This document shows, one piece after another, positions 1-64,000 of a DNA stretch of 64,000 bases (position 1 is its first letter; every line of letters begins with the position of its first letter). The notes under the pieces were generated by a model. It was not told the origin of the DNA. It saw only the letters and a program-made list of their open reading frames with translations, and did not search any database. The stretch is from Ranitomeya imitator (lineage: Eukaryota), in the NCBI RefSeq assembly GCF_032444005.1, contig NC_091289.1, forward strand, positions 123,256,001 through 123,320,000, given 5' to 3'. The position numbers and the translations under genes were made by a program.

Positions 1-198
1 CATAGCTTGGATTCCAGTTCTAAATTGTTTATGATCATTCCCCCTTTTTTCTTGTATAATTGTATTTGCTGATATTTCACATGTCCATGGACTGATATAT
101 GTCCGCAGCAAAGTTTTGCATTTTACTACAATTATTATAAATTATGTGATCTATCATAGGGTAAATTGAATGTCATAATTATATCATAATATTTCTAT

Positions 199-335
199 AT
201 TATTATTATTATTATTTATTTATATAGCGCCATTAATTCCATGGTGCTGCACAAGAGAAAGGGGTTACATATACAGTTATAGATATCATTTACAGTAAAC
301 AAATTTACAGTGACAGACTGGTACAGAGGGGAGAG
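199..335 (-). mobile_element. L2/V-SINE-type 3' tail fragment
   Basis: (ATT)n run followed by TTTATTTATATAGCGCC, the same tail seen in the better copy at 38061-38273. Confidence 0.5.
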
Positions 336-1286
336 GATACCTATATACTATCTATATACCTTGCATGCTACTTAGTGGGTTCAGTCTCTATTCTTGCCCG
401 TTGTTGCTTGTTTTTAATTGAGCTTCCCATTGTATGGATTTAACCCGTTGGTTAATCAATTTTTGTAAGAGAATTTTTCTAATAAAAACAATTTTTGGAC
501 ATTTTTTATCTTATGTACTCCTCGGTTTTTCTCCTTTCTACATGGAGAATTTGTTGAAAATTTGTTGGTGATAAAGCCAAGCTGACGACACTGATACATT
601 AATAAATAGATCTCATAGATCTGATGAGTTTTTAATTTGAAAATCCATCCCGGAATGGCAGCATGAACCTTTGTGAAAGTTGTAAAGTGAGAGTTCAGCT
701 CTAAATGAGATTTTATTGCAATGCTCAATTAACTCAAGGAAGCAGTTTGTAATGTGAAAACCGGTGACAGATCCTCTTGAATGGATCCTACTTTAAATAA
801 AAACTGTATTTTATTTTTGGAATTGCTGGATCAGATGACATTTTCCTATATTTCACCTTGAAACCTTGTAAGGGATTCACTTCATGTCTCCTACTTTTTC
901 CAAAAGTGTTTAATCCAGACATTACAAGTGAAGGAGGAATGCAGAAAGTATATACTGTATATTCTTTCCTTTGTATGTATCGTCAACTCTCCTCACAGTG
1001 GATGTGTCATATTACTAAATTTACGCGTATGTGTTCTGAAAAATGCCGTTTATAGATGTCACTTTGTAAGAATAGTGCACTTTATATATATATTTTACAG
1101 TTTTACTATTCATTTCATTTTTAAGTTTTACTATTCATTTGTGTTTGTTCATGTATTTAGATGAAATCGTTTCTTTCAACAAAGACCCTCCACCCATTTA
1201 AGTAATCCAGTGATTCTCATCACAGCTGTAATGTCATGTAGAAAGAACTGACCAGTAATTAACTCAAAAGAAAATATACAGTCTAA

Positions 1287-1625
1287 AGCTGTGTTCCCAT
1301 GTCCAATAATCCTCTGTTAGAACAGATCCAGCAGTAATCTGTTGACAAAAAAGATGTGCAGTTACAACTTTTTTGTCCGTTTTTTAAAAAAAAATGATTT
1401 CAGCTGGATCTGTTTTTTTTAACATTGAAATCTATGGAAACCGGATTCTTTAAAAAGCCATCTGTTTTTCTTTCATTTGAAAAGGATCTTTAATCCTTGC
1501 AAATAGATGAAAACAGAAGGATATTAAACCAATTCGTTATCCATAGACTGTCACAACCTTTTTTGTCAACTGTTTACTGCTGGATTCGTTCTAACACATG
1601 ATTGCTGGACATGCGAACATAGCCT
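1287..1625. mobile_element. Old Harbinger-type MITE
   Basis: Degenerate TIRs AGCTGTGTTCCCATGTCCA / TGGACATGCGAACATAGCCT; internal GGATCC-like motifs similar to the MITE at 2396. Confidence 0.5.
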
Positions 1626-2395
1626 AAAAGCGCACCTGCAATGGAAACTTTATCAGTTCTTTAGATTCCATTGAAAGCAAGCAAAGGCCATATTATTCCT
1701 ACTGTACACCGCCCTAGGAGAAAACGCTTCATCTTCAGAGCTATGTTGTATCTGTGACTGACATCTAAGATAATGTCTAGAGATGTACTGGAAGCATTCA
1801 CATTTCCTTCTTATGCCACGTGACCTTGCTTGCAATGTTCTTCTTATCTTTGCACGACCCTCTCAAAGTTAAGAAGATGTTGCACGATGAAAAGTTTGAG
1901 TAGAAGGTGAATGATGATGGGTTGTGTCAGGCTTAGCATCACCTTATATGAAATGTAAGAATCGTGCTACAATCTCTTGACTATGAGCAATTAATTTAAT
2001 CACCAAATAACCATCTTTTTGTGCCTGGTACAATCTAATAACAAGCCATTACATATCGTATTTACTGAGCAAGTCCCTGCGAAATATTACATAATGTTCA
2101 TAGCCAAATATATCCATGGAAAAAAAACAAACAAAAACAAAGTGTATTTTAAAACTTCACTTTTAATGGAAAAATTGTTTCTAATATCCCAAAGAGTATT
2201 ACAAAACATTTGCTGTCTACACAGGAAATATCACAATATAATGATTTTTTTTATATCTATAATAAAAAAATGCACAATAAAGTTTGTCAATCAATAAGAG
2301 TTGTTCTCAGTGGTCAGAAACAAGTGTCCACACTGCGCCTACATGGCTAAACTAGGCGTATTCTAAAAACTTTTCTTTGTGGATGTCAACGTGTA

Positions 2396-2884
2396 AGGCC
2401 CCTTTCACACATCGTTTTTTTGCTATCAGTCGCAATCCGTTGAATTAAAAAAATAACGAATCCGGTGACTGATGCCGCCGAATCCGTCTTTTTTCTTATA
2501 GACGGATGGCCTCACGTTTTATCTGTCGTTCATCAGATCCATCAAAAATTATTTGTCCGGCGGCTGGAGACAATGGACAAAGTAACTTTTTTGTGCATAT
2601 CGAAAAATCGGACAGCGACGGATCTATCGCCGTCCGTCATTTGCTCGAATGGAATCCTATGGGCGCAAGATTCGTCAAATTATGGAATCTGGTGATGGAT
2701 TCAGTTTTTTTTTAACTGGGCATGCTCCAATTTATTTAGGATCCAATTAGCTAGATCCGCTAGTCGGATCTATCGAAAAAACAAATCTGTCGCATCAGTT
2801 TTTCACAATCTGCGATGGATCCGTCGATCCGTCGAGGCAAAGGATTGTGACTGACTGCAAAAAACTGATGTGTGAAATTGGCCT
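2396..2884. mobile_element. Harbinger-type MITE
   Basis: ~45 bp TIRs (AGGCCCCTTTCACACATCGTTTTTTTGCTATCAGTCGCAATCC vs reverse complement AGGCCAATTTCACACATCAGTTTTTTGCAGTCAGTCACAATCC); non-coding; TWA-like flanks. Confidence 0.75.
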
Positions 2885-2953
2885 TAGCCTGCTTAAGATT
2901 ACTGCCTAAAATCTCTATCTATGAAAGAGTGGCTTTTACTTGTACTAGTAAGA

Positions 2954-3810
2954 AGAAACATATACCAAATATGGATAAGACCAAAAGATACAAAAGATAA
3001 CAGGGAATATTAAAGGATATTATTTTATTATTGTGCAATAGCAGCCAAGACAAACAGTAAATAATAGATAAAGATTAAAATGTAGATATATATAACCATA
3101 CATACATATATATATATGTATATAATATATGTGTATTCGTATTAATTTTGTGGGCACATAAAAAACCTCAATATATGAATCAAATGGGTAGGTCACAAAA
3201 ATAATAGTATAAAATTATGGATACCCAGAAATAAAATAGTAAGTAATATATATAAAAAATATATTAAAAGGTGTAGATGTTAAAAAAAAAATATATATAT
3301 ATATATATATCCTTCTCTGGTCTAACTGGCTACACAGTGTTAGGTGTAAACATATATAGAAAAAGTCATGTAAAAAGTGCAATGTGCTGGTAAACAATAT
3401 AGTGTGACAGTTCACATAGGGCAAATGTTGTAAGGGAAAAGTGCAATGTGCTAGTTATAGTGTGCCAGTAATGAGGAGGTATGCCAGATACACCGAGCAC
3501 TATCCAACCAGGATAGTGACAAATATATGAATGGACAATTACTACTTACTATCAAAGACTGGGGGAATATCACCAGGACCGCCAAATGTATGAGGAAGTG
3601 CACCCCTCATCCTGGTTGGATAGTGCTCGGTGTATCTGGCATACCTCCTCATTACTGGCACACTATAACTAGCACATTGCACTTTTCCCTTACAACATTT
3701 GCCCTATGTGAACTGTCACACTATATTGTTTACCAGCACATTGCACTTTTTACATGACTTTTTCTATATATGTTTACACCTAACACTTTGTAGCCAGTTA
3801 GACCAGAGAA

Positions 3811-3874
<64 letters not shown>

Positions 3875-4356
3875 TTTTTAACATCTACACCTTTTAATAT
3901 ATTTTTTATATATATTACTTACTATTTTATTTCTGGGTATCCATAATTTTATACTATTATTTTTGTGACCTACCCATTTGATTCATATATTGAGGTTTTT
4001 TATGTGCCCATAAAATTAATACGAATACACATATATTATATACATATATATGTATGTATGTATGGTTATATATATCTGCATTTTAATCTTTATCTATTAT
4101 TTACTGTTTGTCTTGGCTGCTATTGCACAATAATAAAATAATATCCTTTAATATTCCCTGTTATCTTTTGTATCTTTTGGTCTTATCCATATTTGGTATA
4201 TGTTTCTTCTGTCTATGTAGTGGTTTCATTACATTTTTCGACACAGGTGGTACTGGGTATAGCAGTGATATTATACATAGGGTATACATGCTATTGGTAA
4301 TAATTAGTATATATATATATATACCTGGTATTTACTCCTGTGTTTCCTTTATAACG
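2954..4356 (+). mobile_element. TSD-flanked fold-back insertion (Penelope-like architecture, non-coding)
   Basis: 14-bp direct repeat TTGTACTAGTAAGA at 2940-2953 and 4357-4370; inverted arms 2951-3514 / 3609-4210; ~94 bp spacer; ~146 bp unique tail. Confidence 0.7.
3813..3878. repeat. (AT)n microsatellite plus T-run
   Basis: Direct reading; longer in the right arm of the fold-back than in the left arm (~3283-3310). Confidence 0.95.
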
Positions 4357-4397
4357 TTGTACTAGTAAGATATTGGTTGCTTCCACCTTTTACATAA

Positions 4398-5099
4398 AGG
4401 TACCATCACATTTAGCGATGCTGCAGCGATCTAGACAACGATCCCGATCGCTGCAGCATCGTTGTGTGGTCGCTGGAGAGCTGTCACACAGACAGCTCTC
4501 CAGCGACCAACTATGCGAAGTCCCCTAGTAACCAGGGTAAACATCGGGTTACTAAGCGCAGGGCCGCGCTTAGTAACCCAATGTTTACCCTGGTTACCAG
4601 AGTAAACGTAAAAAAAAAAAAAAAAAACCACTACATACTTACATTCCAGTGTCTGTCGTGTGCTTCTCTGCACTGACTGTGAGCGCCAGCCGGAAAGCAC
4701 AGCGGTGATGTCACCGCTGTGCTCTGCTTTCCGGCCGGCGCTTACACATTGCAGAGAAGCACAGCGCCAGGGGACAGACACCGGAATGTAGTGTTTTTTT
4801 TTTACGTTTACCCTGGTAACCAGGGTAAACATCGGGTTACTAAGCGCGGCCCTGCGCTTAGTAATCCGATGTTTATCCTGGTTACCAGTGAAGACATCGC
4901 TGAATCGGCGTCACACACGCCGATTCAGCGATGTCTGCGGGAGATCCAGCGACGAAATAAAGTTCTGGACTTTCTGCTCCAACCAACAATGGCACAGCAG
5001 GATCCTGATCGCTGTTGCCTGTCAAACTCAACGATATTGCTAGCCAGGATGCTGCAACGTCACGGATCGCTAGCGATATCGTTCAGTGTGACGGTACCT
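4398..5099. mobile_element. Palindromic Harbinger-type MITE (AGGTACC family)
   Basis: TIR AGGTACC(A/G)TCACA; TAA TSD at 4395-4397 and 5100-5102; internal inverted repeats (CAGGGTAAACATCGGGTTACTAAGCGC); a half copy lies at 57205-57535. Confidence 0.85.
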
Positions 5100-7974
5100 T
5101 AACACCTGACCATTTATCAACATGTGACCTAGTAAATGGATTAGTTGCAATAGATGGAGTCTATATACTCACCTTTTATCTTGGCTCCAGTGTAAATCAG
5201 TTTAGGCAATTTGTTAAGGAGTATGCAAAAGTACTGAAGTATCTTCTGTAGCATAGGGGCCTACTGAACTGAATCATCATATGACATCATTCTGTTTGTT
5301 TTTGTTCTATTTCTTTTTAGTCTTATAGATCTTAATATATACAGCATTATTTTTTATGTTTTCACGTACCATTGTATATTATGACTGCACGATCAGACAA
5401 ATAATAACATTTATATCGTAGGATTTTTGGCTCAATGTGGTTCCTTGATGGAACCCATCCCAGGTGAAATGTGTCTGAACCTTTTTTTTAAAAACCTCTA
5501 ACCATTGAGAACAACTCTAATTATCAAAGATTATTATATGTATTAACCTTATATGTTCTATTCTATTATGATGTGTTCTGTGTAGTCAACATATGTTTGA
5601 AATGTTTTGGGGATTTTTAGAAAAAGTGAGGTTTTTAAAATCTACTTTGGTTTCTCATACATATTTTTGGCTATGAAAATTATGTAACATTTTTCTGAGA
5701 CTTGCGCTGTATAATTGAGCAGTAGTGTTTAGACGAGATGTAAGAATAGTATTGTTTGTCAAGACTAACCTTCCCTTGTTTAGTTAATAAAATATTTCTT
5801 CTCCACAGTTTTTGGGAAGAATTTTATTTGTTTGGTAACTTGTACATCAGACACAATGAAGGATGATAGATGTAACAAGCGCAAAACCAAACACATTAGG
5901 AATCACCTTTTTTGTCTTAAGGGAAAATATGGGTCCAAACACGCTTTAGGTTAAGTAACTACGGTAGGTAATCTTGGCTCTTGCCAGATTGTATACAATG
6001 ATTGAATGGTAATAGAATTAAGAAAGCTCCTTATCTACCATATCTGCCTTTTTGACAGTTTTCTTTACTTTTTTCTTAACACCAAATTTAGAAAAACTGG
6101 AGAAGCTTTGCATGACCTATGATCAGTCCTTGTAACAGTGGAGTAACTGCTACCTCTGTGACCAAAAATTGGCTTTGATGAGCCAACACTAATATCTCAT
6201 AGAAATGAATAAACAGAACTTCTTTTCAAGGAATTCTTATTGGAAACTGATTAAAGCAAATATACTAGCACAAGCTCTCATACTGAAAGGAGAGGAAGAA
6301 TAGTAGTATGGTTATTAAGCTGGAGCATTTTGGAAGAAGTGATGAAAGATCTTCTATTGAAACGTCTTTAGCCTTAATCAGGGGACACACTATAAAAGAA
6401 AGATGATTGGTAACTTCACTCCTGGCGGGACCACACAATGTTCTGCAACCCGAGAGAGTCAAATGCACCCAGGAGACCTCTCTCTTGTTCTGAATGTTGA
6501 CTCTTTGAAGTAGAGGAGAGGAGTCAATAGTTAATGACTGAAATAAAAGATGTCTTATCAGTCCCTTTGTCCAGAAAAAAAGGCGAAATTCTAAACCAAT
6601 GGTTTTGCTTGTGCAATATTCCCATTGATACCAAAATATGTGCTAATATATTTGAAAATTGGTCAACCAAGGGCATATTGAGAGTAACTACTTTACATTC
6701 ATGACTCTGAATTATAGAGCTCTGTTTTATGTTCAGGTGTAAAAATATCAAAAGTGAATTAATATAATGTCTAAGTATTTGTCTTTCACAAACTCTATTT
6801 TGACTGTAATTTTATTTTTTTTCCATGTTTCAACTATAATATATTCATCAGTTGTCCGAATGATTGCTGTGAGACCGCATATTAATAGATTACATTGATA
6901 CCCTAGCTAGATATATAATATTTAAATAAAATATTATAATACATTTTTATTTGATCTAAATACATAATATTAAAATAAAATATAGTTGAAATAAACTTTG
7001 TATAATATTTTTTATGAAACTTTTCAGACCACATTCAAAATTGATTTTTAAAATTATTTTGATGTGAAACATTTTTTTTTTACCACTATGCCTCATCTGC
7101 TCATAATCTGGATATTTCTCTGTCACCAAACCATACTATTGGGCTCTGCATTGACATTAATGTTGCCCTCAAAAGCATAATTCTGAATTTCTAATATTTT
7201 CAAAATAATAGCCCAAAAGACCAAGTTCTTGGAAAGGAACCATGGTATTTTCATTTCTAGTGATCAGTGGATGTCACAGTGTCCTGACCGCATTGACTCT
7301 ATTTTCTTTGACATGTTGAAAGATTGAGAAAAAAATACACATACTCTACAATTTTTAGAAAATGAAAGATATGTCAATTTGACTCTATAACAAGCCTGTA
7401 AAATGTTACAGACGACAGAATGTGATACCCACTAGAAGTGAGGGTTATAGTGATTCATTGACTTCTGGAAATCTGTACACAATTCTTGAGCTCACTTTTT
7501 TATAGGATTTTAAGTTAATTTCTACACATTTATAGCATCATTTTCTTGATACATCTTTGTTTTATTTTGGTATATCTATATTTTATTTGACAGAATTTAT
7601 AATTTTTTTTATTTCACTTTTGCTTTCGATGTACATTCTCAATATCTTTTTCTGGAACATATGGAATATATATCGTAAGTGGAAACTATTAACATTATGA
7701 ACATGTGATAATAAATATAAGTGTTTATATTCAATATTTTCATAGTTATGAGTTAAAGAGGTTGTCTAGTCATATCCTATCGATGACCTAGCATTAAGAT
7801 AGATATGAATATGAATATGAATATGCAATGGGTGGAGGACTAACATCTGTCACTTGTACTCATCAGCTGTTATATGCTCCAATGGCTTCTACATCTAAAA
7901 GCTTTGAAAGGAGCTATAAAGTGCAGCTCTATTCAATGTGTAGCAGCTGCCGCCGTGTACTGCAGAGCAGGTCA

Positions 7975-8175
7975 TATTTTAATTTATTTATTTTACTCAC
8001 TTATTTAGCACCACTAATTCCACAGCACTTTACAGACATCCTCATCACTGTTCCTATTGAGGCTCACAATCTAAAGTCCCCATCTGCATGTCTTTGGAGT
8101 ATATGAAGAAACTGAAGCACCAGGAAGAAACCCCTGCAAAAACAGGAAGAACGTACAAACTCTTTGCAGGTGTTC
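7975..8175 (-). mobile_element. Degenerate V-SINE-like/L2-tail copy
   Basis: GAAGCACCAGGAAGAAACCCCTGCAAAAACAGGAAGAACGTACAAACTC resembles the copy at 38061-38273. Confidence 0.55.
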
Positions 8176-8990
8176 TAAATGTTTAACGATTCCACTCTTT
8201 ATTCCACAACCAGGTATAAAGAGGTAAATCTAAAGGAAAAATGTAAAAAAAGTTGTAAAGTTTTCTGATAACAAAGAAAAATGTATAAAGAAAACTATGC
8301 TGCATAAAAATGAGGGTTGGATTTAATTGTAAAAAAAAAACAAAATACAAGAAAGTTGGTTCAACAGTATGTAAAAGTTTGGGCAGCTCTGGTCAAAATT
8401 ACTGTTATTGTGAACAGGCTGGTTTCACATTTGCGGTTGTGTATGCAGCATTTCTTCCGCAATTATCCGCATGCGTCGTGTATTTCTATATTTAACATAA
8501 GGGACACATGTGTCTGCGATCGGTTGCATTTTGCCGCGTTCGACGACGCATGCGTCGCTTCGTCGTCTGCGGTTTGGCATGGTAAACGCTACATGTAGTA
8601 ATTTTAGAGGCGTCAATTTGCCACCTAGAAATGTATGCGGTTGCTAGTGGAAGGAATGCGGCAAAAAAACGCATTGCTGTCTATGTGAACGCGTGCGGCC
8701 GCAAGCACATGCATTTGCTTGCGTTTGTGAACGCATGCGTTGCACCACAGGAAAACATGTCTAGACACTGATTAGCCACCCCCCACATACAAACTGATAA
8801 AGGATGGGAGTGGACATTTGCAGGTCACTACTCAGCAGACTGGGAACAAGAGCAGACGCAGCAGACCAGACACAGGAAGGAATCTACACTCTGAACAATG
8901 TGAGTTTATCCTAGCCAGTGTCTTTATTTTCTATTTTATGTCTCTACATGTCCTAATTTCTGCCATTTTTTTCTTTTTGCGTGCATCAGA

Positions 8991-11241
8991 ATGTCATCTT
9001 CTGAGGAGGAGCAACGGCCTGGGCCTGCAGAAGCTAATCATGTCAGTGAAGTGAGTACTCACCTCCTCATATTGGTAAGTATTCACTGTCACATCTACAC
9101 TTATGACAATTTTTTTTTCTTTTTTTAGAGCACTTCTTCTACTGTGGCAGAGGCTGGTCAGGAGCAGCGGGGTCACGGTTGGCAAGGCGGCAGCGTGTAC
9201 GTATACGTGGCTGACTGTTTATTGTATCTTCACTTTACTCTTGGATGTTCATTTCTTTACTTTCCTCTTTCTTTCGCTTTTTCTTCTTGACTCCTTTTGT
9301 TTCTTGACTTTCAATATTCGTGGCAGTTTTCTGTCTCTGTCTTCTTTCTTTTCCTTATGTTAATGTATCCAACATTAATGTGTTTATTTATTTTGTTAGG
9401 TTCCAGAACGGGATGAGGACCTCATTGAAAATTACCTCCTTATCTCCCTGGTCCATGAGCGAGTCCCGTTGTGGGACACCCAGGTTCCGCAGCACTCGGA
9501 CAACATGACAATCCGGCGGCTATGGAATGAGGTGGCCAAAGCGATGTGGGATGGCTGGGACAATGCCCCGACTCAGGTCCAAAATGCATTTTGCAAGTAT
9601 TGCAATGCAGTGTGATGCAGCAGTGACCTTGGCCGTGATCACACAACTGTGTGTGATGAGAGAAACTCTCAGGAGTTTCTCTCATCACACACAGTTGTGT
9701 GATCAAAGCCAAAGGTCCACTGTCTAACCATTCTTTTTTGTTTTTTCAACAGTGCTCAAAGTCAAAACACATTGGCGTTTGATGAAGGATCGCTTCAACA
9801 AGGACCTTTGTCAAGAGAGCCGGGTTCATAGTGGTCCTGGAGCAAGGATCTGAAAATATAAATAACACCACATTCTGGCATTTTTGAGAACGGTCCTTGC
9901 CCAGAGAATGTAAGTATTTATTTGGTGTATTAGGTTGTGTTGTATTGCCGTAATCTGTATGTTTCTATTCCATAGGAGTTGGCGCTTAACTTTTGTAAAT
10001 GTTTGGTAGTAATGTGTTATTTTCTTATTTTTTCACAGCACATGGAGCAGCACTCTTGACCCTGGTTCTGGAGCGGTCCTTAATTAAACAGCCACGGAGC
10101 TGTTCAAGCCTTCCAGCAGCGCTGCAGCAAGTGGGCCTGCAACACAGACTGGAGACCAGGAAGCTGGTCCATCAGGTGTCCCCTTGTCCCAGTCCTCTGC
10201 CTCTACCTCTTTTGTTTTTGGCTCTTCCCGGCAGCAGCAGAGGGTCTCGGCAGGTCACTCATGCCTGAGTTTTTGCACTTGAGCTCGGTCTTTCGTGATG
10301 GACTCAAGGCGATGAGTGACCGACTGGATACTGCCATTAGCCATATGAATACACGTATCCAGGAGGTCACCAAAAGCCTTGACCAAGTGAAAGCCGACCT
10401 CCAGAGGCCAGCACATCATTTTTTAATCAAATTGAACATGGCATGTCGGATCACCTTACTCCTGATCTCCAGCTTAGTGTCATGCAGGCCTGCAATGCTG
10501 CTTAGTCGGTATTTTCAGCAGACAGTGGCGGCATATCCACTTGTGCCTACACTGTCACGCTTGACCTCAATGCTGAGCTCTGCTGCATACCACTGCATGG
10601 CCACCTCCATTCCAAGCACTGCCGGACACCACTACAGCACCACCACCATGCCGAGTGCTGTTGGACAGCCCACCGCCACCACCATGACAACTGCTGCTCC
10701 TGCTTGGACCTCCTCCACTGACACCACCATGCAGCAGCAGCAACAGCAGCAACCGGACCCTGGCATGGCCTTCCCCACCACCACCATGCAGCAGAAGCCG
10801 GACCCTGGCATGGCCTTCCCCACCACCACAACCATGCAGCAGCAGCGGCACAGGGACCCTGGCATGGCCTTCCCCACCATCGCAACCATGCTGCGGCACA
10901 TGGACCCTGACAGGTCGGCCACCTCGGCCAGGCCACTAGAAATGAGCCCAACGATGCTCCCCGTACCGCAGCACCGATCCCAAAAAGGGAAAGGAAAAAA
11001 GAAACAGAGGACTATCACTATCCCTCCCCCCTCACCTCCCAATGTGTCTGTAATGTCTGGTTTGTCTAACCATTCTAATGTGTCTCTGGCCTCTCATGCA
11101 TCAAGTCCCATCCCCGAACTGCCAGACCCCAGTAATTTAATTGCCCCTTCTCCTGCCACCTCTGCGTTGTCCACAGTTAGTCAAGCTTCACAGCTACATA
11201 CCCCCCATTTCCGGCACTCTACCCCAAGCAGGCGCAGTTAA
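8991..11241 (+). pseudogene. Harbinger MADF/Myb-like DNA-binding protein, 5 coding exons (8991-9050, 9129-~9196, 9400-9592, 9753-9909, 10039-11241)
   Basis: Spliced translation gives LISLVHERVPLWDT...RRLWNEVAKAMW...KVKTHWRLMKDRFNKDL (MADF); canonical splice sites plus one GC-AG intron; in-frame stops in exons 4 and 5 and frameshifts. Confidence 0.85.
10755..10915 (+). repeat. Coding tandem repeat (DPGMAFPTTTMQQ-like x3-4) in the MADF gene C-terminus
   Basis: GACCCTGGCATGGCCTTCCCCACCA repeated at ~10756, 10801 and 10855, with a partial copy at ~10903. Confidence 0.85.
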
Positions 11242-11960
11242 TTTTTTTTGTGTAAAAATAAATAATAATGTTTTTTGCCCCCAATAATGTTTGGTTAATT
11301 GTGTATTTCGCCGCCGGTAACACACACCGTGCGCCGAATTAAACACTGCACCGCACACTTTATTTTTTTGCCACCTCATAGCTCCAGTAGTTAGTAAGTA
11401 CAACACTGCAGCTTTGTGTGTGTTTGGTATAGAGATATGAGGTGGCCCCAAAAAATAATACTTGTATTTTCTCCATAATCGCTTCCTTCTGCTTACTCTG
11501 TGACTTTGTGTTGCAGACTGAAGAGAAAATGGCGGTAATACTATGCAGAACTATACTCAACAGGTCATGTGTCCAAAAACTCATTAGTTATGACACCTGA
11601 CCTGGTGATTAGAGAACTGCCTTGTATAAGCTCCATTTTCTCTTCTGTGTACGTAATCTATTTCACACAAAGTGAAGGGATGATAGAGGTCATACAAGGC
11701 ATATCTATACTCACCTGGACATGTGTCAGAAATAGTGAATTCATGAGGCTGTCATGTGCATCATGAATTCATTATTTCTGACACCTGACTTGATGAGTAT
11801 AGATCTGTTTTGTAAACAGCTATCGTCTCTTCAGTCTGCGTCCAATAGATACTGCAGAACAGAATCAGGACGCAATGACGTAAACAACCTTACCATTAAC
11901 AACCTAAGTGGTTTTTAGAGGAAATACATAGGAGACGGTCAAGATAACAAAACACATAGT

Positions 11961-13384
11961 TTATTGACAACAAATATTAGTAACATTTAAAATATAACTG
12001 GTACAGACCCAAACCCAACAAGACATTTTATACAATATTGTCCTGCCATGCCACACGTCCAATATCAGAATAAAAAAGGCAGCAAATTGGTCCTGCATGT
12101 GGCCAACTTCAACAGTTGACCGCAGCGGGTGATGCTGGTAATCGGGCCATGGGTTTGCAACTTGTTCATCCAGTTCAATGTTGGGTCGCTCCCTAGCCAT
12201 AATGTAATTGTGGAGAACCACACAGGCTTTGACCACCTCATCGACTGTCTCCATTTTTAGATTAATGGCTGTTGCAAGAATGCACCATTTTGAGACTATA
12301 ATCCCAAAGGTACACTCTACTGTTCTTCGGGCCCTGGTCAGTCTGTAGTTAAAGATCCTTTTAGTGTGGTTCAAGTCCTGACTGGAATATGGCTTCAGTA
12401 GGTTTTCATACATCTGAAAGGCCTCATCCCCAACCATAACAAATGGCATCGTTGTGCCTTGTGTGTTGGGGAGAGGTCGTGGCCGTGGAAAATTAAAATT
12501 TTTGCCATAGACACGTCGGCCCATATCTGAGTTCTTGAAAGTCTGGGAATCGTTGCCATGGCCAAAAGCTCCAATGTCCACGGCGATGAAGCAACGGTCC
12601 GCATCTGCTATTGCCATGAGCACGACAGAAAAATATTTTTTGTAGTTGAAGTACTCCAATCCAATTCTGGCAAGTTTGATAATGCGTATGTGCTTTCCAT
12701 CCACCGCACCCATCACACACACTCCAGAATTTCTCTGCTATTCCCATTCACATGTCCTCAGTGGGTATGGGTATAAATTCATCCCGGAGAACATTCCACA
12801 AAACCCAGCAGGTGTCTGCAACTGTACCAGATAGGGTAGAAATTCTAAGCCGGTACTGGAAGTGGAGGGATGATAAGCTCTCTCCAGTTGCCAGAAATCT
12901 GTAATAAAATAAATAAAAAATAAATTACAATCAATTCTATTTATGGTGTTGTTCTAAAGACAAAAAGGAAAATACAAAGAATACATGTCAGACCAACAAT
13001 AATTATGATTGGCATTTGTTTAGAATTATTACGTACATTAATGTAACCAGTAGACGTTCCTCTGCAGGAATCGCTCTACGGTGCTGGGTGTCCTGTCTCC
13101 GGATGGCTCCTTGGACACGACAAAGCAAATCCCGAAATGAGTCTTGCGACATCCTGGAATATTCCGGGAATTTGTCCGGGTTGGCATTAAGCTCACCATA
13201 TAGCGTGTGATAGGCTCCACGGCTCTCCCGGAGTTTGATAATGAGGTGTCTCCAAAAACGCCGACGCCGTGCCTTCTCTGTTTTCTCGATTTCTTTGTTG
13301 CTCCCAAGCAAACGCACAGGCAAGAAACAGCTCGATGCTTAAATCCAGGTTGAAATAAAAGCTCTCCATGCGAAGATCCATCAT
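11961..13384 (-). pseudogene. Harbinger transposase (HARBI1-like, DDE_Tnp_4), 2 exons (13384-13037, 12898-11961)
   Basis: AIPAEERLLVTL|RFLATGESLSSLHFQYR...GAVDGKHIRI...GNDSQTF...VGDEAF...FNYRLTRARRTVECTFGI...ACVVLHN; intron 12899-13036 GT-AG; TGA in exon 2, loss of the FPNC segment and an exon 1 frameshift. Confidence 0.92.
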
Positions 13385-13807
13385 GACACAGGATACAGTA
13401 GCAGTCTGTTAACATTTCAGCAGTCATAGGGTCTATATATACTGTAGCTATCCCATAATACACGCCCTCTGTAGTCCCATTGGCGGTGTCTGGTTATCTA
13501 GATTTTTCTCCTGTAAAATTTTCCACCATGCGGACCAAAAAAATGCAAACACATGCAAAACGCATGCAAAAGCATGAAAACGCAGCGTTTTTTAAACCAC
13601 ATGTGTTACCGTATGCGTCTAAAAAACGCTGTGTTTATACGCGTTTCCATGCGGTTTTTCCTTCATTTGCGGTTGCGGATTAAACGCTGCGGATTCTAAC
13701 GCAAATGTGAAACTAGCCTAAGCAAGTTGAAGATGAAATTATCTCTAAAATGCTGAAAGTTAAAGATGGCACATTTCCTTTCTATTTTAGACTATATATA
13801 TACTGTA

Positions 13808-15213
13808 TGATGACTGCTTTGCTCACTCTTGGCATACTCTTCATGAGCTTCAAGAGGTAGTCACCAGGAATGGTTTTCACTTCACAGATGTGCCCTGTCA
13901 GGTTTAATAAGTGGGATTTCTTGCCTTATAAATGGAGTTGGGACCATCAGTTGTGTTGTGCAGAAGTCTGGTGGATACACAGCTGATAGTCCTACTGAAT
14001 AGACTGTTAGAATTTGTATTACAGCAAGAAAAAGCAGCTAAGTAAAGAGAAATGAGTGGCCATCATTACTTTAAGAAATGAAGGTCAGTCAGTCCGAAAA
14101 ATTGGGAAAACTTTGAAAGTGTCCCCAAGTGCAGTGACAAAAACCATCAAGCGTTACAAAGAAACTGGCTCACATGAGGACCAAGAGCCACCGATGCTTC
14201 TGAGGATAAGTTTATCCGAGTCACCAGCCTCAGAAATTGCAGGTTAACAGCAGCTCAGATTAGAGACCAGGTCAATGCCACACTGAGTTCTAGCAGCAGA
14301 CACATCTCTACAACAACTGTTAAGAGGAGACTTTGTGCAGCAGGCCTTCATGGTAAAAAAAGCTGCTAGGAAACCACTGCTAAGGACAGGCAACAAGCAG
14401 AAGAGACTTGTTTGGGCTAAAGAACACAAGAAATGGACATTAGACCAGTGGAAATCTGTGCTTTGGTCTGATGAGTCCAAATTTGAGATCTTTGGTTCCA
14501 ACCACCGTGTCTTTGTACGATGCAGAACAGGTGAACGGATGGACCCTACAAGCCTGATTCCCACCGTGAAGCATGGAGGAGGAGGTGTGATGGTGTGGTG
14601 GTGCTTTGCTGGTGACACTGTTGGGGATTTATTCAAAATTGAAGGCATACTGAATCAGCATGGCTACCACAGCATCTTGCAGCGGCATGCTATTCCTTCC
14701 GGTTTGCGTTTAGTTGGACCATCATTTATTTTTCAACAGGACAATGACCCCAAACATACCTCCCGGCTGTGTTAGGGCTATTTGACCAAGAAGGAGAGTG
14801 ATAGGGTGCTACGCCAGATGACCTGGCCGCCACAGTCACCAGACCTGAACCCAATCGAGATGGTTTGGGGTGAGCTGGACCGCAGAGTGAAGGCAAAAGG
14901 GCCAACAAATTCTAAGCATCTCTGGGAACTCCTTCAAGATTGTTGCAAGACCATTGCTGGTGACTACCTCTTGAAGCTCATCAAGAGAATGCCAAGAGGG
15001 TGCAAAGCAGTCATCAAAGCAAAAGGTGGCTACTTTGAAGAACCTAGAGTATAAGACATATTTTCAGTTGTTGCACACTTTTTTGTTAAGTATATAATTC
15101 CACATGTGTTAATTCATAGTTTGATGCATTTAGTGTGAATGTACAATTTTCATAGTCATGAAAAGATAGATAAATCTTTAAATGAGAAGGTGTGACCAAA
15201 CTTTTGGGGTGTA

Positions 15214-15216
<3 letters not shown>
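13808..15216 (+). mobile_element. Tc1-like transposon, left end missing, disrupted transposase
   Basis: ORF pieces [55 protein letters not shown]; right TIR ends CCAAACTTTTGGGGTGTACTG|TA. Confidence 0.9.

Positions 15217-15255
<39 letters not shown>
15217..15255. repeat. (TA)n microsatellite at a Tc1 TA site
   Basis: Direct reading. Confidence 0.95.
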
Positions 15256-15265
15256 GGTATATATA

Positions 15266-16173
15266 CACGATGGGCCATGTATGTGGATACACCTAAATAA
15301 AATGAAAATTATTGGTGATATCAACTCCCTGTTTGTGGCACATTAGTGTATGGGAGTTGGAAAACTTTTCAAGATGGGTGGTGATCAAGGTGGTCATTTT
15401 GAAGTCAGCCATTTTGGATCCAACTTTATTTTTTCCAACTGGAAGATGGTCAAGTGACACATCAAACTTATTGAGAATTTCACAACAAAAACAGCAGTGT
15501 GCTTAGTTTTAACGTAACTTTATTCTTCCTTGAGTTATTTACAAGTTTCTCTCTGTTTACAGCCATTCACATGTCACAGAGGTTAATACGTGAGGAGCGG
15601 ATAGAAATTGTGTTGATGTCTGGTGAACGAGGTACCCGGGTCATTGCAGCAAATTTCAATGCAAGACACCCTACGTAAAAAAACTGTCACCATTCTCATT
15701 TGATTTAGGTGTATCTATACAAATGGCCCACCCAAAAAAGTTTGCCTCGTTATTGAACATAATGTTCTGTGTAAACTGAGGGTCCTGTTCCAATTTTTGT
15801 TTTGCCCATTCTGCAAATTCAGCATGCCGATCTGGCATCAGTCGAACATTCATTCGGGGGATATTAGCTACTCACAAATAGCACCCTTACAAAATCCAGC
15901 TGCTGCAGGATCTCAACGAGGATGACCCAGATCGGCTCGCTGAATTTGCAGAATGTTTTTCTTGTGAAATTCTCAATAAGTTTGATGTGTCCTCTTTCCA
16001 TTGGAAAAAATAAAGATGGATACAAAATGTCCGACTTTAAAATTGCCACCATGGTCACCACTCATGTTGAAAAGTTTTCCCCCTGCCAAATACTAATGTG
16101 CCACAAACAGGAAGTTGATATCACCAACCATTCCCATTTTACTTAGGTGTATCCATATATATGGCCCACCTTG
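15266..16173. mobile_element. Non-autonomous Tc1/mariner (Tc3/maT-like) element with ~220 bp TIRs and a rearranged interior
   Basis: TA-flanked long TIRs; transposase pieces MSQRLIREERIEIVLMSG (+), HPYKIQLLQDLNEDDPDR (+) and DRHAEFAEWAKQKLEQDPQF..NEANFF (-). Confidence 0.8.
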
Positions 16174-16187
16174 TATATATATATATG

Positions 16188-16219
<32 letters not shown>

Positions 16220-16241
16220 CAAACATATATATATATATAAA

Positions 16242-16606
16242 CGGGTGCATCTCACAAAATGAGACTGATCACCTCCATGCCATGCCGCATTGATGCAGTA
16301 ATTGATGCCAAAGGAGCCCCGACCAAGTATTGAGTGCATTTACTGAACATACATTTCAGTAGGCCAATATTCGGATTTTAAAATAATTTTTTCAAGCTGG
16401 TGTTATAAAGCATTCTAATTTACTGAGATAATGACTTTTGGGTTTTCATTGGCTGTAAGCCATAATTATCAACATTAACAAAAATATTCACATGAAAAAG
16501 ATCATTCTGCAATGACTCTATATAATATATGAGTTTCACTTTTGGTATAGAAGAACTGAAATAAATTATTGTTTTGATGATATTCAAATTTTGTGAGCTG
16601 CACCTG
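16242..16606 (+). mobile_element. Internally deleted Tc1 derivative
   Basis: TIRs CGGGTGCATCTCACAAAAT / ATTTTGTGAGCTGCACCTG|TA; retains the transposase C-terminus (LITSMPCRIDAVIDAKGAPTKY*). Confidence 0.75.
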
Positions 16607-16933
16607 TATATAGTAAATTTTTACATTTTTAAAACTACAAAAAGGAAAATGGGCCGATGCAAATATTTGGGCACCCTTGGAGATTTGAGTGCTCAGATAA
16701 CTTTGACTGAGGTTTCAGATCTTAATTAGCCTGTTAGGGTTATGGCTTGTTCAATTTCATCCTTATAATATGTGGTTGTAGTCATACAACCCTGCCAGGT
16801 GAGCAATTCTCCAAATAATTAGATTTTTTTTCCAAGTTAAGATCCTATTGCACTATTTTGTTTCTAGACCAACCTTATTGAGTCAATGTGCCAAGGTCTC
16901 ACATTGCAATTAAATGAGGACTGTGGTGATTAA

Positions 16934-17475
16934 CCTCTTAACCCTGGAGGTATTTTCGTTTTTTGCTCCCCTTATTCCCATAGCCATAACTTTTTTATTT
17001 TTCTGTCAATATGGCCATGTGGGGACTTGTTTTTTGCAGGACAAGTTTTATTTTTGAACGACCTCATTGGTTTTAACATATCGTGTACTGTAAAACAGGA
17101 AAAAAATTCCAAGTGAGGTGAAATTGCAAAAAAGTGCAATTCCATCATTGTTTTTTGTTTTGCTTTTTACTATGTTCACGAAATGCTAAACTGACCTGTT
17201 ATAATGATTCTTCAGGTCATTACGAGTTCATAGACATCAAACATGTCTAGGTTCTTTTTTTATCTGAGTGGTGAAACAAAATTCCAAAGTTTGTTAAAAA
17301 AAAAATTGCTCCATTTTCCGATACCCATAACGTCTCCATTTTTCGTGAACTTGGGTTGGGTGAGGGCTTATTTTTTGCACGCCGAGCTGATGTTTTTAAT
17401 TATACAATTTTGATGCACATACAATCTTTTGATCGCCAGCTTGCGTGAAACTGATGTCTTTAATGTACCAACAAT
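16934..17475 (+). mobile_element. piggyBac-like non-autonomous element, left part
   Basis: Starts TTAA|CCTCTTAACC; interior similar to 36316-37375 and 39000-40110. Confidence 0.5.
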
Positions 17476-17615
17476 CCGGTTACAGACATTACATGAGGCT
17501 CGGCAGATAGCGGTGAGGGTGCGGGGAGTGTGGAGCGATCTGCGCTTCTACGGGTCCATGTAATTCCGCATATTTCCCTTTTTTCCTCTCGAAATGAAGA
17601 TTGAATAATCAATTT

Positions 17616-18913
17616 GTTACCTGCATTAAAGACAGCTGTCTTACATAGTCACCTTTATAAAAGACTCCTGTCCACAGACTCAATTAATCAGACAGACTCC
17701 AACGTCTACAGCATGGGCAAGACCAAAGAGCTTTACAAGATTGACAGGGACAAGATCATAGACCTGCACAAAGCTGGAATGGGCTACAAAACCATAAGTA
17801 AGATGCTGGGTGAGAAGGAGACAACTGTTGGTACAATAGTGAGAAAATGGAAGGCATACAAAATGATTGTCAATCGACATCGGTCTGGGGTACCATGCAA
17901 AATCTTACCTTGTGGGGTATTCTTGATTATGAGGAAGGTGATAGAACAGCCTAAAACTACACGGGGCAAACTTGTTAATGATCTCAAGGCAGCTGGGACC
18001 ACAGTCATCAAGAAAACCATTGCTAACACATTATACCGTAAAGGTTTCAAATCCTGCAGTGGCCGCAAGGTCCCTCTGCTCAAGAAGGCACATGTGCAGG
18101 CCCGTATGAAGTTTGCCAATTAACACCAGGATGATTCTGTGAGTGATTGGGAAAAAGTGCTGTGGTCAGACAAGAAAAAAATTGAGGTCTTTGGCATTAA
18201 CTCAACCTGCCGTGTTTGGAGGAAGAGATATGCTGCCTATGACCCAAAGAACACCGTCCCCACTGTCAATCATGGAGGTGGAAACATTATGTTTTAGGGT
18301 TGCTTTTCTGAAAGGGCACAGGACTACTTCACCACATCAATGGGAAAATGGATGGAGCCATGCACCATAAAATCCTGAGTGACAACCTCCTACCCTCCGC
18401 CAGGACATTAAAAATGGGTCGTGGCTGGGTCTTCCAGCAAGACAATGACCCAAAACATACAGCCAAGGCAACAAAGGAGTGGCTCAAAAATAAGCATATT
18501 AAGGTCATGAAGTGTCCTAGCCAGTCTCCAGATCTTAATACCATAGAAAACTTATGGAGGGAGTTGAAGCGCCGAGTTGCCAAGCGATAGCCTCAAAATC
18601 TTAATGATTTAGAGATTATCTACAAAGAGGAGTGGACCAAAATTCCTAATGACATGTGTGCAAACCTCATTATCAACTGCAAAAAATGTTTGACTGCTGT
18701 GCTGTCTTGTTTTACAGAGTGATCAAATACTTATTTCTCTCTGCAAAATGCAAATACATTTCTATAATTTATACACTGTGATTTTCTGGATTTTATTTTT
18801 GATATTCTATCTCTCAATGTTAAAATTAACCTACCTTTAAAATAATAGACTGTTCATGTCAGTGGGCAAACTAACAAAAGCAGCAAGGGATCAAATACTT
18901 ATTTCCCCCGTTG
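17616..18913 (+). mobile_element. Tc1-like (IR/DR type) transposon, left end truncated, transposase pseudogene from 17713
   Basis: [30 protein letters not shown]..., [25 protein letters not shown]; stop at 18121 and frameshifts; direct repeat GATCAAATACTTATTTC at 18720 and 18889. Confidence 0.9.
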
Positions 18914-19478
18914 TAGCAGAATTGCTCACTTGCTATGAGTGCTGACGACTGGATGGCGGTCATAGCAATCCGGCAGTGACAACTATAGTGGTCTGCTGGA
19001 GACCTCTGGTTGTCATGCCATGCCATCGGCTACCTGCATTCATGTAACACGGGCACCAATGGGCGGGGTTTACGGCACGCTTGCATTCAATGCCGCTGTT
19101 AGAGTTTGACAGCGGCATTTAACTAGTTAGCAGATGCGGGTGGACCCTCCAGCCGGGTCTTACAAGTGGCCCATAGCCACAAATTCCATTTAAAAACCCT
19201 GCAGCAAAGGGTTGGGTGTGTCAGTGCTTGTTTGTAAACAGCCGGCTTGTGTGAGGTAACACAGAGCCAAGGGAAGCAAACGCCTGGCGCCCCTCACAGC
19301 GATGCAGTTGCCCACCGCAAGTGGTCTCAGATATGAAATATCTTGATCTGGCTGTGATCAAGATGATACCATTTGCTTTCCATTTGTGAGCTGCTTTGGA
19401 CATTAAAATCTTTAGCTTTGAACTTTTTTGTGGTCCCTGACAATATGTTGCACTGCCCCAACCCCGCTGCACTGCACA

Positions 19479-19497
19479 TGGCTGGAGAATGCGGGCA
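19479..19497 (+). other. Primer-binding site complementary to tRNA-Ala(AGC) 3' end
   Basis: TGGCTGGAGAATGCGGGCA vs expected TGGTGGAGAATGCGGGCA (one extra C; tRNA sequence recalled, not searched). Confidence 0.75.
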
Positions 19498-19565
19498 GTG
19501 TGAACTGAGACAGCTGCATGTCTGTCATTAGGCCTGCCACACTGCAACCCAGGCCTGCAGTCAAG

Positions 19566-21678
19566 ATGGAAGAAATCCAGAGGCAGCTGGTCCTCACACA
19601 GCAACAACAATAACAGACCAATAACCTGCTTCTGCAGCAGATTGCAGCCCTGCATGAGGCACCTCCAGCATTGACACCATAACGTCGTGAGGCCTGGAGG
19701 CTGAGTCCGGAAGATGACTTGTAAGCTTTCCCCACTGTCCATGAGCACACTGCAGAGCGGGAGAACCTGCCAACTTCCCAGTGGATCAAAGTAGTGGCTC
19801 CATTCCTGAGGAGTGACGCACTAAAGGCCTACTTTGACCTCGGTCAAGAGGACGCCCAGGACTACGCAAAGCTAAAATGGGGTTAATACCTATGTGAGAG
19901 CCAAACAGGTGTTTTCATGGACTTCATGGACTTTTGTGGAGCCCAGCCCACCCGGTCTCAGGTGTATGATTTACTGCAGCTTTTGAGAAGGTGGCTCCAA
20001 CCTGAGACCTTGACACCGGCCCAGTTGGTGGAGAAGGTGGTGGTCGACCGGCTGGTTAGAGTTCTGCCAGCAGCCATACAGCATTGGGTAAGGCAAGGGG
20101 ACCCGGGCACTCTAGACCAGGTGATTGGGCTGATTGAGCAGTACACAGCCACTCAGGACTTTATACTGGACTCTGCCCCATTGTGGCTGTCACGTCGGAC
20201 TCTACAAGCCCAGGAGCCGGGTAAAGAGTCACGTTTCCTTGCTGGGTACTTTCAGCCCCAAATCCATACTGAGGGGGCACCCTGGAGTGAGAATGGCAGG
20301 AGACCAGTTTCCCCCAAATAAAGGTGCTGGCGATGCCTATGGCCTGGACATATGGCTGACAACTGCCCCCAGATGGCTGAACCTATGGACTGCGGGTTTA
20401 TGCGCAGGGTCTCTATATATGCCCAGCCAGTCTGCATTGCATCTACAGGCACTGCATGCAGCGAACCCCAACTGTGTCAGGTACTCATCAACAGGTACAA
20501 GTTGGAGTCTCTCTTGGACTCAGGCAGCTTAGTGACTCTGGTCCATGGGTTACTAGTTGATGGGGACAACCCCAATGGTCGTAAGGTGGCGGTGATGTGT
20601 ATACATGGGGACCTCTGAGAATACCTGACTGCGGAGGTTACTTTTCCCCTCCGTGTTGGGAGATAAAACATGTGGTGGGAGTGGTGAGGACCCTTCCTTA
20701 TGGGACTGTGTTGGGAAAAGTCTTGCCCCTGTTTTGTTCTTTGTGGGAGAACATAGTTAACCCTCCCAGGGAAAAGGTTATTCCAGGCTAGGAACCCGAA
20801 GAACCTGAGTTTGGGATACCTGCCGCAGGGGTCACCAACCTAAGGACGGAGTGTAACCCCAATAGGTTCCCCTAGAGATATTGGCAGGAGAGGTCAAGGA
20901 GACTCCGTCGATCCCAGAGCTGGAAGTGTCCCCTGGAACATTTTGGACAGCTCAGCTACAGGATCCTACTCTGGTCCCAGCATGAGAAAGGGTCGTGGAA
21001 ATAAATGGGGTGGCTCAGCACCCAGGTGCCGGAATGGTTTTTCCCTTATGGCTGTCAACCAAGAATTGTTATATAGAATTGAAAAAATCAGAGATTAAGT
21101 GGTTGAACAGCTAGTGCTGCCCTAGTTGTACTGTCAGGCCATGTTAGAGATGACGCACACACACATGCTGGGTGGACACTTAGGGGTAAAGAAAACAAAA
21201 CACAGCATTATGCAGCGGTTCTTTTGGCCTGGGATTTATGCTGAAATACAAAAGAATTGCTAGTCATGTCCTGAGTGCCAACTTACCACAGCCATTGCAA
21301 AGTCCTTTTGTCCATTGATGCCTCTTCCCATTATTGAGGTACCCTTTGAGCGGATAGCAATGGATCTGGTGGGGCCTGTACTGAAATCCACCCATGGTTA
21401 TCAACATATTCTGGTCATCGTGGACTACACCATGCGCTGCCCAGAGGCTATACCCCTTTGTCACACCTCGGCAAAGCTAATCGCCCGCAAGCTGTTTGCA
21501 ATGTTTTGTCGCCTTGGGCTACCAAAGGAGATCCATACAGACCAGGTGACTCCTTTTATGTCCATGGTGACCAGGGAGCTATGTAAGCTACACACGTCGA
21601 TGTACCACCCACAAACCGACGGGTTGGTAGAAAGGTTTAATAAGACCCTCAAGTCCATGCTCAAAAAAAGGTGGTCTC
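19566..21678 (+). pseudogene. Gmr1-like gag (SCAN, CCHC), protease and integrase N-terminal part
   Basis: SCAN-like RSQVYDLLQLLRRWLQPETLTPAQLVEKVVVDRLVRVLP; CWRCLWPGHMADNC; LLDSGSLVTLV; PFERIAMDLVGP...TDQ...YHPQTDGLVERFNKTLK; many stops and frameshifts. Confidence 0.88.
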
Positions 21679-24600
21679 TGTTGTGAATTCTGTGGCAGAG
21701 CTCCCTCCTGTGGTCACAAGTGGTACTTCGGCTGATTCTCTCTGTGAGCTTCCGTTGGTGGAGGAAAGTGGTACTGCGGCTTCTGAGTTTCCTTCCTCAA
21801 GTGATGTGGTGAAGTCGTTAGGTGCTGCTCTATTTAACTCCACCTAGTGCTTTGATCCTGGCCTCCAGTCAATGTTCTAGTATTGGACCTGTTTCCTCCT
21901 GGATCATTCCTGTGGCCTGCTGCTCTGCATAGCTAAGTTCCGCTTTGCTATTTTGTTTGCTGTTTTTTTTCTGTCCAGCTTGTCTATTTGTTTTTTCTTG
22001 CTTGCTGGAAGCTCTGGGACGCAGAGGGTGTACCTCCGTGCTGTTAGTTCGGTACGGAGGGTCTTTTTGCCCCCTTTGCGTGGTTGTTTGTAGGGTTTTG
22101 TGTTGACCGCAAAGTTACCTTTCCTATCCTCGCTCTGTTTAGTAAGTCGGGCCTCACTTTGCTAAATCTATTTCATCTCTACGTTTGTCTTTTCATCTTA
22201 CTCACAGTCATTATATATGGGGGCTGACTTTTCCTTTGGGGTATTTCTCTGAGGCAAGGTAGGCTTATTTTCTATCTTCAGGCTAGCTAGTTTCTCAGGC
22301 TGTGCCGAGTTGCATAGGGAGCGTTAGGCGCAATCCACGGCTGCCTCTAGTGTGGTTGGAGAGGATTAGGGATTGCGGTCAGCAGAGTTCCCACGTCTCA
22401 GAGCTCGTTCTATGTTTTTGGGTTATTGTCAGATCACTGTATGTGCTCTGACTTCTATGTCCATTGTGGTACTGAAATACCTCATCATAACAGTACTGGA
22501 GGCCAAAAGTACTAATGATTCTCAATAGAGGGAAAAAAAAAGTTCTGAGACCATTTTTTTTTCTCTGCACTGTGTTTTGCCTTTTTTTTCCCCCTAGACA
22601 TTTGGGTGGTTCAGTACACAGGTGTAGCGATGGACATTAAAGGTCTGTCTTCATGTGTGGATCAGGTCTCGGCAAGAGTACAAAAGATTCAAGAAACTAT
22701 TGATCAGAAATCTATGTTAGAACCAAGAATTCCTATTCCTGATTTGTTTTTTGGAGATAGAACTAAATTTCTGAGTTTCAAAAATAATTGTAAACTATTT
22801 CTGGCCTTGAAACCTCGCTGCTCTGGTGACCCAGTTCAACAAGTTTTGATCATTATTTCTTTTCTACGTGGCGACCCTCAGGACTGGGCATTTTCTCTTG
22901 CGCCAGGAGATCCTGCATTAAGTAATATCGATGCGTTTTTCCTGGCGCTCGGATTGCTGTACGATGAACCTAATTCAGTGGATCAGGCAGAGAAGAATTT
23001 GCTGGCTCTGTGTCAGGCTCAGGATGATATAGAGGTATATTGTCAGAAATTTAGAAAGTGGTCCGTACTCACTCAATGGAATGAAGGTGCGCTCGCAGCT
23101 ATTTTCAGAAAGGGTCTCTCTGAAGCCCTTAAGGATGTCATGGTGGGATTTCCTATGCCTGCTGGTTTGAATGAGTCTATGTCTTTGGCTATTCAGATCG
23201 GTCGATGCTTGCGTGAGCGTAAATCTGTGCACCATTTGGCGGTATTACCTGAGCTTAAACCTGAGCCTATGCAGTGCAATAGGACTTTGACCAGACTTGA
23301 ACGGCAAGAACACAGACGTCTGAATGGGCTGTGTTTCTACTGTGGTGATTCCACTCATGCTATCTCTGATTGTCCTAAGCGCACTAAGCGGTTCGCTAGG
23401 TCTGCCACCATTGGTACGGTACAGTCAAAATTTCTTTTGTCCGTTACCTTGATCTGCTCTTTGTCATCGTATTCTGTCATGGCATTTGTGGATTCAGGCG
23501 CTGCCCTGAATTTGATGGACTTTGAGTATGCTAGGCGTTGTGGGTTTTTCTTGGAGCCCTTGCAGTGTCCTATTCCATTGAGAGGAATTGATGCTACGCC
23601 TTTGGCCAAGAATAAGCCTCAGTACTGGACCCAGCTGACCATGTGCATGGCTCCTGCACATCAAGAGGTTATTCGCTTTCTGGTGTTGCATAATCTGCAT
23701 GATGTGGTCGTGTTGGGGTTGCCATGGCTACAAGTCCATAATCCAGTATTAGATTGGAAATCCATGTCTGTGTCCAGCTGGGGTTGTAAGGGGGTACATG
23801 GTGATGTCCCATTTCTGACTATTTTGTCATCCACCCCTTCTGAGGTTCCAGAGTTCTTGTCTGATTACCGGGATGTATTTGATGAGCCCAAGTCCGATGC
23901 CCTACCTCCGCATAGGGATTGTGATTGTGCTATCGATTTGATTCATGGTAGTAAATTCCCAAAAGGTCGACTGTTTAGTTTGTCTGTGCCTGAGCACGCC
24001 GCTATGCGGAGTTATGTGAAGGAGTCCTTGGAGAAGGGGCATATTCGCCCATCATCATCGCCATTAGGAGCAGGGTTCTTTTTTGTAGCCAAGAAGGATG
24101 GTTCGCTGAGACCTTGTATAGATTACCGCCTTCTAAATAAGATCACGGTTAAATTTCAGTTCCCCTTGCCGTTGTTATCTGATTTGTTTGCTCGGATTAA
24201 GGGGGCCAGTTGGTTCACCAAGATAGATCTTCGTGGTGCGTATAATCTTGTGCGTATTAAGCGAGGCGATGAATGGAAAACTGCATTTAATACGCCCGAG
24301 GGTCATTTTGAGTATCTAGTAATGCCATTCGGACTTGCCAATGCTCCATCAGTGTTTCAGTCCTTTATGCATGACATCTTCCAAGAGTACCTGGATAAAT
24401 TCCTGATTGTGTACTTGGATGACATTTTGATCTTCTCGGATGATTGGGAGTCTCATGTGAAGCAGGTCAGAACGGTGTTTCAGGTCCTGCGTGCTAATTC
24501 TTTGTTTGTGAAGGGATCAAAGTGTCTCTTTGGTGTTCAGAAGGTTTCATTTTTGGGGTTCATCTTTTCCCCTTCTACTATCGAGATGGACCCTGTTAAG

Positions 24601-27504
24601 GTCCAAGCCATCCATGATTGGACTCAGCCGACATCTCTGAAAAGTCTGCAAAAGTTCCTGGGCTTTGCTAATTTTTATCGTCGCTTCATCTGCAATTTTT
24701 CTAGTATTGCTAAACCATTGACCGATTTGACCAAGAAGGGTGCTGATGTGGTCAATTGGTCTTCTGCTGCTGTGGAAGCTTTTCAAGAGATGAAGCGTCG
24801 TTTTTCTTCTGCCCCTGTGTTGTGTCAACCAGATGTTTCGCTTCCATTCCAGGTCGAGGTTGATGCTTCTGAGATTGGAGCAGGGGCTGTTTTGTCACAA
24901 AGAAGTTCTGATTGCTCGGTGATGAAACCATGCGCCTTCTTTTCCAGGAAGTTTTCGCCTGCTGAGCGAAATTATGATGTGGGCAATCGAGACTTGCTGG
25001 CCATGAAGTGGGCATTCGAGGAGTGGCGTCATTGGCTTGAAGGAGCTAAGCATCGCGTGGTGGTCTTGACTGATCATAAGAACTTGACTTATCTCGAGTC
25101 TGCCAAGCGGTTGAATCCTAGACAGGCTCGTTGGTCGCTGTTTTTTGCCCGTTTTGACTTTGTGATTTCGTACCTTCCGGGCTCTAAAAATGTGAAGGCG
25201 GATGCTCTGTCTAGGAGTTTTGTGCCCGACTCTCCGGGTTTATCTGAGCCGGTGGGTATCCTCAAAGAGGGAGTAATTGTGTCTGCCATCTCCCCTGATT
25301 TGCGGCGGGTGCTGCAAAAATTTCAGGCTAGCAAACCTGATCGTTGCCCAGCGGAGAAACTGTTTGTCCCTGATAGGTGGACGAATAAAGTTATCTCTGA
25401 GGTTCATTGTTCGGTGTTGGCTGGTCATCCTGGAATCTTTGGTACCAGAGAGTTGGTGGCTAGATCCTTTTGGTGGCCATCTCTGTCGCGGGATGTGCGT
25501 TCTTTTGTGCAGTCCTGTGGGATTTGTGCTCGGGCTAAGCCCTGCTGTTCTCGTGCCAGTGGGTTGCTTTTGCCCTTGCTGGTCCCGAAGAGGCCTTGGA
25601 CACATATGTCTATGGATTTTATTTCAGATCTTCCCATCTCTCAAAAGATGTCAGTCATTTGGGTGGTCTGTGATCGCTTCTCTAAGATGGTCCATTTGGT
25701 ACCCTTGTCTAAATTACCTTCCTCCTCTGATTTGGTGCCATTGTTTTTCCAGCATGTGGTTCGTTTACGAGGCATTCCAGAGAATATCGTTTCTGACAGA
25801 GGTTCCCAGTTTGTTTCGAGGTTTTGGTGAGCCTTTTGTGGTAGGATGGGCATTGACTTGTCTTTTTCCTCGGCTTTCCATCCTCAGACTAATGGCCAGA
25901 CCGAACGAACCAATCAGACCTTGGAAACATATCTGAGATGCTTTGTTTCTGCTGATCAGGATGACTGGGTGTCCTTTTTGCCTTTGGCTGAGTTCGCCCT
26001 TAATAATCGGGCCAGCTCGGCTACCTTGGTTTCGCCGTTTTTCTGCAACTCTGGGTTCCATCCTCGTTTCTCTTCAGGGCAGGTTGAGTCTTCGGACTGT
26101 CCTGGTGTGGATACTGTGGTGGACAGGTTGCAGCAGATTTGGACTCATGTAGTGGACAATTTGACCTTGTCTCAGGAGAAGGTTCAACGTTTCGCTAATC
26201 GCAGACGCTGTGTGGGTCCCCGACTTCGTGTTGGGGATTTGGTTTGGTTATCTTCTCATCATATTCCTATGAAGGTTTCCTCTCCTAAGTTTAAACCTCG
26301 TTTCATTGGTCCGTATGGGATTTCTGAGGTTCTTAATCCTGTGTCTTTTCGTCTGACCCTTCCAGATTCTTTTTCCATACATAACGTATTCCATAGGTCA
26401 TTGTTGCGGAGGTACGTGGCACCTATGGTTCCATCTGTTGATCCTCCTGCCCCGGTTTTGGTGGAGGGGGAGTTGGAGTATATTGTGGAGAAGATTTTGG
26501 ATTCTCGTCTTTCAAGACGGAAACTCCAGTATCTGGTTAAGTGGAAGGGTTATGCTCAGGAAGATAATTCCTGGGTCTTTGCCTCTGATGTCCATGCTCC
26601 CGATCTTGTTCGTGCCTTTCATATGGCTCATCCTGGTCGTCCTGGGGGCTCTGGTGAGGGTTCGGTGACCCCTCCTCAAGGGGGGGGTACTGTTGTGAAT
26701 TCTGTGGCAGAGCTCCCTCCTGTGGTCACAAGTGGTACTTCGGCTGATTCTCTCTGTGAGCTTCCGTTGGTGGAGGAAAGTGGTACTGCGGCTTCTGAGT
26801 TTCCTTCCTCAGGTGATGTGGTGAAGTCGTTAGGTGCTGCTCTATTTAACTCCACCTAGTGCTTTGATCCTGGCCTCCAGTCAATGTTCTAGTATTGGAC
26901 CTGTTTCCTCCTGGATCGTTCCTGTGGCCTGCTGCTCTGCATAGCTAAATTCCGCTTTGCTATTTTGTTTGCTGTTTTTTTTCTGTCCAGCTTGTCTATT
27001 TGTTTTTTCTTGCTTGCTGGAAGCTCTGGGACGCAGAGCGTGTACCTCCGTGCCGTTAGTTCGGTACGGAGGGTTTTTTTGCCCCCTTTGCGTGGTTGTT
27101 TGTAGGGTTTTGTGTTGACCGCAAAGTTACCTTTCCTATCCTCGCTCTGTTTAGTAAGTCGGGCCTCACTTTGCTAAATCTATTTCATCTCTACGTTTGT
27201 CTTTTCATCTTACTCACAGTCATTATATGTGGGGGCTGCCTTTTCCTTTGGGGTATTTCTCTGAGGCAAGGTAGGCTTATTTTCTATCTTCAGGCTAGCT
27301 AGTTTCTCAGGCTGTGCCGAGTTGCATAGGGAGCGTTAGGCGCAATCCACGGCTGCCTCTAGTGTGGTTGGAGAGGATTAGGGATTGCGGTCAGCAGAGT
27401 TCCCACGTCTCAGAGCTCGTTCTATGTTTTTGGGTTATTGTCAGATCACTGTATGTGCTCTGACTTCTATGTCCATTGTGGTACTGAATTACCTCATCAT
27501 AACA
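21679..27504 (+). mobile_element. Full-length sushi/Tf1-type chromoviral Gypsy LTR retrotransposon (element 1)
   Basis: 814-bp LTRs 21679-22492 and 26691-27504 (TG...CA), about ten differences by eye; GGTCTC duplicated on both sides; PPT 26678-26688. Confidence 0.97.
22629..26859 (+). pseudogene. Single-frame Gag-Pol (gag, CCHC, PR, RT, RH, INT, chromodomain) with one nonsense codon at 25828-25830
   Basis: CFYCGDSTHAISDC; AFVDSG; YLDD; integrase core; EYIVEKILDSR...YLVKWKGY chromodomain; ORFs 22606-25830 and 25846-26859 share one frame; TGA corresponds to CGA in element 2. Confidence 0.95.
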
Positions 27505-29445
27505 GGTCTCCAAGGACGGGAGGGATTGGGACATGTTATTGCCCTATCTGATGTTCGCTATCCGCGAGGTACCACAGGCTTCCACGAGTTTCTCTCCTTC
27601 TGAGCTATTGTATGGCAGGCATCCAAGGGGGTTGCTGGACGTAGCTAAGGTGACGTGAGAACAGGAGCCAACTCCGCATCGGAACGTAATTGAGCATGTA
27701 GCAAGCATGCAGGACCGGATTACAGCAGTCAGGCCAAGAGTGAAGGCGCATCTAATGGATCCCCAAGCTGCACAGAGCCACACATGTAATAAAAGAGCCA
27801 CAGTCATGACCAATAAAGAAGGGGACCTGGAGTTGGTACTAGTACCCACCACAGAGAGTAAACTCATGGCCAAGTGGCTAGGGCCATATGAGATTCGGGG
27901 AAAGGAGGGAGAAGTGAATCATAGAGTGATCCAGCCTAGAAAGAAAAAAACAGAACAACTATACCATTTGAACCTTATAAAAGCATGGAAGGACCGGGAA
28001 TGTTTCGTCACAGAGGGGACCCCAGTCATACCAACAGGGAGCCCTCTGTGAGGTGAGCCCTCTGTGAGGTTAAGATAAATGACGCTCTCACAAAACATCA
28101 GCGATGAGAGGCTCGAGTTTTGGTGCAACAGAATATGGACGTAATCTCAGAACTGCCAGGTCGGATATCGGTGGTCCAGCACGACATTGTCATTGAACCT
28201 CGGGTAAGGGTATGGATGAAACCGTATCGAGTGCCACAGGCACGGAGGCAAGCCATTGTGGCTGAAGTGAAGCAAATGCTCCAGTTATGAGTCATCGAGG
28301 AATGCCGGAGTGGGCTAGCCCCATTGCCCTAATTCTGAAGCCTGATGAGTCATTACACTTTAGTAATGACTTCAGGAAATTGAATGTGGTATCAAAGTTT
28401 GACCTCTGTCCAGTCCACCAGGGGGATGAGCTAATTGAGAGATTGGAGGAGGCCTGGTACTTCACCACGCTCGACCCAAAAGCTACTGGCAGGTCCCACA
28501 GAATCAGCAAAATAAAAGACCGCATTTATATGTTGTCATGCCGTTTGGATTACATGGGGCTCTGGCCACATTCCAGAGGCTGATGGACATAGTGTTAGAG
28601 CATCATCAGAACTACGCGTCGGCATATTTAGATTTCATAGTCATCTTTAGTACCAGCTGAAAAACCCACCTGTCCCTGGTACAAGCAGTGCTGGATTCTC
28701 TCAGAATCGCGGGGTTAACAGCGAACCCAAGAAAATGTGTGATAGGACTCACGGATGCCTGGTACTTAGGATACGTGATTGGCTGTGGGGTTATCAAACA
28801 CCAAATAAATAAGATTGAGGTCATCCAAAACTGGCCCAAACCTTTAAGCACAAAACAGGTGAGGGCATTCCTTGGCAACATTGGCTACTACCACCGGTTT
28901 ATACCCAATGTTGCTGAGAGATTGGCATCCCTAACCAACCTGTTAAAGGGTAAGAAGTCGGTTATGGTCTGGTGGAATACTCAAGCAGAGGAAGCATTCC
29001 AGTTCCTGAAGTCAAAGTTGTGTGAACAGCTGGTCCTCATCATCCCCAACTTCACAAAAACGTTTATCGTGCAAAGAGATGCCTCAGAGTTAGACCTAGG
29101 AGAGTTACTGTTACAAGAAATGACAGGGGATGAACATCCGATCACCTACTTGAGCAGGAAACTGACCCCGGACGAGAAAAATTATAACATAGTGGAGAAA
29201 GAGTGCTTTTCGATTAAGTGGGCCTTGGAATCCCTACGCTATTATTTGCTCGGGCATCAGTTTCATTTAGTAACGGACCATTCACCCCTGGTCTTGATGA
29301 GAAATGCAAAGGAAAGGAATACTTGGGTCACCAGATGGTTCCTGTCCCTACAAAACTTCAGTTTTTCAGTAAACATCGGGCAAGGAAATATGGATGCCCT
29401 GTTGCTGGCACCCTGTATGGTGGCCAATGTTCAACCCCACAAGTT
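27505..29445 (+). pseudogene. Gmr1-like integrase C-terminus, RT and RNase H
   Basis: KDGRDWDMLLPYLMFAIREVPQAST...; WASPIALILKPDESLHFSNDFRKLN; RDASELDLG...HPITYLSRKL...VTDHSPL; 16-bp tandem duplication at 28040-28071. Confidence 0.88.
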
Positions 29446-30160
29446 TGAACACCGGGGGATATGTGAGACAATGAGGGGATCATATGCGAGGGTCGATATG
29501 TATCCCGCAGGATGTGAATGGAAGCATATAAAAGCCACTGGTGTGCATTGCAGTCACGGAGATAGCTGTGGTTGCAGTGCAGACTAAAAGTAAGTTTGGT
29601 CTTGGACAAGCTTTTTGTTCAAGGCAGTTTTAAGAAAACCCAGCATGGGCTTTTATTTTTGGAGTGAACTACAGGATGGTAGTGGTGCAGTTCGCTCCCT
29701 CCAGCTAGGTCTTACAAGTGGCCCATAGCCACAGATTCCATTGAAAAACCCTGCAGCAAAGGTTTGGGTGTGTCAGTGTTTGTTTGCTAGCTGCAGGTGG
29801 CTTTACAACAGCCGGCTTGTGTGAGGTAACACAGAGCCAGAAAAGTGAACGCCTGGCGCCCCTCAGCGTGACACGGCGGTGCAGTCGCCCACGTCGATAG
29901 GTCTCGGATGCGGACTGCCTTGACACCCCGGCTGTGATATGGACGATACCACTTGCTTTCTATTTGTAAGTTGCTTTGGACATTGAAAATTTTGCTTTGA
30001 ATTTTTATGTGGTCCCTGCCTATCTGCTGCACTGCACCAACCCCACTGCACTACAATGTAAACAGAACTTACCCTGATGAGAACTCTGACAGCCTATGCT
30101 CACTGAACGATTTATTACAGATCGCTCAGTGTGCATTGTTTACTGTGGGCTGACTATGTA

Positions 30161-31787
30161 CAGTGCCTTGTGAAAGTATTCAGCCCCCTGGAACATTTCA
30201 ACCTTTTCCCACATATCATGCTTCAAACATAAAGATACCAAATGAAATTTTTTTTGAAGAATTAACAACAAGTGGAACACAATTGTGAAGTTGAACGAAA
30301 TTTATTGGTTATTTTAAATTTTTGTGGAAATTCAAAAACTGAAAAGTGGGGCGTGCAATATTATTTGGCCACTTTAACTTAATACTTTGTTGCCCCACCT
30401 TTTGCTGCGATTACAGCTGCCAGATGCTTGGGGTATGTCTCTATCAGTTTTGCACATTGAGAAACTGAAATTCTTGCCCATTCTTCCTTGGCAAGCAGCT
30501 CGAGCTCAGTGACGTTTGATGGAGATCATTTGTGAACAGCAGTTTTCAGCTCTTTCCACAGATTCTACATTGGATTGAGGTCTGGACTTTGACTTGGCCA
30601 TTCTAACACCTTGATATGTTTATTTGTGAACCATTCCATTGAAGATTTTGCTTTATGTTTGGGATCATTATCTTGTTGGAAGACAAATCTCTGTCCCAGT
30701 CTCAGGTCTTTTGCAGACTCCAAAAGGTTTTCTTCAAGAATGGTCCTGTATTTGGCTCCATCCATCTTCCCATCAATTTAACCATCTTCCCTGTCCCAGC
30801 TGAAGAAAAGCAGGCCCAAACCATGATGCTGCCACCACAATGTTTGACAGTGTGGAAGGTGTGTTCAGGGTGATGAGCTGTGTTCCCTTTACGCCAAACA
30901 TATCATTTGGCATTGTTGCCAAAAAGTTCGATTTTGGTTTCATCTGACCAGAGCACCTTCTTCCACATGTTTGGTGTGTCTCCCAGGTGGCTTTTTGCAA
31001 ACTTTAAACACCACTTTTTATAGATATCTTTGAGAAATGGCTTTCTTCTTGCCACTCTTCCATAAAGGCCAGATTTGTGCAGTGTACGACTGATTGTTGT
31101 CCTATGGACAGACTGTCCCACCTCAGCTGTAGATCTCTACAGTTCATCCAGAGTGATCATGGGTCTCTTGGCTGCATCTCTGATCAGTCTTCTCCTCTTT
31201 TGAGATGAAAGTTTAGAGGGACGGCCGGTCTTGGTAGATTTGCAGTGGTATGATACTCCTTCCATTTCAATATGATCTCTTGCACAGTGCTCCTTGGGAT
31301 GTTTAAAGTTTTGGAAATCATTTTGTATCCAAATCCGGCTTTAAACTTTTCCACAGCAGTATCACGGACCTGCCTGTTGTGTTCCTTGGTCTTCACGATG
31401 CTCTCTGTGCTTCAAACAGAACCCTGCGACTATCAGAGAGGAGGTGCATTTATACGGAGACTTGATTACACACAGGTGGATTATATTTATCATCATTAGG
31501 CATTTAGGACAACATTGGATCATTCAGAGATCCACAATGAACTTCTGGAGTGAATTTGCTGCACTGAAAGTAAAGGGGCCGAATAATATTGCACGCCACA
31601 CATTTCAGTTTTTGAATTTCCACAAAAATTTAAAATAGCCAATACATTTCTTTCAACTTCACAATTGTGTTCCACTTGTTGTTGATTCTTCACCAAAAAT
31701 TTACATTTGGTATCTTTATGTTTGAAGCATGATATGTGGGAAAAGGTTGAAAAGTTCCAGGGGGGCGAATACTTTTGCAAGGCACTG
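30161..31787 (-). mobile_element. Full-length Tc1-like IR/DR transposon with disrupted transposase (~31396-30520)
   Basis: TA|CAGTGCCTTG...CAAGGCACTG|TA, ~230 bp TIRs; MKTKEHNRQVRD..., [37 protein letters not shown]. Confidence 0.93.
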
Positions 31788-32100
31788 TAAAAAGGCTATT
31801 AAATGACCGCTGATCAGTAAATATTTACCAATCAGCGGTTGTTTATTGCTGATGGTCAGTCCATGTAAACGAACTTTAACCTTCTCTTCTAGTAGTCACT
31901 GCCTTCCTCCAATTGTAAATGATTCACAGGTTTATGGAAGGCCCTTTACTATAAAGCTAAACTTAGAATTCTTTCAATTTTGACTGGACAACCCCTTTAA
32001 TATTTATCAAAAACAGCCAAGCATTCCATAAGAACTGTCTTAGTATATATTTTATTCAAGGATTATACACCGTAAGGGTTAAAACACCCAAAATTTATTA

Positions 32101-33215
32101 TCTATAGTATAATCGGAGATGTGTCCTTATATCCGAAGCCTCGGCACCTGCGCAAGCGCACACTGCACTAGCGCAACATTTCATTGAAGACACTGTGTGA
32201 ATTCACAGACACGGTGTCTTCAACAAAATGTCATCACAGTGCATTGCAGCGCATGAATTTGCAGGGTCTATGTGCCACAATATACGCTGTCGGCCAATCA
32301 CATGCTAGCAGCTGACGTCGGCTTGCACATGACTGGGTGCATGACAGTGACATCAGGCACCCCATCACTTGGACACTGAAGTCAGCTGCCAACTTCAGAA
32401 GATAATAACACGCTGCAGAGGAGTGGGGAAAAGATGAAGAGGAGCATTTAATTTATTTATTTTTTATGCATTGAACAACAGCAGCCCAGGCAGAAGGACA
32501 TAAACTAGGATGGAGCATATATACAAGGATGGAGCGCATATACCATGATGGGGAACATATATAATGATAGGGGACATATACCAGGATGGGGTGCATATAC
32601 CATGATGGGGAACATATATGATGATGGGGGACATATACAGTACCAGGTTGGGGACATATACAGTGATAGGGGACATATACCAGGATGGGGTGCATATACC
32701 AGGATGGGGAGTAGAATATGAAATCATATACAAGGATGGGGTGGCATATAGAAGGATGGGGAGCATATACCAGGATGGGGGTAATATACTAGAATGGGGG
32801 AGCATTTGCCAGGATGGGGGGACATATACCAGAATGGGGGATGCATACCAGGATGGAGGAGCATATTCCTTTATATCTGCAGTCGGATATCCAGCTCTTA
32901 TCTGTGGCTGCACTTTGTTGCCTCTGCCTGCTCTGCTGCCCTGTGTTCTCTCTGCTGCCCCGTCAGCTTTCTGTATGAGTTGTTTTTATTAAATTAAAAA
33001 CTCAGTATTCAAGTTATATTGCCTTTTTTGGCACTTGGTCTCTAACAGGTTCACCATTACTGTTGTAGTACATTACTTCAATAAATGCCAACATTTTATT
33101 GAAGACACTGTATATGCGAATTCGCAGACACAGTGTCTTAAGAAAATGGCTTAAAATTAGTAATGTAGCAATAAAAATTATCGCCACCTGGGCTTAGAAT
33201 GGGTTCAATAGCTAG
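32101..33215 (+). mobile_element. Probable non-autonomous Helitron carrying a minisatellite
   Basis: A|TCTATAGTATAA start and AATGGGTTCAATAGCTAG|T end (A/T insertion, no TSD); terminal hairpin is weak. Confidence 0.5.
32500..32865. repeat. Degenerate ~19-bp minisatellite (CATATACCAGGATGGGG-type)
   Basis: More than 15 imperfect units; explains the spurious repetitive ORFs at 32453-32997. Confidence 0.9.
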
Positions 33216-33356
33216 TCATATATAATAGAAAATTATTTACAACATTTCACACTACTGTCTGCCATTTACACCAACAGATAATCTCATTTCCAACATCAGT
33301 TGCAATTATCCTAAAATAAAACCTTCCTATTACTTGTAATGGAGTTGACTAATAAT

Positions 33357-33748
33357 AGGGTCACACGAGCGTGTAGTCTCTCATCCAAAAGAATTGGGTC
33401 AATTATGCTAATCACACTCTGATCAGAGTTTGATCAGAGTGTGAGCACAGTGTCATCTGATTCTCTTTGATCAGTAGAAGACGGAAAAAAAAATGTTTGC
33501 ATCTTCTGCATTCTGCCAGTTCGTGGCTGCGATCTGTGTGCAGTCTGATGTTTTCCATGAACTCACTGACTTGCATGGACGAGTGCGATCATAATGTCAG
33601 ATTAAACTTGGGCATGCAGCAGCATTGTCTGTCCACGGATAATAATCGGACATGTGCATGGCCCCATAGACTAACATTGGTCTGAATGCTAGCCGAAGTT
33701 TTGTCAAATCTCACTTGTACTGGAAATAGTTGTCTGTGCAAGCCCTTA
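33357..33748. mobile_element. Old Harbinger-type MITE
   Basis: Degenerate ends AGGGTCACACGAGCG / GTCTGTGCAAGCCCT|TA; interior resembles 41778-42122. Confidence 0.4.
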
Positions 33749-33803
33749 CAGATATCTGTTTATACACTGCACTCATTGCATTTAACAGACAGATTTTAAG
33801 CAT

Positions 33804-33861
33804 GTCAGATGAATTTTCTGTCAGATGAATTTTCCGTCAGATGAATTTTCCGTCAGATGAA
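33804..33861. repeat. 16-bp tandem repeat GTCAGATGAATTTTCC x3.6
   Basis: Direct reading. Confidence 0.9.
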
Positions 33862-34325
33862 ACAGATTTCAGTTAGATCAAATTGGCATTTACAATCACC
33901 ATTTTTTGCCTAATTGGACAAAAAAGGGTCATATACTTGTACGTGTAATACACGGTTTTCAGTCTGAAAGGGCTAATTCACGTTATCACTTTATTATCTC
34001 AAGTGTTTAATTTAGCTAGAAATCAACAACTGGAGGATCAGAACTAGTGAGGGGTAGGTCACCATTCTGTTTAATTATTAGTGGCATAAAGACAAAGTTA
34101 TATATACTTCCCTCTAATAGAGATCTGTGAACCATTATCTTTCTTACCAGATGTAACATTCCCACAGTGACACTTGTACAGCTCATACAGAAGGACAGAA
34201 AGTCACAGAAATCTATGAAAATGATTCCGTCACAGAACTTAACTTTTCCTATAAATCAATAGGGTGATGATGATCATTACATATAGAAACCAAGAGACTT
34301 GCTTATTTTACATATATTACAATAA

Positions 34326-34963
34326 GACACAAAGGAGCACAGTGAGGTCAAAAATACTCTGTTGTAAAAAAATCACAGTAATAAGCAAGTGCTAGTCCAA
34401 AGATGGAAAAAAACAGGGTATTTAGTTGATACTTTTTTTTGCAAAAAAAGTATACTAAGCTGCTCCACCAAACGTCAAGGTATACCCATATAGAGCAGTC
34501 CTAACTAATGTATATAATCCCTATCTGATGTATTTAAAAACCTGATCATCTGTATAGTACCTGTATAAGCAGGGTTCAAAGAGGGAATATCCATGTGGAC
34601 CTGCTAGATGGAACAACTTTAGTGCAAATGACCCAGAAAGGAGTGGTGGACTCCCCAGTCTTGTAGAAACAAGAGAACAATTATAGAACCAGAAACACAT
34701 GGGCTACTTGCACATTGAACAAGTCTGTAGGAACATGCTCACACCACCAAGAAACTTGAAGACACAAAAGAGCACAGTGAGGTCAAAAATACTCTGTTGT
34801 AAAAAAAAAATCACAGTAATAAGCAAGGGCTAGTCAAAAGATGGAAAAAACAGGGTATTTAGTTGATACGTTTTTTTGCAAAAAAATGTATACTAAGCTG
34901 CTCCACCAATCGTCAAGGTATACCCATATAGAGCAGTCCTAACTAATGTATGTTTCTGGTTCT
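34326..34963 (-). mobile_element. TSD-flanked partial tandem (435-bp unit x~1.45) with a short terminal inversion
   Basis: 14-bp direct repeat ATATATTACAATAA at 34312-34325 and 34964-34977; unit restarts at 34759; 34951-34966 is the reverse complement of 34682-34697. Confidence 0.75.
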
Positions 34964-35579
34964 ATATATTACAATAATAATATCACACTTTGATATATAT
35001 TGGTATTTTATTATCAATCAGGGAAGGTTCAAACTCTGTATTCTTGCTTTGTCAATACGTATCAAGGACTTTGCATGGCCCCTATTTCTGCGAAAAAGAA
35101 AAGATCTGAACAAAACAGTTTAATGAAAAAGCAATTGTAGAACTACCTTTCTAGACAGGGCAGAAGGCCCCTCTTTTGTCATTCCATGTGCTCTGCAATG
35201 CAATCAGTTGTCCCCAAGCCTGCCAAAGACAGGGCTGAAATGATCTTTCCCAATGTCATTAATCATTAATTTTAAAATGAAATCAGCAAAATAAAAAAGA
35301 GTTGGAGAAGTCAGATACGTTAAGACTTTACATATTTGGAATGCTGCAAAAAATATAAAAAATGTTAGGATTTCCCTTTTTTGATAACTTTGTCTACCCC
35401 CAAAATCTGAAAAAGAAACATACAAATTTGTTATTTTTGCCTTACAGTGAAAAGCATTAAAACAAAACCAGTGCAATGTTGCTGGCATTGCAAGTTTTTC
35501 TCTTTTAATCCCACAGATATCCTTGTTTCTCTAGTCTGATGAAATCATCCTGATTTAAAACCTTCCCATACCTTATAAC

Positions 35580-36311
35580 TAGTGTTGAGCATTCCGATAC
35601 CGCAAGTATCGGGTATCGGCCGATACTTGCGGTATCGGAATTCCGATACCGAGATCCGATACTTTTGTGGTATCGGGTATCGGTATCGGATCAATAGGGA
35701 TGTGTAAAATAAAGAATTAAAATAAAAAATATTGATATGCTCACCTCTCTGGCGGCCCCTGGACATCACGCTGGCAACCGGCCGGCTTCTTTGTTTAAAA
35801 TGAGCGCGTTTACGACCTGCAAATGACGTCGCGGCTTCTGATTGGTCGCGTGCCGCTCATGTGACCGCCACGCGACCAATCAGAAGCCGCGACGTCATTC
35901 TCATTCACTAAACTCCTAATTCTAGGAATTAAGGACCTGCGAATGACGTTACGGCTTCTGATTGGTCGCGTGGCGGTCACATGAGCGGCACGCGACCAAT
36001 CAGAAGCCGCGACGTCATTCGCAGGTCCTAAACGCGCTCATTTTAAACAAAGAAGCCGGCCGGTTACCAGCGTGATGTCCAGGGGCCGCCGGAGAGGTGA
36101 GCATATCAATATTTTTTATTTTAATTCTTTATTTTACACCTCACTATGGATCCCAGGGCCTGAAGGAGAGTTTCCTCTCCTTCAGACCCTGGGAACCATC
36201 AGGATACATTCCGATACTTGATGTCCCATTGACTTGTATTGGTATCGGATATCGGTATCGGCGATATCCGATATTTTTCGGGTATAGGCCGATACTATCC
36301 GATACCGATAA
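35580..36311 (+). mobile_element. hAT-type palindromic MITE, right end truncated
   Basis: Same family as the complete copy at 60661-61424 (TAGTGTTGAGC terminus, GATACCG repeats, central palindrome). Confidence 0.85.
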
Positions 36312-36315
36312 TTCA

Positions 36316-37375
36316 CCCTTCACCTCCTTGGGTTTTTCCATTTTTGAGTGTCCTTTTTTTGCTCCCCTTCTTCTCAGAGCCATGACTTTTTAATTTTTCA
36401 GTCAATATGGAGATGTGAGAGACTGTTTTTTGCAGGTTGAGTTTTAATTTGGAACGTCACCATTGGTTTTGCCATATAGTGCACTGGAAAATGGGAATAA
36501 AATTAAAAGTACGGTGAAATTGCAAAAAAAGTGCAATTCCACAATATTTTCTTACCATGTTCACTAAATTATAAAACTGACATGCCATTATGATTCTCCA
36601 GGTCATTACCAGTTCACAGACACCAAACATGTCTAGGTTCTTTTTTATTTAAGTGGTGAAAAAACAATCCAAAGTTTGCAAAAAAAATACTAAATCACCG
36701 TTTTCCTCCATTTTTTTTGTAATCTGGGGCTGGTTGAGGGATTATTTTTTATGTGCCGAGCTGACATTTTTATTCATACTATTTTAGTGTTAGATACCAT
36801 CTTTGATCTCCCGTTATTGCATTTTAATTTTTATCATTTTATCGCAAAGAACTGAATTCTGGCATTTTGATTTTTCTTTTATTACACCGTTTATAATCGG
36901 ATTAATTCTTTTTATGCATTGATAGATCAGTCGATTCTGAACCTGGCAATACCAAATATGTGTATTTTTTAAATTATTTTATTTTGAATGGGGCGAATGG
37001 GAGTGGCTTAAACTTTTGCAAGTATGTATTTTTTAAAAAACATTTTTTTTACATTTTTACTAGCATCAATAGTCTCCATGGGAGACTAGAAGCTGCGACC
37101 ATTTGATTGCCTGTGCTACACATAGCAGCGTTGCAGCCCTGCTGTGTGTGGCTTAAATGGTCACCTGCTATGAGTGCAGGCTGCAGCCAGGGTTTGTGAC
37201 GCACTTCCGGCACGATCATATTAAATGCCACTGTCAGAGATTGACAGCAGCATTTAACTTGTTAACAGCTGCGGGTGGACATGTGCCGGAAAAGTTGTGG
37301 GCTCATCGCCGGAGCCCGCTGTAAACGAGGGGAGGCAACCTTGGATGTACCTATACGTCCAAAGTCGGGAAGAGG
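36316..37375 (+). mobile_element. piggyBac-like non-autonomous element
   Basis: TTCA|CCCTTCACC ... GGGAAGAGG|TTAA; similar to 16934-17475. Confidence 0.5.
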
Positions 37376-38060
37376 TTAATATTATAATGTTATACACTGG
37401 GGGTCTCTACAGATACTACAGCATAATTAATGTAATATTTAAAAATATGAAAATTGTTATACTCACCCTTCGCTCACCTATCTGTAAGGTCCTCGCCACA
37501 TCTTCTGATCCCCTGCCACTTACATTGGAATCTGCCATCCCGTCACACTATGAATGGACTACCAGGTGTCATGGGTGTCTGGCATGGTCCTGTACTGGTG
37601 AGGTTGATGTCATCATCGTCATTATGTCACAACAGGCGCCGTGACCTTCTGCATGCATGCGCAGAACCTTCCTGGGGTGCCATGACACCTGGAAGTCTGG
37701 CACAGTATGGGAGGCCAGAAGACTCCATTGCAACTGGAGGAGATCAGAGCATGTGGTGAGGATTAGAAGGGTGGCGGTGAGTAACGGAGGGACTAAAGAA
37801 GTGAGCAGAAAGCTGAGTAGAATAATTATTTTTTTATTTTGTAACCTTTTGATGGCACATTATGGCTCAGAAAAATGGTGGCCAGGAGCCACCATTTTGG
37901 TGACTCTGTGTTGATACAAATGATATAAAAAAATCGACATTTTGATGAATATGACTTTTTGCAAAATTCGAGTACAATTCTATTCCACTCAAATTTATTC
38001 AGTCATCACTACCTGCAATTATTGTATTTAGTCCAGACAAATTTTGAAGAACCTCAGATC

Positions 38061-38273
38061 AATAATAATAATAATTATAATAATAATCTTTTATTTATAT
38101 AGCACCAACCTATTCTGCAGCGCTTTACAGTTTGTACACATTATCATCTTTGTCCCCGATGGGGCTCACAATCTAAATTCCCCATCAATTTGTCTTTGGA
38201 ATGTGGGAGGAAACCGGAGACCCGGAGGAAACCCACGCAAACACGGGGAGAACATACAAACTCCTTGTAGATG
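38061..38273 (-). mobile_element. V-SINE-like element with L2-type tail, 5' truncated
   Basis: GGAGGAAACCCACGCAAACACGGGGAGAACATACAAACTCC (reverse of a V-domain-like core) plus (ATT)n tail. Confidence 0.7.
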
Positions 38274-38999
38274 TACATTACAGTATATATGGCATAATGG
38301 CACCTCGGGAAGTTATTAGCCAAGAGGAAAGGTAAGAGAGGACAGAGCTGTGTACATGTTAATAATAGAAAATTATTTCTGAAAAAATTTGACTAATATA
38401 GTTAAAAAGTGATGCCACCAAAGTTGTGATAGAAAACTCATCTGTGTGGATGATAAGCAGTTATTGAAATTAGATTTGCAATTTTCACGAGATGTAATAT
38501 AATTTTTGCATTTTTATTCTTTAGCCTCCTTGAATTTGTCGACAACCGCGCAGTCATCCATGTCTTGCCAAATTTTCACAAAACTTCAACAGCACAGCTG
38601 CACCAACAGTGTGTTGACTAATGTGACAGAAAGCCATTCTCCACAGCTGGGAAACTTACACTATTTCAAGTGGAAAAGCAAGCATCTACTGATAACATCT
38701 GAAATGTGCCAGCTGCTTATATGAAAAGACCAAAAACTAGAGACGGAGGAAATGTTCACACACATGGTCAATAGTGAGGATTGCACAACACAATAACCTG
38801 ACATTTCACTGTAATATTTTGGTGTATCAACTATTATAAGTAACATGTACTAACCTAAATCTCATACACGCTGCTTTTTTTAAATCTTTTATCATATGCA
38901 TATATGTCATAACAAACTACAACAGCATATTTTACTTTTGATGGTCTATTGAGGGGTGGTCTCAGTTACACTTGCGTGGTCCTTGCTCTATTAATATTA

Positions 39000-40110
39000 A
39001 CATCTTGTCTCCACAGCTATTTTTCATTTTTTTTTTTGTTGCATTTTCTCTCTCGCCTTCGTTCTAGAGCCATAGCATTTTCATCTTTCTACCAGCATAG
39101 CTATATGTGGGTTTGTTTTTTGCAGGACATGTTGTCCATTTTTAAATATAATGTGTGAAAAAATGGAAAAAAGCCAAATGTGAGAAAATGGCAAAAACTG
39201 CAATCAAACCATTGTTTTTTGGGTTTTGTTTTTACAGTGTACATTGCAAAGTACGTAAAAATGACCCGGTAACATGATTTCTAAACAGAGAACAATTCCG
39301 GCACTATCAAACTTGTATATATTTCATTTTTTTAAGTGATGAAAAAAATTCAGAAGCTGGTGAAAAAAGAAGATTTTTTTTTTTTTGTCAAATTTTTTGC
39401 AAGGCTCATAACATTTAATGTTTCCTTCAATAAAACTTTGTTAAGGATAGATTTTTTGCACAGCGAGCTGGTGATTTTATTGATACCAACTCAGACTACA
39501 AAAAACATTTTAATCATTTTTTATTGCATTTTTATTAAGTAGGTGTTGAAGTGAAAAAACATCTCATAATTCTTGTGTTATGATTCTTTTTTTCTCATTT
39601 CAGCATTTACTGAGCGGGTTAATTAACTTGATATTTTGACTTACAAACTTTTACAGATGTGATGATACAAAATATATTTTATTTTTTCATTTCTTGATTT
39701 TCAATGGAAGTAAAAGAGGAGATTCAAATTCTTACATTTTTTCATTTTTTAAATCTTTTCATTTAATGTGTTAATTATTTGTTTTGTTCCTTTAAGGGAC
39801 TTAAACCTGAGATCGTATGATCAGCTACACAATATCTTAAAATACCATAGTATTGATGAATATTGTGAAAATCACGGTCTCCTATGAACCTCTGCCTATG
39901 AGTAAGTTCACATGAGCACCAATATAACAGCAATGGGAGTCTTCAGCAGGCCCCTGATTACCATAGTAACTTACAGGTTGCAAAGAGCCAATGGTGCGTG
40001 TGCAACGGTAACTTCTTCATTTAAATGCTGCAGTCAGGGATTGACAGTGGCATCTAAATGGTTAAAAGCAGTGATCAGAGCTTAGCTCCATCTGCGGCTG
40101 TTATAGAAAG
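39000..40110 (+). mobile_element. Older piggyBac-like MITE copy
   Basis: Degenerate similarity to 36316-37375 (e.g. GGGATTGACAGTGGCATCTAAATGGTTAA). Confidence 0.4.
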
Positions 40111-41777
40111 ATGCCAACTATGAAAAGAGACAAACAAAAGGATCAGGATGGGAGAACACATGCTTTAGCTCTCCATTAGATACAGTTGGCCTTAAAATTT
40201 TACATACCCTCTCAGAATTTTTGCTTTCTTGGCTTTTTTTTTCAGAGAACATGAATGATTACACTAAAACTTTTTCTCCACTCATGTTTAGTTGTTGGGT
40301 GAAGCCATTTATTGTCAAACTACTGTGTTTTCTCTTTTTAAATCATAATGACAACCCAAAACATCCAAATGACCCTGATGAAAAGTTTACATACCCCATT
40401 TCTTAATACCATGTATTGTGCACTCTCGTGGACAATGTAAGGGAGCTCTCAGTAGATACTACGTTACTAATGTACCCCATCCTGGCTGACCCTATATTCT
40501 TCGCTCTCATCTCCAGGTCTGGCAAACTCTGTGACCTTCTTTAGCTCTTCCAGATTATGAGCCTCAACTTGCCTGCTATGAGGAACCTCTTGTCCAACTA
40601 TGGGCCGGCCCTACAGTTAACCCTGTGACCCCTGAGTAACATGAACTGCGGTGTCCATGAGGATAAAAACATGCAATACAATACATGAGGTGTTAGCTAT
40701 CTTCTCCACCTTTAAATACAGACTGCTAAATATTTTAAAACATTCTTGTGGTCAGCATATGACCCTGCAAGAACATTTTAAAATGTCTATGCTGATTCAG
40801 TTGCTTTGTAAAGATCAAGAAGCTTTTAGATGGAGACCCACAGCCAAATTACCCACAAAGAAGGAAAAGATGGTTTATTAGCATCTCTTCCTTCCTAATT
40901 GCTGTAAACGCATCGCTCTGTGAGTGCTGTGTGTACTGTTCATGAAATAATAGTCATAATTATAGATCTTCTTCCTCACTCCCTAGCAATAATGGGATTG
41001 CCTGGAGGATGCAGGTGCTTCAGGGTCTTTGCATACCCAGATCTGGAGGCTACAATTACTCTGTAACTTTGGCTTATATATAAGTCAACAAAAGTTATGA
41101 AGGATATCAGCAATAGAAAAATATATGATTCAATGGTTAACTTCTACACAGTATATCAGTATATGGAACAAATAAAACAGTTTAGTAAAAAAAAATCAAA
41201 TAATTAAAATATAAAAATCCACTGCTAATCCAAACTGCAATTTCTGTCTGACCAAAAAAATTACATATACTCACTAGTACTTTGTGAAAATGTGAATAAC
41301 ATATACATAAGGATATGAGATTGTCCCGAACACTATGGCTGGAGCATAGTAGTGCTAAGAGGTGAAAAGGTTAGGTTAGTTTGGGCAGTGCTTCAAAGCA
41401 ATAAACCTTATCATAGCAAATAAAATAAAACCTACTAATGATGTTTAACAAGATTTCTTTTAGTCTGGCAATTCTTCTTTTCTGTAAAAACAATGTTTAC
41501 CTTTCATTTTGAAAATTTACTCCCTTAAGAGTCCTAATAACTGAGGCTTTTGGAAGTAGGAGAAAGTCCCCCTCTTAAGAGTTACACGTTTTATAGATGG
41601 GGTAGGATATAGAGCCCAATGACATAATGCTTCTCTTCATGACTAGAGGATTCCTAAAAGAAGTGACATACTTAGAGGTGTGGGGGACTGGTTTCAAGTG
41701 GCCTCATAATCCACCTGGAATGAGTTTTACTGCTATGTGTGTACACACACCTGTCACTGTATTGCTCAAAATATAAG

Positions 41778-42122
41778 GCCTGTGTACTACCAACTTCTTT
41801 CAAAGTGCTCATTCACTCGTTCAATTTCTCTACAAACAAGGAAAATAGACCAATTTTTCTGATCAGACTTTGAGCAGAGTTTGATCAGAGTGAGGTCCAA
41901 TGTCATCCAAGTGTGATCCAATTTTTTCATGGACCCATTGACTTACATTGCTGATTTTGATCCGACCCTCAGATCAAAATTAGATATGTCCCTGATATTA
42001 TTGGTAGACCACTCGGTCTGAAGAAAAAATCTGACATTCGCAAAGCCTAATAGCATATAATAGGTACAAGTGCTATCCGAGATACCACTCGTATAGAAAA
42101 TCGGACTTGTGAAGGAGTCCTA
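41778..42122. mobile_element. Old Harbinger-type MITE
   Basis: AGGCC... / ...TTGTGAAGGAGTCCT|AA ends; GATCAGAGTG motifs shared with 33357-33748. Confidence 0.35.
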
Positions 42123-42374
42123 AGACCTCATAGTTTTCTGGTGAACTTTTATGGGACATAAGAATATATTTTCCCAATATGTCCTCTCAAGTAAACCAAT
42201 ATATGTATTATCCACAATTCCAAGGAAAAAAGAAGACAGCACCGCTAATACTGCTGAGTCTACATGTATGTGTCACAGGTATGGTAAACAATTGCGAGCT
42301 ATACCTTAAGATTCCGGGTCCTCCTCCAGAAGAAACATGATGATGAACTCCATTGAAGAAAGAAAATGGATAGC

Positions 42375-42590
42375 ACTCACCGATCCTTAAAACATTCCAT
42401 GTTTTATTAAAAAATGGTTAAAACTTCATGGCCAGGAGAGTGAGGACGGATTGACCCATATAAGCGCTGTTTTTAGCGCGAAACGGCCATCATCAGCACC
42501 TGCTATTGCACACTTCCATCCTCACTCTCCTGGCCATGATGTTTTAACCGTTTTTGAATAAAATGAGGAACATTTTAAGGATAGGTGAGT
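42375..42590. repeat. Fold-back (76-bp arms) with a hammerhead-like motif in the loop
   Basis: Arms 42375-42450 / 42514-42590; loop contains GCGCT-GTTTT-T-AGCGC-GAAAC-GGCC-ATC. Confidence 0.7.
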
Positions 42591-42771
42591 TGGGTTGGTG
42601 GATCCCACCCGGTGTGCTCTGCCTTGGTGCCTTGCATTGGTAAGTGCTGCTACTTTATATATTAAAAATTCCTCTTTCTTCCTTATGCCACTGGGCACTG
42701 TTAATATATTGGTGCAATTATTCACGTGCACCTATAGCAGTACATTCTAACTATATGCTTGCACACTGGAA

Positions 42772-43349
42772 CAGAGAAATTTAACAAAGGAAAAAGGCAG
42801 CCCCCCACATATAATGACTTTGAGTTAAGATGAAAATACAAACACAGAGATGAAATAGATTTTAGCAAAGTGAGGCCCGACTTACTGAATAGACCGAGGA
42901 TAGGAAAGATAGCTTTGCGGTCAGCACAAAAACCTACAAACAACCACGCAGACGGGGCAAAAAGACCCTCCGCACTGACTAACGGTACGGAGGTGCTCCC
43001 TCTGCGTCTCAGAGCTTCCAGCAAGCAAGAAAAACCAATATAGCAAGCTGGACAGAAAATATAGCAAACAAAAGTAACACAAGCAAAACTTAGCTTATGC
43101 AGGGCAGACAGGCCACAAGAACGATCCAGGAGAGAGCAAGACCAATACTGGAACATTGACTGGAGGCCAGGAACAAAGAACTAGGTGGAGTTAAATAGAG
43201 CAGCACCTAACGACTTAACCTCGTCACCTGAGGAAGGAAACTCAGAAGCCGCAGCCCCACTCACATCCACCAGAGGAAGCTCATAGACAGAACCAGCCGA
43301 AGTACCACTCATGACCACAGGAGGGAGCTTGACCACAGAATTCACAACA
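42772..43349 (-). mobile_element. Partial LTR of the chromoviral family, 3' part missing
   Basis: Reverse complement begins TGTTGTGAATTCTGTGG and aligns with the LTRs of elements 1 and 2. Confidence 0.9.
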
Positions 43350-43644
43350 GATGTCCACTTATGCTTTGTTTTAACCATCCTTGAGCACTATATATCTTTT
43401 GTACTATTGCATTGTTATTATTTGCATGTTGCACTTATATATGTAATTTAATAAAGCATTGTTACCCTTTTTGATTTCCTTTATGCTCCTTGCGTACTCC
43501 TTGTTTACATCTGGAAGATGCGCCTATTCTGGCACTTGGCCACTCTCTTCCCACTCCCGTGTAGTGGTGGGATACGGGGTAATGAAGGGTTAATGTCACC
43601 TTGCTATTGTAAGGTGAAATTAAGCCAGATTAATAATGGAGAGG

Positions 43645-46600
43645 TGTTGTGAATTCAGTTGTCGGGCTCCCTCCTGTGGTCATGAATGGTACTTCGGCTG
43701 GTTCTGTCCATGGACTTCCTCTGGTGGGTGTTTCTGAGTTTCCTTCCACAGGTGACGAGGTTAATTCGTTAGCTGGCTGCTCTATTTAACTCCACTTAGA
43801 TCTTTGCTCCATGCCACCTGTCAATGTTCCAGTATTGTTCTCTCCTGGATCGTTCTTGTGACCTGTCTTCCCAGCAGAAGCTAAGTTCCTGCTTGTATTT
43901 TCTTTGGTTTGCTATTTTTCTGTCCAGCTTGCTATTTTTATTGTTGCTTGCTGGAAGCTCTGGGACGCAGAGGGAGCGCCTCCACACCGTGAGTCGGTGT
44001 GGAGGGTCTTTTTGCGCCCTCTGCGTGGTCTTTTTGTAGGTTTTTGTGCTGACCACAAAGCAACCTTTCCTATCCTCAGTCTGTTCAGTAAGTCGGGCCT
44101 CACTTTGCTAAATCTATTTCATCTCTGTGTTTGTATTTTCATCTTTACTCACAGTCATTATATGTGGGGGGCTGCCTTTTCCTTTGGGGAATTTCTCTGA
44201 GGCAAGGTAGGCTTTATTTTTCTATCTTCAGGGCTAGCTAGTTCCTTAGGCTGTGCTGAGTTGCATAGGGAGCGTTAGGAGCAATCCACGGCTATTTCTA
44301 GTGTGTGTGATAGGATTAGGGATTGCGGTCAGCAGAGTTCCCACGTCCCAGAGCTCGTCATTTATTATCAGTAACTATCAGGTCATTCCGTGTGCTCTTA
44401 ACCACCAGGTCCATTATTGTCCTGACCACCAGGTCATAACAGTACATGTGGCCCAAAGTACTAATGCATCTCAATAGAGGGATAAGAGAAGTTCTGAGAC
44501 CATTTTTTTTTCTTTGCAGTGTGCTTTGTCTCTCTTTTCCCCTTTACCTCTGGGTGGTTCAGGACACAGGTGTAAACATGGACATTCAAGGTCTGTCCTC
44601 TTGGATGGATAATCTCACTACAAGGGTACAAAGCATTCAAGATTTTGTGGTTCAGAATCCGATGTCAGAACCTAGGATTCCAATTCCTGATTTGTTTTTT
44701 GGTGATAGATCTAAGTTCTTGAATTTCAAAAATAATTGTAAATTGTTTCTTGCCTTGAAACCTCGCTCCTCAGGTGACCCTGTTCAACAAGTAAAGATCA
44801 TTATTTCTTTGTTACGTGGTGACCCTCAAGACTGGGCATTTTCCCTTGCGCCAGGAGATCCGGCATTGCGTGATGTTGATGCGTTTTTCCTGGCGCTTGG
44901 ATTGCTTTATGACGAACCTAATTCAGTGGATCAGGCAGAGAAAATCTTGCTGGCTCTGTGTCAGGGTCAGGATGAAGCGGAGATATATTGTCAGAAGTTT
45001 AGAAAGTGGTCTGTGCTCACTCAGTGGAATGAATGTGCCCTGGCAGCAATCTTCAGAATGGGTCTCTCTGAAGCCCTTAAGGATGTCATGGTGGGATTTC
45101 CCATGCCTGCTGGTCTGAATGAGTCTATGTCTTTGGCCATTCAGATCGATCGACGCTTGCATGAGCGTAAAGCTGTGCACCATTTGGCGGTACTATCTGA
45201 GCATGGGCCTGAGCCTATGCAATGTGATAGGACTTTGACCAGAGCTGAACGGCAAGAACACAGACGTCGGAATGGGCTATGTTTTTACTGTGGTGATTCC
45301 ACTCATGTTATCTCCGATTGTCCTAAGCGCACTGAGCGGTTCGCTAGGTCTGCCACCATTGGTACGGTACAGTCTAAATTTCTATTGTCCGTTACTCTGA
45401 TTTGCTCTTTGTCATCCTATTCTGTTATGGCATTTGTGGATTCAGGCGCTGCCCTGAATTTCATGGACTTGGAGTATGCTAGGTGCTGTGGGTTTTTCTT
45501 GGAGCCCTTGCAGTATCCTACTCCATTGAGAGGAATTGATGCTACGCCTTTGGCCAAGAATAAGCCTCAGTACTGGACCCAATTGACCATGTGCATGGCT
45601 CCCGCACATCATGAGGATATACGCTTTCTGGTGTTGCATAATCTGCTTGATGTGGTCGTTTTGGGGTTGCCATGGCTACAGGTTCATAATCCAGTATTGG
45701 ACTGGAAATCTATGTCTGTGTCCAGCTGGGGTTGCCAGGGGGTACATGGTGATGTTCCATTTTTGTCTATTTCGTCTTCCACTCCTTCTGAAGTTCCAGA
45801 GTTTTTGTCGGATTATCGGGATGTATTTGATGAGCCCAAAGCCAGTGCCCTACCTCCTCATAGGGATTGCGATTGTGCAATTAATTTGATTCCTGGTAGT
45901 AAGTTTCCTAAGGGCCGATTGTTCAATTTATCTGTGCCAGAACACGCCGTTATGCGGAGTTATGTAAAGGAATCCTTGGAGAAAGGCCATATTCGCCCGT
46001 CGTCATCACCGTTAGGAGCAGGGTTCTTTTTTGTGGCCAAGAAGGATGGTTCTTTGAGACCTTGTATTGATTACCGCCTTCTTAATAAAATTACAGTCAA
46101 ATTTCAGTATCCTTCGCCGTTGCTGTCTGATTTGTTTGCTCCTATTAAAGGGGCTAGTTGGTTCACCAAGATAGATCTTCGAGGGGCATATAATCTTGTG
46201 CGTATTAAACAAGGCGATGAATGGAAAACAGCATTTAATACGCCCGAGGGCCATTTTGAGAACCTGGTTATGCCATTCGGGCTTTCCAATGCTCCATCAG
46301 TATTTCAGTCCTTTATGCATGACATCTTCCGAGAGTACCTGGATAAATTCCTGATTGTATACTTGGATGATATTTTGGTCTTTTCGGATGATTGGGAGTC
46401 TCATGTGAAGCAGGTCAGAATGGTGTTCCAGGTCCTTCTTGCGAATTCCTTGTTTGTGAAGGGGTCAAAGTGTCTCTTTGGAGTTCAGAAGGTTTCATTT
46501 TTGGGGTTCATTTTTTCCCCTTCTACTATCGAGATGGACCCTGTTAAAGTCCAGGCCATTTACGATTGGACTCAGCCGACAGCTGTGAAGAGCCTGCAAA

Positions 46601-49440
46601 AGTTCCTGGGCTTTGCTAATTTTTATCGGCGCTTCATCACTAATTTTTCTAGTGTTGCTAAACCATTGACTGATTTGACCAAAAAGGGTGCTGATGTGGT
46701 CAATTGGTCTTCTGCAGCTGTAGAGGCTTTTCAGGAGTTGAAGCGTCGTTTTTCTTGTGCCCCTGTGTTGTGCCAGCCAGATGTTTCGCTCCCGTTTCAG
46801 GTTGAAGTTGATGCTTCTGAGTTTGGAGCAGGGGCTGTTTTGTCGCAAGGAAGTTCTGATGGCTCGGTGATGAAGCCATGTGCTTTCTTTTCTAGAAAGT
46901 TTTCGCCTGCTGAGAGTAATTATGATGTTGGTAATCGAGAGTTGTTAGCCATGAAGTGGGCATTCGAGGAGTGGCGTCATTGGCTTGAAGGAGCCAAGCA
47001 TCGCGTGGTGGTCTTGACAGATCACAAGAATTTGACTTATCTTGAGTCTGCCAAACGGTTGAAGACAGGCTCGATGGTCGCTATTTTTCTCCCGTTTTGA
47101 TTTTGTGGTTTCATACCTTCCGGGCTCTAAGAATGTGAAGGCTGATGCCCTGTCAAGGAGTTTTGTGCCTAACTCTCTGGGTGTTCCTGAGCCGGCGGTT
47201 ATTCTCAAAGAGGGGGTAATTTTGTCTGCCATCTCCCCTGATTTGCGGCGGGTGCTGCAAAAATTTCAGGCTGATAGACCTGACCGTTGCCCAGCGGAGA
47301 AACTGTTTGTCCCTGATAGATGGACTAGTAGAGTTATCTCTGAGATTCATTGTTCAGTGTTGGCTGGGCATCCTGGAATCTTTGGTACCAGAGATTTGGT
47401 GGCTAGATCCTTTTGGTGGCCTTCTTTGTCACGGGATGTGCGTTCTTTTGTGCAGTCCTGTGGGGCTTGTGCTAGGGCTAAGCCCTGCTGTTCTCGTGCC
47501 AGTGGGTTGCTTTTGCCCTTGCCGGTCCCGAAGAGGCCCTGGACGCATATTTCTATGGATTTTATTTCAGATCTCCCCGTCTCTCAAAAGATGTCGGTCA
47601 TTTGGGTGGTTTGTGATCGCTTTTCTAAGATGGTCCATTTGGTACCTTTGTCTAAATTGCCTTCCTCCTCTGATTTGGTGCCATTATTTTTCCAGCATAT
47701 GGTTCGTTTACATGGTATCCCGGAGAACATCGTTTCTGACAGAGGTTCCCAGTTTGTTTCGAGGTTTTGGCGATCCTTTTGTGCTAGGATGGGCATTGAT
47801 TTGTCTTTTTCCTCGGCTTTCCATCCTCAGACAAATGGCCAAACCGAACGAACTAATCAAACTTTGGAAACATATCTGAGATGCTTTGTTTCTGCTGATC
47901 AGGATGATTGGGTGTCCTTTTTGCCGTTGGCTGAGTTCGCCCTTAATAATCGGGCCAGCTCGGCTACTTTGGTTTCGCCGTTTTTCTGCAATTCTGGTTT
48001 CCATCCTCGTTTCTCTTCAGGGCAGGTTGAGTCTTCGGACTGTCCTGGTGTAGATACTGTGGTGGATAGGTTGCAGCAGATTTGGACTCATGTGGTGGAC
48101 AATTTGACATTGTCCCAGGAGAAGGCTCAACGTTTCACTAACCGCCGGCGCTGTGTGGGTCCCCAACTTCGTGTTGGGGATTTGGTTTGGTTGTCGTCCC
48201 GTTATGTTCCTATGAAGGTTTCCTCTCCTAAGTTTAAGCCTCGTTTCATTGGTCCGTATAAGATTTCTGAGGTTATCAATCCTGTGTCATTTCGTTTGGC
48301 CCTTCCTGCTTCTTTTGCCATCCATAATGTGTTCCATAGGTCGTTATTGTGGAGATACGTGGCGCCTGTGGTTCCATCCGTTGATCCTCCTGCCCCGGTG
48401 TTGGTTGAGGGGGAGTTGGAGTATGTGGTGGAGAAGATTTTGGATTCTCGTATTTCAAGACGGAAACTCCAGTACCTGGTCAAGTGGAAGGGTTATGGTC
48501 AGGAAGATAATTCCTGGGTTTTTACCTCTGATGTTCATGCTGCCGATCTGGTTTGTGCCTTTCATTTGGCTCATCCTGGTCGGCCTGGGGGCTCTGGTGA
48601 GGGTTTGGTGACCCCTCCTCAAGGGGGGGTACTGTTGTGAATTCTGTTGTCGGGCTCCCTCCTGTGGTCATGAATGGTACTTCGGCTGGTTCTGTCCATG
48701 GACTTCCTCTGGTGGGTGTTTCTGAGTTTCCTTCCACTGGTGACGAGGTTAATTCGTTAGCTGGCTGCTCTATTTAACTCCACTTTGATCTTTGCTCCAT
48801 GCCACCTGTCAATGTTCCAGTATTGGTCTAGTTCTCTCCTGGATCGTTTTTGTGACCTGTCTTCCCAGCAGAAGCTAAGTTCCTGCTTGTATTTTCTTTG
48901 GTTTGCTATTTTTCTGTCCAGCTTGCTATTTTTATTGTTGTCTTGCTTGCTGGAAGCTCTGGGACGCAGAGGGAGCGCCTCCGCACCGTGAGTCGGTGCG
49001 GAGGGTCTTTTTGCGCCCTCTGCGTGGTCTTTTTGTAGGTTTTTGTGCTGACCGCAAAGCAACCTTTCCTATCCTCAGTCTGTTCAGTAAGTCGGGTCTC
49101 ACTTTGCTAAATCTATTTCATCTCTGTGTTTGTATTTTCATCTTTACTCACAGTCATTATATGTGGGGGGCTGCCTTTTCCTTTGGGGAATTTCTCTGAG
49201 GCAAGGTAGGCTTTATTTTTCTATCTTCAGGGCTAGCTAGTTCCTTAAGCTGTGCCGAGTTGCATAGGGAGCGTTAGGAGCAATCCACGGCTATTTCTAG
49301 TGTGTGTGATAGGATTAGGGATTGCGGTCAGCAGAGTTCCCACGTCCCAGAGCTCGTCCTTTATTATCAGTAACTATCAGGTCATTCCGTGTGCTCTTAA
49401 CCACCAGGTCCATTATTGTCCTGATCACCAGGTCATAACA
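43645..49440 (+). mobile_element. Full-length sushi/Tf1-type chromoviral Gypsy element (element 2, sister subfamily of element 1)
   Basis: LTRs 43645-44441 and 48633-49440; GAGAGG duplicated on both sides; 7-G PPT. Confidence 0.97.
44578..48640 (+). pseudogene. Gag-Pol with chromodomain; frameshift from a 5-bp deletion at ~47062
   Basis: TTGAAGACAGG vs TTGAATCCTAGACAGG in element 1; ORFs 44446-47100 and 47105-48640 carry all domains. Confidence 0.95.
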
Positions 49441-49467
49441 GAGAGGCGTCAATTATGACACCTATCC

Positions 49468-50260
49468 TGTTATGATGCGGTAGTCGAGGAGCACCATGGA
49501 ATGAGCTCTGAAGGAAGTGGTAACTGTACTGACCGCAGTCCCTAAGCTCAACACAACACTAGAAGTAGCCGTGGAATGCTCCTAACACTCCCTAGGCATC
49601 TCGTCACAGCCTAAGAGCTAACTACCCCTAAAGACAGAAGCAGGAAAACTATCTTGCCTCAGAGAAAATCCCCAAAGAATAGATTAGCCCCACAAATAAT
49701 GACTGTGAGTGGAGAGGGAAAAGACATACACAGAATGAAACCAGGATGAGCACAGGAGGCCAGTCTAGCTTGATAGATAGGACAGGATGGAATACTGTGG
49801 GGTCAGTATAAAACACTAAAATCCACGCAGAGTTTACAAAAAAATCTCCACACCTGACTAAAGGTGTGGAGGGTAAATCTGCTTCCCAGAGCTTCCAGCA
49901 AGACAGAATTAATTCATACTGATAACGCTGGACAAACATAGAAAGCACTGAACGGATAAGTCCACAATCTGTGAACAGAAAAGCGCAAGCAAAAGCTTAG
50001 CTTTGCAGAACTGGTCAGGATAAAAGGGAAATCCAAAGAGATGTGAATCCAACCAGGAACCATTTACAAGTGGCACTGGCTGAAGAAAGAGCCAGGCCTA
50101 AATAGCTGAGCAGAAGAGACGATAAGTGGAGGCAGCTGATGACAGCTAACTCCAAGGAGCAGCCATACCAATTGAAACCACAAGATGGAGCCCAAGAGCA
50201 GAACTCACAAAAGTGCCACTTACAACCACCGGAGGGAGCTCAAGAGCGGAATTCACAACA
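49468..50260 (-). mobile_element. Solo LTR of a third related subfamily
   Basis: 793 bp, TG...CA, reverse complement starts TGTTGTGAATTCC; CTATCC duplicated at 49462-49467 and 50261-50266. Confidence 0.92.
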
Positions 50261-51811
50261 CTATCCATTATTAATCCAATAGTATGAAATGGTTAAAAAA
50301 ACACACACACAATATTGCAAAGTATTTTAATGAAATAAACACACAGGTTGTTGTAATATTTTATTCCACTCTCAATCCACCTGAAGACCCTCGACCTGTA
50401 ACAAATTAAAAATAATAAACCAACAATATCCCATACCTTCCGATGATCTGTCACGTCCCACGCTGTAAATCCATCTGAAGGGGTTAAATTATTTTACAGG
50501 CAGGAGCTCTGCTAATGCAGCTGTGCTCATGCCAGTAAATCCCCAGCGAATGAATGGAAAGTAGGTCAACGACCTGTAGTTACCTTCATTCGCGGTGATG
50601 CGCCCTCTGCTGGATGTCCTCATATGACCTCGAGGCTGGGAAAATATTCAGAAAAGTTCCCACGCTCGAGGTCATATGAGGACATCCAGCAGAGGGCGCA
50701 TCACCGCGACTGAAGGTAACTACAGGTCATTGACCTACATTACCTTCATTCCCCGGGGTTTTACAGGCACGAGCACAGCTGCATTATAGCAGAGCTCCTA
50801 CCTGTAAAACATTTTAACCCCTTCAGATGGATTTACATCGTGGGACAGATCGATGGAAGGTATGAGATATTGTTGGTTTATTATTTTTACTTTGTTGCAG
50901 GTCGAGGGTCTTCAGGTAGATTGAGAGTGGAATAAAATATTACAACAACCTGTGTGTTTATTTCATTAAAATACTTTGCAATATTGTGTGTGTTTTTTTA
51001 ACCATTTCATACTATTGGATTTATAATGGATAGGTGTCATAATTGACGCCTCTCCATTATTAATCTGGCTTAATGTCACCTTACAATAGCAAGGTGACAT
51101 TAACCCTTCATTACCCCATATCCCACCACTACATGGGAGTGGGAAGAGCGTGGCCAAGTGCCAGAATAGGCGCATCTTCCAGACTTCCAGGCGCATCTTC
51201 CAACTTTTCTGGGGTGGCTGGGGGCAGATGTTTTTAGCCAGGGAGGGCCAATAACCATGGACCCTCTCTAGGCTATTAATATCTGCCCTCAGTCACTGGC
51301 TTTACCACTCTGGCGGAGAAAATTGCGCGGGAGCCCACGCCAATTTTTTCAGCGGCTTAACCCTAAAATTTAATAGCTACAGCGCCCAAATTTTGCACAT
51401 ACACATTACTAACATTAGTAGTGTGTAATATGCATAAAAAATGGGAATATTACATGGTTTACTGTATGTAAACCGTGTCTCATATCATGTCGGGTTTAGG
51501 AAGGAGAAAAGAAAAGCCGGCAATTGAATATATATATATATAGAAAGTACATATGTTTTTATGATTTTTTGAGCACATGGATCCATTGTATGTCCGTATG
51601 TCGGTTTTGCAAGCCTGCGAGAAAATCTCGCAGTACGGATGCCATACGGATTACATATTTCCCACTGACTTGCATTGGGTTTCGTGTTTCGGTCGATCCC
51701 CGACCCGACTTTTCGCGATAATCGGCCGATTTCACTCGACTCGACTTTTGAGAAAGTCAGGTTTCGCAAAAACCGACTCGACCTTAAAAAAGTAAAAGTC
51801 GCTCAACCCTA

Positions 51812-52238
51812 GTGAAGACCAAAGAGCTGTCGAATGACACCAGAAACAAAATTGTAGCCCTGTACCATGCTGGGAAGACTGAATCTGCCATAGGCAAGCA
51901 GCTTGGTGTGATGAAATTCAACTGTGGGAGCAATAGTAATAAAATGGAAGACATACAAGATCACTGATAATCTGCCTCGATCTGGGGCTCCATGCAAGAT
52001 CTCACCCCAAGGAGTTAAAATGATCACAAGAAGCAAAAATCCCAGAACCACACTGGGGGGCCTAGTGAATGACCTGCATAGAGCTGGGACCACTGTAAGA
52101 AAGGCTACCATCAGTAACACACTACGCTGCCAGGGACTCAGATCCTGCAGGGCCAGGCATGTCCCCCTGCTTAGGTCAGTACATGTCTGGGCCCTTCTGA
52201 AGATTACTAGAGAGCAGTTGGATTATCCAGAAGAGTAT
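51812..52238 (+). mobile_element. Tc1 transposase 5' fragment
   Basis: VKTKELSNDTRNKIVAL...[22 protein letters not shown]; interrupted by LTR element 3. Confidence 0.85.
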
Positions 52239-55200
52239 TGTTAGGAGTCGAGTTTCCTCTGCTGCACAGGGGGAATCTTGATCCATGTCTGCTGCGGTCT
52301 CCCATTCTGCATCGGCCGCAGTGGAGCCTGCTCAGCGGAGACGTCGCTCCCAGCATCTCGCTGAGACTGATACGGTGCAAAGGGTTACTACTGCCTCTCC
52401 AGGCTCTGCTATTGTACCCTGCACTGATCTGCAGCGAACGGGCTTTTCTGGGACTAAGTCCTGCTTTGCACACACTGAGCATGCCCAGGGCAAGATCTCT
52501 CAGTGGAGATCTAGGGTCACATGCTCAGGTACTGCAGCAACTTCCATTGGTCCTTCTTGGAAGGTCTTATAGGTGCTAGGACTAAGTTCTGCTTTGCACA
52601 CACTGAGCATGCCCTGGGCAAGATCTCTCAGTGGAGATCTAGGGTCACATGCTCAGGTACTGCTGCAACTCCATTGGTCCTTCTTTGAAAGGTCCTGAAC
52701 GTGCTGCAGCTATATAAGCTTCGCATGACCACACGGCCATGTGCTAGTATACTTTTGTAAACGTGTGTGTGTGTGTTGTGAGTGAAAGTCGTTCTTTAAA
52801 ATCCCCTCCCTATTGTATGACTGCTCGTGGAAGGTGGATGATTGCTATCTACGCCCGACTTAGCCATCAGCACGTAACACACAATACAGTGTCTTATTGC
52901 TGTGACCGCCAGTGCGGCGCCGTGCGCTTTCACAGCACTTTCCTGACCCAAGCCTGGGTGGTTAGTGGCGTCCGCCAGTGCGACACCGCACGCACTCTCG
53001 TGCATCTTTATTATTATTATTTCTGTCACTCTGACACCCCAGTTGCGGTGTCGAGCGCATGAGCTCTATATGAACTCAAATCCTGTGTCTTGGGATTGAG
53101 TTCTGAGACTCCTTGCTTGCGCTCTTGGTGCGGTACTGCGGCCCTGTGACGCAACAGGGTTCGCTTCCTTCACACAGGGTGAAGTAAACCCGTGTGTGTA
53201 TTCACATTGTACCACCATATAGTGCCGCCATTTACTTAGCAGCAGGTTCTTTCCTGCACGGTGGATCCCGGGTGGCGAACGCACCAATCTTACTTAATAA
53301 ATATATTCGGTGCGATCCGCCAACCCTAACATTATACTAACACCAGGATCTGGCTAAGTAAAGGCGGATGAACAGTGATTGCAAGGGTACATCCAGCTGA
53401 TGGAGGTGCAGTTGGCGGTGGATGTTACCGCAATTGCTGTTCAGGCTGCTAGCATGGCTACAGCAGCTTTAACCACTGCCACCCCTGTTCCGACTCTATC
53501 TCACCTCCCTTTGCCTGAGAAATACTCTGGGAACAGTAAGTCCTGTAGGGGTTTCGTGAGCCAGTGTAGTATACACCTCGAGCTCCTGGCTGCACGTTTT
53601 CCCACAAAGGTGGGATTCATAATATCTCTCTTGTCGGACAGGGCGTTGGAGTGGGCTACGCCACTGTGGGAGCGTAACGATCATGTGGTGCGGAGTGTTC
53701 CTCGGTTTCTGGACACTCTGAAACAGGTCTTTGTAGGACCTCAAGTCACCCATGATACAGCGCTCCAACTGCTGGCTTTGACTCAGGGTTCAACCATTGT
53801 CAGCCATTTTGCTGTTCACTTCCGGACCTTAGCGTCTGAGTTGGAATGGCCAGACAAAACCCTCGTTCCCGTATTTTGGAGGGGGCTGGCTGACCATGTG
53901 AAGGAAGCTTTGGCTACTAGGGAGATTCCCGCCACACAGGAGGAGCTCATAGCTGTATCAACTCGCATAGACCTTCGTTTTCACGAGCGAAGGTTGGAGC
54001 GAGCCCAGTGTAGGCAGAGGTTTTGGCTGGCTCCCACCTTCGCCAAACCTTTGGAATCTCCAGTCCAGGCATCTGAGTCACATAATGTTTGTCATGCTTG
54101 CCGGCAGTCATGACATCTTGCCTCCAAGTGTCCTCAGCAGTCGGGGAAACGTCAGCGTCTAGTGGCAGTAGGAGGAGGTACACTAGACACGGCGACGTTT
54201 GCCTCAAAGTTGTCCTTCAAGGGGACAATTACCATAGGCCCATCCACTCTTATGGTAGAGCTATGCGCGGATTCAGGAGCGGAGGGTAATTTTATGTCAT
54301 CCGCTTTCGCCCAGCGTCACGCAATACCCCTGGTGATGCTCACCAAACCAGTAACCGTTCGAGTGGTAAATGGGTCGACACTACCCTCACAGATTACCCA
54401 CCAAACCATTCCTATCACGCTTTCTGTGTCTCCATCACATCAGGAGATTATCTCCCTATTAGTCATTCCTGAGGGAATTGATGAGGTCCTGTTAGGGATA
54501 CCATGGCTGCGCTATCATTTTCCTCATATAGAGTCGTCCTCAGGGAGAATTTTGGGATGGAGTAAATCCTGCGAGGGTAGATGTCAGAGGGAGTGCGTTC
54601 AGGTTGCTACAACACAGGTACCCGCAGATCTTTCCTCTCTCCCCAAGCACTATTGGCCCTATGCAGACGTGTTCTCCAAAAGGGCTGCGGAGACTCTTCC
54701 ACCTCACCGCCCGTATGACTGTCCTATTGACCTCTTGCCTGGTGCTGAGCCTCCCTGGGGTCGAGTCTATCCGTTATCTCTCCCGGAGATGGAGGCAATG
54801 TCTCAGTACATCCAAGAGAATCTGGCTAGTGGATTCATTAGGAAGTCAGTGTCACCTGCAGGGGCTGCGTTCTTCGTACAGAAGAAGACTGGAGACTTAC
54901 GTCCATGCATAGACTACAGGGGTCTTAACGCCATCACCGTTAAGAACAAGTACCCATTACCCCTGATATCTGAACTTTTTGATAGGCTACGGGGAGCAAG
55001 GGTATTTACAAAATTAGATCTGCGGGGTGCCTACAACCTGATTCGCATCCGTGAGGGGGATAAATGGAAGACGGCTTTTAACACCAGGGAAGGGCACTAT
55101 GAATATCTGGTGATGCCATTCGGGCTCTGTAATGCCCCAGCTGTTTTCCAAGACTTTGTGAACGACATCTTCCGGGATATGCTCACCAACTCGGTCGTAG

Positions 55201-57210
55201 TCTATCTGGATGATATTCTCATCTACTCTCCAGATATTGACTCCCATCGGAGAGATGTTCACAAAGTCTTCGACCTCTTACGGGCAAACTCCCTCTACGC
55301 CAAGTTGGAGAAGTGTGTGTTTGAGCAGGAGTCCTTGCCTTTCCTTGGTTATATCATCTCTGCCCAGGGTTTGGCTATGGATCCTGCCAAGCTACAGGCT
55401 GTGATGGACTGGCAGGAACCCCATTCTCTTAAAGCAGTGCAGTGCTTTATGGGGTTCATTAATTACTCTCGCCAGTTCATTCCACACTTCTCAACTTTGG
55501 TGGCTCCCTTGGTTGCCCTCACCAAGAAGGGAGCAAATTCCAAGTTGTGGTCAGAGGAGGTCTCCAAAGCCTTTCTCTCGATTAAGTCACACTTCGCTAG
55601 CGCTCCCATCCTGCATCGCCCCGATGTAGATAAACCATTTATCATGGAGGTGGATGCCTCATCCGTTGGTGCTGGAGCAGTCCTTTTCCAAAAGGATGCT
55701 CAAGGTCGGAAGCATCCTTGCTTCTTCTTCTCCAAGACCTTCACACCAGCAGAGAGGAATTATTCCATCGGGGACAGGGAGTTGCTAGCCATGAAGTTGG
55801 CTTTTTCTGAGTGGAGAAACCTCTTGGAGGGAGCTCGCTTTCCCTTCCAAGTGTTCACTGACCACAAGAACTTGGTATATACAGTATACAGACGGCCCAG
55901 CGGCTGAATTCTCGCCAGGCTAGATGGTCCCTGTTCTTCTCCCGGTTCCATGTTACTCTCCATTTTCTCTCCGGGGAGAAGAACATTCGTTCTGACGCTC
56001 TCTCCCGCTCCGTAGTGTCATCTGAGGAGGAGGAGCCTCGGCTTATTGTCCCTTCTGAGAGCCTGAGAACTGTGGCTCCGGTTTCGCTAGAGTCCGTGCC
56101 CCCGGGCAAGACTTTCGTACCAGCGAATTTGCGACCAGAGGTTCTCTCTTGGGCTCACTCGTCCACAGTGGGTGGACATTTTGGGACCAAGAGGACATCT
56201 GAGCTTTTGGCGAGGACGTACTGGTGGCCGCATATGGCCCGTGACGTCGGGGACTATATTTCAAGCGTGTGTCTCCTCCGCCCAGAATCGGTCTCCTCAG
56301 CAACGGCCTGCTGGTTCACTTTACCCCATGCCGGTGGCAGACAGGCCCTGGGAGATGGTCAGGATGGACTTCGTGGTGGGCTTTCCCAAGTCTCATAGCT
56401 GCACCATTATCTGGGTAGTCACCGATCATTTTTCTAAGATGGTGCATTTGGTGCCGCTTCCACGGTTACCTTCTGCACGGGCCGGGCCTTGGCGGTGTTT
56501 TTCATAAAACATATTTTCCGTTTACATGGAATGCCTGATAAAATTGTCAGCGACCGGGGTCCCCAGTTTGCGTCTCGGTTTTGGAGAGAGCTCTGCCGTT
56601 TACTCAGCATAGAGCTGAATCTCTCCTCTGCATATCATCCCGAGACGAATGGGTTGGTAGAGAGAACCAACCAGACTCTGGTGACATACTTGCAACATTT
56701 TGTCTCTGCTAGGCAGGATGACTGGGCATCTTTGCTACCTTGGGCGGAATTTGCATTGAACAACGCCGTAGCCGATTCCACTGGTCAGACTCCTTTTCTC
56801 CTTAATTACGGCCAGCATCTGCGTGTCCCTGTGCCCATGCCCGTGTCATCCACCGATTCTAGGGTGGCAGACTGGGCGGTGGAGGCATGTGATATCTGGG
56901 ACCACACACAGGATGCCATCTGGGCCTCCAAGGAGAGAATGAGGGTATGAGCTGATACACACCAGCGCCCCGCTCCGACCATTACTCCTGGCAACTTAGT
57001 GTGGCTCTCTGCCCATAACATCAGGCTTCGAGTTGAGTCAACTAAGTTTGCGCCTCGCTACATTGGCCCGTTCAAGGTTCTGGAACAGGTCAACCCTGTG
57101 GTCTACCGTTTGGCTATTCCTCCACGCCTTGGTATCACCGTTACTTATCACGTTTCCCTCTTAAAGCCCGTTCATTTGTCCCGGTTTTCTGAGTCATCTG
57201 CCGGGACGTC
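52239..57210 (+). mobile_element. Sushi-type Gypsy element 3 (different family), 3'-truncated
   Basis: 5' LTR 52239-53331 (TG...CA); gag LPLPEKYSGN; CHAC..HLASKC with TGA; ADSG protease; YLDD; RNase H; frameshifted integrase; no chromodomain or 3' LTR. Confidence 0.92.
53379..57200 (+). pseudogene. Gag-Pol of element 3 (RTL/PEG10-related gag)
   Basis: ORFs 53379-54113 and 54162-55907 share one frame across a TGA; integrase split over 56015-57200. Confidence 0.9.
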
Positions 57211-57535
57211 ACCGCTGTGCTCTGCTTTACGGCCAGCCGGCACTGACACAGTGCAGGGAAGCTGACGCCGGGGGACGTGACAGACACCGGAATGTGAGTA
57301 TGTACTGTTTGTTTTTTTAACTTTTACAATGGTAACCATCGGGTTACTAAGCGCGGCCCTGCGCTTAGTAACCTGATGTTTACCCTGGTTACCCGGGGAC
57401 TTCGGCATCGTTGGTCGCTGGAGAGCTGTCTGTGTGACAGCTCTCCAGCGACCACACAACGAACTAAACAGTGATGCTGCAGCGATCGGCATCGTTGTCT
57501 AAATCGCTGCAGCGTCGCTAAATGTGACGGTACCT
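57205..57535. mobile_element. Right half of an AGGTACC-family MITE
   Basis: Matches the arms of 4398-5099; ends GTGACGGTACCT|TA. Confidence 0.85.
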
Positions 57536-57584
57536 TATGGTTTGCAATATAGAATGAAAGATGCTGATGATGTAGTGTGATGAC

Positions 57585-58010
57585 ACAGCATTTGTTCTTG
57601 ATTAGGCCATGCATGTCTTTCTTCAGTGGATCAAGAGACATAGGCAATTGTTAATATGAGCCTGAACATTGACTCTTTAATTAATGTTTATTGCATTTGT
57701 AACAACACAACATTTGTTCTGGATTAGGCCAGATTTGTCTTTTGGTAGGTCAAGAGACCTAAGCCATTGTTCATTTGAGCCTGAATGTTTACTCTAGAAT
57801 TGATATTTGCTGCATCTTATTGTGCAGCAAGAATACAGGAGTGCATGGTAATTGAACAATCAATGTTTGCTAATATGTTAATTCCCTTAATGTTTACTCG
57901 TGAATTGATATTTGCTGCAACTTATTGTGCTGCTATCCTTGGAAGACAGGAATGCATGGTAATTAAACAATCAATGTTTGATAATATTTTAATACCCATT
58001 GTGTTTTCCT
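57585..58010. repeat. Two adjacent degenerate ~125-130 bp tandem duplications
   Basis: CATTTGTTCT(T/G)GATTAGGCCA at ~57587 and ~57711; AATGTTTACTC..GAATTGATATTTGCTGCA at ~57784 and ~57889. Confidence 0.7.
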
Positions 58011-58065
58011 GCAAACAGTGAAGGACAAACTACACTGATTGAGTGAATACTCAAACAATGTAAAA

Positions 58066-59899
58066 AGGGGTCACATATGGGGGTTCTGCTGTTCTGGCAC
58101 CTCATGGCCTCTTCCAGTGGGTCATGGCACCTGCAAACCATAATAGTAAAATCTCTCGCTTCTTGCCTTTTGAGCTTTGCACTGTGCCTGAAAAATATTT
58201 CCCAATTTCATGTAGGACTTTGGCACACTCACGAAAAAATGGACCTCAGTTTGTTGTAAAAAAAAATTCCTATTTGCCCTTAGAAAAATGAAAAACTTGG
58301 GGATAAAACAACATTTTAATGGTAAAAATGCCATTTATTATTTCTTCATCACTCAGTGGTATAAAATTCTGTGAGGCACATGTGGTGTCAATATGATTAC
58401 TACACCCCTAGATTAATTCATTGGGGAGTGTAGTTTGTAAAATGAGTTCACACATAGGGAGTTTCTGTTGTTCTGGCACCTCAGGGGATCTGCCAATGTG
58501 ACATGGGACTCTCAAACTATTCCAGCAAAATCTGAACTCCAATATGGCGCCTCTTACCTTTTGAGCTTTGCACTGTGCTTCAAAAGTACTATTTCTCCAC
58601 ATATGGGGTATCGGGTATCCTCGTACTCAGAAGAAATTCCACAACAAATTTTATTCTGCAATTTTTCTTGTTACAGTTCCGAAAATGCAAAATTTGGGGC
58701 CAAAATAACATTTTTGTGGGGAAAATGTGATTTTTTTATTTTCACGGCTTAACGTTATAAACTTCTGTGAAGCATCTGGGGGTTGAAGGTGCTCAATACA
58801 CATCTAATTACATTCCATGAGGGGTCACTTTTCCAAAATGGGGTCACTTGTGGGTTTTTTCACTGTTTAGGCACATCAGGGGCTCTCCAAATGGGACATG
58901 ACGTCACTAATGATTCCAGGAAAACTTACATTCAAAAAGTCAAATGGCGCTCCTTCCCTTCTGAGCCCTGACATGTAACAGTAGTTTTCTCTCTCATATT
59001 GGGTATTGGCATACTCAGGAGATTCTGCACAACAAATTGTATGGTGCAATTTCTTTTGTTACCCTTATGAAAAAGCAATATTTTGTGCTAAAAATATATA
59101 TTTGTGGGGAAAATTTGATTTTTTTTATTTTTACGGCTCAACTTTATAAACATCTGTGATGCACCTGAGGGTTCAATGTGCTCATCACACATTTAGATCA
59201 GTTCCCTGAGGGGCCTAGTTTCCAAAATGGTGTGACTTGTGGTATTTTCATTGTTTAGGCACATAAGAGGCTCTCCAAATGCGACATGGCGTCCGCCAAT
59301 TGTGCCAGCAAATTTTTGCATTCAAAAAGTCAAAGGGTGCTCCTTTTCTTCCGTGCGCCCAAACAGTGGTTTTCTCCAACATATTTTAGGATGGTGTCAC
59401 TTTTGTGTATCTTCTATCATATAGACCCCTCAAAGGGACTTCTAATGTGATGTGGTCCCTAAAAAAATGGTTTTGTAAATTTTGTTGTAAAAGGTAGAAA
59501 TGGCTGGTCAATTTTTAACCCTTGTAACTTCCTAGCAAAAAAAAGTTTGGTTAGAAAATTGTGCTGGTGTAAAGTAGACATGTGGGAAATATTACTAATT
59601 ACGGTATGTATTTTGTTTGACATATATCTGTGATTTAATGGCATGAAAATTCAAATTTGTAAAATTGTGAAATGTTAAAATTTTTGCCAAATTTCAGGTT
59701 ACTTTTACAAATAAACGCAAGTCATGTCAAACTTTTTTCTCTACTATAATGAAGTGCAATGTGTCACAAAAAAACCATCTCAGAATTATCAGGATCTGTT
59801 GAAGCTTTCCAGAGTTATAACGACAAAAAGTGACAGTGGTCAGAATTGTAAAAATTGTCCTGGTCAGTAGCGTACAAACCACCTTTGAGGGTAAAGAAG
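58066..59899. mobile_element. piggyBac-like non-autonomous element, right part, with internal ~400-bp repeats
   Basis: Recurrent GTACTCAG(G/A)AGA / GGGGTCAC / CTCTCCAAATG blocks; ends GAGGGTAAAGAAG|TTAA. Confidence 0.55.
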
Positions 59900-60660
59900 T
59901 TAAAGGAAAGTAGCTCTACCAACAATACCGGACACAATCCATGGACAAGAATAATGATTATTTTTAAGTTAAAAAGCAATGGTTTTCAAATCATATGCAA
60001 TGTCTATGAGGTTACTCTAGTTCAGGCTAAGACTTTGCCCTGTGTTATATTCTTCTTATCAAGATGTTAAGTATATACAGTGATCAGAAAAGTGAAGGCA
60101 ATTTATTTTCCCCATGCAAAACTGCTTATAAAATACTTTTGGGTGTTAGGCTTCCTTTAACATGCTCAGCATATATTACCTTGGATTCACTTCGAGGAAA
60201 ATATGTAATACAAATCAACAGGAGTGAGTTCATATCCATAAGATGACAGATAATTGACATACCTGCTTTAGTCCCAAGTGCATTTTCTAAAACACAAATA
60301 AAGATAATGATAAAAGGAGGGTCAGATAGAGTATATTGCAAGAACCTGAGATTTATGGCAAATGAAAAGCTGATTAGATATCTCTCCCAGATGGGACTCA
60401 GGAGGACTATGACAGGATGACATCAAGTTATTAAGAGTAGTCGGATTTATGAGTGAAATGGAAAGGAACTTTGCTTTTGTCCTGTTTTCTTCCAAATACA
60501 GAACAGGTAATAGGATTCTTGAAAAAGACTTAGGGCATTTCAGGATGTTTAGCCAAGGCTAATATGAAGACATTTGTTTTAGCAAATATTTGGAAATAGA
60601 TGACCTTCTCCTGGCCTGATAATTTATTCCACAGTGTCCATCTTAGTATAATATTATGAT

Positions 60661-61424
60661 TAGTGTTGAGCATTCCGATACCGCAAGTATCGGGTATCGG
60701 CCGATATTTGCGGTATCGGAATTCCGATACCGAGATCCGATATTTTTGTGATATCGGGTATCGGTATCGAATCAATAGGGATGTGTAAAATAAAGAATTA
60801 AAATAAAAAATATTGATATGCTCACCTCTCCGGCGGCCCCTGGACTTCACGCTGCTATCCGGGAGGCTTCTTTGTTTAAAAAGCGCGCCTTTCGGACCTG
60901 TGAATGACGTCCCGGCTTCTGATTGGTCGCGTGCCGCCCATGTGACCGGCACGCGACCAATCAGAGGCTGCGACGTCATTCGCAGGTCCTCAATTCCTAG
61001 AATTAGCAGTTTTGTGAATGAGAATGACGTCGCGGCTTCTGATTGGCCGCGTGCCGGTCACATGGGCGGCACGCGACCAATCAGAAGCCGGGACGTCATT
61101 CACAGGTCCGAAAGGCGCGCTTTTTAAACAAAGAAGCCTCCCAGATAGCAGCGTGAAGTCCAGGGGCCGCCGGACAGGTGAGCATATCAATATTTTTTAT
61201 TTTAATTCTTTATTTTACACATCCCTATGGATCCCAGGGCCTGAAGGAGACTTTCCTCTCCTTCAGACCCTGGGAACCATGAGAATACCTTCCGATACTT
61301 GATGTCCCATTGACTTGTATTGGTATCGGATATCGGTATCGGCGATATCCGATATTTTTCGGGTATCGGCCGATACTATCCGATACCGATACTTTCAAGT
61401 ATCGGACGGTATCGCTCAACACTA
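60661..61424. mobile_element. Complete hAT-type palindromic MITE
   Basis: TIR TAGTGTTGAGC; 8-bp TSD ATTATGAT at 60653-60660 and 61425-61432. Confidence 0.92.
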
Positions 61425-61731
61425 ATTATGATTAATACAGACTGGCTGACTGTACAGAAATATTTCTACAAAAACATTAGAAAACTAGAACACAATTGGT
61501 GACATGTTAGTTGGATATTGGATATAATTTTGATTTAGTTAAACATTAAAGAGTTTGTCCACTACTTTGATAACCCGATCTTAAATGCTGTAGTCATCGG
61601 TGTAAAATTAGAAAGACTTGGGGTAAATAAAAATGATAAAGGGTACACAGATGTCTTTCCAACTTTGATGACTCCAAGTGTAAAGGAAATTTCATAGGTG
61701 ATAATTTGCTTGAACCCAAATACACCTTGAA

Positions 61732-62651
61732 AGGGAACCTGTCACCCCCCTGGCATTTGTAACTAAAAGAGCCACCTTGTGCAGCACTAATGCTGCATTC
61801 TCATGAGCAAGAGAAAAAAGATAGACTAATTGGGGTAGGCACAACTACAAATATATAAAGATCAAAAAATCCTTTATTATCACCTCACAAAATACCATAA
61901 ATGCATTTAAAATACATGAAAAAAAACATGTATTTTAAATGCTTTTATGGTATTTTGTGAGGTGATAATAAAGGATTTTTTGATATTTATATATTTGTGG
62001 TTGTGCCTACCCCAATTAGTCTATCTTTTTTCTCTTGCTCATGTATTTGCTATGTATAGACTAGGTGGAGCACACCCCCTTCTTCTTTTCATTTATTTTC
62101 CCAATTAGTGCACCCCTTCTTGCATATATATATACTAATGCTGCATTCTGACAAGGTGGCTCTTTTAGTTGTTCAAGTCCCTGGCACTGCTGTGATAATC
62201 GCTTTTGAAATTTGTCCCTCATACCAGTGAAATCGTCCGGGGGCAGGTCTTTCCCCCTAATCCAGACGCCTCACATCCGTCAATGATGGCCTCTGCGCGC
62301 CGGGCGCCGCCTCCTGTTCCTTCAGTAGCGTCCCCGGTGCGTTCAAAGGGCAGCGCAACTGCGCATGCCCGAAAAAAAGATAACAGTGCAGGCACCGGGG
62401 ACGCTACTGAAGGAAGAGGAGGCGGAGCCCGGCGCGCAGAGGCCATCATTGACGGATGTGAGGCGTCTGGATTAGGGGGAAAGACCTGCCCCCGGACGAT
62501 TTCACAGGTATGAGGGACAAATTTCAAAAGCGATTATCGCAGCAGTGCCAGGGACCCGAACTAAAAGAGCCACTTTGTCAGAAAATGCAGCATTAGTGCT
62601 GCACAAGGTGGCTCTTTTAGTTACAAACGCCAGGGGGGTGACAGGTCCCCT
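61732..62651. mobile_element. Kolobok/T2-type palindromic MITE with a nested insertion
   Basis: AGGGAACCTGTCACCCCCC / GGGGGGTGACAGGTCCCCT; TGAA/TTAA flanks; arms pair along the whole length around a ~60 bp spacer. Confidence 0.85.
61802..62133 (+). mobile_element. TSD-flanked fold-back insertion (Penelope-like architecture, non-coding)
   Basis: 16-bp duplication ACTAATGCTGCATTCT at 61786-61801 and 62134-62149; palindrome 61802-62043; 90-bp tail. Confidence 0.8.
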
Positions 62652-63164
62652 TTAAGCTATTTATTTTAATGAGTTGCCCATTACTGGGACAACACTTTTT
62701 TTTTGAATGCCTTTGTTTCACAGGTAAAACCCTTTAAATTAAGTCACCTACAGAGCTATTTGGGTTTAAGCACATTTTCATCAAATTCTCATTATACTTG
62801 GAGTCTTAGAAGCTGGAAATACATCAGTGCATTCCATTAGAATCCAGGTATTCAACTTAGATTTTAAGTGTAAAATTGGAGGTGAGTTTGTGGTATATTA
62901 CATTTATGTACTGCTATTGTAACTTTTATGTTAGTGTGGGTCCAACATTTGGGACCCTACTGTTTATCAAAATTTGGACTCTATGTCCCACATTATCCCC
63001 ATCTGTGCTTTACTTATTCTTTGACATTCCCACAGACTTTGATTGAAAATGCAAAGGAGCATGTGTGACCAACATTCCACTCAATTACTAGGGGCTGAGA
63101 TCTTGTAACTCAACTGTCAAATCCATGCCAATATACCAGTCACAGGATCAGTGATAATATGTTT

Positions 63165-63493
63165 TTTTTTTTTTTTTTTTTTTAAACCAATCAAATTTTT
63201 ATTGTAGAAAAGCTTTACAATTATAACATAGAGAAAAACAGGGAAAGGGGAATTAAGAGGGGAATACCACCATTGATAATTTACAGAAGTGTGGTAACAA
63301 TAGTAATACCTGAGATTCGCATGAGTACATTATTATAAACAGCATTAAACATAAGGCAATACTTCTAACTTGAAGGCCTAGGCAGGAGAGCGCTGGGTAA
63401 TGACATCAGAGGAGAGGTAATCCAAGGATCCCACCAGGTGAGGACCTTATTCTTTTTGGAAAGGGAGCCAGCAGTGATCAGTTCATAGCCTAA
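63165..63493 (-). mobile_element. 5'-truncated L1/Tx1-like retroposon (ORF2 C-terminus, 3' UTR, poly-A)
   Basis: 16-bp TSD CAGTGATAATATGTTT (63149-63164 and 63494-63509); poly-T on +; AATAAA on -; YELITAGSLSKKNKVLTWWDPW resembles L1 ORF2 ends. Confidence 0.85.
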
Positions 63494-64000
63494 CAGTGAT
63501 AATATGTTTAAAGCGACCAATTTGTTTTTTTTTCACTTGAAAAAGACATTAGTGCAACGTTCAAACGCATTGTAGAAATTAAAACCGTTCAACTCATTTT
63601 GTTCCTAAGGATTCTTTATTACATTATTATTATTGACCGATATCGTGTTATCATCCAAATTGGTCAACTATCCTGGAGATCATCCCCCAGCCACGAGGCA
63701 GCAGCACCTGATATCTTCAGGTGTTCAAAGGAGTTGTACCTGCATACAACCTGCTCAGATAAGCACCTTCCTTTTGCTTTCCTTTGCAGCTAGCAGGATA
63801 TCACCCATTAGTCTTGTGTGCTTTTGTTGTACTACAGTTTTTCTAGCAATATGTATAAACTGTGATACCTCTTTAAAGGGATGTATTATTTTAGTTGCAA
63901 AAGTTCTGGTTATACTTTAAAAAAATGTGGGCTATATGTCCAGCAAATATGGTGAAAGACTTTCCTGCCATGTACTTATTTGAATATAACTTGGTGCTGT

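What the first reader, a model, noticed from the sequence alone, without database searches (positions are those of the whole stretch)
61786..62149. 242-bp palindrome plus tail inserted in a MITE arm, with a built-in empty-site control
Arms of 117 bp differ at 3 positions around an 8-A loop. The right arm carries AATAAA, then a 90-bp tail ending in (TA)n. The opposite arm of the host Kolobok MITE (~62583-62609) shows the 16-bp target (one mismatch) as a single copy, which confirms a real TSD. A 16-bp TSD does not fit known DNA-transposon MITEs.
Basis: seen in the sequence. Interest (0 to 1): 0.7.

Follow-up and report, generated by a model that had tools for sequence, protein, structure and literature searches.

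The report
Retroposon insertion with folded-back 5' end
A 207-bp non-coding repeat was copied into a frog-type MITE through an RNA intermediate, and an inverted copy of its first 117 bases was added at its head during integration; this is a clean example of a known kind of retroposon insertion accident, not a new kind of mobile element.

Summary
There are two 117-nt arms with 3 mismatches, an A8 spacer, a 90-bp tail ending in (AT)5, and a perfect 16-bp duplication (61786-61801 and 62134-62149). The host is a TTAA/AGGRR (T2/Kolobok-type) MITE.

The empty site is seen in the MITE's other arm and in about 70-100 paralogous MITE contigs in each of four public runs.

The new result is that other genomic copies, in two coded organisms, match only 61927-~62132. 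Three contigs stop at 61927/8 and then continue with unrelated sequence. The repeat family is therefore a ~207-bp unit. Its canonical 5' end is exactly the palindrome axis, and the left arm is private to this copy.

The unit has no poly(A), tRNA head, hammerhead or TIRs, and the nick sites are not L1-like.

Best reading (confidence 0.6): target-primed reverse transcription in which both nicked ends were extended on a plus-sense RNA. One started at the (AU)n 3' end and the other at nt 117. Both reached the RNA 5' end and were joined through about 8 untemplated A. This head-to-head repeat with a one-sided tail resembles Penelope-like element insertions. Membership is unproven.

Unchecked notes of this scan report similar fold-back insertions with 14-15-bp TSDs elsewhere in this genome.

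Interest is modest.

The parts
61732..62651 (.). Host element: a palindromic T2/Kolobok-type MITE, about 572 bp before the insertion. Its target TTAA is intact at 62652-62655 and reads TTGAA at 61727-61731.
   Evidence: Inverted repeats I1, I3, I6. AGGRR termini and TTAA read. Thousands of paralogous contigs. Family definition in PMC6004289.
61786..61801 (+). Left copy of the 16-bp target-site duplication ACTAATGCTGCATTCT. It contains the 11-bp palindrome AATGCTGCATT (61789-61799).
   Evidence: (D6).
61802..61918 (-). Left arm: an inverted copy of nt 1-117 of the 207-bp unit, private to this copy. Inferred to be cDNA primed from the top-strand nick.
   Evidence: 97.4% complementary to 61927-62043. 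Three other genomic copies stop at 61927/8 and run on unlike this sequence (records 9, 25, 26).
61919..61926 (+). A8 spacer at the head-to-head junction. Not palindromic and not shared by other copies. Inferred to be untemplated addition.
   Evidence: Alignments of other copies end at 61927/8. R2 RT adds mostly A, up to 7 nt (PMC8857657).
61927..62133 (+). Full-length unit of a dispersed ~207-bp non-coding repeat family (right arm plus tail). The plus strand is inferred to be the RNA sense.
   Evidence: record 9 matches 61927-62132 inside a 401-nt contig, with 53 and 141 nt of unlike sequence on its two sides. Other pieces match 61928-62121, 61953-62118, 61995-62131 and 62029-62131. The family is present in organisms A and B.
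62044..62133 (+). One-sided 90-bp 'tail': unit nt 118-207, ending in (AT)5 at 62124-62133. It is absent from the inverted arm.
   Evidence: Other copies extend to 62129-62132, or to 62118-62121.
62134..62149 (+). Right copy of the 16-bp target-site duplication.
62580..62597 (-). Unoccupied equivalent of the target in the other arm of the same MITE. It is a single copy with two extra T.
   Evidence: (I3, I17).

Best explanation
The insert is one retroposition event of a short (~207-bp), non-coding, poly(A)-less repeat. Its canonical unit is 61927-62133, with the plus strand as RNA sense.

The target, inside a T2/Kolobok MITE, was nicked on both strands 16 bp apart. The bottom strand was nicked left of 61786 and the top strand right of 61801, which leaves two 3' ends that overlap by the future TSD.

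The bottom-strand 3' end primed reverse transcription at the (AU)n 3' end of the RNA and copied all 207 nt. The top-strand 3' end primed at an internal place (nt 117), without homology to the target. It copied back to the RNA 5' end, received about 8 untemplated A, and then continued on the first cDNA.

The result is a head-to-head palindrome whose axis is the RNA 5' end, plus a one-sided 90-bp tail, which is the stretch between the two start sites. The whole is flanked by a 16-bp TSD.

This is how Penelope-like elements (PLEs) are reported to insert, so the enzyme was most likely supplied by a PLE or another non-L1 retroelement.

Shown: the anatomy, the TSD, the empty sites, the family unit and its ends, and the lack of L1, SINE, hammerhead and TIR features. 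Inferred: the RNA intermediate, the strand, the order of events and the enzyme.
For: 1. Perfect 16-bp TSD with multiple empty sites.

2. Other copies equal 61927-~62132 only. Three independent contigs end at 61927/8 and go on for 53, 118 and 269 nt of unlike sequence (records 9, 26, 25). The axis therefore coincides, to within 1 nt, with the family's canonical end, and the arm's outer end coincides with the TSD. Two such coincidences are expected if the palindrome arose during integration. They would have roughly 1% odds each if it arose later at a random place.

3. The arms are 97.4% alike, while other copies are about 80-95% like this one. Both arms share minority letters (61977 T and 62015 A against majority C and T, table 3), so they came from one template.

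4. Both nick-primed strands require a plus-sense template. No simple TPRT scheme works for minus sense.

5. A8 lies on the strand where untemplated A would be added to the top-strand cDNA (PMC8857657).

6. There is no homology between the primers and the start sites. The literature reports that the anole Poseidon protein nicks and extends both strands, starts at two internal sites not homologous to the target, and that the tail is the stretch between them (PMC11167929). It also reports head-to-head inverted pLTRs with a one-sided tail and a TSD (PMC3846280; PMC8557442).

7. The nick sites TAGT/GCTG and TTCT/GACA are unlike L1's. A classic poly(A) retrocopy 1 kb away sits at GTTT/AAAG.
Against: - There is no hammerhead even at E<=10 and no partial tandem (pLTR) in this copy.
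- The tail is 90 bp, against 30-40 bp in PLEs.
- No similarity to any autonomous element could be tested, because no Repbase/Dfam library or whole genome was on hand.
- The minus strand is the A-rich one (45% A).
- Contig depth is higher over 61940-62040 than over the tail. That would fit 5' truncation of a minus-sense element, although the tool itself warns that such depth is not a copy number.
- An RNA intermediate is not shown directly.
- Using nt 1-117 of the template twice needs strand displacement or a second RNA molecule.
- Only about ten contig pieces define the family ends.
Confidence: 0.6

Rival explanations
1. Snap-back variant of the same retroposition. Only the bottom-strand nick primed. 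The first cDNA reached the RNA 5' end, was extended by 8 nt, folded back on itself and copied 117 nt of its own sequence before being joined to the upstream target end.
For: It explains the axis at the RNA 5' end, the one-sided tail and the near-identity of the arms with a single template and a single polymerase run. Self-priming has been proposed for palindromes at PLE inverted junctions (PMC3846280). The unit starts with the self-complementary CATG.
Against: The spacer would have to be T8 added to the cDNA. The one non-LTR RT characterised for this adds mainly A (PMC8857657). A 3' T-run has no obvious partner that would give arms starting exactly at both sides of the spacer.
Confidence: 0.17
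2. L1-type twin priming of a trans-mobilised RNA. An L1-like LINE supplied the enzyme, and the inverted arm comes from internal priming by the second nick.
For: L1 TSDs peak at 14-16 bp, and 5' inversions are explained by twin priming (PMC2912911). An L1-type poly(A) retrocopy with a 16-bp TSD lies at 63149-63509, so such machinery has acted in this genome.
Against: There is no poly(A); the 3' end is (AT)5. Neither nick site resembles TTTT/AA. There is no microhomology at the internal priming site. Twin priming normally gives adjacent segments, not segments overlapping by 117 nt. 5'-inverted SINE copies are rare (0.84% for SVA).
Confidence: 0.08
3. The whole 332-bp palindrome-plus-tail is the mobile unit: a fold-back subfamily, or a copy transcribed from a pre-existing rearranged source. 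The plain copies are relatives or truncations.
For: Some contigs lie on the inner 60 nt of the left arm (depth 11-103 in bins 61860-61919). Short-word assemblies collapse palindromes, so palindromic copies could be under-seen.
Against: Three contigs pass the 61927/8 end into unlike sequence. Depth is zero over 61840-61859 in all four runs. There is no second copy in the window.
Confidence: 0.07
4. A plain 207-bp insertion was later rearranged at the DNA level (fold-back repair or replication template switch), or the palindrome is an assembly artefact.
For: No public contig seen here spans the axis or the left junction. Palindromes can arise by fold-back repair. All three arm mismatches appear to be derived on the left arm (tentative, table 3).
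Against: The arm fills exactly the space between the intact left TSD and the unit's first base. The three mismatches, the asymmetric A8 and the clean junctions are not what a chimeric-read artefact gives.
Confidence: 0.06

Closest known systems
Penelope-like element (PLE) insertions: inverted pLTR + direct pLTR with an optional one-sided 'tail', flanked by a TSD
   Same: Shared features are a head-to-head inverted repeat, an extension present at only one outer end, a TSD, start sites not homologous to the target, and a junction with a palindrome (PMC3846280, PMC8557442, PMC11167929).
   Different: This copy has no hammerhead ribozyme and no partial tandem. Its tail is 90 bp rather than 30-40 bp. 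Its TSD is 16 bp, against 8-10 bp in the rotifer examples. No sequence link to a PLE was shown. Most copies of the family seen here are plain units.
L1 5' inversion by twin priming (human L1, rare Alu/SVA cases)
   Same: Both have a long TSD (L1 peak 14-16 bp), an inverted 5' segment made by priming from the second nick, and variable 5' structure on a fixed 3' end (PMC2912911).
   Different: This copy has no poly(A) and no TTTT/AA target. The inverted segment fully duplicates the direct one (117 nt) instead of adjoining it. There are eight extra nucleotides at the inversion junction, whereas such extras are reported as rare in 5'-inverted L1.
Animal non-LTR retrozymes / solo-pLTR insertions
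   Same: Both are short non-coding retro-inserted units in a PLE-bearing vertebrate genome. The bioRxiv preprint 10.64898/2026.07.22.740005 links retrozymes to PLE pLTRs.
   Different: Retrozymes are defined by hammerheads and tandem arrangement, and neither is present here.
T2-MITE / Kolobok non-autonomous DNA transposons (the host element)
   Same: The host element has a TTAA target, an AGGRR terminus, a palindromic body and very high copy number.
   Different: This comparison applies only to the host. The inserted unit has no TIRs and a 16-bp TSD.

Membership tests
DNA-transposon MITE | Terminal inverted repeats at the ends of the mobile unit | tested here: not met
   The unit ends CATGTATTTT... 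and ...CTTGC(AT)5 are not inverted repeats. The palindrome is private to this copy.
DNA-transposon MITE | Short TSD of fixed length (2-11 bp in known superfamilies) | tested here: not met
   The TSD is 16 bp and perfect. The length range for known superfamilies is from established knowledge.
L1-mobilised SINE or retrocopy | 3' poly(A) or A-rich tail next to the TSD | tested here: not met
   The 3' end is GC(AT)5. The neighbouring insert at 63149-63509 shows what the poly(A) type looks like in this window.
L1-mobilised SINE or retrocopy | Insertion at a TTTT/AA-like endonuclease site | tested here: not met
   The nick sites are TAGT/GCTG and TTCT/GACA.
L1-mobilised SINE or retrocopy | TSD of about 7-20 bp | tested here: met
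   The TSD is 16 bp. The L1 peak is 14-16 bp (PMC2912911).
Pol III SINE (tRNA, 5S or 7SL head) | Head derived from a small RNA gene with an internal promoter | tested here: not met
   ARAGORN found nothing. Rfam gave no tRNA, 5S or 7SL match even at E<=10. The plus strand has seven runs of T>=4.
Penelope-like element or PLE-derived non-autonomous insert | Head-to-head inverted repeat with an extension (tail) at one outer end only, flanked by a TSD | tested here: met
   However, the tail is 90 bp rather than 30-40 bp.
Penelope-like element or PLE-derived non-autonomous insert | Hammerhead ribozyme motif in the pLTR (Penelope/Poseidon and Neptune clades) | tested here: not met
   No hammerhead family was found in 61000-63400 at E<=1, in the unit at E<=10, or in the whole window at gathering score.
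Penelope-like element or PLE-derived non-autonomous insert | Partial tandem arrangement (pseudo-LTR) | tested here: not met
   There is a single direct unit and no tandem copy.
Penelope-like element or PLE-derived non-autonomous insert | Sequence similarity of the unit to the pLTR or 3' region of an autonomous PLE (RT + GIY-YIG) in the same genome | not testable with these tools
   No eukaryotic repeat library or whole genome was on hand. The window holds only Ty3/gypsy and Harbinger ORFs.
T2-MITE / Kolobok (host element) | TTAA target and AGGRR terminal motif | tested here: met
   The right end reads TTAA|AGGGG and the left end TTGAA|AGGGA. The paralogue consensus reads ...CTT before AAAGGG. 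The definition is in PMC6004289.

The most novel reading that the evidence does not exclude
The 207-bp family may be a hammerhead-less, SINE-like non-autonomous partner of frog Penelope-like elements. In that case this copy would be an in vivo snapshot of the mechanism so far seen only in vitro: both target strands nicked and extended, from two defined RNA start sites (here nt 207 and nt 117). It would show that PLEs mobilise short RNAs that lack both the ribozyme and the tandem organisation.
Probability: 0.2. Interest if true: 0.55.

Novelty: new member of a known kind. Interest (0 to 1): 0.3.

Why it matters
The locus is an unusually legible record of one integration event. It has an intact TSD and an internal empty-site control. 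The template's 5' end is marked by the palindrome axis, and the junction filler points to which strand was extended last.

If a genome-wide survey shows that inverted arms in this family start at one fixed internal coordinate, it would give natural evidence for two-strand priming by a PLE-type enzyme, and for a class of ribozyme-free PLE passengers.

If the survey does not show this, the locus is an ordinary 5'-rearranged retroposon copy. Its practical value would then be limited to repeat annotation: the 207-bp unit, not the 332-bp palindrome, is the family consensus.

Tried and rejected
- **In-window search for further copies** (blastn, word size 9). Nothing was found beyond the locus itself.
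- **Metagenome scan with a conserved 20-mer.** Four contigs matched, but over only 24 bp, so these are chance hits.
- **Rfam.** Only sub-threshold generic hairpin (miRNA-model) hits turned up, caused by the palindromes. There was no hammerhead, tRNA, 5S or 7SL match.
- **ARAGORN.** Nothing.
- **RNA fold of the unit.** Not more stable than shuffles (z = -1.07).
- **Argument that the minus strand is the sense strand because it lacks Pol III terminators.** Rejected, because 69% of composition-matched shuffles also lack TTTT.
- **AATAAA as a polyadenylation signal.** Rejected, because it lies about 160 nt from the element's end and there is no A-tail.
- **Tail-to-tail reading** (left arm + A8 as a poly(A)-tailed truncated copy). 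Rejected, because no nick-primed scheme puts the A-run at the centre.
- **Depth in the contig table as a copy-number profile.** Not used as evidence, because the tool warns against it.
- **The search of earlier findings by sequence.** It returned nothing, which per the operators means nothing.

Full report
**Observation**

- A 332-bp insert (61802-62133) lies between two perfect copies of ACTAATGCTGCATTCT (61786-61801 and 62134-62149).
- The insert has a 117-nt left arm (61802-61918), an A8 spacer (61919-61926), a 117-nt right arm (61927-62043) and a 90-nt tail (62044-62133).
- The right arm differs from the reverse complement of the left arm at three places (61846/61999, 61860/61985, 61902/61943).
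- The tail ends in (AT)5.
- The insert is 30% G+C.

**Host element**

The insert sits in a long palindromic element, about 61732-62651.
- Its right end reads TTAA|AGGGG and its left end reads TTGAA|AGGGA.
- Paralogous copies number in the thousands of contigs in each of four public runs. Their consensus puts ...CTT before AAAGGG.
- A TTAA target plus an AGGRR terminus defines the Xenopus T2-MITE family, which is attributed to Kolobok (PMC6004289).
- The genome is therefore most likely a pipid frog. The run organisms are coded, so this is an inference.

**Empty sites**

- The other arm of the same MITE carries the target once (62580-62597, read in reverse complement). It has two extra T relative to the TSD.
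- In each run, 71-103 contigs pass from 61801 directly into G(T/A)CAAGGTGGCTC, the sequence that here follows 62149.
- In each run, 32-54 contigs pass from ...CCACCTTGTGCAGC directly into 62134.
- Several contigs show joints skipping 340-383 nt (tables 5 and 7).

The insertion and its 16-bp duplication are therefore real features of this MITE copy.

**What the inserted thing is**

No second copy lies in the window. The public contigs of two coded organisms (A: X1 and X2; B: X3 and X4) hold relatives at about 80-95% identity. These relatives match only the right arm plus the tail.
- The best piece covers 61927-62132 inside a 401-nt contig. That contig continues for 53 nt beyond 61927 and 141 nt beyond 62132 with unrelated sequence (record 9).
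- Two further contigs stop at 61927 and 61928 and continue for 269 and 118 nt (records 25 and 26).
- At the other end, pieces stop at 62129-62132, or at 62118-62121 (table 8).

The repeat family is therefore a unit of about 207 bp with sharp ends. One of those ends is the palindrome axis, to within one base.

The left arm is not a family feature in those copies. It is also closer to the right arm (97.4%) than any other copy is. Both arms share letters that are in the minority in the family: 61977 T and 62015 A (table 3). The left arm is therefore a copy of the same template molecule.

As far as the shown rows of table 3 go, the right arm carries the family-majority letter at all three mismatched places. 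This point is tentative.

**What the unit is not**

- It has no terminal inverted repeats.
- It has no tRNA, 5S or 7SL head.
- It has no hammerhead ribozyme.
- It has no poly(A).
- Its fold is no more stable than that of shuffles.
- Its plus strand is 45% T, with seven runs of T>=4. The minus strand has none, but 69% of shuffles of the minus strand have none either, so this says nothing about strand.

**Mechanism**

A 16-bp TSD with this geometry is the signature of target-primed reverse transcription. The nick on the bottom strand lies at the left edge of the duplicated segment, and the nick on the top strand lies at its right edge. This leaves two 3' ends that both point into the insert.

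The strand grown from the right nick begins with the complement of ...GC(AU)5. The strand grown from the left nick begins with the complement of ...CUCUUGCUCAUG (unit nt 106-117). Both require a plus-sense template, and both run to unit nt 1.

The simplest account is that both nicked ends were extended on plus-sense RNA. One started at the 3' end and the other at nt 117. Each reached the RNA 5' end, and they were then joined head to head.

The spacer is A8 on the top strand. That is the strand and polarity expected if the top-strand cDNA received untemplated nucleotides at the end of the template. The Bombyx R2 RT adds mainly A, with up to 7 nt detected (PMC8857657).

Neither start site shows complementarity to its primer.

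Two coincidences point to an origin during integration rather than a later rearrangement. The axis falls on the family's 5' end, and the arm's outer end falls on the TSD boundary.

**Comparison with known systems**

The architecture of a head-to-head inverted repeat, an extension at one outer end only, and a TSD is the published hallmark of Penelope-like element insertions.
- A rotifer Pen2a copy has an inverted pLTR next to the direct one, a 31-bp one-sided tail and a 9-bp TSD. Palindromes occur at the inverted junctions (PMC3846280).
- The same scheme is drawn for Naiad and Penelope elements (PMC8557442).
- In vitro, the anole Poseidon protein nicks and extends both strands. It starts reverse transcription at two internal RNA sites that are not homologous to the target. 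The tail corresponds to the stretch between those sites (PMC11167929).

The present insert works like that, but membership is not established.
- It has no hammerhead and no partial tandem.
- Its tail is 90 bp instead of 30-40 bp.
- No comparison with an autonomous PLE was possible.

L1-type twin priming (PMC2912911) shares the long TSD and the inverted 5' piece. It fails on the poly(A) tail, on the nick-site sequence and on the 117-nt overlap of the two segments.

A textbook L1-type event lies 1 kb downstream, at 63149-63509. It has a 16-bp TSD, a T19-20 head (poly(A) on the minus strand) and a GTTT/AAAG site. This shows the contrast within the same window. It also shows that TSD length alone does not tell the two machineries apart.

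A snap-back of the first cDNA is a close variant of the favoured account. It would need T8 rather than A8 as the untemplated addition.

**Other leads**

A second insert in the window (34326-34963) has a 14-bp TSD, 1.45 tandem copies of a 435-438-bp unit and a 16-nt inverted internal piece at one end. It has no poly(A) and no hammerhead. That is the same style of complex, long-TSD retro-insertion.

Unchecked first-reader notes of this scan describe, elsewhere in this genome, recurrent small fold-back inserts with 14-15-bp TSDs and hammerheads, read as pLTR-only PLE insertions. I could not test those notes. I use them only as a lead that the phenomenon is frequent in this genome.

**Limits**

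- Only contigs, not reads, were available.
- No listed contig spans the axis or the left junction, so the left arm rests on this assembly alone.
- About ten contig pieces define the family ends.
- The RNA intermediate, the sense strand, the order of events and the enzyme are all inferred.
- The metagenome scan gave only chance matches.

**Verdict**

The object is a 5'-rearranged copy of a 207-bp poly(A)-less retroposon. It has a PLE-like insertion architecture. This makes it a new member of a known kind, of modest interest.

Noticed in passing
window 63149-63509: A classic minus-strand poly(A) retrocopy. The 16-bp TSD CAGTGATAATATGTTT (63149-63164 and 63494-63509) flanks a ~329-bp insert that begins with T19-20. 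The inferred nick site is GTTT/AAAG, which is L1-like. It serves as a useful contrast to the finding.
   Followed up: partly
window 34312-34977: An insert with a 14-bp TSD (ATATATTACAATAA). It holds 1.45 tandem copies of a 435-438-bp unit and a 16-nt inverted internal piece at its right end (34951-34966, the reverse complement of 34682-34697). It has no poly(A) and no hammerhead at E<=10. This is the partial-tandem plus small-inversion style seen in PLE-type or template-jumping retro-insertions.
   Followed up: partly
window 22606-26859, 28688-29587, 44446-48640, 53379-55907: Several Ty3/gypsy chromovirus-type retrotransposon ORFs (gag, protease, RT, RNase H, integrase, chromodomain). The window is a nest of transposable elements.
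   Followed up: no
window 11961-12722 (minus strand): An ORF with a PIF/Harbinger-type DDE_Tnp_4 transposase domain (E = 1.4e-23).
   Followed up: no
window 61019-61104, also 35832-35900 and 60947: A 38-nt-arm palindrome (CGGCACGCGACCAATCAGAAGCCG...) whose motif recurs as 120-bp-spaced direct repeats elsewhere in the window. It is probably another short repeat family.
   Followed up: no
window 61786-61801: The target of the insertion contains an 11-bp perfect palindrome, AATGCTGCATT. The two nicks lie 7 and 8 nt from its centre, which is nearly symmetric, as a dimeric nuclease would cut. This could also be chance in a palindrome-rich MITE.
   Followed up: partly
L001-L004 (metagenome contigs Ga0105044, Ga0105045, Ga0105048 and Ga0105049): Four contigs from one sample series share a 24-bp match with unit nt 22-45 and nothing more. 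This is a chance hit in an unrelated organism.
   Followed up: yes
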